A stretch of DNA of 64,000 nt from Schizochytrium sp. TIO01 (GCA_004764695.1 SMSO01000035.1:1302001-1366000), one strand, 5' to 3'; shown: positions 1 through 64,000, numbered from the stretch's first letter. A program made the numbers and translations. The notes: generated by a model not told the origin, from the letters alone.

Positions 1-1261
1 TGATACTAGTTGATGACCCAAAGACATAACATAGGGTAATGTCATGTGTAATTGTTTTGACAAGTGTTTTTGCCCAAGTTAGAGGATTGGTAAGAACAGT
101 CTGTGAGTAAACGTGACGATAATCTCCATGGAGGGCTTTGGAAATGCTTCTATCAATTTTCAGTCTAAAACTACTTTTGAAATGGCCAAGCATGTAGCCT
201 GTATTTGTAGTTCATTTCCTCTTGGCGTACTTATGCTATCGTGCTGCATACCCAAAAGTTGATTGATTTACTATTGTACCTAATCAAGCACGCTAACTTG
301 TGTTTCTGAGACAGCACTTTCTGCCGGAGCATTATTTGAGGGCGCACCCTCCAACTTGTGCACATTTTGTCAGTTTCAAGAGCAGCACTGCAGATACCAG
401 CTGATGTGCCAACCAACCAAACAACGCTGCACCTAAGAACACCTCATTTAGACTTATTGCCAAGCTAAAACGCCGCACGACCAGGGCACCTCTCAAACAA
501 ATCTATCTTGGGAGAACATGCGTTTCACTGGAGCCTTATCTACATGAATAGGCCAATATACCCCTTATATTGTTGATCTACCTAGTTCTCATGCGTCTAT
601 GATCCTACAGTAGAAGTAGTATGTAGCGCACTTCCCTCGCCGCACATCTACAGAATAACTTATGTACAGCTAGCCAAGCGCGCGTGTTGAACACCTTTCT
701 GCTACACTATTCAAGTGAGCACTTTGGCAATCGATGCGAGCTCCTATTTATTATTCATTGCTACTGCCTACCTACTCATAATAATACCAAACAGTTCGAT
801 GCACAAGTCTTCGAGGTCCGCCTTTACAGCTGACTATCCTGAAATCGATTGCTCTTTTTTCATGAGTCTAGCTAGGTTTCCAAGAACTGCGAAAATAGAT
901 TCCTTTGCAAAGTATGCACAAGTTTGGCCATGAGTACTACTACTAACTACAGCCTAGGTAAATAGACACCTTCAGGTCGACGGCGAGATCTGCCTAAGAT
1001 CTTGTTTCACTGGCAGTTCGATTGTGTATGTGTGCATGGCCATCGTCCACATTGAGCGCCATGACTTGTCTACTTAAGCATAGTACCTCCTACTACAATA
1101 AAACTCAATCGTAGGTAGGTGCTTAGATAGGTTGTAGGCACCTAGGTAGAAGGCGATTTGGCAGCTTGGGTGGTTCTAATTGTGTGTTTGCCGGAGGTAC
1201 GCAACCGCCTCAGGTTGGCTCGACTCAGCACGAGCGTTTTCGTTGTTTTTCACGTCGTAGG

Positions 1262-1345
1262 TTTATTTATTTGTTTGTTTATTTGTTTGTTTGTTTGTCT
1301 GTTTATTTGTTTATTTGTTTGTTTGTTTGTTTATTTGTTTGTTTG
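1262..1345. repeat. (TTTG/TTTA)n microsatellite
   Basis: Directly visible tetranucleotide tract. Confidence 0.9.
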
Positions 1346-2553
1346 TGCATGAGCTTTTCAAGTCTAGGAAACAAAGCACCTACGAGGTACTTACTATTTA
1401 CCTAAGCAGCAATCAGATAGTGCGTGAGTCTTTGCACCGCGATCTCAGGGTTTGTGGCCCTGTTCTCCTGGCAATCGTCAGACAATTCGACAATCTACTC
1501 TTGCCTGTGATTGATTTGCAGAATCTTGCCAGACGATTTCCACCGAAGATGTTGTGAAGCTCGCTGTGTGTTCTCCAATTCTATACCTAGGTACTAGTTG
1601 CCTCCAGGAACTCGAAGACCCTGCACAACTCTGCGAGCTTCCAAAGTTAATGGACGATTGTATTCGATACCTCCATACCTTTTCTGTAGACCCGAGCAAC
1701 CTACAACTTTCGGTGGGAAGTCACGCTGCTCCTCCCAAACCCGAGCTTCTCCAAAGACGCACGCACGGACTGGGCATTCGTATTCACATCCATGGCGAGT
1801 AGTTGCCATTCCACACGTCTCCAACGTGAAGACCGCCGCTCGCATCACTGATGCCGATCATTCATGGTGGTGCTCTGGAGTCCGTCCTCAAGTTGACATC
1901 TTTCTTCAGAATGCTTAGCAAGGGCACAAGCTGGCAGGAGTCTGCACCGCCAAGCGTGGTTCTCTTTAACGTTCTCCGAGCGAGCGTCGAATTCCTCACT
2001 CACCATCAAATCAATGACTGACTGCACTTGCTGCACGTGAGGGAGGGAGGCCTTGGCAAGTTGACTTATTAAGTGAAAAAACGTGCCGCTCGCTTTTTGC
2101 CACCAACGGCCTGCTCTACCGTCCTGAGACTTCCTTCCACGACCAGCTCTTCCAGGCAAGCTCGCCTCTTCTCGCAGAGACAGCTAGCTGCGTGCCATCG
2201 CTCATCGCCTTGGAGCTTCTTGGAGTCTCTTCAAGTTGATTCTCCAAGGCTGTCTCGGCGAGAATCGAGCTCGCGCCCCTTTTCGCCTTCGCAGAGATCA
2301 CGGCCGCGTGCCCCAATTTACTCCCCTATTACCCCCCTTCAGCCATCGCCTCCAGCGCTCCCAAGCGCCAGACCGTGCACAGTAGGGGTCACATTGGAAC
2401 TGTTTCCCACACGTGCGCGAGACACGCGTTCGCCCTTCTTTTCCTCTGCCGCTTCCTCCTCCTTGCGCTTAGAGACACATACGCGAAGTCCCAATCTGCT
2501 GCGCAGAGTTAGATACAGGAATAAGCAGTTGGGCGGGGAGGAAACTTTCAGTG

Positions 2554-2618
2554 CATTCATTCATTCATTCATTCATTCATTCATTCATTCATTCATTCAT
2601 TCATTCATTCATTCATTC
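2554..2618. repeat. (CATT)n microsatellite
   Basis: Directly visible perfect tract. Confidence 0.95.
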
Positions 2619-3924
2619 GCTTATTCGTAGTAGAAGGTAAAGGATGAAAATGTGTCATAGATTGATCTAGCAACTGCTTAAAGATTGTGCATTCGTGGGG
2701 CAGATACAGGTTTAGTAGGGGGTTGGAGGAGAAAAAGTTAGTTATTAATGTCGAGGTGCTTTTGGGTGTTTTTGTGGGTTGTTTTGGTTTGAAGAGTTGA
2801 AGAGTCATAATTGCAACGCGAGGTTGGCGGTGGCACCCGAGGTGGACGACTCCGTCAGGTCGAGGTCTTGGACGCAGCTCGCCATTGGAACTGGTGTTAG
2901 GACTGCCGGTCTGCGCTACGGAAGGCCTCACGGTCCCGCGATCGCTGACCAGCTCGCCCTCGAGGCACGGAGGCGGTGGCTTGAACGGGGCGCGCGCCAG
3001 ATTTGCAAAGCATTCCTCATCGGTCCGAGCGCGTGAAGAACTATAAGTTGAAGAACACATACAAACGAGACAAGTGCTCGTACTAGAGTCGCTGTAGATT
3101 CCGCGCTACAAAGCTAGCTTGAAGGCTCCACGCGAAGCACCACGAGACCTGCAAGCTCTAGTTGTGCTGCTCCCTAGATATATAGCCAGCCAGCAAGCCG
3201 CCGCATATCTGCTGATCTTTAATAATTGCATCGTTAAAGAATAGCGAGCTCAGTGGCTATTGAGTAGTAGGTACTACCTAACCAATATTGTTACTTGGCA
3301 AGCCACGAGACAGCAGTAGAACAAGTACGTACCAGAAACCCCATCATAATCACCACCTTTAGTTTATAGTCATAGCTGATTCAACTGAAGGCCTTACGAT
3401 CAAACTGGAAACGCCCTCGCTCGCACACACCCACGTCTCCCGTGCCGCTGCAGCATAAAAGCCAAGTGTTTTCACCTTGATTAACTTGTAGTTTGGTTCT
3501 CTGTAAAGCTGAGTGGAAGGTTTTACACGCGTGCACTTCTGCTCTGCTAGTAGTAAATAGTACTTGATCACTTCCATCCCTCTTTGCAGATTGAATCATA
3601 CTACTGAGTCTGGTATCATCTCTGGCAGAGAGGGGGTGAGTGTACATTCATACCAAGAACGCCCCAAGCTCGCAGGTACCAGCGAGTGAATATTCAAGCA
3701 AACCCTCTTATCAAAGAAGGACAGCATTCTCCAAATATAGTGTTAAGCTCGGTGTCGCGACTATTTGGCCAGGGGTACTGTGTAGGGAGGCAGTAAACCG
3801 ATCAAGGAGGCGTACTTCTAGATTGCTTGAGCCAAAGTAGTTTTCATTTACTAGGAAAAGGAGTCGTATTGCGCGTGTTGGGTGGCCGCTCTCGCCTTGG
3901 CGAGCTTACATAACACAAGGAAAA

Positions 3925-6132
3925 ATGAGTTACTTTATGACAAAGATGATGGAGCGTCAGAATGGTGTTGAGGATCTGACGCTCATGAACAGTATTTCAG
4001 TCGAGAACATTGTGCAACAGCTCAAGTTTCGTCTAGACAAGAACAAGATTTACACTGCCGTCGGTGATGTAATTATCGCTGTTAACCCTTATCGCTCTCT
4101 CCCAATTTACGGTGAAAAGCACATTCGTATGTACCAAACAGCCAAGCTTTCAGACTCTTCACCCCATGTGTATGCTCTTGCGGAGCGTGCTTACCGTGGC
4201 ATGAAAGAAATGGGTCCACAAGCAGTCGTGATTAGTGGTGAATCAGGTGCTGGTAAGACTGAGTCTGCCAAGCTTCTGTTGCATTACGTTTCTAGTGTCT
4301 CGGGCTCTTCTCAAACAGCAGCTACAATGAAGCAAGTTATTCTTCAGTCAAACCCTTTGCTGGAGTCTTTCGGAAATGCCAAAACCATCCGTAACAACAA
4401 CTCCTCTCGCTTCGGTAAATATCTCGAGTTGCAGTTCAACAGCGCAGGCGAGCCTGTTGGAGGTATCACAAGCAACTTCCTACTCGAAAAAAGTCGTGTT
4501 GTATACGCTAACAAAGGAGAGCGTGGTTTTCACATCTTCTATGGCCTTCTTTCTGGTGGCTGGCCTGAGCTCTTGAGTCAATGCCAGATGGGACGTGCCG
4601 AGGATTATGCGTATCTGTCCCAAGGTGTTACTTATGTCGATGGTGTCGATGATGCTGCTGATTTCCAGGAGGTGCTTCAGGCACTGAACACAATTGCTGT
4701 ACCAATGGACCAGCAGTGGTACCTGTTTACAACCTTGGCAGGCATCTTGCACCTTGGAAATGCCATCTTAACTGGTCGGGATGCCCCCGCCCAGCTCCAG
4801 CAAGGTGGTGAATATTCACTAGAGATGGCAGCTTATCTTTTCGGTGTGGCCCCGCAGGATCTCCTTAAGGCTATCACCCACAAGACCGTGGCCATGGGTG
4901 GCCGACGTGCTAGTGTCGTAAACATCCCTCAAAATGCTGACCAGGCTACACAGATTCGCGATGCCTTGGCTAAGGAGATGTACAGTCGTATTTTTGATTT
5001 GATCGTTGCACAGCTTAACGCGGTCATGTATACCCGCGATGCACAGTATGGCAAGACAATTGGCATTTTGGATATTTATGGCTTTGAGATTTTCAAAGAC
5101 AATGGCTTTGAGCAACTCTGTATCAACTATGTGAATGAACAACTGCAGCAGATCTTTATTAGTCTGACCATTCGTGGTGAGCAAGAGCTTTACAAACAGG
5201 AGGGTCTTCCGTGGCGTGAAATTCAGTACTTTGACAACAAAACAGTCGTTGACTTGATTGAGGGTCGTAACCCTCCCGGTATCTTTCGTGTGCTGGATGA
5301 TACATGTCGCTCCTTACATGCTGTGGATTCTGATACAGCAGACACTAAATTTATTGAGAAACTCTCTATGTCAGCTGTGGCAAGTCACCCGCATCTCCGT
5401 ATCTTGAGCTCCACTTCTGCCTTTACTGCTGGGTTCACCATCAAGCATTACGCAGGTGATGTGACTTACTCAGTCAAGGACATGGCCTTTAAAAACATGG
5501 ATAACTTGTTTCACTCTTTGTCGAACTGCATGAAGGCTTCGACGAATCCGTTTGTTCAAATGTTGTGGAACCGTGAAGAGGATAACCAGGCTCATCGCCA
5601 GCCGACCACCTCGTCGACAAAAATTCGTACGTCGTGTGGTCAGCTAGTACAAACTTTGATGCGTTGTCAGCCCCACTATATTCGTTGCATCAAGCCAAAT
5701 GAACAAAAAGCCCCTATGAAGATTGAGGAGAAACGTGTGTTGCACCAGGTTCGCTACCTTGGTCTTCTTGAATCAGTTCGCGTTGCCAAGGCTGGGTATT
5801 CTTACAAGGCCACATTTGACATCTTTGTGCAGAGATTTTACACGCTTTGCCCAGGATTACAGCGCGGAGGTGTCGATGGCTGTCGCGAACTGATCGCTGC
5901 CATTGTGAAGAAGCATACCGACATCCCGAAAAGCGAATTTGTTTTTGGTCACACCCGCATTTTCATTTCCAGCCCGGAGACCATCTTTATGTTGGAGGAG
6001 TATCGTGAGCAGCAGCTTGACCCGGTCGGCTACGCAGCGAAGGTAAAGGAGTATGAACAGATGGAGGCTGCTGCTGAGCGCCAGGAGGCCAAGGTTTCAA
6101 CTCGCGGAGGTGGCTGCTGCATTATCTCATAA
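3925..6132 (+). CDS. Myosin (class-I-like motor domain, almost no tail, C-terminal CaaX)
   Basis: 735 aa ORF with P-loop GESGAGKT, LESFGNAKTIRNNNSSRFGKY (switch I), ILDIYGFEIF (switch II), RDALAK and PHYIRCIKPN; ends GGGCCIIS. Confidence 0.95.
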   Translation: MSYFMTKMMERQNGVEDLTLMNSISVENIVQQLKFRLDKNKIYTAVGDVIIAVNPYRSLPIYGEKHIRMYQTAKLSDSSPHVYALAERAYRGMKEMGPQAVVISGESGAGKTESAKLLLHYVSSVSGSSQTAATMKQVILQSNPLLESFGNAKTIRNNNSSRFGKYLELQFNSAGEPVGGITSNFLLEKSRVVYANKGERGFHIFYGLLSGGWPELLSQCQMGRAEDYAYLSQGVTYVDGVDDAADFQEVLQALNTIAVPMDQQWYLFTTLAGILHLGNAILTGRDAPAQLQQGGEYSLEMAAYLFGVAPQDLLKAITHKTVAMGGRRASVVNIPQNADQATQIRDALAKEMYSRIFDLIVAQLNAVMYTRDAQYGKTIGILDIYGFEIFKDNGFEQLCINYVNEQLQQIFISLTIRGEQELYKQEGLPWREIQYFDNKTVVDLIEGRNPPGIFRVLDDTCRSLHAVDSDTADTKFIEKLSMSAVASHPHLRILSSTSAFTAGFTIKHYAGDVTYSVKDMAFKNMDNLFHSLSNCMKASTNPFVQMLWNREEDNQAHRQPTTSSTKIRTSCGQLVQTLMRCQPHYIRCIKPNEQKAPMKIEEKRVLHQVRYLGLLESVRVAKAGYSYKATFDIFVQRFYTLCPGLQRGGVDGCRELIAAIVKKHTDIPKSEFVFGHTRIFISSPETIFMLEEYREQQLDPVGYAAKVKEYEQMEAAAERQEAKVSTRGGGCCIIS

Positions 6133-7276
6133 AATCTGCCATGGCTATCACTTGCATTTTACATGCTACGTTGTTCCGGTGGCTCCTGTTTGCCTTCAGT
6201 TTGCTGCTGATTATACCCCTTTTAATTTGAAGATCAGGAAGCATCTATGGTCGCTATTTGCGATCATAGATTATCTGTTATGCTCGAAGATCTCTGTGCG
6301 TAAGAAAACAACACTGCAAGCGATGTCCATGTATCCATGCATTTGATCTGTATTTAGAAATCTCCCCGTCTATATAGTATTAGGAGACATACAGTCAACG
6401 CTGATATGGTTTAGGGTGACTCTTGCGAATGATTAAGAGTAAGAGTCTAGACATTGGTTTGTTCGTGATCTGTTTGATTCGGCTGTTCTGAAGCCGATAC
6501 TGTCGTCGCTGTTTATTTTGTTGTTGCTATTTTGTTGGTGTTATTGTTGTTGTTTTATCTTTTATGATGATTGATGGACACCCTGAAGATTACCTCGTTT
6601 ACCTGTCCATCACTTGTTGATAATGCTCATGATGATGATAATGATAATCATTTTTACTTTTGTGAACTGTTCTGTCTCTTGACTCCATGCTATATTTGTA
6701 GTAAATGTAATGTGTCTAATATGCCGCACTCTATTGAAGTCACATACATACTCTTTGGCGCAACTCGATTTCGATTAAATCTTTCAAAGGTGGCTAATCA
6801 GTCTCGCATGAACGAGCAAGCTTCCTGCATAAATGATTAAATGATGCCGGCGTTCTTAACATCTTTGATAAGACTGACTCCCGGTGTGTTTTGTACACCC
6901 AGTTCAAGCCTTCAGAAATCTAGTACAGAAAAAGCAAGGGTTATATCTATCTTTTGATCTGATCTATCTTTTGATTTCCTGAGAAACATTCTTTTGAGTT
7001 TCATGTCCTCATGCCAAGTTTACACTGTTTCTATAATGAACAAACAAACTTCTATCAGTTTTCTTTCCAAAACCTCACATGAGTAACTTGTATTCTTAAT
7101 CTGAAATTATAAGGTTACATCAAAGTATGACAGTGTTTTGCATTTCGGAGATTCTATTTGACTCGAGAATATCTGGAAGCAACTAAATTGTATGATGAAT
7201 TGAATCTTATAAAGAAGCAATATGGATTAGATAGTACGGTGAAGAGACTTCTTTTCACTGGGGTTATGTAGAATAG

Positions 7277-8909
7277 CTAGGTCTTCATTTTCATGAAACG
7301 AGCAAGAACATGCTTCGCAGAAAGCTGCTTTGCACCTGCAACACTATTCGGTAGAACCGCGTGAAATTTGAAGATGTTTTCTAGGTTGGGTGCCGCTCGT
7401 GTGGGTTTCTCACATACTTTGCAGCAGAGAATACACTTACCTCTTTGTGAAGGCTTACTAGCAGGGGTGAATGATACATAACAGTGATATTCAGAAGACT
7501 GCAAACGCGTTTGTAGCAACTTTGGAAGAAGCTTCTTTCTTGCTAAACTTCCTGGCTGTTTTGTTACTTGTTCAACTGTTTGCTTGCTCTGCAGAACTCA
7601 ATCATGTGTACCGATACACGATGTATTGAAAGACGGTGTGCCGACGAAGAGGTTTTCTTTAACTAAAGGAGAATCGAGCCTTTGCAGCATCTTACGTACA
7701 TATCCCTTGGCCATGCATCCTTAAATCGACGCAAACAGGTTGTGTAGGAACGCGTGGTATGACAAATATGGCCTACGCGGTCTTCGTTGCTCAAACGTTG
7801 TATCCTTATGAACATCAAAGCCAGTACATGCTACACAAGTTTAAGAGGATATAATTAAGAAAGTTTTTCCAGATCAGAGCATCGGGATTGAGCTTCGAAG
7901 ACTCTAACTTTGAATTAGAAACAACATTTCAGAGTGTGACAATTCCTCCCATCATTGCAGTCCTGTACATTTCAATTTTTGGACGAATCCTTTTGCTAGA
8001 GGCGGTATCCTGTAGGCAACAAGATCATCGTAGTGACGTCTCCAGAGCTGCAAATATAATTCCACAGTACAGTATGATGGTCTTGTGCACACCCAAAGAT
8101 ACTTGAGCATTCTGCTGTCACATACGGGACAGGTTGAGGTTGTGGACCGGAAGCAAAACCTAAGTATTCCTTAGAGAATATTCTATCCACCTCGCCCTGC
8201 CCTCATCGTCGCCACGAAACACAACTACTTGCAAGATTTCTAAGGGAGGTGCATTGCGAGTAATATTATGGGAACATCCAAATCTGCAGCATGGTGCATG
8301 CACTGTACACGACATAAGAGGCATGAAACAACAAGACTATGCAACTTATCGTCACCGCAGATACATTCTTGAAACGTGTCAAATTGCTGAACGCGAGCAT
8401 GTCGTCGTGCACGATTTAATTTAAAGCGCAAAAAGCACTAATGATACTATCTTCCCCAATTGGACATTTCAACAGGACACCAGATCCATCAAGGGAGTGT
8501 GCGAGGAAGGGTATATCGCAATTCACGATGAGTTCATATTCGCAGAGACATTCATCTCTGTATGTACCAACTGATGATATGTCAATGGATTCGTCCAAGC
8601 TCATGATTAGGATCTCTCCTTGCTTTCAGTCCCCGTTGCACATGAGCTGCTGTACGATGGTCCTTTTGGGAGAGGTCTTGTTAATATCAGCAAGTTTGGT
8701 CGTTCGATATGGGAATTCTCGAGCTTATGAACCTCCTCATCTTCTACAATGTTGTCTATGTCATGGACGCTGCCTATTATTGCTACAACTGTCAACTCTT
8801 CATAAAACTGACGTATGTAGTACCCATGTTTGATATGGGCTTGAAGCATAAAAAACACCCGCAAAAAAGCCATTTCCAGGGAAATGTCTTCCCAGCCTAA
8901 CAGGCGCAT
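7277..8909 (-). mobile_element. Decayed DNA-transposon-like ORF with YqaJ/lambda-exonuclease-like motifs and a piggyBac-like C-terminal part
   Basis: Successive minus-strand fragments with stops/frameshifts: LCEYELIVNCDIPFLAHSLDGSGVLLKCP (cf. YqaJ GL..HP..PFLGASPDG..EIKCP), RVQCMHHA, LWNYICSSGDVTT and terminal GKCILCCKVC. Motif recognition by eye only. Confidence 0.45.
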
Positions 8910-10109
8910 TTAAGGAACTTGGGTGCAGGCTTGACAAGCCGTGAGTTTGGGTATGAGAAGCGTATGCTAATTAAAAATAAATCATGCTGCTTAATTAAGA
9001 TTTTTCCATCACAAAATGCAATCCATTGCCGCGCGCCAGCAAATCTATGACCTTCGCAAGTTTATATCGCTCTCTGATACGTTGCAATCACTAAAGCCAG
9101 GCAGCTTGGAATGCAGCTGTTTGTTGTTTTCCCTTTTTGACTTTGGAAGAAGAGATTAAGCATCGAGCAACTCTATTGTACACGAGAAAAAGGCCGAAAA
9201 TCTAGACTGCGAAATTAAAGATTCTGTGTCCCCGCTCAGTTCCACCCGCACTATATCACCATCGAGATGGACTAGATCATTAGCTACCTAATAAACCTAG
9301 TGAGTTGTGGTCCCGAAGTCAGTCTTGCTGCATTTGGGACAGGCGTGTTGTCTCCCATGGAGCACAAATTCATCCATAATTAGAAGTACTCCAAGCCTGC
9401 ATGTCTCCGCGATAAGAAATGCGTAACCCCCGCTTCTTTAAGAAAAACAAAACACTGTAGATTAATTTCCAGCGTTTATTCCCCTTGGAATGTCCATACC
9501 TTTCGTCCTCGCGGGGACCAAGACTTTGCCCCTAATTCGAAGACATCTATTCCAAATGTTTACCCTGTTCTTTCAACTGCCTCATTTTATGTGAGAGATT
9601 GATTCATCCATTCAAGCTACTACAGAGCAGGAACTCGCGGCGTCTATTCTTCTTCTTTAGTTCATTCGAGTACGTTCAAATTATCCGGCCATCAGCGCAG
9701 CCAGGAGATCAAATGATTGCTCGTAGAACAGCCTTCGAATTCGGATTCGGCCTCCATCTAATTTTGCAATATAAAATACATATATGATGGTCTAACTATC
9801 AGGTCGCAGTTTACGTTACATGAAAAACAAACAAACAAATTCACATATATATATACAAACCAAAAAAGCATCAAACATCAAGGTCTCATGAACCTTCTTT
9901 GACTCTGATAAGTAGAAATTAGGTGGCACCTAGGTAGCTGTGTGCCTTCTGGGTCTCTTCTCTCTTGGCGGCCTTGTCTGTTCTTGTCTGTCCATCCAAT
10001 GATCCTTCGGCACAACCAAAAGGAAACGACTCATCGAAGTCGTCTATCCTCCTATATTGGTTTCCCAGTTCCGCCTCTATTCACTAATACTTCGACTACT
10101 ATAAAACAA

Positions 10110-10110
10110 A

Positions 10111-10166
<56 letters not shown>

Positions 10167-10168
10167 AA
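10110..10168. repeat. (AAAG)n microsatellite
   Basis: Directly visible. Confidence 0.95.
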
Positions 10169-11947
10169 ACTTCGGGTTTCCATGCGGCGGCGCTTAATCT
10201 TAAAGATTCGATCATCCCAGACTGTCTCAGACTGCCTGAGTAGTTAACGAAAAGACAGACCACCATCGTCGCCGCCATCAGAGCAGTCTGTGCTGGACAT
10301 CCCGCGCATGTTCTTCATGTTCTTTCCACCTCTCTGTATCATGGCATGGGTTTGGCAACGCGCTTCACTTACCATCCACCCACTTGAATTGAGGAGTCGT
10401 GGGTGCTGGCATGACGCACATTTATCGTTGGTTACGATAATGATCCCATTTCGTTGCTAGGGACGTTTCCTCAATACGCACTTTCACTCACCTCTTTGCC
10501 TTTGCCTTTCTTTCCTTTTTCTTTTCTTTTCTTTTCTTCATTCACTTCATTATCAGGCCTATTATCAGGCCTATTATCGGCTAGCTGCCGTCTATCGTTT
10601 GCTATTATCATCAAGAATGTCTATTTTTATCATGTTTTAAAAAATAAAATTGTAATGTTTTAAAATAAATAAATAAAAATGCTGTAAGGCGAGACAAGAA
10701 AGCAGAATTAAAGGGTTGTGATCGATCGATCCGCTGGCACTAGGCCCTGCTTCTTCCTTGGGCGTACGCACTCCCGGGTCCACTTGCGATTTTTGAGAGG
10801 TAGACATTGAAGTTAACAGCATCGTCATTGGCCAATCAACTGAAAGCAAAATTGATGAGCGAGCGCGCAAAAAGTGCGATTTCCACGAATTCAATTGACT
10901 GACACCCACACCTCGACGTAATACTCTTCTTTCGTGACCCCCTATGCCTCTATCTTACGAGGGGGGGTCTATAGGCGAGGGGGCTCCCGGGGACTCTGTG
11001 TATCAACCTAGTGAATCGTCAATCGATCCCACGATTGCGTCAACTTGAAGACCAAACCTTGAAGTTGATCTGCTCTGATACCGTGCTCTCCATTGGCCAA
11101 CGAAGTTGATCAGGTCGAACGCCCAACCATAACGGCAGCGAGGAAATAAGGAATCACTTCCAGCGAACTTGGTCTCAACTATGGCTAAGATCTGACCGCG
11201 TCGCTGAGTTCCTGACAGAGTTAAAACGAAAATGGTCGATTCCTTTGTAAGTCTGGTTTTCTAAAGAAATCAGTACCGCGGAATCAGCCTCAGACAAAAC
11301 AGCTTTTCAATTTCTACCATAGGCAGTGCTATCAACAGCTTACGACGCAACTTAAGACTCGAGCGGCTCGTCTACAAGAAGATTGAGAGAAGTTTCGCGT
11401 TTCTTAGCTCTAGCAACAGTTCCTTTCTCAAATGCAATAGCAGCAATAATAATAAAAAGAATACCTGCATCCTCTCGGAGACCCTCGTCACACGATCCCT
11501 CTTTTTGAAGCCAATGATCGAAAAACCAAATAAAAAACCAAACGAGGGCGAGGGATCCAAGTTGGAATTGGTGGTCCCTTTTTGATTTTGTTTGACTTTA
11601 AATTTTTATTACGATATATATTTCACTATGAGATAATACATGCTATTTCTAACGAGCTCTAAACAGCAGCTGCGGGCGGGACCACTGAGAGCCCATTCAT
11701 TCATTCATAAGACGCGCTTTTCGAGTTCCGGCGTCGGATGAAGCCATGGCCATGGATTGACGCGATGGAAACCTGCGCATGCATGCAAATGCATGGTCCT
11801 TCAAGCACCCTCAGCCTTCCATGCTTCGGCTTACGACCTCAATGTAATCTTTCAGAAATAGCTCGGAAAGAGGGTGCGAGAAGAAGCTAGTAGCTAGTCC
11901 GCCAACTAACACAAAGCAGCAAAACGACCCGAAGTAAGCAAGTAAGC

Positions 11948-11990
11948 AAAACAAACAAACAAACAAACAAACAAACAAACAAACAAACAA
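11948..11990. repeat. (AAAC)n microsatellite
   Basis: Directly visible. Confidence 0.9.
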
Positions 11991-14900
11991 ATGGACAAAA
12001 AGAAAGACACCCATCTATCTACCTCGCCAACTATAATGAACAAAAGAACTGAGTGAACAGACCAACAACTTATTTTAAGTATATTTTTAGTAAATACAGC
12101 GGTATCTGGCTAAGGAGACCAAAATGTCAAGCGCCAGCCAGCGAGGAGGCGTTGAAATTCCCAACCCTCGAGCGCCACGATCACAATCTGCCCCCTGAGC
12201 CTATGTAGCCGCCGAGTGGCAGACGAGGTCAAGGCGGCAGCCCATGGCGGCTTTGGGAGCTTCCCTGACAGAGCACATGGCGGCAGAGATGCCCGTCAGA
12301 CGCCTTCGAGCGTTCTTTCTCTTTGCGATGATCCCATTGCCTTTCTGACTCCTGGAGACAAACCCGCGCCTGCTCCCGTTCTTAAACGTGGTATCTGCAG
12401 AGGCTGAGGAAATAAATCAAACTTCGTGCAATGCAGTGGCGCAGAGGCCTGTGAACTCGCACTCGGACAGGGGAAGGTTTCGTTGTGAATCTTCAAGGCT
12501 GCCTCCATCCGCGTGCTTTGGGAAAGCGAGGCAGGCAGAGCGTAGACGAAGATGCCCATCCCACGGAAAGATTGCTTGAGGCGCCGTCGCGCGACACTGA
12601 GATTTAGTAAGCTTGGCCACTCTGCTCCTGTGCTCTTTGCGGTATGTATGTCTCAAGGACTTCAAGACGGCCTTAGAAGCGAGAAAAGTTTTAATCCAGG
12701 GCACCTTAGAGTTCATCGTAGAGAGTTCATCGAAGATCGCTTGCTAACAGGCTGCAGATAGACAGACAGCCATGAGGCTAAGCGCGCTTCGGAGAGCTTG
12801 GATGTGTGGAGCTGTGGGGAGGAGGTGTGCACGGACCTTCCGACTTGGTCCGGGAGCGATTGAAAAAATCAAAGCTGAGCAAGCTGAACGAGGCCTCCAT
12901 AGCTTCACTGTGGTAAGCAGTGAGAGGGTATCAGCTCGAAAGCAGAAGCGCCTCGAAGCAGCGGAGAGAGAGGGATTAGCTTTGTCTGTGGCAGAAGGTA
13001 GCTAGATAGCAAGATAGCTAGATAGCTACCGGTTCACGGGCAGAGCTGCGGGCAGAGGCTTCGACCGTTCCAAGAAAGAAAGCTGCTCGCTCCTTTGCTT
13101 GGAGACCTGATGCTGGAGCAGCGACGAGGAAGTCGAGGCCAAGCTGGAGAAAGCAAAAGGTATTTCAAACTGGTGCTGAGTTTTGAAACGCGCCTTCCTC
13201 CAGAGAAGCCACGGAGCAACAGCAAAAAGCTCGCAAGCTTCTTTCCGATACAGCAGTAGTTATTTGTTTGTGCAAAACACGAAAAAATTGTTTCCATTAT
13301 TTGATAATCAATCAACAGCCTCCTCGGGTGGGTAAAAGTAGTTAGCATGTTGTTAGTAGTTTTCATACGTGTGTCAACTTCTTTCTTTCTCTGCGCTTTT
13401 ATTAGAGAGAATCAATTACATGTTCAGGTCTCGGTATGAAAAAAGAAAGGTATTTGTGAATGCCTCCAGAGAACGAGCAAGTCAATTTGAGCGATATAAA
13501 GCGCAGATTAGAGTAACGTAATCCCTCTGGTCCGCACCGCCTGCTCATCAAGAAGGGGCGGGGCCGTTGGATTGGCCATTGCTTTTACCGCGTCATCAAA
13601 TCATCGGTGTACAAATCGCGTCAGTCGAGGGACAGAACGCAGAATCGGGTGCGAGCAAAAACAATAAATTTATAGAGAACGAACATCAACTGTAGTCCTA
13701 CAACTACTGCTACTGTTTTGTTGATAGGATTTAGTACAAAGGATAAAGCTTAATCCTTACCTGAAGGTTTTAGAAGTTGTGTTTGTTTTTCTCTTACCTT
13801 TTCCTATTTCACTCATTTCTCTCAGATACGGGAAGCTGTTTGTATATGTAGATTTGTTGAGAATGGCTGATTTCTCAACCAAGAACTCTTATAGCGTATC
13901 GATACGTGGACTGCTAAACTGATTTTCTTCACGCAAGTTGTCACAGGAAGTTGTCCGACCGAAGTATTAATCAAAGTATTATCTTCTCATACTGTGGAGG
14001 CGACGAGTCTTTCATCTCTGCTTAGGACAATTGCTAGCGATCCTATCACCAACAACTCAAAACTTTTTAAAATAAACTGTTTAAATTCAAAGAATCGGTT
14101 TAAACTCAAGAAATATATATATATATATTACTGCGGGAGGTTTGGGAGGTCTAAGTTTTTGAATTAAATAAAAAATAACAAAGTTTGGAAAAGTGAGTGC
14201 CTGAAAGTATCTATTCTTTGATCATAGGAGTAGTAATAACAATAACATATATGTAATTCTTATTCCTGGCAAGATTGAATTAAGACGAGTGATGAAGCTA
14301 AGTTATTTATTCATAACACAACTTTCGGAAATCAGAAACTGGTGGAGTAGACAATTTAAAAGGAAGGAGTAGTACTACTTTTCAAGTTAAAAATTGTGTC
14401 ATCAGTATTCAAATTATCTGCAGCAAGCTTGTTAACGATCACGAATCAGTTCATACCGAGCTAGAATGGAACGAAATTCAATTAATCGATGATCGATAGA
14501 ACATCAACGCATTAGAAGACATTTCACTCACTCGACTTTTTTGAAATCCTCTTTCTCGTTTTGAGTGAATGCTTTGACTCGAATTATTTACCCAGGTTAA
14601 GAGATTTTAACTCAGTACCTCTGTCAAATGAGTGAGAGTGTTTTCTCGCCTGTTCGAGTTCCGTGGTTCCGCATTGTTTAGTCTCCAACACTTTAACGGA
14701 CTTCAGAGCACTTATGTGCCCCTAGTTGTACAGGGAAAACCACTACGTAGCTATAATTAACTTTTTTCTATTAATTAATAAAAAGGTTTTGGTATTATTT
14801 TTAATTAGTAAACTAAAGAAATAGTAAAAACATAAAAAGCCTGGTGCGGTTGTGTTCTTGCCGTGAATAGAACCCCTCTTCTTAAATCACACAGTAGCTC

Positions 14901-17237
14901 TCCTCAAAATAGAGAGGGAAGCACTGTGGGGCCAACTGGAAAACTGCTGTTTTCTTTCGTAGGAGAATTTTCACGAGTGCAGGACCCTGCAGTCCTGACG
15001 TTTAACAATAAGCGATTGTCAGAGAGGCGATCGATGATAATAGTTACTTACCCAAGGCGCTCAAAGGTTCCACAAAGAAAAGACAAAGATCGATCGTGGT
15101 TTCGCAAGGAGGAAGAAAAGGCACATAGGGGGAAGCTAGCTTGCGTCGAGCCAGAGCCTGGATTACATACGCTAAAGCAGAGAACCTTCAAACTCGAACC
15201 TTGTCGTTCTCTTCCAATGGTGCTGTGCTTCTTTCAGGCAGCAGACTGGCAGACATATTGGCGCCCGACTTTAAGTAGAGCGGGCAGGAAACAACAAACA
15301 AACTAACGAACGAACGAACTAACGAACTAACGAACTCAGTTGCACTGACGAATATCATCCATCTATCCATCTATCAATCTATCAATCTATCAATCTACAA
15401 CAGTTCAAGTTCTTCTGGCAATCTCGTTGAAGAAGGGCCTGTGGCATTTGGAATGAAAGCCTGAGGACGATGCTGTCTGTTTTGAGTTTTCTCTGCGGAT
15501 GACGATGATGGCTTCAAAGACCAATGCAAGCAAGCAAGCAAGGGTGATCCTGCAGGAGGCGTCCCAAGCAAGCTGTCAGAGTCTCTGTGCAATGAGGCGA
15601 CTCAGGCCGAGTCATCGAGCCAGACAGACCTGCCTCGACTTTCATTCCACAGCGACAGCCAAAGATCGACTTTCCGTGTAGAGAGGCTCTGGTTCAAGGG
15701 CTACAAGTTAGTTACGGCTGCTATTAATTAGACGGGGCCATCGAACAAAAGACAGACCATGAAAGAGGGAAATCAGAGTCTCTTCCCGCGCTAGTACCTA
15801 GTTAGGAGTTACAGCTAGTCGGCGGCATAGCTTTGCCTCTGTCGATTTCTGATGTAAAAATAAAAACAATAATAAAATCTAGGCATATTTTTAGTTTATT
15901 TTATACACACGTATTTAAATTACGTGCGCCTTGAGAAGGAAAGGAGCGAATTGAGGGGAAGGCAGACAAGGACGCGAGACTGGAGTCTTTCAGCGGTCTG
16001 TGCTCTCCCCGACCGGGGATTGTAGATCCTCCCCGACGTCCTTCAGGCTCGCCGTGTACTTTTTGAGCGCTCGATTTCAACGTTGAGTGATTCGTTTCCT
16101 CCAACTCTCTTCTGTTTTAGGATACAGTTTGTAGTAATCTTACAATCATTCATTCCTTCTGTGAAAATGAATGAATCCAAAAAGAGTAGTTTTTATTGTT
16201 GATGATAATGATAATATAATAATAATAAAGAAAAAGAAAAGAAAAGAAAAAAGGGTACGTAGGGTGTAGTTAGGCAAAAGCTATGGCACGAAAATGAGGA
16301 ATTCAGGGAAAAGCGGTTATGGCAGTATCGATGGGTCCTTGAGCAGACGAAGCGAAAGGGAGTCGAGACGGATTGGCGTCGTCAAAGTCGCCCTCACCAA
16401 TCTCCAAGTGTCGCCCTTGCTACACTCCTAGGGTGTTTGTGGGGAGTAAACATTCTCTTCCCCAAAGTTTCAAGTACTAGTGCGTAGTATCGCCATCCAT
16501 TTGCTTGCCCTGTCTCTCTGTCTGTCTGTCTGTCTTTCAGTCAGTCTTTCCCCACTCAAGGAAGGACCCGGAATCCTCGAGATGCAGGCAGAACTGCGAG
16601 CTGATCCTACTCGTATCAGGTAGCTAGCCTAGCTACCGCCTGCATTCAGAGCCCTCTTCGGACGGCGCGCCTTATCATAGATAATTTAAGGTCTTTTCTT
16701 TCTTGTCACTGTTTTGCTATTTTTTGATTTTAAAAAGCGCCTTTGCATATCATAACCTCCCTCGTCTATTGATTCAATTCATACAGGTTTGCTATTCTAT
16801 CTCCTTTGGAGCTGTTTTGAAAGCACTGTCAAAGACTCTCTCAGGTTGAGTCATCCCTCATCCATCATCGAACCCAGCTGCCTCAAAGCTGAGACGATCA
16901 AGATGGCAACCACCCTCCGTCAAAGTCCGCCATCCTCTCGCGTCTCTAAGCAAGCAAGCAAAGGACGCAAGCAAGACCTAAACAGCCAAGCGAGGAGGGA
17001 AGCAGGCTTAGCAGCAAATAGCAGAGGAAGGAAGCCTCCAGCTCCCAGGTCACCCGAACGAATAAGCGAGGAATCCCAAGGAACGAGGAAGCAACCCAAC
17101 GAAAGCAACGGAGAAAACAGCAGCTTTGAAAGAAACGAAGAAGCGCCTGAGGAATGGATAAATAGCCAAAGCCAAAGCAAACGAAGCGGACGAAGCGGAG
17201 GCGGGGCAGCCGCCAGCACGCGAGGCGGGGAAGCAGA

Positions 17238-17297
17238 AGTGAGTGAGTGAGTGAGTGAATGAGTGAATGAGTGAATGAGTGAGTGAGTGAATGAATG
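17238..17297. repeat. (GAGT/GAAT)n microsatellite
   Basis: Directly visible. Confidence 0.9.
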
Positions 17298-17857
17298 GGT
17301 GCCTTCGCAGTCAGAAATTGGGAGGGAAGGAATGAAGGAAAGAGAAGAGAAAGAAATGGACGAAGAAGACAAGACCTCGAACCTCCACTCCCTCCAGCCA
17401 TCGCGAACCGGAGAAAGTCCAAGGCCACCCGGTCCGCCGGGTTCGAGGGGACTGGAAACGGCGCCCAACCAACTTGAAAGGCCAACCCGAGGCCTGACTG
17501 ATTGCCTGTGCTTGCCACGCATGTGCGTTTTATGCAAAGACTTGACAGGTCTCGAGACCAGATGGTCCATGGATGGGCCACAAGGCGCGGAGGTGATTGG
17601 TACACACTACGGTGCAGGCACCTAAATCCCTGAATCTCGTGTGAGCTTGACTCGCTCACTCTAATTGGATCGAGCCGTCGGAAACCAGGACTCTTTGGAG
17701 GAAGCACGGAAGAACGACCTGCCTCGCTTTCGTACCGAGCGATAGTCTGTGTGTCTGTCTGCCAAAGCGATCGTTAGGGCTCCGAGCATTCGGGATTCCT
17801 TTGCTTTCCTGATTCGTACTTTGGTGTACCATCTGCTGAGATGTGTGTGTCTAAATA

Positions 17858-17888
<31 letters not shown>

Positions 17889-18267
17889 ATATATGGACGC
17901 TCTTGTAATTACAAAAATGGTTAAACTTTTTTTCTTTCTCTTTTCTCAAGTGTTAAAAATCGTGTATAAGAGTATGACGAGAATGAGCATCGCCTCCTCC
18001 ATTGTTTTCGACATCTACATCTTGAAGCATTTCTTTCACTGTTATGACGACTTTACCAGTGCTCGAAGCTATTTCTCAATTATTATCTTTCATTAAAAAC
18101 ACGTACGGGAAGCCTATCTATGTCTTGCTTAACTTGCAAGATGCAAACAAATCTATCTCTGTGCACGGGAAGACCATCTCAAGTCCTCGGAATGGATACA
18201 ATGCAAGTGCGACAAAGGATCCACGTGCGAGAGGAGAAGTGCGATAGACAATCCATCTTGCAGAAAG

Positions 18268-18341
18268 CGAGTGAGCGAGTGAGTGAGTGAGTGAGTGAGT
18301 GAGTGAGTGATTGCGTGAGTGCGTGAGTGAGCGAGCGAGTG
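18268..18341. repeat. (GAGT/GAGC)n microsatellite
   Basis: Directly visible. Confidence 0.9.
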
Positions 18342-19788
18342 AACCTCCCTTCCGGAAAAGCCACGCGAGAAGCACCTTCGTGGCCTTCTTCTCGCTCCAG
18401 CTTTCGTGCATGCATTTCGCCAGCTTGGACGAAGGAGGTGCCGTGACATGCAGACACCCTGCGGACCACAGCGCCCTCCCGGCACCAGCTCCACCCGCTT
18501 TAGAGACGCGAGGACCTGGGCAAGTGAAGCTTGGAGCAAGAGCTTGGCTTGCGGAGGCGCTTTCCTCTGAAAGTTGTTGGCATTTGGGGTTTTCACAAGA
18601 CCACTCGATTCGACACGTGCCGCGCGACAGACAATCTCGTACGCACGTACGCACGGCTGTTCGTGAGTTATCATCATCCAAGCTCGACGCCCATTGCGGA
18701 GGCGTCTCGATCTCGAGCAGCGCGTGCTCACCGCCTTTTGTTGGTCTTGAGCGTATGATTTCACGCCACTCGCAAACTCGACCCTGATCCGATTACAGAG
18801 AAGCAGACGAACAGAGTTGTCTGCCAATTTACTTACTTGAAGAAACAGCCCCAGCAGATTGATCTTCTGACCCGACACGAGCTCTGAGTAAAGACAGGTG
18901 CATCAGCGCGGCTTGAAAGGATAGCGAGAAAAACCTGCCGAACAGTCAGTCAGTCAGTCAATCAGTCAGTCGGTCAGTCAACCAGTCAGCTTCAGCCTTT
19001 GAGTTGCGATAGGTTTGAAGATCCCGTCGAGAAGAGCCATTCTAAGATCAATCAAATTGCGCTGCTCTGTCTCCTGGTTGCAGTGCCTGGTAGCCTAATC
19101 CCTAGGGGGACTAGTACTGCTCGCTCTTTTTCATTTGTCTACCTTCGTTGCAACCCTAATGTTTTACTTTTTCCAAAACTTTTTATTTCCGATTTTCATC
19201 TTTTTGTTTAATACAGTAAAAGTGACACAGATTGGATGACCATTCCTTTTTGCTCTTCCTTTTTATTTTCATCTTCTCTTTAAAGCTAAAAATAATAACC
19301 CGTATGCTAGACAGGGCATAGTTGCTCTTTATACTCCAAGCTTTTGAAAAGAACCACTTGCCATAGTAATACCCATTAAAACTGATTTAACTAAAGTTCA
19401 ATTAAAAAACATTTTGACAATCTCCCTATACGTATACAGCTGAGGGGAAGAAAATGCTTACGATATTACTAGCTAGTTTGCTAGTAAGTTAGCTAGCGAA
19501 GCGTCTAGGAATAGGGAGCAGTACGCGGGTAACAGGTCCCTAGGTACTTTAATGCGCGCTTTCTCCAGGCACACTGGAAGCCCCAATGGCGCCTGGAGAG
19601 AGGCTGCATTGGAGAAGGAGGACCTTGCAGGAAGCTCAAAGGCGCAGCCAGACAAGATATACGTATATACATACCGCAGGCGAGGCGCCCTCCCTCTAGT
19701 TGATCTGACCTGAGAAGGCCCATCACAGACAGAAAGAGGCGCCAGAACCAACAGTGGATGAATGAAAGGACGGCAATGAAGAAAGTAC

Positions 19789-19810
19789 ATCAATCAATCA
19801 CAATCAATCG

Positions 19811-19848
<38 letters not shown>
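19789..19848. repeat. (ATCA)n microsatellite
   Basis: Directly visible. Confidence 0.9.
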
Positions 19849-19849
<1 letters not shown>

Positions 19850-21825
19850 CAGGATATGAGAGCAGAGATGAAGGCAACAGAGACACCAACGGCGGCTTCC
19901 CTACTGTTTGGGATAGGCGGGCCTTAGCAGAGCTTTCGTACTCTATTGAACCGCAGGCATCGCGTCTTAGACGGCGGGAGGGGTGATTACTAGTGTTTAG
20001 GTTAGGAGGGCTTTTAAGCGTGGGACTACAGTCACGGTGCTGACATTAAGAGAGAAGAAAGAGAGAAAGAAAAGATAATCTGTTTTGCTCTTTCCAAAGC
20101 CCTTCGGCTAGCTGATGGGTATGGGACTAGTTAGTAGGTACGGAAAAGTACAGGCCTCGTCAGGCATCAATAGAATGGCCAATATTCCGCAAGGACCTGG
20201 AAGTTTTGAAGTAAACTCAAAGGTCTGGCCCCCACACCCGCAATCAGCCTGTCCTTACATTTTTTTAGGGATGACAGGAAATATGAGTCCCTCAGGGTTT
20301 AGGTGGGGAAGTCACGGTGTGGGGTAATTTTTAGTGAAATTATAGTAAACAGGAAAAAGGAAATACAAAAGGTGGCCAAGGAAATGGAGGAAATCGTGGA
20401 ACGGTGGTGACTCAGAAAATAAACAAAACAAAACAAAAAAAACAAAGAAAGAAAGAAAAAACGAACAGACAGACAGATAGACAGAGAGACATTATCGAAT
20501 AGAGAAGTGATACCGAAAGACTATCTGCTTTTTCCCTTCACATATAGTGCTGCTTGTGGCCCAAAGTTGTGGGTTTCCCTATCAGTCAGCAAGGTATTAG
20601 GGAGGCTGGGTTGAAGAAAGCAGCTGCCATCACCATAATAGTCCCTATGAGGATCTTTTGCACTATTTTCTTCTTTACTAAGTAGCCTTTTAAAGTTGAA
20701 AATGAACTCATAAATGAATCAGGAACACTGTTATTAATATTACTTGGCTTATTTTCACTGTTAAATGATCACACTGAGAGAATGTTTTAAAAAGAGAAAT
20801 AGCGAACTAAAAGTAATGTTTTCAATTGGTAGGCGGTAGATAGCACCGTACGTAGTCTTGCGTGTAGAAAGGAAAAGAAGAGGACCCGGCGAAAAGGCAT
20901 GGAGCCACTGTGGGGAAGGCAAAAGGAAATAAGCCAGCGGAGAATATGATAGGAACAAGGTAGTGCTAATGAAGGACTGATAGGTTTAATTAGGTATGTA
21001 GGTAGGTACCACTAAGAATGCTGGTAAGTAGCTAACTAGCTCTGGAGTAACAAAGAGAGTCAGAAGAGCAAACGCCAAAGAGGAAGTTTGGGAAATTCAT
21101 TTGGGGCAAAAGGAAAGGAGGATTTCCGCTTAAAAAAGAAAGCCAGAAGAGAAAAGAAGGGGAGAAGCAGGCGGGCGAGCAGTTGTTCTTCTTTAAAAAA
21201 CACTTTTAAAAAAAAAAAAACTATATGAAAAGCTTATTAAAATGAAAAAGGGGTGCTTCGAAACAGTTTAGCAAGTCCCCACAGCACTTTTTGAATAAAG
21301 GAAATCTGTTAAAAACAAATCAAAAGAACTATATTGTTTTTTCTAGATGTAGAAACCCACTATACCCTTTTATATATAGCTAGGTTTGCTCAAACACAGC
21401 GAAGCAGAGGGCAGAAAAGGGTTTTTGGCATGGCTGGAACTGTAAAAGAAAACGAATTATGCGTCAACTTCCTAAATACTCCTACCCCTCTAGCTTCAGT
21501 ATTAGTATGGAGTGTAAGCTGGTCGGGCGATCATAGTAAAAGAAAAAGTGTGAGGCAAGGAACAGGAAAGGAATAGAAGGAAGGAAGAAAGGAATACATA
21601 GTTATATAAGCATGTAAAGTATATGAGTTTTATTAACCCACTACTAGTGCATAGTAGTGCAGGTAAAGTAGTAAGAAAAATAATAAAAAAATAATAGAAC
21701 TGAGATAGAAAATAATGGAAATAATATGAACTAAATAGGGAAAGAAAGAAAGAAAGAAAGGAAGAAAGAAAGAAGAAACACATAAGTAGCTAGAGAGCAG
21801 GCTAGCGAAGCAGCAAACCCGAGTT

Positions 21826-21853
21826 GAGTCGAGTCGAGTCGAGTCGAGTCGAG
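21826..21853. repeat. (GAGTC)n pentanucleotide repeat
   Basis: Directly visible. Confidence 0.85.
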
Positions 21854-22180
21854 CCGAGCTGCTTATCTGATCGCTCGTCCCTGTTCCACGCCCAGCCTTT
21901 GCTGCTGCCTGCCGATCGCTCGTGTTCCCAGGCCCCGGCTTCCCAGACCTCGAAAGGCCCACGCCGCCGCGCGACAGTCCCGCGGAAAGCGCCAGCGCTA
22001 CCACCGCGTGGCCGATTGGCAGTCGATTGATTGTTCAATTGACCAGCTCAGTCAGAGAGTCACTTTAAAGAAGAAAGAAAGAAAAGAAAGAGAGAAAGAA
22101 AGAAGTCGCTGCCAGTGAAAGCAGCAAAGCCCTATCTCTCGTTCGGTGAGCGATTGATTGATTCCCTGAGTGATCAGAAG

Positions 22181-22651
22181 ATGGCGCGCTCTCGTGTGAA
22201 CCGTGCCGTTCGCGGAGACCGCGTGGAGGACATGGCAGACCTGCGTGAGTTTGCTCGCGACTTGGATGCTAAGGTTGCTGCCAAGCGCGAGAAGCTTGCG
22301 GCTAGGGAGGCAGTCAGCACTGCCGTGGACACGTTTTCGGCGGTGTTTTCAGACTACGACGGCGAGTCCTCGTCGAGCGCCGACTCAGAGCACCTCCGCA
22401 AGCAGCTCGACAAGTACGAGCTCCAGCTCCACCATGCACGTGATGCAATCTGCGCTGCCAAGGAGTCCGACGCTCGCCTGACCAAGATCAACGCCGACCT
22501 CGAGGACCGCGTGCGCAGTTTGACGGCAGAGAACCAGAAGCTCCTTGCACTCGCTAAATACTTGCGCCAGTTTGAGCGTGAGAACGCCGAACTCAGATTC
22601 ATTGTTGAGGGTCTCTTTGAGAAGAGCGCACCGGCCGCTATGATGCAGTAA
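22181..22651 (+). CDS. Small coiled-coil protein, unknown function (~156 aa)
   Basis: First ATG at 22181 within ORF 22115-22651; strong GC3 codon bias; heptad-rich C-terminal half (LEDRVRSLTAENQKLLALAKYLRQFERENAELRF). Confidence 0.7.
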   Translation: MARSRVNRAVRGDRVEDMADLREFARDLDAKVAAKREKLAAREAVSTAVDTFSAVFSDYDGESSSSADSEHLRKQLDKYELQLHHARDAICAAKESDARLTKINADLEDRVRSLTAENQKLLALAKYLRQFERENAELRFIVEGLFEKSAPAAMMQ

Positions 22652-23444
22652 AGCTGCTCTACACACGCCACCCACGAACTAAGACGGAGGGCGCTGTACA
22701 ACGCAGTGCGCTCCTTCTCGCTTTTGTTTTTTGGATTGACGCTGTGCAGCCTTTTGATACATAAATCGTTGACAAGCAGCGGCAGCGCGCGAAGTCTGCC
22801 TTCCGGCGCTTCGAGCCTCATGCTCGCTTGTGTGCACCGCAAATACACTCATTTACTCACTAGGCACGGCCCCGTGTGACATACTACTTTCGTACGTTGG
22901 GACCGTGCCCCTCCTCGCGCTCGTGCAATTCGTAGGCGCTTGGCTAGTGAAGGGGTCATCAAGTATTTCTGCTGCCTTTGTCCCTTCGCCACCACCTCGT
23001 TTTTTCCTTTCTTTCCTTTGCTTTCCTTTTTTTTCTTCTACATATTCTTTTCGACTCGAGGTTCGCTAATCAGCGTGTTTTGAGATCGTTCCTACATTCG
23101 AACTCGTGCAGTACATTTTTCTTTACGGAGACGTATGCTACATTTACTTTTCGCGCAAGCACAACACATATATTACACTCGCGTGATTAAGATTACAATT
23201 TTTTGCATCTCTTTCAACTCTTTCAATCTTTTATTTCTTGAATTTCTTGCTCTCAACGAGCCCTGACCAACCGCTTTTGTAAAGAAAAGCAGAACGAAAA
23301 AAGTTCAACAAATGTCTTGACTACATTTATTTTAGGAAAGTTCCTCCCAAGCACACAAAATTTCGTCCTAGGAAATGAAGACACAATCAACCTTATAATC
23401 ATCAAATATACATTACTTGCATTTGCGTTATACATATGCTGCTC

Positions 23445-24389
23445 TCAAGCAAGGTTTTGCCGAAAAATTCGGAATTCCTGAGCAATCTTGCGTTGCTCCT
23501 CGAGGTATTGCTCCTCAAGCAGCTTATCCGCATCTTGCAGCTTCTTCGTACATTGTCTCTGGTATTCAAGCAAATCAATGTCTTTAAAATTCGGAGTCTT
23601 CTCAAGGTCCTCAAGGAGACCAAACTTATTCACAAAACCCCGCACTGACCCATCAAGATTCTTTACTTCTTCCTCCATCCTTTGGAACTCACTATCATCA
23701 ATATCCCTTGGAACAAGGTTTAAATTCGCAAAGCATCGCTCCTGGGCATCCAATACAGCCTGTAGCTTACTACATTCACCTTCAGTCTCCTCGCAACTAC
23801 GTACAGCTTCTTGAATTCTTATCTCAAGCTGTGCGACCTCGTTGCGGTGTTTTGCCATCTGTGATACCTCTGATGTAGTGCGCCGAAGAATTGCTTCAAA
23901 GGCTAGGCGCTCTGAAATGAGACGCTGGTTCTCGCGTTTCTGCGTGCCAACGTGTTTTTCAAGCTGCTCGAGGCTCTGCTCTCGCTCCTGAGATTCTCTC
24001 TGCAGAACTCGCATTTCTTCCACGCAACGCTTTGCGTCCTCGCAAAGGTGGTCAAGCGCAGCCGCAACTTCATCAAATTCGTGTCGAAGCTTCTCTGAAT
24101 TGTCCAAGCTGACCATACATGATTTCAAAATTTCGTCTTGAACTTTGTCGAGATTTTGGGCATCCAGAGCCAGGGTTTTCATCAGTTCTAGGTCTTCATC
24201 AGGTAAGGCTGATTCTGCCTTCAACTGCTCACGAAGATCTTCCCTACGTCGAAGAAGGTTCTCGCACTCCGCGGACCTTTGCCGGAGCTGCTCTTGAACC
24301 TCAGCAACGCGACCTTCCTCACGTTGCACCCGCTCTTCTGCAATGGTCTCTTCGGCTTCATGCTGCGCAAACAACCCCATGAAATCCAT
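23445..24389 (-). CDS. Coiled-coil protein, unknown function
   Basis: E/Q/R/L-rich heptad ORF; first ATG at 24389 (MDFMGLF); an upstream exon cannot be excluded. Confidence 0.68.
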   Translation of the reverse strand: MDFMGLFAQHEAEETIAEERVQREEGRVAEVQEQLRQRSAECENLLRRREDLREQLKAESALPDEDLELMKTLALDAQNLDKVQDEILKSCMVSLDNSEKLRHEFDEVAAALDHLCEDAKRCVEEMRVLQRESQEREQSLEQLEKHVGTQKRENQRLISERLAFEAILRRTTSEVSQMAKHRNEVAQLEIRIQEAVRSCEETEGECSKLQAVLDAQERCFANLNLVPRDIDDSEFQRMEEEVKNLDGSVRGFVNKFGLLEDLEKTPNFKDIDLLEYQRQCTKKLQDADKLLEEQYLEEQRKIAQEFRIFRQNLA

Positions 24390-25078
24390 CTTGGCAGCAA
24401 GAGAAAGGTTCTCAATTCTCCCCTCCTTCACACGAACTAGAATCTGCCTCAATACTGTTGTTGCTTTTCAATCTCTTCGTTTCACGTTGAAGTTTTGTTC
24501 AGCTATTTGAAATCCTAATATCAGGGCATAGGAAAACATCACCTCGGGTTTAGAACGTGAAAATGTGTAGCGTTTCAGAACACGCATGTCACCTGCACGG
24601 TTGATTCTTCTACGAGCTCGTGTAATTGTAAATCACGAATAAACTGTTCATTATATGTGTTGTAATAACGGTGGTTCTGGTGAGTTGATCAATGTCACGG
24701 TTTACAGCGCCGTGGGAAATCAACGTGCGGACTCAGGTAGCTTCTTTGGCCTAGAAGATAATACTATGGAATCTATCGCACTGCGTGTGAGGTTTTCCGA
24801 ATTATGAAATTTGTCTTTATTGAGCAATTATTGACGCCTGGCAGAGCCAACCAGATTATTCAGTATGGCATTATAGTCAAAATTCAAAATCTTTGTAAGT
24901 CACCTATCATCAATCCAAGGAGAAGGCTTATTAGAATCCTGAACTATTTATGAATGTATTTATGGATGGCTTCGATGGGCCTAGACACCCGTCTATCTAA
25001 ATCTACGCTATGAAGTTGTTGTTCCAACACTCGTTATTGACTTCGCGATAAAAGAAATATTACAGAGTAGCTTGTGCT

Positions 25079-25630
25079 GTGAAGGTTAGTGCCACGTATT
25101 CAGTTATATCTTCATATACATACTCAGCGTACTCTAAAGGTGACTATGATTCGGAATACCGTGAGTCTACTGGATATTCAACTACTGCAGATAATGCATA
25201 TTCATTTAGTTTGAGTGGTAGTAGTAGTAGTGATGACTCTAGATACTCAAGTGCATTTGCATCATCGGGTGGAGTCTATAGCTCAGGTGATAGCGGTCGC
25301 AGGCGCGTCGGTAGTCTAAGGCGCCGATTAAGCATGCCGGACGATAAATACACTATTCAAGAGGATGCTAACACGTTGACACATCACCTTAACAACTGAA
25401 CACGTAATTTGCAAGCATCCTGTGATAAATACACATCTGATGTGGTGGTTTCTAACTCAACAACTGATGAGGACCAACAACAACAACAACAACAACAAGA
25501 TGATGATGATGATAATACAGAGGATGAAGACTATAGTTCTTTTGATATTACGACGGCAATCGAAGTAACAACAAGCGAAGAATCAACAAACCCAACGACT
25601 TACCCTCCTCTACCACCCGTCGAAATCTAA
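25079..25630 (+). pseudogene. Fragment of a Ser/Thr/Asp-rich extracellular-type protein with an in-frame stop
   Basis: ORFs 25079-25399 and 25409-25630 share a frame, separated by one TGA; S/Y-rich, RRRLS motif, polyQ/polyD, TNPTTYPP; no clear start. Confidence 0.35.
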
Positions 25631-26013
25631 CAAAATAGTAAGAGGATATCAAAACATTCAAGACATAAAGCTCTTCTTTGCGGGCATACACTCTGTAACC
25701 GATTTAATTGCAGGCTAGCGGACTGCTTTATGAAACTCTCTTCAGATGGTGCAATGGCAACCCATATTGAACCTCAGTTCTCACCACACAAGTATGCGCA
25801 ACCCATTTTCCCCTCAATCTCCTCTATCTCTTTTCAAGTTTTCTTTAACTAAAGTACATTGTAAAAGAGCAAAGCGCCATAAACTGACGAGAACAAAAGT
25901 TTGTCGAGACTGCTTGCGCTGTTGGAGATCTGAATGCCTCCAGGATTGTCTCTGAGAGTAAATACATGAAGTCTTAATCCATCTTCTGGCAGCCGTGGAC
26001 TCTTGGAAGAGCG

Positions 26014-26784
26014 ATGAATCCTTTATTGTCACTCCATGCTCATGGCGGACCCCTGGTGGCCACTCGCCTGGTCTCTCAGGGCACAGCATCACAAGCAAGT
26101 AAAACCTGCTCAGCGATTCGGCATTTGAGCAGTGGTAGGCGAAGGAAAAACTCGCCATGGATATCTCGCCAGGCTAAAGACCCCTTTGTAGCAGCAAGAG
26201 AAACAGAAGGCTTCAGGTCCAGGTCCGCCTTTAAACTTGAGGAGATGGACCGAAAACTTCGCATTCTCAAGAATGCTAAAGTCATTGTAGACCTCGGTGC
26301 CGCTCCAGGAGGTTGGACGCAAGTCGCTGTCAAACATTGCAAACCATCTACCAAAATCATCATGTGTGACCTCCTCGCCATTAAACCTATCGATGGCTGT
26401 GTTGCAATTCAAGGTGATTTTCTTGAGCAAGAGATTCAGGACCGCGTACGTGCGGAAGCATTGGCTGCATCTGGTACTCCATATGTTGATGTTGTCCTCA
26501 GTGATATGGCACCAAATACAATCGGGAATCCGCAGATGGATCACCTGCGGCAAATGGAGCTTGTCGAAGCCGCATGGGACGCTGCTCAGAACATTTTGCA
26601 TCCTGAACAAGGAAGCTTTCTTGTGAAAATTTTCCAGGGGTCCGAAGAGCCTGCATTTGCAAAAGAGATGAAGAAGGCCTTTCGTGAGTTTAAGAGAATC
26701 AAACCATCTGCTACGCGCCAGGAATCCCGAGAAGTTTACTTTTTTGGACGTGGCTTCTGCAAAAAGGAAACGCAACAAAGTTAG
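26014..26784 (+). CDS. MRM2: RrmJ/FtsJ rRNA 2'-O-methyltransferase, probably mitochondrial (MRM2/RlmE-like)
   Basis: FRSRSAFKLEEMD, VDLGAAPGGWTQVA (SAM binding), VVLSDMAPN, LVKIF and SREVY give the K-D-K-E tetrad; basic Ser-rich N-terminal extension resembles a presequence. Confidence 0.9.
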   Translation: MNPLLSLHAHGGPLVATRLVSQGTASQASKTCSAIRHLSSGRRRKNSPWISRQAKDPFVAARETEGFRSRSAFKLEEMDRKLRILKNAKVIVDLGAAPGGWTQVAVKHCKPSTKIIMCDLLAIKPIDGCVAIQGDFLEQEIQDRVRAEALAASGTPYVDVVLSDMAPNTIGNPQMDHLRQMELVEAAWDAAQNILHPEQGSFLVKIFQGSEEPAFAKEMKKAFREFKRIKPSATRQESREVYFFGRGFCKKETQQS

Positions 26785-27147
26785 AGGTGTTCTCGATTGT
26801 TTGTGTTGTTTCTGCTTGTTTTTTTGTTTAAAAGATATATACGTTTTTATTGAAAAACATCTTACACAATTACCTTGTATCAAAAGGCTCTAGGTTGAAA
26901 GCTGAACCACTTTCATATTTTCAAGAAACTAGCAGATCTCATGACAATATAAAGTTATTCTTGGGCTATTTGCGAAAGGTTTCTTTTCATTTATTTTGTT
27001 TGCAGCCTTATAATTAACTTAGGATTTAATCTGGTCATATGATATTCCATAAACTCAAGAAACTGACGCTTTAAATCTATTATGAAGATTGGAGAAAATA
27101 TTTAGATTAGAGAAGAACGACATGAATACAATGAGAAATACAACGCT

Positions 27148-28686
27148 TTACCGGCCTCCGCGGTTCTCAATCTGCTGCTGATGACCGAAAGTTTTGCCTA
27201 AAAGCATCTCGCGGTCAAACGAATTCTCTGCAAACTTCTTACGATCGACTTTGCGTCTGTCCATGCGCATCTGATCCACTGTTGCAGTCTCGATTGCTTG
27301 AGCTGCGGCTGCATCATCGCCACCAAACCCCCATGCCTCGATGATGAAAGGCTTAAACCCACTTGTGCCGTCAGGATTTGCAGGGCGAAGGTACCCTTGC
27401 TCATATGTGAGATCAAAGTCTGCCGCACGACAGTTTTCAAAATTACGATCAAGCCATAGACGAGGATTGTTCTCGTCACCTCCAAAGCCCAAACCATGAA
27501 TTCCAGACTTACCACGACAACGCAGAAACTGAAAGTGATTTGTGCCTGGCGACGATCCATCCGTGCGAGCACATATCGTTCGAAACGTGGGCCGAAGGGA
27601 AGTCAAAACACTGGAGGACTTACCATAGAACTGCGGTAACTCTTGCCATGTTTCAGATACAAGACCACCAAAAACACTTCCCTCTGCATCTTGAATGACC
27701 ACAAGTGTTGGGCCTGGGTATCCTAGAAGAGCTTTGGCAAGCATATCGAAACTCATTCCTTGTTTGTTACTCGAAAAAAGGAGGTCCCAGCGTGAACTTG
27801 CACGGGAGTCTCCACATGCCAATGCAAATGCATCACATGGACGCACAATCTCGCTCTGCGTTAATGCACTCTGCGAGATATTACCAGCAGCTTTACCATG
27901 TTTTTCAGCACAAAGAATTTTCTCATTGAAAAGTTTATGAAGACCTTCCTGTAAAGACGGGCTTTGAGCACTGCACCACCGATTGAACATGCCAAAGTTC
28001 AAGTTCACCTTTTCAGCTCCATCGATCTTAGCCTGCTTCTCTGCAAAAACTTGGAAACCTGTTACCATCGCGGCACTTTCAAAAGACCCCGGGTTGCCTG
28101 CAGCATGAAACAAAAGTTGAAGAAGCTGTCCAAAGAGTTCTGGTGTAGTTACTGTAGAGGCCCCGCTGCCTTCGCTATTCGGACCAAGTGCACCAGCAAA
28201 AATCGCTCGACGAATGTCGCTCGTGGAACCCCGAACAAGATTAGCAACCACATCAATAAAGATCTCAGTGCTGATACTAGATTCGGTGTTTCCATTCTGG
28301 CGAAATACTCGCGCCAAAGTTGTTGCATCGTCTTCAGCAACTCCCAATACTGCAGCAAGCTTTTTACTGCATACTTCTCCAGCTTTAAAAGATTTGTGCT
28401 GTTTGAGCTCCTTTGAAGCGGAGTTATTGGATGAGTCGTTAGCATCGCTGGAACTCTCTCTCTCAGATGATACTCCAGGAGCAATCGGAGGGGTCGCAGG
28501 TGCTGCTTCTGGCACTGTTTGGACACTTGCAACTGTCACAAGAACTTCTGTCAGCTTCGTGAGTTCGCCATGGCGAGCTCTGATCTTTGCGTAGTCTCCG
28601 TTTTCGAGTAGTGGGTGCTTCCGAGCGCCAGATGAACCCGAATTGCTAGACGCGGAGTCCTTTGTTTTGCTTCCGGTCAGACCCAT
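27148..28686 (-). CDS. TLDc-domain protein (MEAK7/Rtc5-like) with N-myristoylation motif
   Basis: MGLTGSK N-terminus; TLDc motifs WDLLFSSNKQGMSF, GPTLVVIQDAEGSVFGG, GLGFGG and IEAWGFGG. Confidence 0.87.
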   Translation of the reverse strand: MGLTGSKTKDSASSNSGSSGARKHPLLENGDYAKIRARHGELTKLTEVLVTVASVQTVPEAAPATPPIAPGVSSERESSSDANDSSNNSASKELKQHKSFKAGEVCSKKLAAVLGVAEDDATTLARVFRQNGNTESSISTEIFIDVVANLVRGSTSDIRRAIFAGALGPNSEGSGASTVTTPELFGQLLQLLFHAAGNPGSFESAAMVTGFQVFAEKQAKIDGAEKVNLNFGMFNRWCSAQSPSLQEGLHKLFNEKILCAEKHGKAAGNISQSALTQSEIVRPCDAFALACGDSRASSRWDLLFSSNKQGMSFDMLAKALLGYPGPTLVVIQDAEGSVFGGLVSETWQELPQFYGKSSSVLTSLRPTFRTICARTDGSSPGTNHFQFLRCRGKSGIHGLGFGGDENNPRLWLDRNFENCRAADFDLTYEQGYLRPANPDGTSGFKPFIIEAWGFGGDDAAAAQAIETATVDQMRMDRRKVDRKKFAENSFDREMLLGKTFGHQQQIENRGGR

Positions 28687-29007
28687 TGGGCCAAGTGCTT
28701 GTCCAACGAGCGAGACTAACTATGGACACAATGTGTTTTTAGTATTGATCTCATACTACTTTAAAGTTGAAAATTGAAAGTGCCATTATCTTAATATAAT
28801 TCTACAATATCCAGTTTAGTATTATTTTTTTCTTTTCAATCGCAACTTCATCACGAACTCTTAAAAGAATTATTGAGTGTCTCGATACTCCAAGCATAAT
28901 GCAATGCTGTAGAATTATAGCTGTAACAGTGGAACCTATTCTTAATAGTCAGAAACAATAAAATAGTCATTCTGGTTTATGTCAGAATGGTCTCAACTAG
29001 CCTGTAC

Positions 29008-30468
29008 TCAATGATCAGCTGGAGCAACAATTTCCAAGAGATCATGAGCTGCTGTTGATTTCCAAATACCTACAACTTTATCTTTACGGAATCGGAGAAA
29101 TAACTCCCGGTTCTTAGGACGTCGTAAGATCATGTTCATATTGTTATGCGAAAGATCGAGACAGCGAAGTGCGGTTGCTGAGTCGATAGCTTCAGCAAGA
29201 GCCTCCGCAGCTTCCCCAGCTCCAATGCTGTTGTTTGCTAAGTCGAGATCAACAACTGCGTCGTTATCTTGAAGGAAATCTCGTGCAATAGTAATTCCGC
29301 CTTCACGACCAAGATTATTATAACGAAGATTCAGTGTATATATTCTGCGCTGATAGGCTGCTTTGATAAAATGTGTAACTCCCTTTGCCCCAAGCCCACA
29401 ATCATGAAGGTTTAAGTGCTTCAGGAATTGACACTTACTCAGAATTACTGCCAAATACTCACCACCCTCTGGCCCCAAGGGGTTTCCCCGTAGGTCTAGA
29501 TGCTGTAAATTAGCACAACGACTCAAAATTGAGGTGAGAGATTTGAAGCCTACATGCCCAATCTCATTCTTGGGAAGCACAACGCGCTCCAATGTTCGCT
29601 TGTACTTTAATGACTTTGCAAGGGTGTGTGCTCCCTCATCCCCGAAATCAAAGAAAGCCTTTGAGGCGTGTTGCTGCTTCAAGATATGCTCCCACCGCTC
29701 AAGATTGCGCTCAGCCTTAGTCATCACGGATTGCAATTGCGATTCGTATTGATCGCATTGTATTCTACGAAATTCATAAAGTGCATTGTCGTGTTCTTCC
29801 TGAGCTTCCTTCAGTTTTTCGCGAGCCTGCAATCGCCGCCGAGCGCAAGATATCTTTAAGCTAACCATGACCATGTGCTCGTCATCCTGCGTACGAATAT
29901 CAACAATTGCTTCGCGAACAGTTTCTACTTCTACATCAATTCGTTCGCGAGGGTCCTTTTCCTCTTCATCGGAGTCATCGTCGAACTTTTTAGCAGAGGC
30001 ACCTATCTTTAATTTTCGTTTCGAAAGGGCGCTCATGATTGACCTGGCTGATCTCCGAGGCTCTTTATCTATATTATCAGCATTAGGGTCCGCTCCATTC
30101 CCTTGGTTTGCAGCTGTGCTACCTCGTTTTGAACTGGACCTTTTTAGGCTGCTTTTAGATGCAGATCTTCTCAAGCTATTTGCACCTGCGATTTCATCGT
30201 CATCTTTGTTGCTAGCTCTCCTTTTTCCTGAAGAGCTTTTTACACTGCTCCGACGTTCCTCCAAATTCCCATCGTCAATGTTACCCAATCTTGTGTCTTT
30301 GGCAAAGTCCTCGTTGGTGCTTGCACCCTCGTCACTCTTCTTCTTATCATCAGTAACAGCGTCCTCCCTCACTACACCCAAGACTTCTTCGTCTTGGACA
30401 CCTTCCCCTTCATCGCTTTCGCCACCGCTTTTGGCAGATGCACGCTTGTGTCTGCGTGGGAGTCTCAT
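29008..30468 (-). CDS. Ribonuclease-inhibitor-like leucine-rich repeat protein with disordered N-terminus
   Basis: C-terminal LRRs (LQHLDLRGNPLGPEGG, LKHLNLHDCGLGAKGV, LDLANNSIG, LRCLDLSHNNM); ATG at 30468. Confidence 0.85.
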   Translation of the reverse strand: MRLPRRHKRASAKSGGESDEGEGVQDEEVLGVVREDAVTDDKKKSDEGASTNEDFAKDTRLGNIDDGNLEERRSSVKSSSGKRRASNKDDDEIAGANSLRRSASKSSLKRSSSKRGSTAANQGNGADPNADNIDKEPRRSARSIMSALSKRKLKIGASAKKFDDDSDEEEKDPRERIDVEVETVREAIVDIRTQDDEHMVMVSLKISCARRRLQAREKLKEAQEEHDNALYEFRRIQCDQYESQLQSVMTKAERNLERWEHILKQQHASKAFFDFGDEGAHTLAKSLKYKRTLERVVLPKNEIGHVGFKSLTSILSRCANLQHLDLRGNPLGPEGGEYLAVILSKCQFLKHLNLHDCGLGAKGVTHFIKAAYQRRIYTLNLRYNNLGREGGITIARDFLQDNDAVVDLDLANNSIGAGEAAEALAEAIDSATALRCLDLSHNNMNMILRRPKNRELFLRFRKDKVVGIWKSTAAHDLLEIVAPADH

Positions 30469-31408
30469 AGTAACCAAGTCACTCGTTTGTTTGCTTGAGG
30501 TGGGCTCCCAACCTTTGTGAGCGTGGAATTACTATGTCCGCAACTTTGCCCTGAGCAACACATAGATCATGTGAAGTCCTTGTCAACGGCTTTTTTCCTT
30601 TGGTCAGATATGAGTCCCTTTCTTCGCTTGTTGCAGTTTTCACTTTCCTAGCTTGTCCTTAAAGATAAATATGGGCCAAATTATTTGCGAGCGCTGTTAG
30701 GCAAGGGCTCCAGAGCTAAATGTAAGGAGAACAGTGCGATCAATTCTTTGATGTGGCTTGCACCTGCTTCTGTTTCATGTAGAATTACCATTTCAATGAA
30801 ATTATGATGACTATAACGACTAGAGCATCCGTGAAGTATGGTAGGAGTGCGCTCCCTACTTTACATGTTGATTTTATTACTTTATAAGCTTGCAAGATGT
30901 TAAGCAACCATCCCCAATCACTGCAGTTTCTTCTTTGCTTAGTTTTGCTGACAATGTATTCCATCATCAATTTTCCCAGTAGTGAACACAGTCCTTTCAT
31001 TACAATGCGTGCGATTTGGAAAACAGGAAATAGGATCCTTACATGACTCGTTATAATTTTTACGTGTGTATAGTGAGTTCTTAACCTCATTTCCAGGATT
31101 GTTGTTTAAAACTGAGTATTCTGTGTACCTGTCGATTATCCGTTTAGCCTATCTTGAAGGTAGCTGAGCTCTTGTCTTGTTTTTATTTATATATATATTT
31201 TTAATAGAAGTGTGTACTCTTGCTTGCGAATTGTATTCTCAAAACTTTGAACTTCTATGCACTCTCACCTTTGGCCAACAAAGGTTTGCTGACGGACAGC
31301 ACCAAGTGCGCCGTCCACGTCGCTTCGCTTGCATGGCGAAGCATCTATAGTTGCTGCAGAACGAACCACGGAACTGTAGCATAGAGGAACGAGGACTGTT
31401 CCGTAACG

Positions 31409-33202
31409 ATGCAGAAAACCCTGCCTCCACCCTTGTTTCAAGGCCAGGTAAAGACTCCTGAGCAGTGCAACGAGACAGTCAAAGAGTTCTTGGAAAATGA
31501 AGATAATATTCTCGACCCACAACTTCAGGAACTGGAAAGTCTTTATCAACATAAGCTTGTTTTTCAAGAATGTCAACTTCGCGAGCTGAGGGAAAAGCTT
31601 GATGACATAAAATGTGGACGAGAGGAGGATCGCGTCAGGTTTGCGGAAACACTTGCGGAAAAGGACAAAGAGCTTCGCGAGTCTATTGCTTCCCTTGAAG
31701 TCAAGCAAGAAGAGGATGAAAATGCAAGAGAAGAATACGGGGAATATATTCGAAAGCACTATGAATCTGTTGCAAAACAGGTAGAACAAGAACACTCTTT
31801 CGAAATTGCAACGTTGCATGCAAAAATTAATGAGTTTGAGCGCCGTCAAATAGATCGTAATATTTTACAAAAGCAGGCGAGTGAGATAGTCGAGTTAAAA
31901 CGCTCAGCCGAAATCATGCGCGGTGAACTGGCTAACCAAAAGTCAGAGTTCATTGCACAAATGGCCCAGAAAGATGCTGCACACGCTGCAAGATTAGCTG
32001 AGGAAACAAGAGATTTGCGGAATGCCAAAGAAACCCTTACTGAAGCTTTACAAAGTAAGACGATGGAGGCTGTGCATATGGCCCAAAAGGTTGAGAAATT
32101 AGCTGCTGATCGAAATGCATTACAGCACGCATTAGCGGAGGCAAATGAGAAGCTTGGCCCATTGGAGCGTGATATTGCACTCCTGCATCAGCAAGGAGAT
32201 CTTTATGAAACTGAACGCGTCCAAAATGCAGATAGTCTTGCAGGCTTAAATCACAAAATAAGTGAACTGAATACAAAAATTAAAAGTCAGGCTAATGCTC
32301 TTCAGAAAGAAAGGGCGATAATTCGCGTGCGTGAACAAAGTATTCTAAATTTTCAAAATGCACTGTATGAGCTTATGCATAGTGAAGAAAGGGACCAAGA
32401 GGGTCACTTAACGCATGGACTTCTTGAGCTTTACGACAACTTTGTTGCAGGCTCTGAGCTTGAAGCTACACTCGCGGACCCAGACGATGGCCATCTTGGA
32501 CCAGAAACACCTGCAAAATCTATTCAACAGAAACTTCCTGTCCTTGAATTTATGAGACAGCGTCAGGCACTGCAACGTGTAGTTCATTGTAAATCCCGAG
32601 ACGCCAAACGTGCCGAGAGCCAGCTAACACAGCATAAGAGAAATTCCCAGGCACAGCATGCGGTGCTTCTTGCGGACAATAAATCGCTACGACGTCGTTT
32701 AGTTTCGTTAGAGAGAAAAAATAGGCTTATTGAATCTCAGCTATTTCAAAGTAAGCAGCAAGTGGATCAACTGCGTCGTCGCCGCGGACTAACACAAGGT
32801 AAGAACCCAGTCACAAATGCTGGCCAAGCGCGAGTTACAATGATTGATGAAATCATTAACGACGCTCGATCCTGTGCCACGGGGAAGCTCCCCCCGGCAT
32901 CATCTGGAACTCAACCCCCTCCTACAGTTTCTAGTGTCATGAATCCTGCGTTGAATCAGCGAGCTACTGCATTGCAAAGTGAGGTTCAATCTATTTACGA
33001 TGAAGAAGAAGTGGGTTCTCCGCAGTGGACGATGGCTCCCCCTTCGCGTTCTTTAAGTACCTCAAATTTGCGTCAGAAGCAACCACCCATCAAGGCGAAG
33101 GTACCCAAGGTTACTACTAAATCCAACAAAGACCTTCTCGACAGCGATGACGATGAAACGCGACTACAAGACCCTCTTCAACCTTGGTCCCGTCTCCCAT
33201 AA
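31409..33202 (+). CDS. Long coiled-coil protein resembling the C-terminal half of CFAP57/WDR65
   Basis: 597 aa heptad-rich ORF; LYQHKLVFQE, KQVEQEHSFEI and EFMRQRQALQR...LLADNKSLRR recall the CFAP57 coiled coil; 5' end uncertain. Confidence 0.7.
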   Translation: MQKTLPPPLFQGQVKTPEQCNETVKEFLENEDNILDPQLQELESLYQHKLVFQECQLRELREKLDDIKCGREEDRVRFAETLAEKDKELRESIASLEVKQEEDENAREEYGEYIRKHYESVAKQVEQEHSFEIATLHAKINEFERRQIDRNILQKQASEIVELKRSAEIMRGELANQKSEFIAQMAQKDAAHAARLAEETRDLRNAKETLTEALQSKTMEAVHMAQKVEKLAADRNALQHALAEANEKLGPLERDIALLHQQGDLYETERVQNADSLAGLNHKISELNTKIKSQANALQKERAIIRVREQSILNFQNALYELMHSEERDQEGHLTHGLLELYDNFVAGSELEATLADPDDGHLGPETPAKSIQQKLPVLEFMRQRQALQRVVHCKSRDAKRAESQLTQHKRNSQAQHAVLLADNKSLRRRLVSLERKNRLIESQLFQSKQQVDQLRRRRGLTQGKNPVTNAGQARVTMIDEIINDARSCATGKLPPASSGTQPPPTVSSVMNPALNQRATALQSEVQSIYDEEEVGSPQWTMAPPSRSLSTSNLRQKQPPIKAKVPKVTTKSNKDLLDSDDDETRLQDPLQPWSRLP

Positions 33203-33439
33203 CGTGGCGTCCTACGTTTGTCCTATTGTAAACTTTTTTATTTCTTTTACATCTTGACTCCCCTTTCTTTTTGAATGGCAAAAATCACACGTGAAAAGAA
33301 ACGGGAGAATGCAACTTTGTTACCCTTCTTTACATCTACTTTTCATGAGTGCCACCTATTTTCAAACTAGCACTAAACACTTGACAATTTATTGAGTTTT
33401 CTCGTGAATCAAGTGAAACAATCACCCAAAGTACTTATT

Positions 33440-33576
33440 AGTTTCGGGGCGGTATCAGTGGGGCTTCTTCACGCCGACGGTGGCGGGGATATGCTCACGA
33501 GCGGCCTTGGTGGCGAGCTGCTTACGGGGGGCTTGCCCCAAGTGGACCTGCGGGTGGTCTGCTGCGTACGGCCCAT
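33440..33576 (-). pseudogene. H3: Histone H3 pseudogene fragment (N-terminal tail, residues ~1-45)
   Basis: Reverse complement reads [15 protein letters not shown](fs)[29 protein letters not shown] versus canonical [46 protein letters not shown]; one 1-nt deletion and one stop. Confidence 0.88.
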
Positions 33577-33650
33577 GGTTGGTTGCTTGGTTGCTTGGTT
33601 GCTTGGTTGCTTGGTTGCTTGGTTGCTTGGTTGCTTGGTTGCTTGGTTGC
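33577..33650. repeat. (GGTTGCTT)n 8-nt tandem repeat directly 5' of the H3 fragment ATG
   Basis: Directly visible. Confidence 0.9.
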
Positions 33651-33774
33651 TGGAATACTTACGGGTTTGCTTGCTGGTTTGAACGACCTCACGCGGAATC
33701 TAATCGCCATACCGAGGAGAAAAAACTGAATTAAGCTAACCTAAGCTAGTCCTGTCACGTGGCATGATTATTCT

Positions 33775-34540
33775 TAGTGCTGACTTGTAAAAACTGCTCG
33801 AATCATTCGTATTTTACACAGGCATGCTGTGCCTTTCTCTGTGCTGCTAAGTGCGCCTCTGCTTTCAAATTTCACACAGTTATGCTTGGCGTGAACGTTT
33901 CAAGGTTTGTGCTATATTCTTCTAAGTCGATGTCTGGCTCATCACTTCCTGCTGTGATACGCGAGGGCCCCACCAAGACCAAGTCGTCTTCGTCGGCACT
34001 GTTCGTGAAGTTCTCCCACGAGAATTTTACACGAAGCAAGTTGGAGAGCGCAAAGGGGCCAGTCACCGTCTGGTCGATACCTGAGTTCTCACGATCCAGG
34101 ACAGCGCTGAGATACGTTTTGGCGTACCGAGACGAAGAGTCACTCTGCACTTTGCGAGACGAAAGTTTCACAAACGGGACGATGGAGAGCTGCTTCTTTG
34201 GCCTACATGTAATGGTAACATCTACGGATTCACGATCGTAGGCAAGCGTCTTAAACTGCAGCCCCGACGGATGCTGGTAGGACTGTCCAAAAAGTTGCAT
34301 GCGAACACTACCCACACCCCTTCCCGCGGGATTTGGCAGCTGACGGGCGGTCAAATGTCAGCAGAATACTGCGATCATTTCCCACGGTGAACGAAGACAA
34401 ACTGGGCGCAAGGCGGCGTCTTGGCTAGTGGCAGCATCTATGTAGAACTAAGCCACAGCGCGGTACCCAGTAGGGCCCTTGAGAAGCAGGACACATATCT
34501 TGTCAAAAATCCACGATTCCACTCTTGATTCTCACACCAT
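33775..34540 (-). pseudogene. Decayed coding sequence, unknown family
   Basis: 160-codon open segment (33872-34354) that continues in frame upstream through isolated stops; protein-like composition; no motif recognised. Confidence 0.3.
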
Positions 34541-34999
34541 CCGCCAAGAAATCAAGGCCGCTCTGCCTCGTCCTCATTAGGAAATAGGAATAATTACTTT
34601 CATATCCGTTAAACAAAAAAATCAAAAAAGTCTCACTTAGAATTGTGTGCGATATCAAATGTATATGTTATTACTACAAAAAGGATTGTGAAGATACTGA
34701 AATCTTGTATCACTATTATTAGTGAAACCCATAAGGTAGTGTTATCACCTAAGCATAACTATTTACGTACCTACTATGCGCTCTCAAGTGCCAATCCAGG
34801 ATCCAAGAATCCTACTTTCGTATTTGAATCCTTCGTTGAACCTTTACTCGTTTCATTTCACACACGCAATGATGGCTACAAATGCGACCATAATTAGTCC
34901 CTGTGCTCCTTCTCATAGTAGTAGACCTCAAACTAAGGAAACTAGGTTGGGCAAGTTGGCAGAATCAGCTTGCCAGCCAAACGTAGAGCTTGCGGCAGA

Positions 35000-37900
35000 A
35001 TGTCTCGACGGTCTCCCAGCCAAGAACGTGAAAGCTACATCGGAACCTTGAGACAAAACATCCCAAATGGACAAGCCCCAAATGATGCTTTTGCATTAGT
35101 TTCCCAAGCCTCTGTCGCAGAGGTCTTCTATCGCAAAATAGCTTCATTATTTCTAGGGATCATGCACCGTCGCCTTTCTGATACGACGTTTCTACGATAC
35201 GCGTGTGCTGAGCTATATCACCTTACTTGTAACAAAGTTCATCTTCGTGAAATTCTTTGTCAAGACCTCAACGCTGGTGCACTTATTCTTCAGGCCATGC
35301 ACAATCACCCTGAAGATGCCTTTTTACAACAGAACGCGTGTCGTGCGCTCTCAAGTATGGCTCTGCATAATTCCCAAAATCGTGAGATTCTTTGTCGAGA
35401 CCTCAACGCTGGTGCAGAAATTGTTGAGGCTATGCGCAATCATTGGGAAAATGTCAATCTACAACAAATCGCGTGTGCCGCGCTTCAGAACTTCACTTGC
35501 GATAGTGCTTGTAATTCTGAGATCCTCTGTCAAGGCCTCAACGCTGGTACAGTTATTGTTCAGGCTATGCGCAATCATTGGGAAAATGTCAATCTACAAC
35601 AAATCGCGTGTGCCGCGCTTCAGAACTTCACTTGCGATAGTGCTTGTAATTCTGAGATCCTCTGTCAAGGCCTCAACGCTGGTACAGTTATTGTTCAGGC
35701 CATGCACAATCACCCTGAAGATGCCTTTCTACAACAGAGCGCGTGTCGTGCGCTCTCGAATATGGCTCTGCATGATTCCCAAAATCGTGAGGTTCTTTGT
35801 CGAGACCTCAACGCTGGTGCAGAAATTGTTGAGGCTATGCGCAATCATTGGGAAAATGTCAATCTACAACAAATCGCGTGTGCCGCGCTTCAGAACTTCA
35901 CTTGCGATAGTGCTTGTAATTCTGAGATCCTCTGTCAAGGCCTCAACGCTGGTGCAGTCATTGGTCAGGCCATGCACAATCACCCTGGAGATGCCTTTCT
36001 ACAACAGAACGCGTGTGGGGCGCTCTCGAATATGGCTCTACTCAATTCCCGAAATCGTGAGGTTCTTTGTCTAGAGCTTAACGCTGGTGCAAAAATTGTT
36101 AAGGCCATGCACAACCACCCTGGAGATGCCTTTCTACAACAGAAGGCATGTGGTGCGCTTGAGAATATGGCTCGCGATAATGTTCCTATCGGTGAGATTC
36201 TTTGCCAAAAACTTGAAGCTGGTAAATACATTGTGGAGGCCATGTGCAGTCACCGTGCAGATGTTATTCTACAACAGAAGGCATGTGGTGCATTAATGCA
36301 ATTCGCTTTCAATAATGCTCAAAATAGCAAGATTCTTTGCCAAAAACTTGAAGCTGGTAAATACATTGTGGAGGCCATGTGCAGTCACCGTGCAGATGTT
36401 ATTCTACAACAGAAGGCATGTGGTGCGCTTGAGAATATGGCTCGCGATAATGTTCCTATCGGTGAGATTCTTTGCCAAAAACTTGAAGCTGGTAAATACA
36501 TTGTGGAGGCCATGTGCAGTCACCGTGCAGATGTTATTCTACAACAGAAGGCATGTGGTGCGCTAATGAAGTTTACTTCAGACAATACAGGTAATTGTGA
36601 AATTCTTTGCCAAAAGCTTGGGGCCGGTAAATACATCGTCTGGGCCATGCGCAACCACCGTAAGGATGCCATTGTACAACAGAACGCGTGTGATGCACTC
36701 TCGAATATGGCTCTGCTTAGTTCTCGAAATCGTGAGATTCTTTGTCAAAACCTCGCTTCTGGGGCAGACATTGTTGAAGCCATGCGCAATCACCGCAAAG
36801 ATGTCATCGTACAGCGGAACGCATGCAGTGCACTCTGGAGCTTTACGTGCAAGAATAGTCGTAACTCTGAGACTCTTTGTCAAGACCTCAGCGCCGGTGC
36901 AGACATTCTGGAGGCTATGCGCCATCACCGTGGAGATGCCATTCTACAACGGCACGCCTGTGGTGCGCTTCAGAACTTAACTTACAATAATGCTCGAAAT
37001 TGTGAGACGCTGTATCAAAATCTAAATGCTGCTGTAGACATTTTGGAGGCCATGCGCAAGCACCGTGAAGACGTCATTGTACAACAGAACACGTGTGGCA
37101 CGCTTCAGAACCTCACTTGCAAAAATGGTCATATCGATGATATTGTTTGTGAAAAGCTTGACTTTGGTGCAGACATTGTTGAAGCCATGCGCAAGCACCG
37201 TGAAGATGCCATTGTACAACAAAATGCGTGTGGAGTGCTTTGGAATATGACGCAGTATAATTCTCGAAATCGTGCGATCCTTTGCCAAAAGCTCAAAGCC
37301 GAAGAAGAGATTATATATGCCATGCGCAATCACCGTACAGATGTCATTGTACAACAGAACGCTTGTCGTGCGCTTTTGAGCTTTGCGGACGACAATGCTC
37401 AAAATAGTAAAACGATTTATCAAAAGCTCGACGCCGGTGAAGACATTGTTCAAGCCATGCGCAACCACGGTGAAGATGTTATTCTACAACAGAATGCGTG
37501 TGCTTTGCTTTGGAATATTGCAGTACAAAACTCTTCTAATAATAAGTTTCTTTGCCAAGAGCTCAAAGCTGGTAAATACATTGTGGAGGCAATGTGCAGT
37601 CACCGTGCAGATGTTATTCTACAACAGAAGGCATGTGGTGCACTAATGCAATTCGCTTTCAATAATGCTCAAAATAGCAAGATTCTTTGTCAAGAGCTCA
37701 ACGCTGGCGAATATATTGTTCAAGCCATGCGCAATCACCGTGGAGACACTATTCTACAACAGCAAGCATGTCGCGCACTTGAAAACATGGCTCGTGATAA
37801 TGCTGATAATCGTAAGATTCTCTGTCAAGAGCTCGACGCCGGCGCAGACATTGTTCAGGCCATGCGTAACTACCGTACAAATGCCATTCTACAACAGAAC

Positions 37901-40900
37901 GCATGCGGTGCACTGATGGAGTTTGCCCTGGAAAATGATCGGAATCGCGAGATTCTTTGTCGAAATCTCAGAGCTGGGGCAGACATTGTTCAGGCAATGC
38001 GCGACCACCATGGAGATACAATCGTACAACAGAAGGCGTGCGCAGCGCTCCAGAACATCTCTTACGGAAATGCTTCTATAGGTGAGAAGCTTTGTCAAGA
38101 GCTCAACGCTGGTACTGAAATTGTCAAGGCCATGCACAATCACCGCACAGACGTCGTCCTACAACAGAACGCGTGCGGTGCGCTTCAGAACATGGCTCAG
38201 CACAATTCTCGAAATCGTGAGATTCTTTGTCAAGAGCTCAACGCTGGGAAACACATTGTTGAGGCCATGCGCAACCATCGTGAAAATGCCGCACTACAGC
38301 AGAAAGCGTGCGGAGCACTTGAGAGCATGGCTCGTGATAATGCTCAAAATCTCGTGATTATTTACCAGACCCTCAACGCTGTTGAAGATATTGTTCAGGC
38401 CATGCGCAACCATCGTGAAGATGCTATAATACAACAGAGCGCATGTGCTTTGCTTCGGGATATTGCACTTCGAAACTCCTGGAATATTGCGTTTCTTCGC
38501 CAAGATCTCAACGCTGGCGCAGATATTGTTGAGGCCATGCGCAGACACCCTGGAGATGTCATTGTACAACAGAACGCATGCGCGGCACTTGTGAACATGG
38601 CTTGCAATAATGCGTCAATTGGTGAGATTCTTTGTCAAGAGCTCAACGCTGGCGCGAACGTTGTCCGGGCCATGCGCGATCATCCTGCAGACGTCATTCT
38701 ACAGCAAAATGCGTGTGGTGCGCTGATGAAGTTTACTTCTCACAATACTACTAATTGTGAGAAGCTTTGTGAAGAGCTCGGAGCTGGTAAAGACATTGTT
38801 GATGCCATGCGCAATCATCGTAGAGACATCATTGTGCAACAGAACGCGTGTGCCGCACTTGCGAACATGGCTCGCGATAATGCTTCTATTGCTACGAACC
38901 TTTGTCAAGAGCTCGGAGCTGGCGCAGACATTGTCCAGGCCATGCGCAAGTACCGTACAGACGCCATTCTGCAAATGTTTGCATGTGCGGCACTTGAGAA
39001 CATGGCTCGTGATAATGATGAAAATAAGAAGATTCTCTGTCAAGAGCTGAACGCAGGAGAAGATACTGTTAAGGCCATGCGCAACCATCGTGGAAATGCC
39101 ACACTACAGCAAAAGGCGTGCGGTGCACTTAAGAACATGGCACGTGATAATGCTCAAAATCTCACAATTATTCATCAAACCCTCCATGCTGGCACAGACA
39201 TTGTTGAGGCTATGCGCAATCATCGTGAAGATACCACTTTACAACAGAATGCATGTGCGTTGCTTTGGAATATTGCACTTCAAAACTCCTGGAATGGTGC
39301 GTTTCTTTGCCAAGCTCTCAACGCTGGCGAAGATATTGTTCAAGCCATGCGCAATCACCGTGGAGACACTATTCTACAACAGAATGCATGTAGCGCACTT
39401 GGAAATATGGCTCGTGATAATTTTGAAAATCAGAACATTCTCTGTCAAGAGCTGAACGCAGGAGAGGATACTGTTGAAGCCATGCGCAACCACCGTGCAG
39501 ATGTTATTCTACAACAGAAGGCATGCGCTGTACTAATGGAGTTTGCCTCAGAGAATGATTTTAACCGCAAGATTCTTTGTGAAATACATAGTGCTGGCGC
39601 AGACATTGTTCAAGCCATGCGCAATCACCGTGGAGACACTATTCTACAACAGCAAGCATGTCGCGCACTTGAAAACATGGCTCGTGATAATGCTGATAAT
39701 CGTAAGATTCTCTGTCAAGAGCTCGACGCCGGCGCAGACATTGTTCAGGCCATGCGTAACTACCGTACAAATGCCATTCTACAACAGAACGCATGCGGTG
39801 CACTGATGGAGTTTGCCCTGGAAAATGATCGGAATCGCGAGATTCTTTGTCGAAATCTCAGAGCTGGGGCAGACATTGTTCAGGCAATGCGCGACCACCA
39901 TGGAGATACAATCGTACAACAGAAGGCGTGCGCAGCGCTCCAGAACATCTCTTACGGAAATGCTTCTATAGGTGAGAAGCTTTGTCAAGAGCTCAACGCT
40001 GGTACTGAAATTGTCAAGGCCATGCACAATCACCGCACAGACGTCGTCCTACAACAGAACGCGTGCGGTGCGCTTCAGAACATGGCTCAGCACAATTCTC
40101 GAAATCGTGAGATTCTTTGTCAAGAGCTCAACGCTGGGAAACACATTGTTGAGGCCATGCGCAACCATCGTGAAAATGCCGCACTACAGCAGAAAGCGTG
40201 CGGAGCACTTGAGAGCATGGCTCGTGATAATGCTCAAAATCTCGTGATTATTTACCAGACCCTCAACGCTGTTGAAGATATTGTTCAGGCCATGCGCAAC
40301 CATCGTGAAGATGCTATAATACAACAGAGCGCATGTGCTTTGCTTCGGGATATTGCACTTCGAAACTCCTGGAATATTGCGTTTCTTCGCCAAGATCTCA
40401 ACGCTGGCGCAGATATTGTTGAGGCCATGCGCAGACACCCTGGAGATGTCATTGTACAACAGAACGCATGCGCGGCACTTGTGAACATGGCTTGCAATAA
40501 TGCGTCAATTGGTGAGATTCTTTGTCAAGAGCTCAACGCTGGCGCGAACGTTGTCCGGGCCATGCGCGATCATCCTGCAGACGTCATTCTACAGCAAAAT
40601 GCGTGTGGTGCGCTGATGAAGTTTACTTCTCACAATACTACTAATTGTGAGAAGCTTTGTGAAGAGCTCGGAGCTGGTAAAGACATTGTTGATGCCATGC
40701 GCAATCATCGTAGAGACATCATTGTGCAACAGAACGCGTGTGCCGCACTTGCGAACATGGCTCGCGATAATGCTTCTATTGCTACGAACCTTTGTCAAGA
40801 GCTCGGAGCTGGCGCAGACATTGTCCGGGCCATGCGTAATCACCGTACAGATGTCATCCTTCAACAGCGCGCGTGTGGTGCGCTACGAAACATGGCTCAG

Positions 40901-41599
40901 TATAGCTCTCGAAATCGTGAGATTCTCTGTGAAGAGCTCAACGCTGGCGAAGACATTGTTAAGGCCATGCGCAATCACTGTATAGATGCCATTGTTCAAC
41001 AGAACGCGTGTGGTGCGCTAATGAAGTTTACTTCGAGCATTACTTATGCTTGTAAGATTCTCTGTCAAGAGCTCAACGCTGGTGCTGACATTGTTGAGGC
41101 CATGCGCAATCACCGCACAGACGCCACTCTTCAACAGAATGCGTGTGGTGCGCTTCGGAACATGGCTCAGTACAACTCTCTAAATCGTGAGATTCTTTGT
41201 CAAAAGCTCAAAGCTGGCGAATACATTGTTGAGGCCATGCGCAACCACGAGGAAGACGCCACTGTACAACAGGACGCGTGCGGTGCGCTCTCAAATATGG
41301 CTATGCTCAATTCTCGAAATCGTGGGATTCTTTGTCAAAAGCTCGACGCTGGAAAATACATTATCAAGGCCATGCGCAAGCACCATGAAGACGCCATTGT
41401 ACAACAAAACGCATGTGCTGCGCTTTGGCACTTTACATATGACAATGATCAAAATCGCACAATCATTTTTCAAGAGCTCAACGCTGGCAAATACATTATT
41501 GAGAGCATGCATAACCACCAAGCAGATGCCAATGTACAACAAAACGCAAGTGCTGCCCTTTCGAACATGCAGATAGAGTTTTTAAATGTATACTTATAG
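35000..41599 (+). CDS. Giant armadillo-type repeat protein (~2200 aa, 47 x 45-aa repeats)
   Basis: Single uninterrupted ORF, first ATG at 35000; consensus LCQELNAGxDIVxAMRNHxxDxILQQxACxALxNxxxxNxxNxEI fits the AMxxH...QxxACxALxNL ARM type. Confidence 0.93.
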   Translation: MSRRSPSQERESYIGTLRQNIPNGQAPNDAFALVSQASVAEVFYRKIASLFLGIMHRRLSDTTFLRYACAELYHLTCNKVHLREILCQDLNAGALILQAMHNHPEDAFLQQNACRALSSMALHNSQNREILCRDLNAGAEIVEAMRNHWENVNLQQIACAALQNFTCDSACNSEILCQGLNAGTVIVQAMRNHWENVNLQQIACAALQNFTCDSACNSEILCQGLNAGTVIVQAMHNHPEDAFLQQSACRALSNMALHDSQNREVLCRDLNAGAEIVEAMRNHWENVNLQQIACAALQNFTCDSACNSEILCQGLNAGAVIGQAMHNHPGDAFLQQNACGALSNMALLNSRNREVLCLELNAGAKIVKAMHNHPGDAFLQQKACGALENMARDNVPIGEILCQKLEAGKYIVEAMCSHRADVILQQKACGALMQFAFNNAQNSKILCQKLEAGKYIVEAMCSHRADVILQQKACGALENMARDNVPIGEILCQKLEAGKYIVEAMCSHRADVILQQKACGALMKFTSDNTGNCEILCQKLGAGKYIVWAMRNHRKDAIVQQNACDALSNMALLSSRNREILCQNLASGADIVEAMRNHRKDVIVQRNACSALWSFTCKNSRNSETLCQDLSAGADILEAMRHHRGDAILQRHACGALQNLTYNNARNCETLYQNLNAAVDILEAMRKHREDVIVQQNTCGTLQNLTCKNGHIDDIVCEKLDFGADIVEAMRKHREDAIVQQNACGVLWNMTQYNSRNRAILCQKLKAEEEIIYAMRNHRTDVIVQQNACRALLSFADDNAQNSKTIYQKLDAGEDIVQAMRNHGEDVILQQNACALLWNIAVQNSSNNKFLCQELKAGKYIVEAMCSHRADVILQQKACGALMQFAFNNAQNSKILCQELNAGEYIVQAMRNHRGDTILQQQACRALENMARDNADNRKILCQELDAGADIVQAMRNYRTNAILQQNACGALMEFALENDRNREILCRNLRAGADIVQAMRDHHGDTIVQQKACAALQNISYGNASIGEKLCQELNAGTEIVKAMHNHRTDVVLQQNACGALQNMAQHNSRNREILCQELNAGKHIVEAMRNHRENAALQQKACGALESMARDNAQNLVIIYQTLNAVEDIVQAMRNHREDAIIQQSACALLRDIALRNSWNIAFLRQDLNAGADIVEAMRRHPGDVIVQQNACAALVNMACNNASIGEILCQELNAGANVVRAMRDHPADVILQQNACGALMKFTSHNTTNCEKLCEELGAGKDIVDAMRNHRRDIIVQQNACAALANMARDNASIATNLCQELGAGADIVQAMRKYRTDAILQMFACAALENMARDNDENKKILCQELNAGEDTVKAMRNHRGNATLQQKACGALKNMARDNAQNLTIIHQTLHAGTDIVEAMRNHREDTTLQQNACALLWNIALQNSWNGAFLCQALNAGEDIVQAMRNHRGDTILQQNACSALGNMARDNFENQNILCQELNAGEDTVEAMRNHRADVILQQKACAVLMEFASENDFNRKILCEIHSAGADIVQAMRNHRGDTILQQQACRALENMARDNADNRKILCQELDAGADIVQAMRNYRTNAILQQNACGALMEFALENDRNREILCRNLRAGADIVQAMRDHHGDTIVQQKACAALQNISYGNASIGEKLCQELNAGTEIVKAMHNHRTDVVLQQNACGALQNMAQHNSRNREILCQELNAGKHIVEAMRNHRENAALQQKACGALESMARDNAQNLVIIYQTLNAVEDIVQAMRNHREDAIIQQSACALLRDIALRNSWNIAFLRQDLNAGADIVEAMRRHPGDVIVQQNACAALVNMACNNASIGEILCQELNAGANVVRAMRDHPADVILQQNACGALMKFTSHNTTNCEKLCEELGAGKDIVDAMRNHRRDIIVQQNACAALANMARDNASIATNLCQELGAGADIVRAMRNHRTDVILQQRACGALRNMAQYSSRNREILCEELNAGEDIVKAMRNHCIDAIVQQNACGALMKFTSSITYACKILCQELNAGADIVEAMRNHRTDATLQQNACGALRNMAQYNSLNREILCQKLKAGEYIVEAMRNHEEDATVQQDACGALSNMAMLNSRNRGILCQKLDAGKYIIKAMRKHHEDAIVQQNACAALWHFTYDNDQNRTIIFQELNAGKYIIESMHNHQADANVQQNASAALSNMQIEFLNVYL
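35255..41599 (+). repeat. Coding tandem array of 47 x 135-nt units
   Basis: Period of 135 nt (e.g. caggccatgc at 35291 vs gaggctatgc at 35426); 47x135 nt ends exactly at the stop codon. Confidence 0.92.
37715..40826 (+). repeat. Internal direct duplication: 37715-38936 recurs at 39605-40826 (offset 1890 nt = 14 units)
   Basis: Identical lines of sequence and identical ORF-track entries offset by 1890 nt. Confidence 0.9.
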
Positions 41600-42369
41600 A
41601 ATGGTACGCAGTAATTCTTTGAAATAGAGTTCTGTTTCGAAAGTTAGAGGCTTTTTGTGATTCTGTTGAAGAAAACATTTGAGACATGTCGAATAGCTTC
41701 TCTATAAGAGATTTCCGTTCATTGAACTAATATAGCTGGTTGCAAAACATGGTCTCACGTAAACTCAGTTTCTATGAATCGCAACTGCTCTAGTCAAATA
41801 GTTGTTGACCAGAGAGTATATTGTTCATGCTAAACTAGTCCTAGGATTTCATACTTGAAGCTTGTGAACTATGAATGCTTCCCACTAGAAGATTTGTGCA
41901 TTATTTACATCCCATGTAGAGAACAGACGTTTCTAATTTGTAAGTGAGGCTCTAGGCTAGATCCGATAAATTCTATATGTTACAACAATCAAGGTTTGAG
42001 AGCATTTGCAAATATATGAGCAGTCAATGTGAGTAGTCCAGTAGATCAAAGGGTTATTTATTGTGCAAGGTTTTTTTAATGCCACCTTACTCGATTTTAG
42101 AACCGAAAATATTTTCGACTTCTTTAAAGCTACAATACACTGTTTATTTCTTCGAGCAATCAGAGAAAACTAACATGTCCAATCAATCTAGGGCAGGTAA
42201 TCCTATATTTTAAAAATCTACATTTATATTCTCGAAAGGAATATTGACCAATTGAAAATAATCGCCAAACTCTTCATTTTAAAAAGAATAAAGAAGAATT
42301 ATGTCCTTCAGGTATATTCAAGAAAAGCTTAATCCCATGCCCCATCTCCAGTGCTACTTTAACAGAATG

Positions 42370-42413
42370 ACCTATCTCTGTAAGAGTAAAAACCTATCTC
42401 TGTAAGAGTAAAA
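42370..42413. repeat. 22-nt tandem duplication (acctatctctgtaagagtaaaa x2)
   Basis: Directly visible. Confidence 0.9.
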
Positions 42414-42624
42414 ACTTTGTACTTAAGATGAGAAATTCTAATAAAAACAATCTTGAAGTCCCTGTTCCAATTTCATGTCACCTTTGACCTAAAAGAAAAA
42501 ATTGTGTACTAACCATTGGTTGGCCCCAGTGGCGTTGAAGCTACATCTTGTTGAGGTTTATTAAACATTACCTACGACCAGACTGACATCAGCACTGTCA
42601 TCGGTCGCGCGTCCGGAAGGCACC

Positions 42625-43113
42625 ATGGAGGACTCTCTGGAGGCACGCAGGCTTCTCGACCAGGCCCTTCACAGTGTCGAAGATGGCCAAGCTGAGAACA
42701 TGGCAGTAGGCAGAGAGGCGAGGGACCATCTGCTGACAACCTTGAAGAACGTCACTCTCAAGAACAGCGACGAGGGCGTGCTTCTGGGTTTGGATGTAGA
42801 TCGTTTGCCTTCAGATTTCGTTCAGGCGGAGCTTTGGAGAGCCGTTCGAGCTGCGGGACGTCCTGCAGTCGAGACGGCTCGCAAGATTGTAGACCAGGAT
42901 GACAAGGTGAAACGTACTCAGAAGGCCAAGTTTGATGCCTGGTACATGGAGAACGCAACGCTTGCACTCGGAAATGAGCTTGATCGACTACGCCAGGACG
43001 CGGCTTTTACAGGCAGTGAGGATGATGTGAAGCTCCTGATTGAGAGTCTTCACGTGGGTGCTCATGATGCCATCTTTGACGCTGACATGAAGGCCCTTCT
43101 TTGTACGAAATAG
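42625..43113 (+). CDS. Rsa3-like ribosome assembly protein
   Basis: 162 aa; C-terminal FDAWYMENATLALGNELDRLRQDAAF..VKLLIESLHVG resembles the Rsa3 domain pattern (F..YL...T..FGDDLD.LR...F....LI..L..G); recognised by eye. Confidence 0.65.
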   Translation: MEDSLEARRLLDQALHSVEDGQAENMAVGREARDHLLTTLKNVTLKNSDEGVLLGLDVDRLPSDFVQAELWRAVRAAGRPAVETARKIVDQDDKVKRTQKAKFDAWYMENATLALGNELDRLRQDAAFTGSEDDVKLLIESLHVGAHDAIFDADMKALLCTK

Positions 43114-43639
43114 CTAGGTGGTCAACCTTTACAGAGAGCCTAAAAGGGTCTCTCTTCCTCCAAGGCCATCCAACGCGCACGTTGCATTTGTATGCCTGCC
43201 AAATATGGCGAGAAAAGAAACATCAGCTTTGTTCGTGATGGCCTGCTTGTATAATTTGAAATAAATTTTTGAAACAGATATTTCAACATAATCTCGAAGA
43301 CTCGACGGATTGGCAAAATATTTTTTCTCCTTGCCATGTACATTTTTGCTTGGAACGAATTTGTTACACAAATCTACCTATTCTTGCATTTACCTTGCAA
43401 CCCTTACATATGTATGTTGTTGTGGAAAATGCCTTGTCCAAAACCGAACTTATCAAAAAAATAGCTTACGTAAAAGAAAATGTGGATTTTTGTTTAAGTG
43501 GTCGCTGTGGTTTAAGTACGTGCAGATGATCAGGTTTATAGAATAGAAATGAGGGTCGCTATGGATGAGAGTTTAGAATTTGAACGTAATCTTTTGAATC
43601 AAATTTTGGAGACTTTTCAGCTCCAACATCAAAACTAAT

Positions 43640-46600
43640 TTATAGGTAGAGAGAGGCAGCAAAAATGATGTCACGCTTGATAAGATCAACAGCCTTTGCA
43701 AACTTCTGCTCCATGTCAACATCTCCGATGACGCGCGCAGCTATTCCAAGCTGGCGTATAAGCTCCACAAGACGGCGTACAACACGAATAATTGTACCCT
43801 CAAAGACAGATGTAAGGTCGCAAATCTGGCTGAACCTGGCGCCCTTGCACCACTGGAAAACGGGATTCATAAGGTCCGGTCTGAACTTCTTTGCGAACTC
43901 TTCCGGATCAGTTGGGATATTGGCATCGTTCTGAACTTCACCAACCCTTTTGGCAATCTTGAATAACTTTTCATGGATTGCTGCAAGTTCATCGGGTACG
44001 GCATCCTCGGTTTCGCCGTGTTCTGTAAAAACAAGGCATGAAAGCAGAGCAGCAACGTGCGCCGGGGTAAGATCATTGAAAGTACCACCCAGCAGCAACT
44101 CGGTGATAACTAGCTCATCAGCTGTTGAGATCTCGCAACCCACGCGACCCTTCAACTGAATAACGCCATCCTTGTCCACATGTCCAAGTCTTCGCAAGAC
44201 AACCTTCATGGCCTTGAGCTTTTCCTTCATTGGCAAACTCTTTTTTGTGCGAATGTCTTTCTTCAGGACCTTTATTTGTGTGCGTACGTTAAACTTTTCC
44301 ATGAAATCATTGATTAGACGTTTCTTTTCTGCCTTGTCCTTCATTGTATGGATAGCGTTTGAATTAAGGCTTTTGTCCAAAGAAGCCTTATTCTGAAGAA
44401 GAACAGGCAATTTAGGGTCAGAAATCTTAAGGTCCTTGATAGGATCCATGCAAGGAACGCCTTCAGGATGTCTACGCTTAACCTCAAGCATACTGCGAAG
44501 AAGAGTGTCATGCACATCCTTACCAGTCGGCATGTGCACACGAAGTGTGCCAATATGAAGAAGATCACTCAAGGAAACTGTGCGGACCGCCATCTCAGGT
44601 TGAGGAGGGGGAGGGGGGCGCCGGGTAGGCTTCTTTGCTTTGCCCTTCTTGTTTCCTGCTTTCTTGGTGTCTGTATTGGCATCTTCCTCCGCATCTTCAT
44701 AGTACTCTGCAGGGTAAGGCAAACCAGGGTTTTTCGGGTCTGAAGCCACAATGACATCCACAGATTCAATGATCTTTAATTCACGGTTGCGCTTAACCTC
44801 AAACACCACAGCCCAGCCCCAGTCCCCATTGAGCTCAACAAGACGACCAGGCTTCAAGAATTGGGCAATGTTAGATGACTGCATGACAACAGCAGCGATT
44901 TGTTCCTGCTTTTGTGCTGCCTGCGTCCGCAGGTAGTTAAAACTGGCAACCTCATCCTCGCGGTCCACCTTCATGGTCTCAACTTGGTCCTCGAGCTTGT
45001 GCAAGTTAGCCTCCAGCTCTGGGATTTGACTCTCTTGCTGGAAAGTGTAAAGTGAGTTCCGGATGACGTACTCTGGGTCAGCGTCGTCAACGCGCATCAA
45101 GTTAAGCAACATGTTGTAGGTCAGGTAGAAACTGGACGAAAGAGGGTTGGCTTGGCCGCTCATGATTTCCTTCGCAATTGAGGTTTCCATGGGCTCGTCG
45201 ATCATCTGAATGACAATACCACGATCATCCAAACCACGACGACCAGCACGACCACTCATCTGAATATACTCACCAGGGTTTACAAAGCGGAAGTCGGCAC
45301 CGTCAAACTTGCGCATAGCAGAGAAGACAACAGTCTTGGCAGGCATGTTAATACCCATGGCAAAAGTTTCTGTTGCGAAAAGGACCTTGAGTAGACCTTC
45401 GCCGAAGAGGATCTCCGTCACTTCCTTGAGAATAGGAAGCAAGCCACCATGGTGAATACCAATGCCTTGTTCAAGTAAAGGGAGAAGCGAACGGACCTGG
45501 GGCAGGTTCTTGTCGTCCTCATTGAGCGAGTCGATGGCGTTCTTGAACACCTTGCGAACCATAGCCTTATCATCCTCGGTGTTAAGAGAGAGCTTGGCAA
45601 GCTGAGCTGCGTATTTCTCGCAATCTTTCTTACTGAAGCTGAAAACGATTGCTGGGTCATAATTACGCTGCATAATCATCTGAATGATACTTAAAAGATC
45701 TCCCATCTTGTCGCGGCGACGAGCAGCTATACGCTTCTTTGACTCCTTAGACTTGCCAGTTCCATCTTCGAGGGCGTCATCCAAGTTGGATGTGGCCAGC
45801 GAGGCCATGGCTTTCTCAAAAGTGTCGGCGTGGAATTTGCCCTTCTCATCAACGATCAAGTATACTCCAGTACTGCTTGCAGGGTACACGTAGTGTTGCA
45901 GAGGCGTGGGACGGTAGTCTGTGTATACAGCGTGGCAGGGTTGAAAGTGAGTCTTGCTGATCCAGTCACAGAACTGCTGGGCATTGGGGATGGTGGCAGA
46001 AAGAAAAACAAAGCGAACCTTGTGTGGCAGCAGCAAGATGGCCTCCTCCCAAACGACACCACGTTCACGGTCACGCATGTAATGAACCTCATCAAAGACT
46101 GCATATGCGACCTCACGGATGACCTCGGACCCGCGGTACAACATGGAGCGAAGAATCTCAGTGGTCATAACAAGACAACTGGCATTGGGGTTGATAGTCA
46201 CATCACCAGTCATCAGGCCTACATCAGAGAACTCATCAGCAAGATCTCTGTACTTCTGGTTAGAAAGAGCCTTAATCGGTGAGGTGTATACCACACGCTT
46301 CTTATCACGAAGCGCCATGGCGATGGCGTACTCGGCGACAACAGTTTTACCAGCAGATGTATGGGCAGCGACTAAAACGCTCTCGTTACGCTCCAAGTAA
46401 TTGATGGCTTCACGCTGAAAGCCATCAAGTTGAAATGGATACTCTTTCGCAGGAGGGCGTTCTTCAATAGGGATCTTCCCCGTTTCTGAGACATCCTCCA
46501 TATTTTGGGAGACCTCAGCGCTCACTCCGCCTGAAATCACGGATTCCGCTGCAATATCGGCATCTGTGGTGTTGGTCTTGGCCCTCTTAGCAGCAGGTTT

Positions 46601-46810
46601 CTCAGATGTTTTGGGGCTGGCCTTGACGTCAATCTCGGATTCATTTTTGATACTTTCGTCCTTGCCACAGTTTCCGTCGTCTCCATCGCTTTCGTCGTCG
46701 CTCTTGGGCGCCTCGCGTTTCTTGGTGGTAACCTCGCTCTTGGGGGGCACAGGAACCGCGATGGAGTCGAGCTCCTCGTCGCCGTCGAATGCTGAGAAGA
46801 GTTGATCCAT
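43640..46810 (-). CDS. MTR4: Exosome-associated Ski2-like RNA helicase MTR4
   Basis: AHTSAGKT, YTSPIKALSNQKYR, FDEVHYMRDRERGVVWEE, QMSGRAGRRGLD and C-terminal IKRDIIFAASLYL; ATG at 46810. Confidence 0.96.
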   Translation of the reverse strand: MDQLFSAFDGDEELDSIAVPVPPKSEVTTKKREAPKSDDESDGDDGNCGKDESIKNESEIDVKASPKTSEKPAAKRAKTNTTDADIAAESVISGGVSAEVSQNMEDVSETGKIPIEERPPAKEYPFQLDGFQREAINYLERNESVLVAAHTSAGKTVVAEYAIAMALRDKKRVVYTSPIKALSNQKYRDLADEFSDVGLMTGDVTINPNASCLVMTTEILRSMLYRGSEVIREVAYAVFDEVHYMRDRERGVVWEEAILLLPHKVRFVFLSATIPNAQQFCDWISKTHFQPCHAVYTDYRPTPLQHYVYPASSTGVYLIVDEKGKFHADTFEKAMASLATSNLDDALEDGTGKSKESKKRIAARRRDKMGDLLSIIQMIMQRNYDPAIVFSFSKKDCEKYAAQLAKLSLNTEDDKAMVRKVFKNAIDSLNEDDKNLPQVRSLLPLLEQGIGIHHGGLLPILKEVTEILFGEGLLKVLFATETFAMGINMPAKTVVFSAMRKFDGADFRFVNPGEYIQMSGRAGRRGLDDRGIVIQMIDEPMETSIAKEIMSGQANPLSSSFYLTYNMLLNLMRVDDADPEYVIRNSLYTFQQESQIPELEANLHKLEDQVETMKVDREDEVASFNYLRTQAAQKQEQIAAVVMQSSNIAQFLKPGRLVELNGDWGWAVVFEVKRNRELKIIESVDVIVASDPKNPGLPYPAEYYEDAEEDANTDTKKAGNKKGKAKKPTRRPPPPPQPEMAVRTVSLSDLLHIGTLRVHMPTGKDVHDTLLRSMLEVKRRHPEGVPCMDPIKDLKISDPKLPVLLQNKASLDKSLNSNAIHTMKDKAEKKRLINDFMEKFNVRTQIKVLKKDIRTKKSLPMKEKLKAMKVVLRRLGHVDKDGVIQLKGRVGCEISTADELVITELLLGGTFNDLTPAHVAALLSCLVFTEHGETEDAVPDELAAIHEKLFKIAKRVGEVQNDANIPTDPEEFAKKFRPDLMNPVFQWCKGARFSQICDLTSVFEGTIIRVVRRLVELIRQLGIAARVIGDVDMEQKFAKAVDLIKRDIIFAASLYL

Positions 46811-48748
46811 AGTGGCACAGCTTAGCTCAGCTGAGCTAAAAGTTTCCTCCTCGCACAAACCGTGCAAGCAAAAGGGTTCTGATCTCCTCGCTGCTCGTGG
46901 TCCCTGCTGAGAGCATCAATGAAAGGTCGCCATTGTACATCACATTTATTCATTCTCATTCACCGTGGAAGTGGATAAATAAATCTTAAACCCACTATAT
47001 TTTAAACAAAACAAATAGAATATTCAATATAAGTTGCTTGTAGAGCAAAATTTGTTTCACTTGCAAACTCTTCTTCAAGTATACCATAGTACTAGCATGC
47101 TCCTATACATTGGTATCTAGAGAGTTCGCGCTCCACAGCCAGCCAAAGGTTCCGGGATAGATTTTACATGTCCCGGTCTATTTTTCTCAATAGACCTCTT
47201 TAATGTTGGTGGTCTCACCAAGTATGATGTAAAAGAGACACGACTCAACAAAATTGATTTTCTAATTCTTTATAAGCTTGACGGTTTAGGGGAGGAACTA
47301 CTGTTCTTAGGGATTTCAAGGCTTGGGGTGGGTACGATCGGAAGACGATGCGGAATAGAAAGAAATGCGGAAAAATACATGCGAGGCGAAGTTTTATTCG
47401 TTTGTTTTTAAATGTTTTCTTCTTCTAAGTTTTAGTCTTTTAGTTTTGTTTTACGGTCTGGGAATTTGATGTGGGTGTAGGAGATGTACAAGATAGTCCA
47501 AATGTGGGATCATCAGCAAAAATATGCACTCGTTAAAAGAACTCACAACAGCAATGGCATGATATTAGATATGAATAGGGTAGTTAGGAGAAGAGATTGT
47601 TAAATACTTAAATTATTCCAATGATACTGTGAATGAGAAAAGAAGATTGATTGTATATAGAAAAAAAATAAAAATCAGAAGCTTGCTTCGAAAACAGCTT
47701 TGAGGGTTTACTTGCGATCGGCCAGGAAATCAAATTTACACTCTAGAAATAAAATAAAGAGATGGCCAGAATCAAAGAGAGGCATCAATCAAGTAATAGT
47801 GCAACCCAAGCGAATACGTAAGGTCGTAAGGAGGGTTGTAAAAGATGAAAGTCTTTTAGATGTTCGCGTCTCCTCCCCTAACTGCCACCGTAATACCAAG
47901 GCCTCTATACTTCGGTTCACAAAACGATTAATTCTGCTACACGTTTATGTTCACCACGCATGTAAATAGTCGTTTTACTTCCTGAGAAAACTTTCGAATT
48001 GCCCTTTTCCTTTAAATAAATATGGACTTTCAACGGTACTTTTTTTTTTCTTCTATCGCTCTGTCTTGTTATCCTTTGTGCACCAACAAAGGCCTTACAT
48101 TTTTATGCAGTTCGCGCAAAGAACTAACGCGGTATCTTTTTAAAGAATTAGTGTGGCACATGTTATCCGTCGAGATTAAGTCTGAGGTACGCCATGAGTA
48201 TATAAGACAAAGCTGGTAGAGTGAATCTTCCAAGGCTGCCAAAAATGGAGGGACAATCTCACTAAACATTCTTTTCATCCTTGCGTGACATGTCTCACGT
48301 GTGTTTGCATACAACCCATGTGTCGAATTACCAAAGCCTTGGGTAATGCTGTTGGGTTCAAAGTAGTCATGTACTTTTAATTAAGTGCATGACTGATTCT
48401 GCATCTCCGAACAGAAAAGAACTACCGAAGGTAGAATGAACGGGATAAATGTGGGAGCGTTGAAGTCACCATTAGTTCTCATCGTTGTTACTTTGCAAAG
48501 GCCTAAAGGAGAGGTAAGGATCATCCGTTAACATCTTTAGCTTGGTACATAACTCTGTTTTCTGAAAAAAAAAATACTAAACAAAAGCATTCTGAAAAAT
48601 GTCTTGAATATAAACAAAACTTAAACTCGGTCCTCGAATGAGTGTAAAGAGACAGCTTGATTCATGCCATTTCTGGCATCACGTGCAGTGATCAGCGGTT
48701 ACCCTTGGTAAAGAATAGAGCCGAGAAAAGAAGCAACGCTCCAAGGGC

Positions 48749-49744
48749 ATGGGAAACCAAATAGTCAGACATACAGAAACTGCGTTGGTATCTTTTCTAG
48801 ACGAATCTGCACCAACACTGTTTCTTCGGGCACACTTGATCACTGCAATAGCAGAAGGTATATGTGCATTTGTCTTAACTTCTATAAGCGTGTGTATCTT
48901 CTCGCTCTGGCAATCTTCAAGAGGCTCCCGAAAAGGAATACTAAAAGATATCTTCTTTCAAACCTTCTTTAGTGCTTGCACACAACTTTGGCTCTGGATA
49001 TTGCTACTCATACGCATCTCGTGGAGAGCATGTGATTTAAGTGTTCGAGTTCCTCTATTGCTTTTAGCAATAACAGTTCTATATACACATCGGGTCTATT
49101 TAAAACGAGCTGCAAGCGTAGTGCTATTAATGCCGATATGGTACCAGCATATCCTTCAGCTTGAAAGCTACGCTATTTGGTCCGTAATTCCAGCGCACTT
49201 TATCATGCTTCCTTTGTTTGGAGGTCATGTTGTGTTTAATGAAAATTTCTGTACTATTCAATATAGCCAAATTGCAGTGTTTGTGTATGCGCCCTTCTAC
49301 ATCGTCCAATCAATCGCAATGCTTTCATTATTTCTTATGCCAATCTACTTGTATCTTAGAGGCAGTATGAAACGTTCACAAGTGGAAGATGATAACTGCT
49401 TGAAAGTCATATCTTCTCCAATGAAATATTGTGAAAAAAAATCGAAGTCTTCAATGGTTGACATGGCGAAGCGAAATCTACTAATTTCTTCATTTACAAT
49501 TGGAATACAATGTCTTTGCGCTTCAATAATGCTTTCAAATATGCCAGATGACACAGTTGAAGGACAATACAAACGATTCACGATTAACTGGATTACTATG
49601 ACTGAACAAACCACGCACGCAATTGTTATTTTATTGCTCTTTACGGGTTCACACAAAACTCATTCTCGAAGAACGAAAACTCCTGAAGGTCTTCAGTCTT
49701 TTGTACGACGTAAGTTGGCACCAGGAGTTTTAGAAGGGGAATAG
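48749..49744 (+). CDS. Seven-transmembrane (GPCR-like) protein
   Basis: 331 aa with seven hydrophobic segments; Cys at the top of TM3 (RACD) and in ECL2 (NFCT); basic ICL3. Confidence 0.72.
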   Translation: MGNQIVRHTETALVSFLDESAPTLFLRAHLITAIAEGICAFVLTSISVCIFSLWQSSRGSRKGILKDIFFQTFFSACTQLWLWILLLIRISWRACDLSVRVPLLLLAITVLYTHRVYLKRAASVVLLMPIWYQHILQLESYAIWSVIPAHFIMLPLFGGHVVFNENFCTIQYSQIAVFVYAPFYIVQSIAMLSLFLMPIYLYLRGSMKRSQVEDDNCLKVISSPMKYCEKKSKSSMVDMAKRNLLISSFTIGIQCLCASIMLSNMPDDTVEGQYKRFTINWITMTEQTTHAIVILLLFTGSHKTHSRRTKTPEGLQSFVRRKLAPGVLEGE

Positions 49745-49847
49745 AACAAGAATCTTTGAATCTCTAGAAATTAGGATCACCTGAACTGCATAGAATTACC
49801 ATAAATCTTTATTCCAAATATAAATTTGAATCTTTAAAAAACGAACT

Positions 49848-51584
49848 TTACTCGTCAATAAATGTGTATGCTCCAAAGAAATCATCCCCAGCCCAGTGCC
49901 GAGTTGGGATAATTTCTGCAGCAGCCCCGCGAGTCCAGCTTGAAGCATTATACAAATCACCTTGACCCTTAAAAGAGGCTACATAGGGCCATGGATAAAC
50001 AGGTCGAGTCATTGGTGGAAGGGATGACGGAGCCCCAAAAGACCCGCGCTGCCCATTATGTTTGTTATCGCTTTCATTGCTGGGCTCATTTTCATCTGGC
50101 GATGGACTTCCAAATTTCGAAATTGATTCCGTTGAAGAGGTCAAAATGGCATCCGGTGCATGTCCGCTTTCCACCCATGAGAGCATCGCTGTTACAAGAT
50201 CAATATCAGAAGGACCTTGACCAGAACCACAATGAGCAACACCAGGTAGAAGATAAAGTCTTTCGAACGACTCAACTACATCTTTGCCCATGAGGCTTAG
50301 CATTTTTTTATGTAGTGTTAAAGTATTCGATGGGGAAATGTGAGGGTCAGCCATGCCATGCCACATGATCAATTTCCCACCACAACGTTGAAAAGCAGAT
50401 AGATCTGCCATTACTGAGTCGTAGAGAGGATGCCGTGGGCGAAGGTCGGTAAGGGTTGCTTCAGTGAACTCTAAATCTGTTACCTCCATATCCGGACGAG
50501 CAGGGTCAAACGCGAGATATTTTAGCAATGGAGGAACAATATTCATGTACATTAAAGTGCTTTCTTGGCTCTCAGGGACATAAACGCCCTCCCATTCGAG
50601 TTCAGATCCGTACTCAGGTTGTCCAGCAGTAAGATTTGCACCTGTTATGAGATCCTGTGGCCCTGCATATAGTTTCTGGACAACCTGAGCCTCGTGAGTC
50701 GTCAAACAAGTAATGTTGTCAATACTTCCTTCTTCAGAGTCATCACACAAAATATCATTCGGATCAAATTTGCATAATGCAGGCTGGGAAACCAAGCCGT
50801 CTTTAACTCCATCATCCTCATCGCAAGCATCCAATACGCCTTGATGGATGGCAGGAAGTTTTTTAGACATCAAGATATATTCGCCTCTTTTATTCGTGTT
50901 GGAAAGTCCTTGCCAAGCATGATAAAAGGTGTTTTGTACCAGGAAATTCATTGCAGGAGCTCCAGCAATGATACCGTCAAAATCTTCGGGAAAGCGCTCA
51001 GCCTCCATAAGTGCCTCTCGACCTCCATCGGAACAACCATTGAAATAACTGAATGTTGGCGCTTGTCCATAGTATTTAGCAATCAATTTTTTGGCTGTTT
51101 TGGAAACAACATGTTGGGCTCTGTATGCGAAGTCGGCACGTTGTTGATCATTGAGCGCCCAACTTCCATCCTGGTCACCCATCATTCCACCATGACCCAT
51201 ATCTGTTGCAGCCATTGCAAAACCTCCATTCTCAAGGATCTGGCATCCTGATGAAGCTCCAGCGCGGAGTGTGATATTTCCACACAATCCCCCACACCCA
51301 ACCTGCATATAGCGTTGCGTCCATGTTGTTGTGGGCAGGATAACTTCGAATTGAATTTGGGGTGCAAGCCGACCTAAGACTACGCAAAACTCGACACCAT
51401 CACTTATTTCAATCACGGCCGAGCGTACCCGGCTTCCCTCGCCTCCAATGTCCACAAGTTCAAGATCTACTAGAGATTCGCATTGTACTACTGGGGCTAC
51501 AACAGCAAGGTCTTGAGGCCCATATGTGTCTCCAAGTAGAAGTGACACTACCGCTACCGCGATAGACCCGAGACGTTGCAACAT
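49848..51584 (-). CDS. Secreted tannase/feruloyl esterase family alpha/beta hydrolase (paralogue 1)
   Basis: Signal peptide; YFNGCSDGGRE (nucleophile Ser), DFDGIIAGAPA, WHGMADP (Asp) and PGVAHCGSG (His) form the CS-D-HC motif. Confidence 0.95.
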   Translation of the reverse strand: MLQRLGSIAVAVVSLLLGDTYGPQDLAVVAPVVQCESLVDLELVDIGGEGSRVRSAVIEISDGVEFCVVLGRLAPQIQFEVILPTTTWTQRYMQVGCGGLCGNITLRAGASSGCQILENGGFAMAATDMGHGGMMGDQDGSWALNDQQRADFAYRAQHVVSKTAKKLIAKYYGQAPTFSYFNGCSDGGREALMEAERFPEDFDGIIAGAPAMNFLVQNTFYHAWQGLSNTNKRGEYILMSKKLPAIHQGVLDACDEDDGVKDGLVSQPALCKFDPNDILCDDSEEGSIDNITCLTTHEAQVVQKLYAGPQDLITGANLTAGQPEYGSELEWEGVYVPESQESTLMYMNIVPPLLKYLAFDPARPDMEVTDLEFTEATLTDLRPRHPLYDSVMADLSAFQRCGGKLIMWHGMADPHISPSNTLTLHKKMLSLMGKDVVESFERLYLLPGVAHCGSGQGPSDIDLVTAMLSWVESGHAPDAILTSSTESISKFGSPSPDENEPSNESDNKHNGQRGSFGAPSSLPPMTRPVYPWPYVASFKGQGDLYNASSWTRGAAAEIIPTRHWAGDDFFGAYTFIDE

Positions 51585-52731
51585 CTCAACTTACACGGCA
51601 GATTAGCACGTACTTCTGCCGTGTCTTTCCCTTCAGTGTTTCCCGACCTACAAAGTATTGAGGTTTTGCTACACCTTGAAGTGAACCTTTATGCAAGGCT
51701 AGAAATTTCGCCATCATACCAGAAACTTTGAGGTTACTACCTATGAAGAAGAAAGGAAAGAAGTAAAAGAAAAGAAAAGAAAAGAAAAGAGGTAGGATGC
51801 AAAACGATCAACGAAGGGTTGTACCGAGACAAATTCGGTCGCCACTAACAATAGCAGTTAGCTAGTTCTTTTTCTAGGAAGAGATCCCCATCGCGGCTGG
51901 GAAACGATCGCTCTTATTCGTTGCTGAAAGATGCAATCAATGGGGCTGCTTACCTGCTTTCTAGCAGCTTCTCAGCATTTTAGGCATAGTTTAACCCTCA
52001 TTAAGTACAGGCTCAGCAATTAAGAACCGCCGACGAATCAAACTTAGGCCTCAAGGCAAAATCCATTGCTACACTTCGCGACTTCAACCAGTACGTACCT
52101 CCCTACCATCCCCACCCGCGTGAAGGGGCATGAGCCGAGATGCCTGCACAGGGGCATGCGCACGCACGTGCTCAGATCTTCTCAACGAAGGGTCGTAGTG
52201 AGACGACCTGAGCGTAAGCACGTGCGGTGCACTGAAATGCGGAAGATCGGTGGATTCTGCGTGACCAGAAAAAGCACGCTTTGCGCCTGAAAAAAATGCT
52301 TTCGCAAAGTATTGTCAAAATCCACCAGCAAAGTCTTGGTAAAGGCACACTAGCAACACCTTTAGTGCTCTGCTGCCGGACTCATAGTTTTGTTTGCTGG
52401 AGTACGCCTTCAAGTTCATGATAGACATGCGAGATTGATGGTCCGTACAGAGTGAGGATCTAACAAAAGGCTACAGCGACCCAGTATCTGCAAGATGAGA
52501 GGTCGGGAAGAGACGATAAGTGAAGAGCTGAGAATGTCTTGTAAATTTCGATAGTTGAGTGCTCCAGGATACAAGAGATTGGGAGCCGAAGAAGGCAGCA
52601 GATCTTGAGGTAAAGGTTTGGCTGTCCATCCTATGAGGCTTAAGCCTACTAGAATGAGAATGTAAAAGATGACAATCTATTCAGGTTGAAAGAGGGCAAA
52701 AAATTGTTACTTTTGGTTTGGGGCTTAGGCT

Positions 52732-54432
52732 CTATTCATAAATAAATTCATACTTGCCAAATAAATTGGATCCTGGCCATATACGGGTCTTGAGGATTTC
52801 ATTGGGAGGGCCTTGAGACCAACTTGATGCGTTGTACACATCCCCAGTTCCATCGTAAACTGCTGTAAAGGGCCAAGGAAACACCGGACGTGTCATATTC
52901 GGAAGGGTAACAGAGACATTGTACGTTGGGTGGGTATCCTGCGCCTGAGGACCTTCACTGTCAATATTACCAAACGCAGAGTATGTCCATTCAGTTGAGG
53001 CAGTTTCGATTCCTACAGGAGCTTGTTTGGATTCAACCCAAGTCATCATGGCAGTAACAAGGTCCAAGCCAGACGGACCAACACCGCTGCCACAGTGCGC
53101 AACACCGGGGAGCAGGTAGAGCCGCTCGAATCCTTCCACGCGCTCACTCCCCATGACTTGCAACATTCTCTTGTGAAAAGTTAGGGTGTTAACAGGGGAT
53201 ATCTCTGGGTCAGACAGTCCATGCCAAAGAATCAACTTGCCGCCTTTCTTTTCAAAAGCGGACAGATCTGCCATTGTAGCATCGTAAAGAGGAGCAAGAG
53301 TCCGGAGATCATTGAGTGTCTTCTCCGTAAATTCTAAGGTTTCAACAGAGCGATTCGGATCCACAGTAGGGAACGCAAGGTATCGCAGAACAGGGTTCGC
53401 ATAGTCAAAAGATTTCAACGTTGTTGTGGCATCATCCTCCACGTAAACATTCTGCCACTCGAGCTCAGAACCATGCACGGGCTGCCCTGCGGTGAGGTAA
53501 GCCCCGGTGTTATTGTCAGTGGGACCTTTATAGAACTTGTTTACAACGTCAATTTCCTCCTCTGTTAGACATTCCGTGTTGTCGATTCCTTCATCACACT
53601 GAAGAACCGAAGGGTCAAAGCTGCAACGACTAGGCTGAGATATGAGTCCGTCTTCAACCCCGTCATTAGCATCGCAAGCATTAAGAACTGCTCTATGCAG
53701 AGCCGGAAGCTTGTCTGAAAGCAAAATGCCATACCCATCTGCGTCTGTATTAGACAGCGCCTGCCAGCCATGGTAAAATGTGTTTTGAATCTGAAAAAGC
53801 ATCGCTGGAGCCCCAGCAATGATACCATCAAAATCATCCGGAAATCGCTCAGCCTCCATGAGTGCTTCGCGGCCTCCATCAGAACAGCCATTAAAGTAGC
53901 TGTATGCAGGGTCCTGACCGTAAAACATCCTGATCAACTTTTTTGATGCCAGCGACACAATATGCTGAGCACGGTAGGCAAAATCAGCTCGTAGTTGAGC
54001 ACTAACTCCCCATGTGCCATCATTGCCCATGCCGCCACCATGGCCCATATTGGTAGCTGCCATCGCGAAACCTCCGTTATTTAGAGTTTGGCAACCCATT
54101 GATGCGCGTGCATAAAGAGTCACTTCTCCGCACAGGCCACCACATCCTGTTTGCATATACCGCTGCTCCCACGTTTCGGTAGGGAGTAAAAGAATAAATA
54201 TATTCGCTGGGGCAAGTGTTGCGTTGACTACGCATACCTCGACGCCATTGCTAGTGTCGAGGAATACATCATTAATCTTACTACCGAGTCCACCGATGTC
54301 AACAATGTCGATATCAAACAGCTCAGCACACTCCATTGCTGGCTTCACAATGGCAAGATGTTGGGGGTCTTTCTCACCGTCAAACATCAGCGCGACCATG
54401 GCTGCAACTAACGTACTTAGATAGCGCCACAT
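52732..54432 (-). CDS. Secreted tannase/feruloyl esterase family hydrolase (paralogue 2)
   Basis: Same motifs: GCSDGGRE, WHGLSDP, PGVAHCGSG; hydrophobic N-terminus. Confidence 0.95.
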   Translation of the reverse strand: MWRYLSTLVAAMVALMFDGEKDPQHLAIVKPAMECAELFDIDIVDIGGLGSKINDVFLDTSNGVEVCVVNATLAPANIFILLLPTETWEQRYMQTGCGGLCGEVTLYARASMGCQTLNNGGFAMAATNMGHGGGMGNDGTWGVSAQLRADFAYRAQHIVSLASKKLIRMFYGQDPAYSYFNGCSDGGREALMEAERFPDDFDGIIAGAPAMLFQIQNTFYHGWQALSNTDADGYGILLSDKLPALHRAVLNACDANDGVEDGLISQPSRCSFDPSVLQCDEGIDNTECLTEEEIDVVNKFYKGPTDNNTGAYLTAGQPVHGSELEWQNVYVEDDATTTLKSFDYANPVLRYLAFPTVDPNRSVETLEFTEKTLNDLRTLAPLYDATMADLSAFEKKGGKLILWHGLSDPEISPVNTLTFHKRMLQVMGSERVEGFERLYLLPGVAHCGSGVGPSGLDLVTAMMTWVESKQAPVGIETASTEWTYSAFGNIDSEGPQAQDTHPTYNVSVTLPNMTRPVFPWPFTAVYDGTGDVYNASSWSQGPPNEILKTRIWPGSNLFGKYEFIYE

Positions 54433-56421
54433 CTTGGCTAGAAGCGTTTCGTAAGAATTTTGAGGTTTTAGTAGAGGTCGTGTTCAAATTATTTATAGAT
54501 TCGGGGTCTGCTTTCATTCTTGGATAAAGAATTTGCATCGACCATCCATTATTGTGAAATTGTTACTCTATTTTTCTATTCCTACATGTTTACTATTTAA
54601 ATTCGTTACTTATGCTCTTGGTGCAAGTTGTATACGCAAAAATATCAATCTCAGCTCCGAATTTTCCACGTCTAAACAACACCCGATTTCGCTTTACATC
54701 AATGCAGTTTGAGGTCCGAGCGGATTCGAAAAACTAATGAAAATTGCACTGACGTACGCGTGGCATACTGAAACTGATTTGGGCTTTCGCACCTGCTACT
54801 GATATCTTCAAATCAGCACTTTTCCGAACATAGCGTGATCCCAACTCTCCGGTGCTCTTCGGATAATCACCGCACATTGCGTTTAAAAGAATGTACTGCA
54901 TGATAGATACCGCGTGCTGTTAGTTTTTCTCGCCTCAAGTATTGATTATATATATGGTATTCTATGGGGCGGTGTTTGTCAAGAGAATGTTTGATTTTGC
55001 TCAAGACTCGAAATTATCAAGGAAACAAGTTATACAGCAACGCCATGCCAACTGCACCTTTGCAGATGCATTCTTTGCACAGTTGCTTCGTTCAGACATA
55101 ACATAGGCCGTACTGCGAATATAATAACAAAGCGAAAACTATATTATCATACAGAGAGTAGGATTTGCTACTTCCTGGACTCAAGATGATCTCATCCTGA
55201 CCCAGAATACTCAAATTGTCACTAGAAGAAGGCTACCTAAGTCATGGGATATTGTCGGTGCCTGCGGAATACCTCCATAGGTTGGTTTTCATGCGATGCT
55301 ATATATCTTTGTATTCTTCTTCTTCCCCAAGCTGGTTTGAATTTCATGAGTTAAGATCCTGACCAGCCATTAAAAAGCAATCAAACACCAGACCAAAATT
55401 TTGAGCTGCTTGGTCTTAAACTTTTAGTTGAATTCAAAAGAAAGATATGTCTTACAATTGCCAGCTTATTTATAAAATGTTTCCGCGTGATTCCTATGTC
55501 CGAATACTGCAAACATCAAAAGAGTGTAGGCATGCTGTGGAACTGGTGCAAGACAGAACTTTCAATATTGTTGGATGCCGTACCCTACTCATAGTGTGGC
55601 ACCCGAGAACTAAAGTTGAAAGACAATATAGATGGCTTCCGACAAATCTCCCTTGAAATGATCTTTAGTCCGCTCCGACACTTGGGCTTCCAATCCGAGT
55701 TCAAGTCGAGCCAAGCGAAGCCATTATAAAACGTAGGTGCCTCTAGCGCTCAGTGGGCGATATTATCGTCGCCAGCACTTGAAACACATGATTGTCTACC
55801 TACGTAGAAGGTGATAGTGTCTGAAACTGGTTATTGAAACGTGCCAGTGGTACCTAATTTACTCGTTCCAATTAACTTGGCTAGTAGGTGATAAGGTATA
55901 GATAAGAATATCTTTTTAGTTGAAATATGATAACTATATGGAAATAATACTAATGATAAGTAAATTCTCACTGCGTTGGCTCTGTACAACCATTTCTGAG
56001 GGAAGGGGTTGGATCGGTCGTGTTTTGGTACCGTGGACTCTGCTGCAGCTTTCTGAATACTGATGCATGATACAAGTATATATCCTGTATGCTGAATGTG
56101 TCGCCGGAAAAATGAACCTAGCTTAGGCTGGCAGAAAGCTGCTTTGTGCCTTGCTAGAACCAACAGCAATGGGTTTCTACGCAAAGGGCACGATTGAAGG
56201 TGGTAGAGCATCAGAGAGCCTTTTGGGTCACTCTCAGTATAGGGAGGGTCAAAAACAGAAGATAACATGCGTATGCCGCTTAGATGCTATCGATGGAAAC
56301 TAATGTAGCTTAAAGTATGTTTGGGGGTTAGCTATTTAGGAAAGAGTGAAAGAGTTCAATGGAGCGTTATTTTGACGCTGGAATGGAAGATGGTGATAAT
56401 GCGTCCAAGATCATGAAAGCT

Positions 56422-58227
56422 CTAGGCAGCGATGAAGTCGTACTTGCCGAAGAGGTTGGAACCGGGCCAGTTCTGGCGAGTCGAAACAATCTCAGCCACA
56501 GGGCCAAGCACCCAGCTGGAAGCATTGTACATGTAGCCCGTGCCATTGTACATCGCAGTGAAGGGCCACGGGAAGACCGGGCGCGTCATGTCCGGAAGCG
56601 AAGTGCTCGACGACGACGACGAGGAAGAGGAGGAGGAGGATGAGGAGCTTCCACCACCCATTGTAGAGTTGCCAGCGCCAGAACCAGAAAAGTTTCCGCT
56701 GCCTCCAGGTCCGGAAGATCCAGAGGAGCCAGAGCTGGAGCCTGAGTTGTCACTGCTGTCTGTGGACACAGTTCCAAAAGACGATGAGCTGGAAGACGTA
56801 GAGGATGTCATGATGCCCACGGGAGCCTGGCCAACCTCAACCCAAGTCATGACTGCAGAGAGCAGGTCCATGTTGGAGGGTCCCACTCCACTGCCACAGT
56901 GACCGACACCAGGCAACAGGTACAAACGCTCAAAGTTCTCCACGCGGTCGCTGCCCATGATCTGGAGCATCTTCTTGTGGAACGCGACGGTGTTCGCAGG
57001 CGAAATCTCAGGGTCAGAGAGGCCGTGCCAGAGCAAGAGTTTGCCGCCCTTGCCTTCAAAGGCCGAAAGGTCTGCCATCGTAGCATCATAGAGGGGAGCA
57101 CGAGGCCTGAGCTGGTCCAAGGTTTCCTCGGTAAACTCGAGATCGTCCAGAGTCATATTCGGCCGCGGCGTAGTGAAAGCGAGGTACCTAAGCACAGGCA
57201 GAGCATGCTCAGTGGATGCCAGTGTAGAGTCGGCACTCGAGGCGACATAAACACCACTCCAGAGGCTTTCAGAGCCGTACTGTGGCTGGCCAGCGGTGAG
57301 GTAAGCCCCGGTGGTGTTGTCGGTGGGACCCTCGTAAAACTTGTTAACAACCTCGATCTCCTCTTCGGTAAGGCACGATGAATCCTCGGTGCCGTTTTCA
57401 CACTTAAGCACTGAAGGGTCAAACTCACAGAGTGCAGGCTGCGAAATGAGGCCGTCTACGAGACCATCGTCGCCGTCGCAGGCGTCCATCACCGCGTCGT
57501 AGATAGCCGAGAGCTTCTCCGTAAGGAGGATCACATTTCCGTCAGAATCAGTGTTGGAACGAGCCTGCCAGCCGTGATAGAGGGTGTTTTGCACCTGAAA
57601 GAGCATTGCAGGAGCTCCGGCAACGATGCCGTCAAAGTCCTCAGGGTAACGCTCAGCCTCCATGAGGGCTTCGCGACCACCATCGGAGCAGCCACTAAAG
57701 TAGCTGTAAGTCGGCTCCTGGCCGTAGAAGACCTTGATGAGCTTCTTTGAGGCACGTGCGGTGAGGTGGTGAGCAAGGTATGCAAAATCAGCACGCTGGT
57801 GGTCGTTTACGGCCCAAGAGCCATCGTCAGATGTGTGGCCCATGTTGGTTGTGGCCATGGCAAATCCACCGTTGTCTAAGATGGTGCAGCCGTCAGAGGC
57901 AGGAGAACTAAGGCTCAGCATACCGCACAATCCACCGCATCCAGTTTGGATGTAACGCTGCTCCCATGTTTCAGTGGGAAGCAAAAGCTCGAAGGTGTTG
58001 TTCGTCTGGAGAACACCTGAAACAACACATACTTCAACATCCGCGCTGGTGCCGATGTAGATGTCGGTAATGCTGCTGCCAAGGCCAGCCACGTCAGTGA
58101 GATCAATGTCGGCGAGCTCGGCACACTCGGAGACAGGGGAGATCACTGCGAGGCTCAGCGGGTCTTTCTCATCTCCGTAGAGAAGAGCAATCATTGCTGC
58201 CACCATGGTGCTAAGTTGGCGCATCAT
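56422..58227 (-). CDS. Secreted tannase/feruloyl esterase family hydrolase (paralogue 3, Ser/Gly-rich insert)
   Basis: GCSDGGRE, WHGLSDP, PGVGHCGSG; long S/G linker before the C-terminal PDMTRPVFPWP. Confidence 0.95.
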   Translation of the reverse strand: MMRQLSTMVAAMIALLYGDEKDPLSLAVISPVSECAELADIDLTDVAGLGSSITDIYIGTSADVEVCVVSGVLQTNNTFELLLPTETWEQRYIQTGCGGLCGMLSLSSPASDGCTILDNGGFAMATTNMGHTSDDGSWAVNDHQRADFAYLAHHLTARASKKLIKVFYGQEPTYSYFSGCSDGGREALMEAERYPEDFDGIVAGAPAMLFQVQNTLYHGWQARSNTDSDGNVILLTEKLSAIYDAVMDACDGDDGLVDGLISQPALCEFDPSVLKCENGTEDSSCLTEEEIEVVNKFYEGPTDNTTGAYLTAGQPQYGSESLWSGVYVASSADSTLASTEHALPVLRYLAFTTPRPNMTLDDLEFTEETLDQLRPRAPLYDATMADLSAFEGKGGKLLLWHGLSDPEISPANTVAFHKKMLQIMGSDRVENFERLYLLPGVGHCGSGVGPSNMDLLSAVMTWVEVGQAPVGIMTSSTSSSSSSFGTVSTDSSDNSGSSSGSSGSSGPGGSGNFSGSGAGNSTMGGGSSSSSSSSSSSSSSSTSLPDMTRPVFPWPFTAMYNGTGYMYNASSWVLGPVAEIVSTRQNWPGSNLFGKYDFIAA

Positions 58228-59342
58228 GGTGCCTTTTCCACAACTTAGTACTCACTCCAGTTGTATCCGACTAGAAGCCTTTTGGGTTTTGCTTGCAAGT
58301 TAGAGCGGGAGCTTGCGTGTTTTCCTGGTTAGGTACCAGCATCTCGGTGTCTTGCATTGCTTACACCCAATGCCATCGTCTCTCTATATCCATAGAAAGT
58401 ACCAAATAGGAACCACAATCCTGAGCTTGAGCAATGGCCTTCTCCTTCTCACCCACTCACCCTCTCCCTGCTCTCGACCCAACTTCAAAAGTTGACCGGT
58501 CGACGGAGCAGACATCCACCGTCACGATAGGTACCCCATCTACCGATGAGGTAAAGATAGCTAATAGCTACAGCAGGCCTCAGAAGAACTGCAACTTCCA
58601 CTCCCACTACCTACAACAACCAAATCCTCCTTCTCGGCATTCTTTCAAGTAGAGCCTTCGAGTTCATTGAACCCGGACGCTTCGATTCTCCGTAGTCTGG
58701 ACCACGCCGGTTACCGCGTTCAGCTCGCATACCTCCCTCACGCCGCCTCGAGCTCCAAGTGCCTTTCACGCCACCTGTGCCTACTTGAAGTTGATCTTGA
58801 ACTTAGACTTCGCTCGCGAGCCCACTCGACAGCTCTGCACTCCGCAATGCGGCCAAGCGAGAGAGCAATCAAAGTAAAGCCCGGTCTTCGCAAAGCCTGC
58901 AACGCAGAGCCTATCCAGCAGGTACCGAGGTCGGATGCGTATGTTCCAGGCGGCGCAAAGCGCCAGTCTGACTGACTGCTTGACACAACCGGTATCATGC
59001 ACGCATGACGCATACATGCAAGGTTTAAGGGCGGCTCGAAGACACAAAGTCTCGCCAGCCGAGTCGATTTCGCGAGCCAGGTCGTGACCTGGAGCAGCTC
59101 CAAGCTCAAGTTGAGCTTGAGGTTGGGCGCTGGAGTTGGCCTTCAAATCGTTTCGCTCCTCGAAGAGTGAGATCACGAAAGGTCACAACTTGAAGAGCCT
59201 CGCTCACTCGCAGTCACTTTGAACCTCCTTCACTCATGGCAGAGCAGTGCCCACACACCGTCCTCCCGCCCTCCCTTGTTCCGCCTCTCCATCCAGGTGC
59301 ACAACCCCAGAGTCGCGTCGTGCGGCGTTCTCTAAACCAAAG

Positions 59343-59711
59343 CGAAAGGTCGCCTTCGATCCATCGTCGAGTTCTTCTACGCTCACACCAGACGTACCTC
59401 GAAGTCGAGGTCTGACTGACCGAGTTCTTGTTTGGCTGGCTGGCCTTTAAGCAAAGCTCGCAGAATTGGTGGAGCTTCGTGCAACTTCGAGCTCGCAAAT
59501 GGCTGGGAGTTGGCACGAATTGGGCCAGAGGGAGTCAGTCCCTCCGTGTACCTAGGAGGTAGTATGGACGATCTTGTTCTTTTTGCTCCACGTGACAGAC
59601 TTCTTCGCTCAGCCAGCAGAAAACCTAAGCCGCTGCTGCTTGCGTGGGTGACCGACTGCCGTTTCAACGCCGTTCGCAGCGTGTTCCCCAGCGAAGTTTC
59701 ACTCTGGACAC
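59343..59711 (+). mobile_element. Decayed reverse-transcriptase fragment (LTR/Ty3-gypsy-like motif order)
   Basis: Ordered remnants RKVAF (59343), RVL-FGW (59421), VY[LGGS]MDDLVLFA (59546-59587), RFNAVRSVF and EVSL-GH; frameshifts required. Confidence 0.45.
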
Positions 59712-60135
59712 AGTCCTGCCCGTCGAACGTCTTCAGCTCGAGCTAGGTTCGTGAATCGATCATTCATTTGTCGTACACAGACAAGAACCAGATTCTTCCT
59801 TCGCAGTACACCTACAATTTCGAATGAGCAATTGAGCTCAGGTACCATTGGTCTTCAAATCCATCTCCTAACACCGAGCAACCCGAAGAAAACGCCTGCG
59901 TCGCCGCTGTTCTATGGGCGCGGCCCTTCATTCCCGTCTAGTTGACACAGAGCCATTCGTCCAAATTGCCTCGAAAGTTGCTGGTCTCCAGATCCTCGAA
60001 AAGAAATGGTCGTCCGTACAACCTCCTTCCGAACCGCTTTCTGTCAGTCGCCTAGGCCCTACTAGTACCATGCTTACCCAAAACTGGTCCCAGGTCGGAG
60101 CGGTGAGGGGACCAGCGCCTTCGGTCTCTCTTGTG

Positions 60136-60231
<96 letters not shown>
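60136..60231. repeat. (TTTC)n microsatellite
   Basis: Directly visible perfect tract. Confidence 0.95.
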
Positions 60232-60233
<2 letters not shown>

Positions 60234-61921
60234 CTACTGTGACCTTTTATTGATTAGAGGTCCCTTTATTTTCTTGTTGAGCTCCTGGATCTCATGCTTG
60301 CTGAGGCATGAATGTTTAAGTTGAGTTGTATCTTGCTTGTGGCGTGATCGAAAGGACTTCTATTTTGGTGTTTTGGAGAAGACAAGCGGTCAGGGGTGGC
60401 GAGAAATTTGCATGCGGCGGCAGAGACTAGTTGCGCGGCGCTGTTTACGCATGCTGTGAAAGCAGTGACTTGAAATGCCGGGGCTCTGCAGTTGTGCCGA
60501 AAACTCTGCTCGCTGATAATAATTGGAGCCTCATAATTTGTTGCACGTGCTGTTGTTGCCAATCTCCACAATACGAGTCAGCCCACACTGAACCCACTAC
60601 AATGGGATTTTCGATGACACCTATTTCATTACCATTGCAGGTGACTCACCCACGCCGACTGATTTTTACTTCAGTGGGGAAAGACACAAATGCTAGCTAG
60701 CTAGCTATGTCTAGCAGCTTGAATATAATGGGTTTCCAGCGCCGGAGCTTCATCACTTCATCACTTCATCAGTCAGTACTCACTCAGTTCAATTATAGCA
60801 GGCCGACTTCAAAGTACGCCTTCCTCGATCTCTGGCCGATCTATACTTTCTTGAAAGACATAGTCAGTTTGGTATCCAAACTCAGGGTTCCAATCTTGTT
60901 TGCGAAGGGCGGCAATCGCCATGCACGATCAGTGCTGCGGCGCTTCGTGGCGATAACTCGCCCGATGGAACTAGCCCCGCCACTTTCAACTGCCGGGTCT
61001 GCGAATGCGATCGAGTGCAAGCTGACGGGCTGAAGATGTCTAATAATCATGATACAGACTTAGGACCCGTATCATATCACGGCACGGAAAAGAACTCGCA
61101 TGTGCAGAAATTGAGAGTTCTTCGCACGATGCGCATGCAAGCACGTGAGGCGGTGTGGACCACATGATTTGGGGCAGAGCAGTGGCTAGTACCAGTTCAA
61201 GAAATCAAAGCAGCTGAAGGAAGCTAGCCTCGTGATATTAGCATACAGTGTGAACCTGCGAGACAATGACCAATAAAGGCCTGTTCGCAAATTCTACAGC
61301 ATTTGCAATAGCAACGGATCGTCAAGCCTTAAGTTCACCTGACTCCGCTGCCGTCTTAACAATTGAATACCATATGAAGCGTGCAGACTTGTGCTAGGCT
61401 AAGTCAATCATGGTAATTTCTGGTAGTAAGCTTGGATCTTTCAAAGAAGTAAAGAGCATCTCTCACACAAGTGTGGACCAAGTTGAGCAATGTTGCAGCA
61501 CCTAACTTGAAGGTTTATATACTTCGAGATTAAACAGCGAATGTTAGAGTCTACATGGAGTTGTACTTATGATACTTTGAATGGGCCTCCATACGCTTTT
61601 ATTTCAGCTTTAATACTTAGACTGTCCAAGATGCAAATCTTGCACTATTATTTTAGAGGACATTGTTGAAGATGGCCAGACAAAGAATACCCAAGAAGGT
61701 AAAGAAGAAGAAGAGTCTGCACAAATTTCATACACAGCTTATGCTGATGCATTTGCTGCACTCCCTAAATCAATTCGCGGCCCAGCGTGCCTCTCTGATA
61801 TACCTCAAAATAAAAAGAAAATACTTGCGGAAACTTGACTCACACCACGTCACTAGGCAGTATAGCTATTACTATTGTGCTATCTATTCAGTAGAACCTC
61901 TGGAACAAAACGATGGAGAAT

Positions 61922-61928
61922 AAAAAAA
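61922..61928 (-). terminator. RNA polymerase III oligo-T terminator downstream of tRNA-Tyr
   Basis: T7 run on the minus strand, 3 nt after the discriminator base. Confidence 0.65.
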
Positions 61929-61931
61929 CAA

Positions 61932-62018
61932 TCTCGCCGACAGGAATCGAACCAATGACCAATGGAAATTTGATTTAAACGCTACAATCCATCGCTCTAC
62001 CAACTGAGCTACAGCGAG
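61932..62018 (-). tRNA. trnY: tRNA-Tyr(GTA) with 14-nt intron (61968-61981); some non-canonical positions
   Basis: CTCGCTG/CGGCGAG acceptor stem (C1-G72, A73), TAGCTCAGTTGGTAGAGC D-arm, ATGGA/TCCAT anticodon stem with GTA, GGTTCGATTCC T-loop. Confidence 0.85.
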
Positions 62019-62541
62019 CTGTTGAGGTATATTGACTTAGAGTAGTATATATATTTTGGGACCATATGGTATCTACTGATACCAATATACTGGATTTAAA
62101 TAATGTAGGCACTTATGTCGAATGTAGCCTGGAGTTGCAATGGATTATGGATTGAAATTACAGATGGAGATTAAGATATGAGTTCATTCATTAGTTTGGA
62201 GAAATAATATAGTCTTATCCTTGTCGCGACCACAGATTCTATGATATCCGTAAATTTCTGAATATAAAAATCGGCAATGAACTTGATGATGTTGTAGACA
62301 GAAAGTTGAAAAATGATTCATTGATTCATACATGCGCAGACATGATGGATGGATGGGTGTGTTACGAGATAAGCCGCAAAATTAGGTTGCTCCCATACTT
62401 TTGGGGGGAGGCTTAAGCAAACGACATATTTTGAAGGTCGTGGTGCGGTAGAGTAGTAGTGTTTCGGATAAATCAGCTCCTTATTGCCAGAGGTTGACAG
62501 ACGAGCGAAAAAGCATTGTAAAGTGCAGAATGCAAGAAAAA

Positions 62542-64000
62542 TTAGTAATTTCTTGAACCAAGAGGAGGGCGTGCCCGAGGAGTTGATCCCATGCTCATAC
62601 TAGGAGTACCAGGAATTGGTTTCTTGGACGGGGTACGAGTAGGGATGCGAGCACTTCCGGGGAGCACATCTTCCTTACCCTCCTTGCTCTTGTTTTTCTT
62701 ACGAAGCTTGTTCTCTTCGAGCTGGCGGGCGTGGTCTTCTTCATTATCGTCCATGGTCTCAATAAACCGCCGACCATTAAGCACAAACGGGCCATGTTCT
62801 GCTTCGTACTCAGCGATGGTAATCTTGATTTTCTCTACAGTTCGGGGCAAACCTTGAGTTACGCGGCGGCGTTGTGCCTCTTCCTCGCGAAGAGCATTGC
62901 CGCCCTTGCGGCTCAGCAGGCGGCTACTGTCCTGAATGCGAGCTTCGTACTCATCACGCTCCTCGCAAAGCTGCTTGTAGCGCTCAACAGCCTTGAGGAT
63001 CGGGCGGTAAAGTTCAGCCTGCACGTTTAGAACAGCGATCTCCTCTTCATGAGCAATAAGTGTATCTTCGCAAATGGGCGCCATCATGTGTGAGTGGGTA
63101 AAAGCCTCACGTTGCTCGTCGTCGAACTGCATTTCATCCCAAAGCTCCTGAATCTTCATCTGCGCAGTCTGGATGAGCTCACCCATCTTCTCATGCTTAA
63201 GGTGAAGCAACCTCTCAAGCTCAAGTTCACACTGTCGGATGACACCAAGTCCTAGTCCACGGTTGTCCATGAAGAACTTCTGGCGAGTGTCGGTATCGAT
63301 CTCGAGACGTTCCCACAGAGGCTGGATCTGTGAACCAAGCTGCTTGAGGCGTTCTGTGCGAGAGATCTTTTCATCTGTGAGTTCCCGTGCACGCTGGCTG
63401 AGGATCGCGACTGCGTCCATGTCAATACCAAGGCCTTCGCCACCCTCCACGATGGCCTTGTCAATGTCGTCGTTGATGTCGTATTCGAGCTCCTCGAAGA
63501 GCGCGGTGATGTCGCGAATAGTTTCCTGAATAGCAGCGATGCGGCGGGTTTTCTGATGTGTTGCCTCGATGAGACTGGATTCGTACTCGTCCATACCATC
63601 CTGGGTCAGGTAAGCCTCAAGGTCATCCATTCGCTTATTTTCGTGCTCTCCCATCTGCAGACGAATCTCGTGAAGCTTCGTGTGCATCTCCTCAAGCTTT
63701 GCCATTCGCTCGTCACGGATGTTTTGAAAATGTGCGAGGTGACTGCGCAACCAAGTCAACTTGATCATAAGGTTACCCTTGTCCTCGTGCGGAAAGAACT
63801 GGCGCTCCATGCCGAGCACCTGGCTGAGAGCGTCGATCTCCTGCTCAAGAGATGCAGCAGCGCTAATGTACTCGTCACGAAGAAGGACTTCATCAGAGAC
63901 CTTTTGTGTGAACACAGTCTCAACAGCCTCGAGAAGAGAGTTCAATTGAAGGCTACGCTCTTCAGGAGAAAGACCCATTTCGTCCCAGACAGAGTGGAGC
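62542..64000 (-). CDS. PRC1: PRC1/MAP65/Ase1 microtubule-bundling protein (5' end outside window)
   Basis: LHSVWDEMG at the window edge, LWERLEI, IQELWDEM and the conserved DSSRLLSRKGGNALREEEAQRRRVTQGLP...YEAEHGPFVLNG motif; basic disordered tail. Confidence 0.9.
   Translation of the reverse strand, partial: LHSVWDEMGLSPEERSLQLNSLLEAVETVFTQKVSDEVLLRDEYISAAASLEQEIDALSQVLGMERQFFPHEDKGNLMIKLTWLRSHLAHFQNIRDERMAKLEEMHTKLHEIRLQMGEHENKRMDDLEAYLTQDGMDEYESSLIEATHQKTRRIAAIQETIRDITALFEELEYDINDDIDKAIVEGGEGLGIDMDAVAILSQRARELTDEKISRTERLKQLGSQIQPLWERLEIDTDTRQKFFMDNRGLGLGVIRQCELELERLLHLKHEKMGELIQTAQMKIQELWDEMQFDDEQREAFTHSHMMAPICEDTLIAHEEEIAVLNVQAELYRPILKAVERYKQLCEERDEYEARIQDSSRLLSRKGGNALREEEAQRRRVTQGLPRTVEKIKITIAEYEAEHGPFVLNGRRFIETMDDNEEDHARQLEENKLRKKNKSKEGKEDVLPGSARIPTRTPSKKPIPGTPSMSMGSTPRARPPLGSRNY

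Follow-up and report, generated by a model that had tools for sequence, protein, structure and literature searches.

A 47-unit ARM-repeat gene of Schizochytrium sp. TIO01 and its relatives with MLKL-like bundle and kinase domains

The array gene and its predicted fold

We analyzed a stretch of 64,000 nucleotides from the genome of Schizochytrium sp. TIO01 (hereafter, the window), which contains a single-exon gene for a protein of 2199 amino acids consisting of an N-terminal cap followed by tandem ARM repeats. The open frame begins at position 34970 of the plus strand and ends at 41599, with the first ATG at 35000 and the stop at 41599. The gene is composed of the following parts:

35000..41599, plus strand: complete coding sequence in a single exon, 2199 aa plus stop (ORF list, translation)
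35000..35245, plus strand: N-terminal cap, 82 aa (translation)
35111-35245, plus strand: degenerate ARM "unit 0," the last 45 aa of the cap (translation)
35246..41590, plus strand: ARM array, 47 units of 135 bp or 45 aa each (slicing, TRF)

Slicing revealed perfect register from 35246 to 41590, in agreement with a preliminary description of the locus as one frame with 47 units of exactly 45 aa and no indels, and TRF reported a period of 135 with 45.8 copies and 70% matches. Elsewhere in the window, a 597-aa ORF upstream of the array gene encodes a coiled-coil protein with no Pfam match, and a neighboring gene encodes an MTR4 with 75% identity to that of Hondaea fermentalgiana.

The Pfam scan of the array gene recovered ARM-type families only, namely ARM_LRRK2 (PF23744, 55–73 bits), Arm (PF00514, 71.5 bits), and ZER1-like (PF22964, 41–46 bits), with the curated cut-offs of 20.6 bits for Arm and 26.2 bits for ARM_LRRK2 both exceeded. 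A crude hydropathy scan returned no transmembrane segment or signal peptide, given that the highest Kyte–Doolittle 19-mer scored 1.19 and the N-terminus is polar; the Pfam and hydropathy results together bear out the earlier statement that the protein carries no catalytic domain, signal peptide, or transmembrane segment. Neither the MLKL-like bundle nor the kinase found in the related loci described below was detected in the gene by Pfam scan and tblastn, and tblastn with the N-terminal regions of six paralogues yielded no kinase or four-helix-bundle remnant in the 64-kb window outside the array. A TAL effector-like array was ruled out, because the units are 45 aa long with an ARM fold and no TAL family appeared in the Pfam scan. 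An exact look-up did not recover the protein from the public protein collection, a collection of 5.8 billion protein clusters contained no relative above 43% identity, and no closer fragment was recovered for the C-terminal 400 aa.

An AlphaFold2 model of units 11–18 (8 units; pLDDT 90.4, pTM 0.88) contains three helices per 45-aa unit, with helix 1 spanning positions 43–7, helix 2 positions 10–20, and helix 3 positions 25–40 in unit numbering. Foldseek matched the model to designed or engineered ARM proteins, LRRK2 ARM, APC, and importin-alpha (TM 0.7–0.8), and the top sequence match among solved structures was APC-ARM (E 3e-7). The profile score above cut-off and three-helix units that are predicted to stack as a superhelix place the protein in the ARM superfamily, and the claim of a soluble ARM solenoid is thus backed by Pfam, the structural model, and the Foldseek matches. 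In designed ARM proteins, the groove face of helix 3 forms the peptide pockets, with pocket residues 29, 30, and 33 (PMC11228518). We assigned surface classes in the window gene by combining the limits of the helices and their periodicity with the one-to-one correspondence to the numbering of designed ARM, rather than by computing accessibility. Asn37, the importin-type backbone-binding asparagine, is present in 30 of the 47 units, and Gly or Ala occupies position 33 in most of them; importin-style peptide binding by the groove may therefore not apply.

Unit variation, selection, and recombination

The scaffold proved to be nearly fixed, as had been proposed, with M18, Q28, and L35 present in 47/47 units and L8, A17, A31, and C32 in 46/47. 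Positions 44, 36, 40, 41, and 1 have the highest entropy (3.35 to 2.8 bits). By surface class, entropy is 2.3 bits on the groove face, 1.8 at other exposed sites, and 0.6 in the core, and positions 26, 30, 33, 37, 40, and 44 line up as a variable stripe along a single helix-3 face (permutation p 0.007–0.025). The preliminary description had singled out one hypervariable helix; the helix-3 groove stripe is indeed the most variable, but variation also extends to the outward-facing positions 12, 16, and 20 of helix 2 and to exposed positions of helix 1 (2.0–2.8 bits). Similarly, some of the 9-mers at positions 36–44 recur, as the notion of discrete sequence flavors would have it, yet there are 34 distinct 9-mers among the 47 units and the recurrences are mostly due to an exact duplication within the array.

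The units had also been described as highly similar at the DNA level, which does not hold for the array as a whole: mean pairwise identity is 69% for nucleotides (minimum 55%) and 57% for amino acids, in line with the TRF figure, and high identity is confined to units 1–10 and the 1222-bp duplication listed below. This level of nucleotide identity, combined with a dS of about 0.8, indicates that most units have long been without homogenization or shuffling. Positive selection on the variable sites, which the earlier reading would predict, was not found in the dN/dS between units of the window gene, either at groove or at top-entropy sites: the ratio is 0.39 overall, 0.28 at groove sites, and 0.32–0.36 in the scaffold, and 6 sites chosen for their highest entropy gave 1.1 over all pairs and 0.78 over close pairs. 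Most units are old and their scaffold is under purifying selection, while the surface sites drift, most strongly along the helix-3 groove face and the loop that follows it.

Recombination between repeats, which had been anticipated, is visible but local, and its traces fall into three segments:

35246..36595, plus strand: units 1–10, young mosaic block with exact repeats of 97–161 bp at offsets of 1–3 units
37715..38936, plus strand: exact 1222-bp duplication, copy 1, from part of unit 19 to part of unit 28
39605..40826, plus strand: exact 1222-bp duplication, copy 2, from part of unit 33 to part of unit 42

Within units 1–10, thirds of units are 98–100% identical to differing donor units (best donor per third), and the last third (codons 31–45, the variable end of helix 3) has been swapped independently of the remainder. 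The two 1222-bp copies start 1890 bp (14 units) apart and are 100% identical, such that units 20–27 equal units 34–41 at every nucleotide; the ends of the copies lie near codons 14–16, and identity in the flanks falls to 55–85%. These patterns show that the array has grown, and is still occasionally remodeled, through unequal crossing-over or gene conversion among its units.

The window gene itself could also be viewed as an actively diversifying cytosolic receptor, the specificity of which is rewritten by repeat shuffling. Such a reading would draw on the mosaic of units 1–10 with its separately exchanged last third, the very recent duplication of a 9-unit block, the placement of the variable stripe on a single helix-3 face, and a greater share of nonsynonymous variants at the groove (62:8 nonsynonymous to synonymous, versus 148:48 elsewhere; Fisher p 0.026). 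We nevertheless consider it improbable, in view of the divergence between units, the groove dN/dS, the absence of signaling and effector domains from both the gene and the 64-kb window, and the distance to the nearest relative (no closer than 43% identity among the protein clusters searched).

A family of related loci with kinases and MLKL-like bundles

A search of the genome produced 138 matches at 25 or more related loci, which are partly organized in tandem clusters and include recent duplications. The expectation that paralogues would be fused to signaling domains was borne out: at least 19 loci encode an MLKL-like four-helix bundle and a protein kinase ahead of a homologous ARM array. The kinase domain was recognized in 9 of 10 N-terminal extensions of paralogues (E 1e-31 to 1e-50), and many of the family kinases retain the VAIK, HRD, and DFG motifs and hence seem to be active enzymes, in contrast to the pseudokinase of MLKL. 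For the giant genes on C24 and C30, the N-terminal parts were placed by search coordinates only. The loci constitute a lineage-specific, heavily expanded family in this thraustochytrid-like protist, with a core architecture of MLKL-like bundle, then kinase, then ARM array. The window gene is a member of an ARM-only subfamily, which also includes paralogues on C36, C13, and C35 with N-termini that can be aligned by eye with its cap; a cap common to the window gene and three other ARM-only genes suggests that the ARM-only architecture is stable. The tie between the window gene and the kinase-bearing relatives runs through repeat homology only, and no relative lies within the window.

The assignment of the N-terminal domain as MLKL-like draws on several agreeing lines of weak-to-moderate strength, because chance Z scores for helical bundles often reach about 13. 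When the model of a paralogue N-domain (pLDDT 84.5) was compared with 48,161 chains, the two best matches were MLKL N-domains (Z 11.6 and 10.4), and the alignment with AtMLKL3 spans both the bundle and the brace. The paralogue N-domain further matches an Atlas MLKL_N cluster at 0.90, and an outside homologue, P0008, combines Pfam MLKL_N (E 1e-14) with a kinase and ARM repeats. Pfam searches of paralogue N-domains with E values up to 1 recovered MLKL_N in 1 of 7 paralogues (E 0.12) and nothing else, and Foldseek with the N-domain model gave no match at E ≤ 0.001.

Kinase-deleted remnants lie at C30:5215679-5216101 and C31:4196360-4196851, and their existence raises the question of whether the window gene is likewise what is left of a kinase-ARM gene that has lost its kinase and is decaying, or else an array inflated by repeat mis-assembly. 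A repeat mis-join could produce the exact 1222-bp duplicate, and the failure to find the exact protein in the public collection would fit this explanation as well. We regard it as very unlikely, however, since an open frame of 6.6 kb, uninterrupted by stops or frameshifts at 45% G+C, could not be maintained by chance, the scaffold dN/dS reflects constraint, the N-terminal cap is conserved with the three other ARM-only genes, and no kinase remnant occurs anywhere in the window.

Several paralogous arrays are much younger than that of the window gene, among them those at C24:4.430-4.439 Mb, C30:5.209-5.216 Mb, and C34:4.354-4.361 Mb. Over codons 1–40, nucleotide identity between units amounts to 94% on C24, 88% on C30, and 89% on C34, and some of the young arrays vary almost solely at groove sites. 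In codon alignments obtained by fixed-register slicing of codons 1–40, with the set of groove sites fixed beforehand, two young arrays yielded groove dN/dS values of 3.41 (CI 2.41–6.86) and 1.75 (CI 1.45–2.19). The "high internal conservation" repeats of fungal NLRs are characterized by unit identity over 80% (PMC12222747), a value that the arrays on C24, C30, and C34 surpass and the window gene does not attain. The window gene thus departs from the resemblance to high-identity fungal NLR arrays suggested in the preliminary description: its identity is too low, diversifying selection on a few binding-surface codons was not found, and, being ARM-only, it has none of the effector modules that at least 19 paralogous loci join to their arrays.

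The family may also consist of housekeeping or regulatory scaffolds with no role in non-self recognition, that is, of ordinary kinases with regulating or localizing ARM repeats, such as LRRK2 and ULK4, or of ubiquitin-ligase substrate receptors, such as ZER1 and ARMC5, with the surface variation of the window gene reflecting relaxed constraint. This would agree with ARM_LRRK2 and ZER1-like being the best Pfam matches, with the variation of every exposed site class in the window gene beyond the groove alone, with its dN/dS at or below about 1 everywhere, and with kinase motifs that suggest active enzymes. Yet a set of at least 25 loci, partly in tandem, with recent duplicates and kinase-deleted remnants, is atypical for scaffolds; dN/dS of 3.4 and 1.75 at pre-chosen groove sites of young arrays speaks against this explanation; and the N-domain of the paralogues, as modeled, resembles a membrane-permeabilizing executioner domain. 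On balance, we judge the housekeeping explanation to be rather unlikely.

Proposed role and comparison with known systems

The explanation that we favor, with modest confidence in all of its parts jointly, is that the window gene encodes an intact, soluble, giant ARM solenoid of a cap and 47 three-helix units and is an ARM-only member of the family. ARM repeats are classic peptide binders, and the protein would bind extended peptides or protein surfaces along the helix-3 groove, like importin-alpha, APC, and designed ARM. It may share a pathway with its kinase-bearing relatives, in which case it would serve as a free recognition, adaptor, or decoy module rather than as a self-contained, actively diversifying receptor.

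The preliminary description had cast the gene as a diversifying recognition receptor, and part of this proposal stands, namely the stripe on the groove face, the local recombination, and the existence of bundle- and kinase-bearing paralogues with dN/dS above 1, whereas the window gene itself is old and diverged. Since the window gene is one of the ARM-only members, the immune-sensor reading has partial support at the level of the family but is weak at the level of this gene. We tentatively raise the possibility that the family represents an undescribed system of innate immunity or non-self recognition in protists, in which a hypervariable ARM array, diversified via concerted evolution together with selection at its helix-3 groove, would control an MLKL-like permeabilizing bundle and kinase, and in which ARM-only members, such as the window gene, might work as sensors on their own, as decoys, or as a store of repeat cassettes. 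The literature searched contained no earlier description of MLKL-kinase-ARM proteins or hypervariable ARM arrays, and no natural receptor family that diversifies fast and is based on ARM repeats is known to us.

Dozens of ARM arrays occur in the genome. Several are near-identical between units save at the groove, and many are joined to a bundle of the cell-death type and a kinase. A role of the family in recognition would mean that stramenopile protists, too, use the "repeat sensor plus executioner" design known from animals, plants, and fungi, here with a sensor fold new to it, and modular ARM pockets for peptide binding would then be available as natural examples. The window gene marks the old, diverged end of the family spectrum and provides a useful contrast and an entry point to the family.

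Compared with canonical ARM binders (importin-alpha, APC-ARM, beta-catenin/p120, and designed ARM), the window gene has the same three-helix unit and superhelical fold. Each of positions 1–42 in its units has its counterpart in the 42-aa repeat of designed ARM, including a DAG/NAG turn at 9–11 and the helix-3 Asn37. The matched ARM proteins of solved structure have roughly a dozen repeats or fewer, whereas the window gene has 47 (48 with the cap unit), in 45-aa units without any indel, and differs further in the replacement of Trp33 and the incomplete retention of Asn37. LRRK2 ARM, ZER1-like, and ARMC5 are the nearest Pfam families, and LRRK2 likewise pairs ARM repeats with a kinase; in contrast to LRRK2, however, ANK, LRR, ROC-COR, and WD40 are all absent here, the related family places the kinase before the ARM array and after a four-helix bundle, and the window gene has no kinase. 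As in MLKL and plant MLKL-like proteins, an N-terminal helical domain precedes the kinase in the paralogues, which differ in their long C-terminal ARM array and in the catalytic motifs kept by several kinases; the window gene is without both bundle and kinase.

TAL effectors share with these genes long arrays of fixed-length units with few variable positions, although their units are 33–35 aa long, of another fold, and at least about 90% identical, and read DNA through two variable residues. In common with the WD40, ANK, and TPR sensors of fungal NLRs (HET-E/D, NWD), the tandem repeats are remodeled by unequal crossing-over and variation is concentrated on the predicted binding surface, and the arrays on C24, C30, and C34 come closest, with 88–94% unit identity and dN/dS above 1 at few codons. 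The repeat type is ARM, however, and the partner is a four-helix bundle and kinase instead of a NOD module, and the window gene stands further apart through its lower unit identity and the lack of positive selection. In the immune-system reading, the family would be an ARM-based counterpart to the fungal high-internal-conservation NLRs and to the plant CC-NLR and MLKL executioners.

The ARM-only gene and its surroundings

The armadillo (ARM) gene lies in a eukaryotic assembly of 64 Mb (37 contigs), within a window (G000:C34:1302001-1366000) of ~45% G+C and low coding density whose other genes are typically eukaryotic (myosin head, MTR4 helicase, Rsa3, a TLDc protein, and three tannases); the MTR4 neighbor is 75% identical to Hondaea MTR4, suggestive of a labyrinthulomycete of thraustochytrid-like type. 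Window features are:

27148-28686 (-), TLDc-domain ORF, close upstream of the ARM gene
29008-30477 (-), LRR_6 (RNI-type) leucine-rich-repeat ORF, close upstream of the ARM gene
31409-33202 (+), 597-aa ORF directly upstream, on the same strand as the ARM gene, rich in coiled-coil-like sequence; no Pfam match and no similarity to the family N-domain (below)
33579-33651, perfect microsatellite (TTGGTTGC) x 9, located in the ARM gene's upstream spacer
34970-41599 (+), open frame of the ARM gene, first ATG at 35000
35111-35245 (+), degenerate unit directly preceding the array
35246-41590 (+), 47 perfectly in-register units, every one 135 bp (45 aa) long
49848-58227 (-), three tandem tannase/feruloyl esterase paralogues (PF07519, E 1e-121 to 1e-128)
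61932-62018 (-), tRNA-Thr(TGT) call of 87 nt, exceeding standard tRNA length; it may contain an intron

The array was recovered by Tandem Repeats Finder (period 135, 45.8 copies, 70% matches), ARM-type families alone matched the gene in Pfam (ARM_LRRK2, Arm, and ZER1-like), and a crude hydropathy scan revealed neither a membrane segment nor a signal-peptide-like N-terminus, in keeping with the preliminary description. The ARM fold was borne out by an AlphaFold2 model of units 11-18 (pLDDT 90.4, pTM 0.88), for which the remaining in-register stretches of the same array served as the alignment, and by Foldseek matches with TM up to 0.8 to engineered or designed ARM proteins, the LRRK2 ARM domain, APC, and importin-alpha. 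The solved structure closest in sequence is APC-ARM (E 3e-7). Each modeled unit has three helices, spanning position 43 to position 7 of the next unit (helix 1), 10-20 (helix 2), and 25-40 (helix 3). Unit positions 1-42 correspond one to one to the consensus of the 42-aa designed ARM repeat (turn 9-11, A31, A34, L35, N37, and A39). In designed ARM proteins, helix-3 residues, e.g., 29, 30, and 33, of adjacent repeats make specificity pockets (PMC11228518).

Variability, remodeling, and selection in the window array

Core positions are nearly fixed, with M18, Q28, and L35 invariant across units, and the invariant scaffold is therefore real. Entropy peaks at unit positions 44, 36, 40, 41, and 1; mean values are 2.26 bits for the groove, 1.80 for the remaining exposed positions, and 0.57 for the core. 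The variable helix-3 sites 26/30/33/37/40/44 form a single face (permutation p 0.007-0.025), so groove-face variability stands; helix 2 likewise has a variable outer face (12/16/20), and a single hypervariable helix was thus an overstatement. Units had also been described as highly similar in DNA, which is wrong: mean pairwise identity is 69% for nucleotides and 57% for amino acids.

Recombination of repeats was confirmed. A 1222-bp segment (37715-38936) recurs exactly 14 units downstream (39605-40826), both ends of the duplication lying close to unit codons 14-16, with identity in the flanking sequence dropping to 55-85%. Units 1-10 are mosaics whose thirds are 98-100% identical to differing donor units (the start of unit 3 resembles unit 4 and its end unit 5; the start of unit 8 resembles unit 10 and its end unit 18), and two-unit duplications of older date persist at 78-85% identity. 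Unequal exchange therefore built the array and still remodels it occasionally; the bulk of the array has gone without homogenization for a long time. The mean best match of units is 85% inside the gene versus 65% in other genes, and the array therefore expanded within its own gene.

Nei-Gojobori counts over units gave a dN/dS of 0.39 for all sites and all pairs (pS 0.50, dS ~0.8). The six highest-entropy sites, a biased choice because made by entropy, reached 1.1 over all pairs and 0.78 over close pairs, with 0.32 at all other sites (all pairs). The helix-3 groove set fixed beforehand (26, 29, 30, 33, 36, 37, and 40) gave 0.28, with synonymous sites close to saturation, and codons 1-40 minus this set gave 0.36. 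Relative to synonymous variants, nonsynonymous ones are somewhat more frequent at groove sites (Fisher p 0.026), which fits relaxed constraint equally well as selection. Neither the counts over units nor the variant ratio gave positive evidence of diversifying selection, and the proposed positive selection is unsupported for this gene. The preliminary observation was largely correct, and its interpretation holds for fold, groove-face variability, and recombination; the role of the gene and its family is one that we infer.

A family combining bundle, kinase, and ARM array

A 450-aa array query returned 138 matches at no fewer than 25 loci of the same genome, in open frames of up to 3031 aa. A protein kinase domain was detected in 9 of the 10 paralogues with an N-terminal extension (E 1e-31 to 1e-50), and a search with one extension found the same N-domain and kinase at at least 19 loci, including the 3031-aa frame on contig C24. 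GxGxxG, VAIK, HRD, DFG, and APE are retained in several of the kinases and lost in others.

The ~220-aa N-domain preceding the kinase was modeled as a helical bundle (pLDDT 84.5). Among 48,161 solved chains, its top two matches were MLKL N-terminal domains, 6ux8_A (Z 11.6, rmsd 2.9, 129 residues) and 4btf_A (Z 10.4), followed at lower ranks by NRG1.1 CC-R, AtMLKL3, Rx-CC, and HET-S, although helical bundles easily score middling Z. Foldseek retrieved MLKL executioner domains (probability 0.85-0.99) with non-significant E-values, and a language-model search ranked the MLKL_N cluster first (0.90). Pfam MLKL_N reached no better than E 0.12, in 1 of 7 paralogues, but E 1e-14 in P0008, an outside homologue likewise ordered bundle-kinase-ARM. 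We consider the N-domain MLKL-like with moderate confidence.

The window gene has neither bundle nor kinase, and no remnant of either occurs within the 64-kb window. It shares a short N-terminal cap and the 45-aa period with ARM-only genes on contigs C36, C13, and C35, which makes ARM-only a stable subfamily rather than a broken gene. At C30:5215679-5216101 and C31:4196360-4196851, only short N-domain and kinase-ARM-linker remnants precede two long ARM arrays; here the kinase was apparently lost by deletion, which shows a possible route to ARM-only genes. In a further paralogue, L033:1871-5650 (G000:C13:6283870-6287649), the N-terminal helical domain is apparently joined straight to the array; no kinase domain was found, the first 271 aa giving no Pfam hit. 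Tandem bundle-kinase-ARM clusters, several copies with in-frame stops, occupy G000:C30:173000-245000 and C30:735000-754500 (L027-L029), and two of their hits, identical in score and 5298 bp apart (C30:182802-183437 and 188100-188735), suggest that a gene was duplicated in tandem very recently.

Outside this genome, the nearest proteins are of kinase-ARM type (38-39% identity), namely a "Protein kinase, putative" of Hondaea fermentalgiana and P0001, whose N-terminal 660 residues are 99% identical to the C24:3.41 Mb paralogue and which therefore belongs to the same or a very close species. ARM-only relatives in other samples are 23-29% identical, and the protein collection searched contained nothing near-identical to the window gene.

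Young arrays

The search for fused paralogues proposed in the preliminary description led to the more interesting outcome, a large family of MLKL-like bundle, kinase, and ARM array, with hypervariable young arrays; no paper on it was found in the literature collection searched.

Unit identity and dN/dS in young arrays; gene conversion depresses scaffold dS and unit pairs are non-independent
Array; unit nucleotide identity; groove dN/dS (bootstrap CI); dN/dS at the rest
C24 (L021); 94%; 3.41 (2.41-6.86); 0.81
C34 (L030); 89%; 1.75 (1.45-2.19); 0.48
C30:5.21 Mb (L023); 88%; 0.84; 0.66
C31:3.71 Mb (L025); 82%; 1.16; 0.52
C30:0.18 Mb (L028); 91%; 1.11; 0.82

Differences between units are nearly confined to positions 26, 29, 30, 33, 36, 37, and 40-43 and the first residue, and, with whole-array dS as the reference, groove dN is raised 2- to 8-fold in the four arrays tested (L021, L030, L023, and L025). 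At C24:4430304-4439270 (-) (partly L021:3320-10000), one 3031-aa frame comprises the MLKL-like N-domain, kinase, and ARM array, with at least 45 units in the portion read. Its 34 core units share 94% DNA identity and vary almost only at helix-3 groove codons (dN/dS 3.4 versus 0.8 elsewhere), making this gene the best candidate in the family for a diversifying sensor.

Sensor repeats of high internal conservation combine units more than 80% identical with a few hypervariable codons (PMC12222747). The window gene departs from this description, whereas the young arrays of the family show both >80% unit identity and few hypervariable codons.
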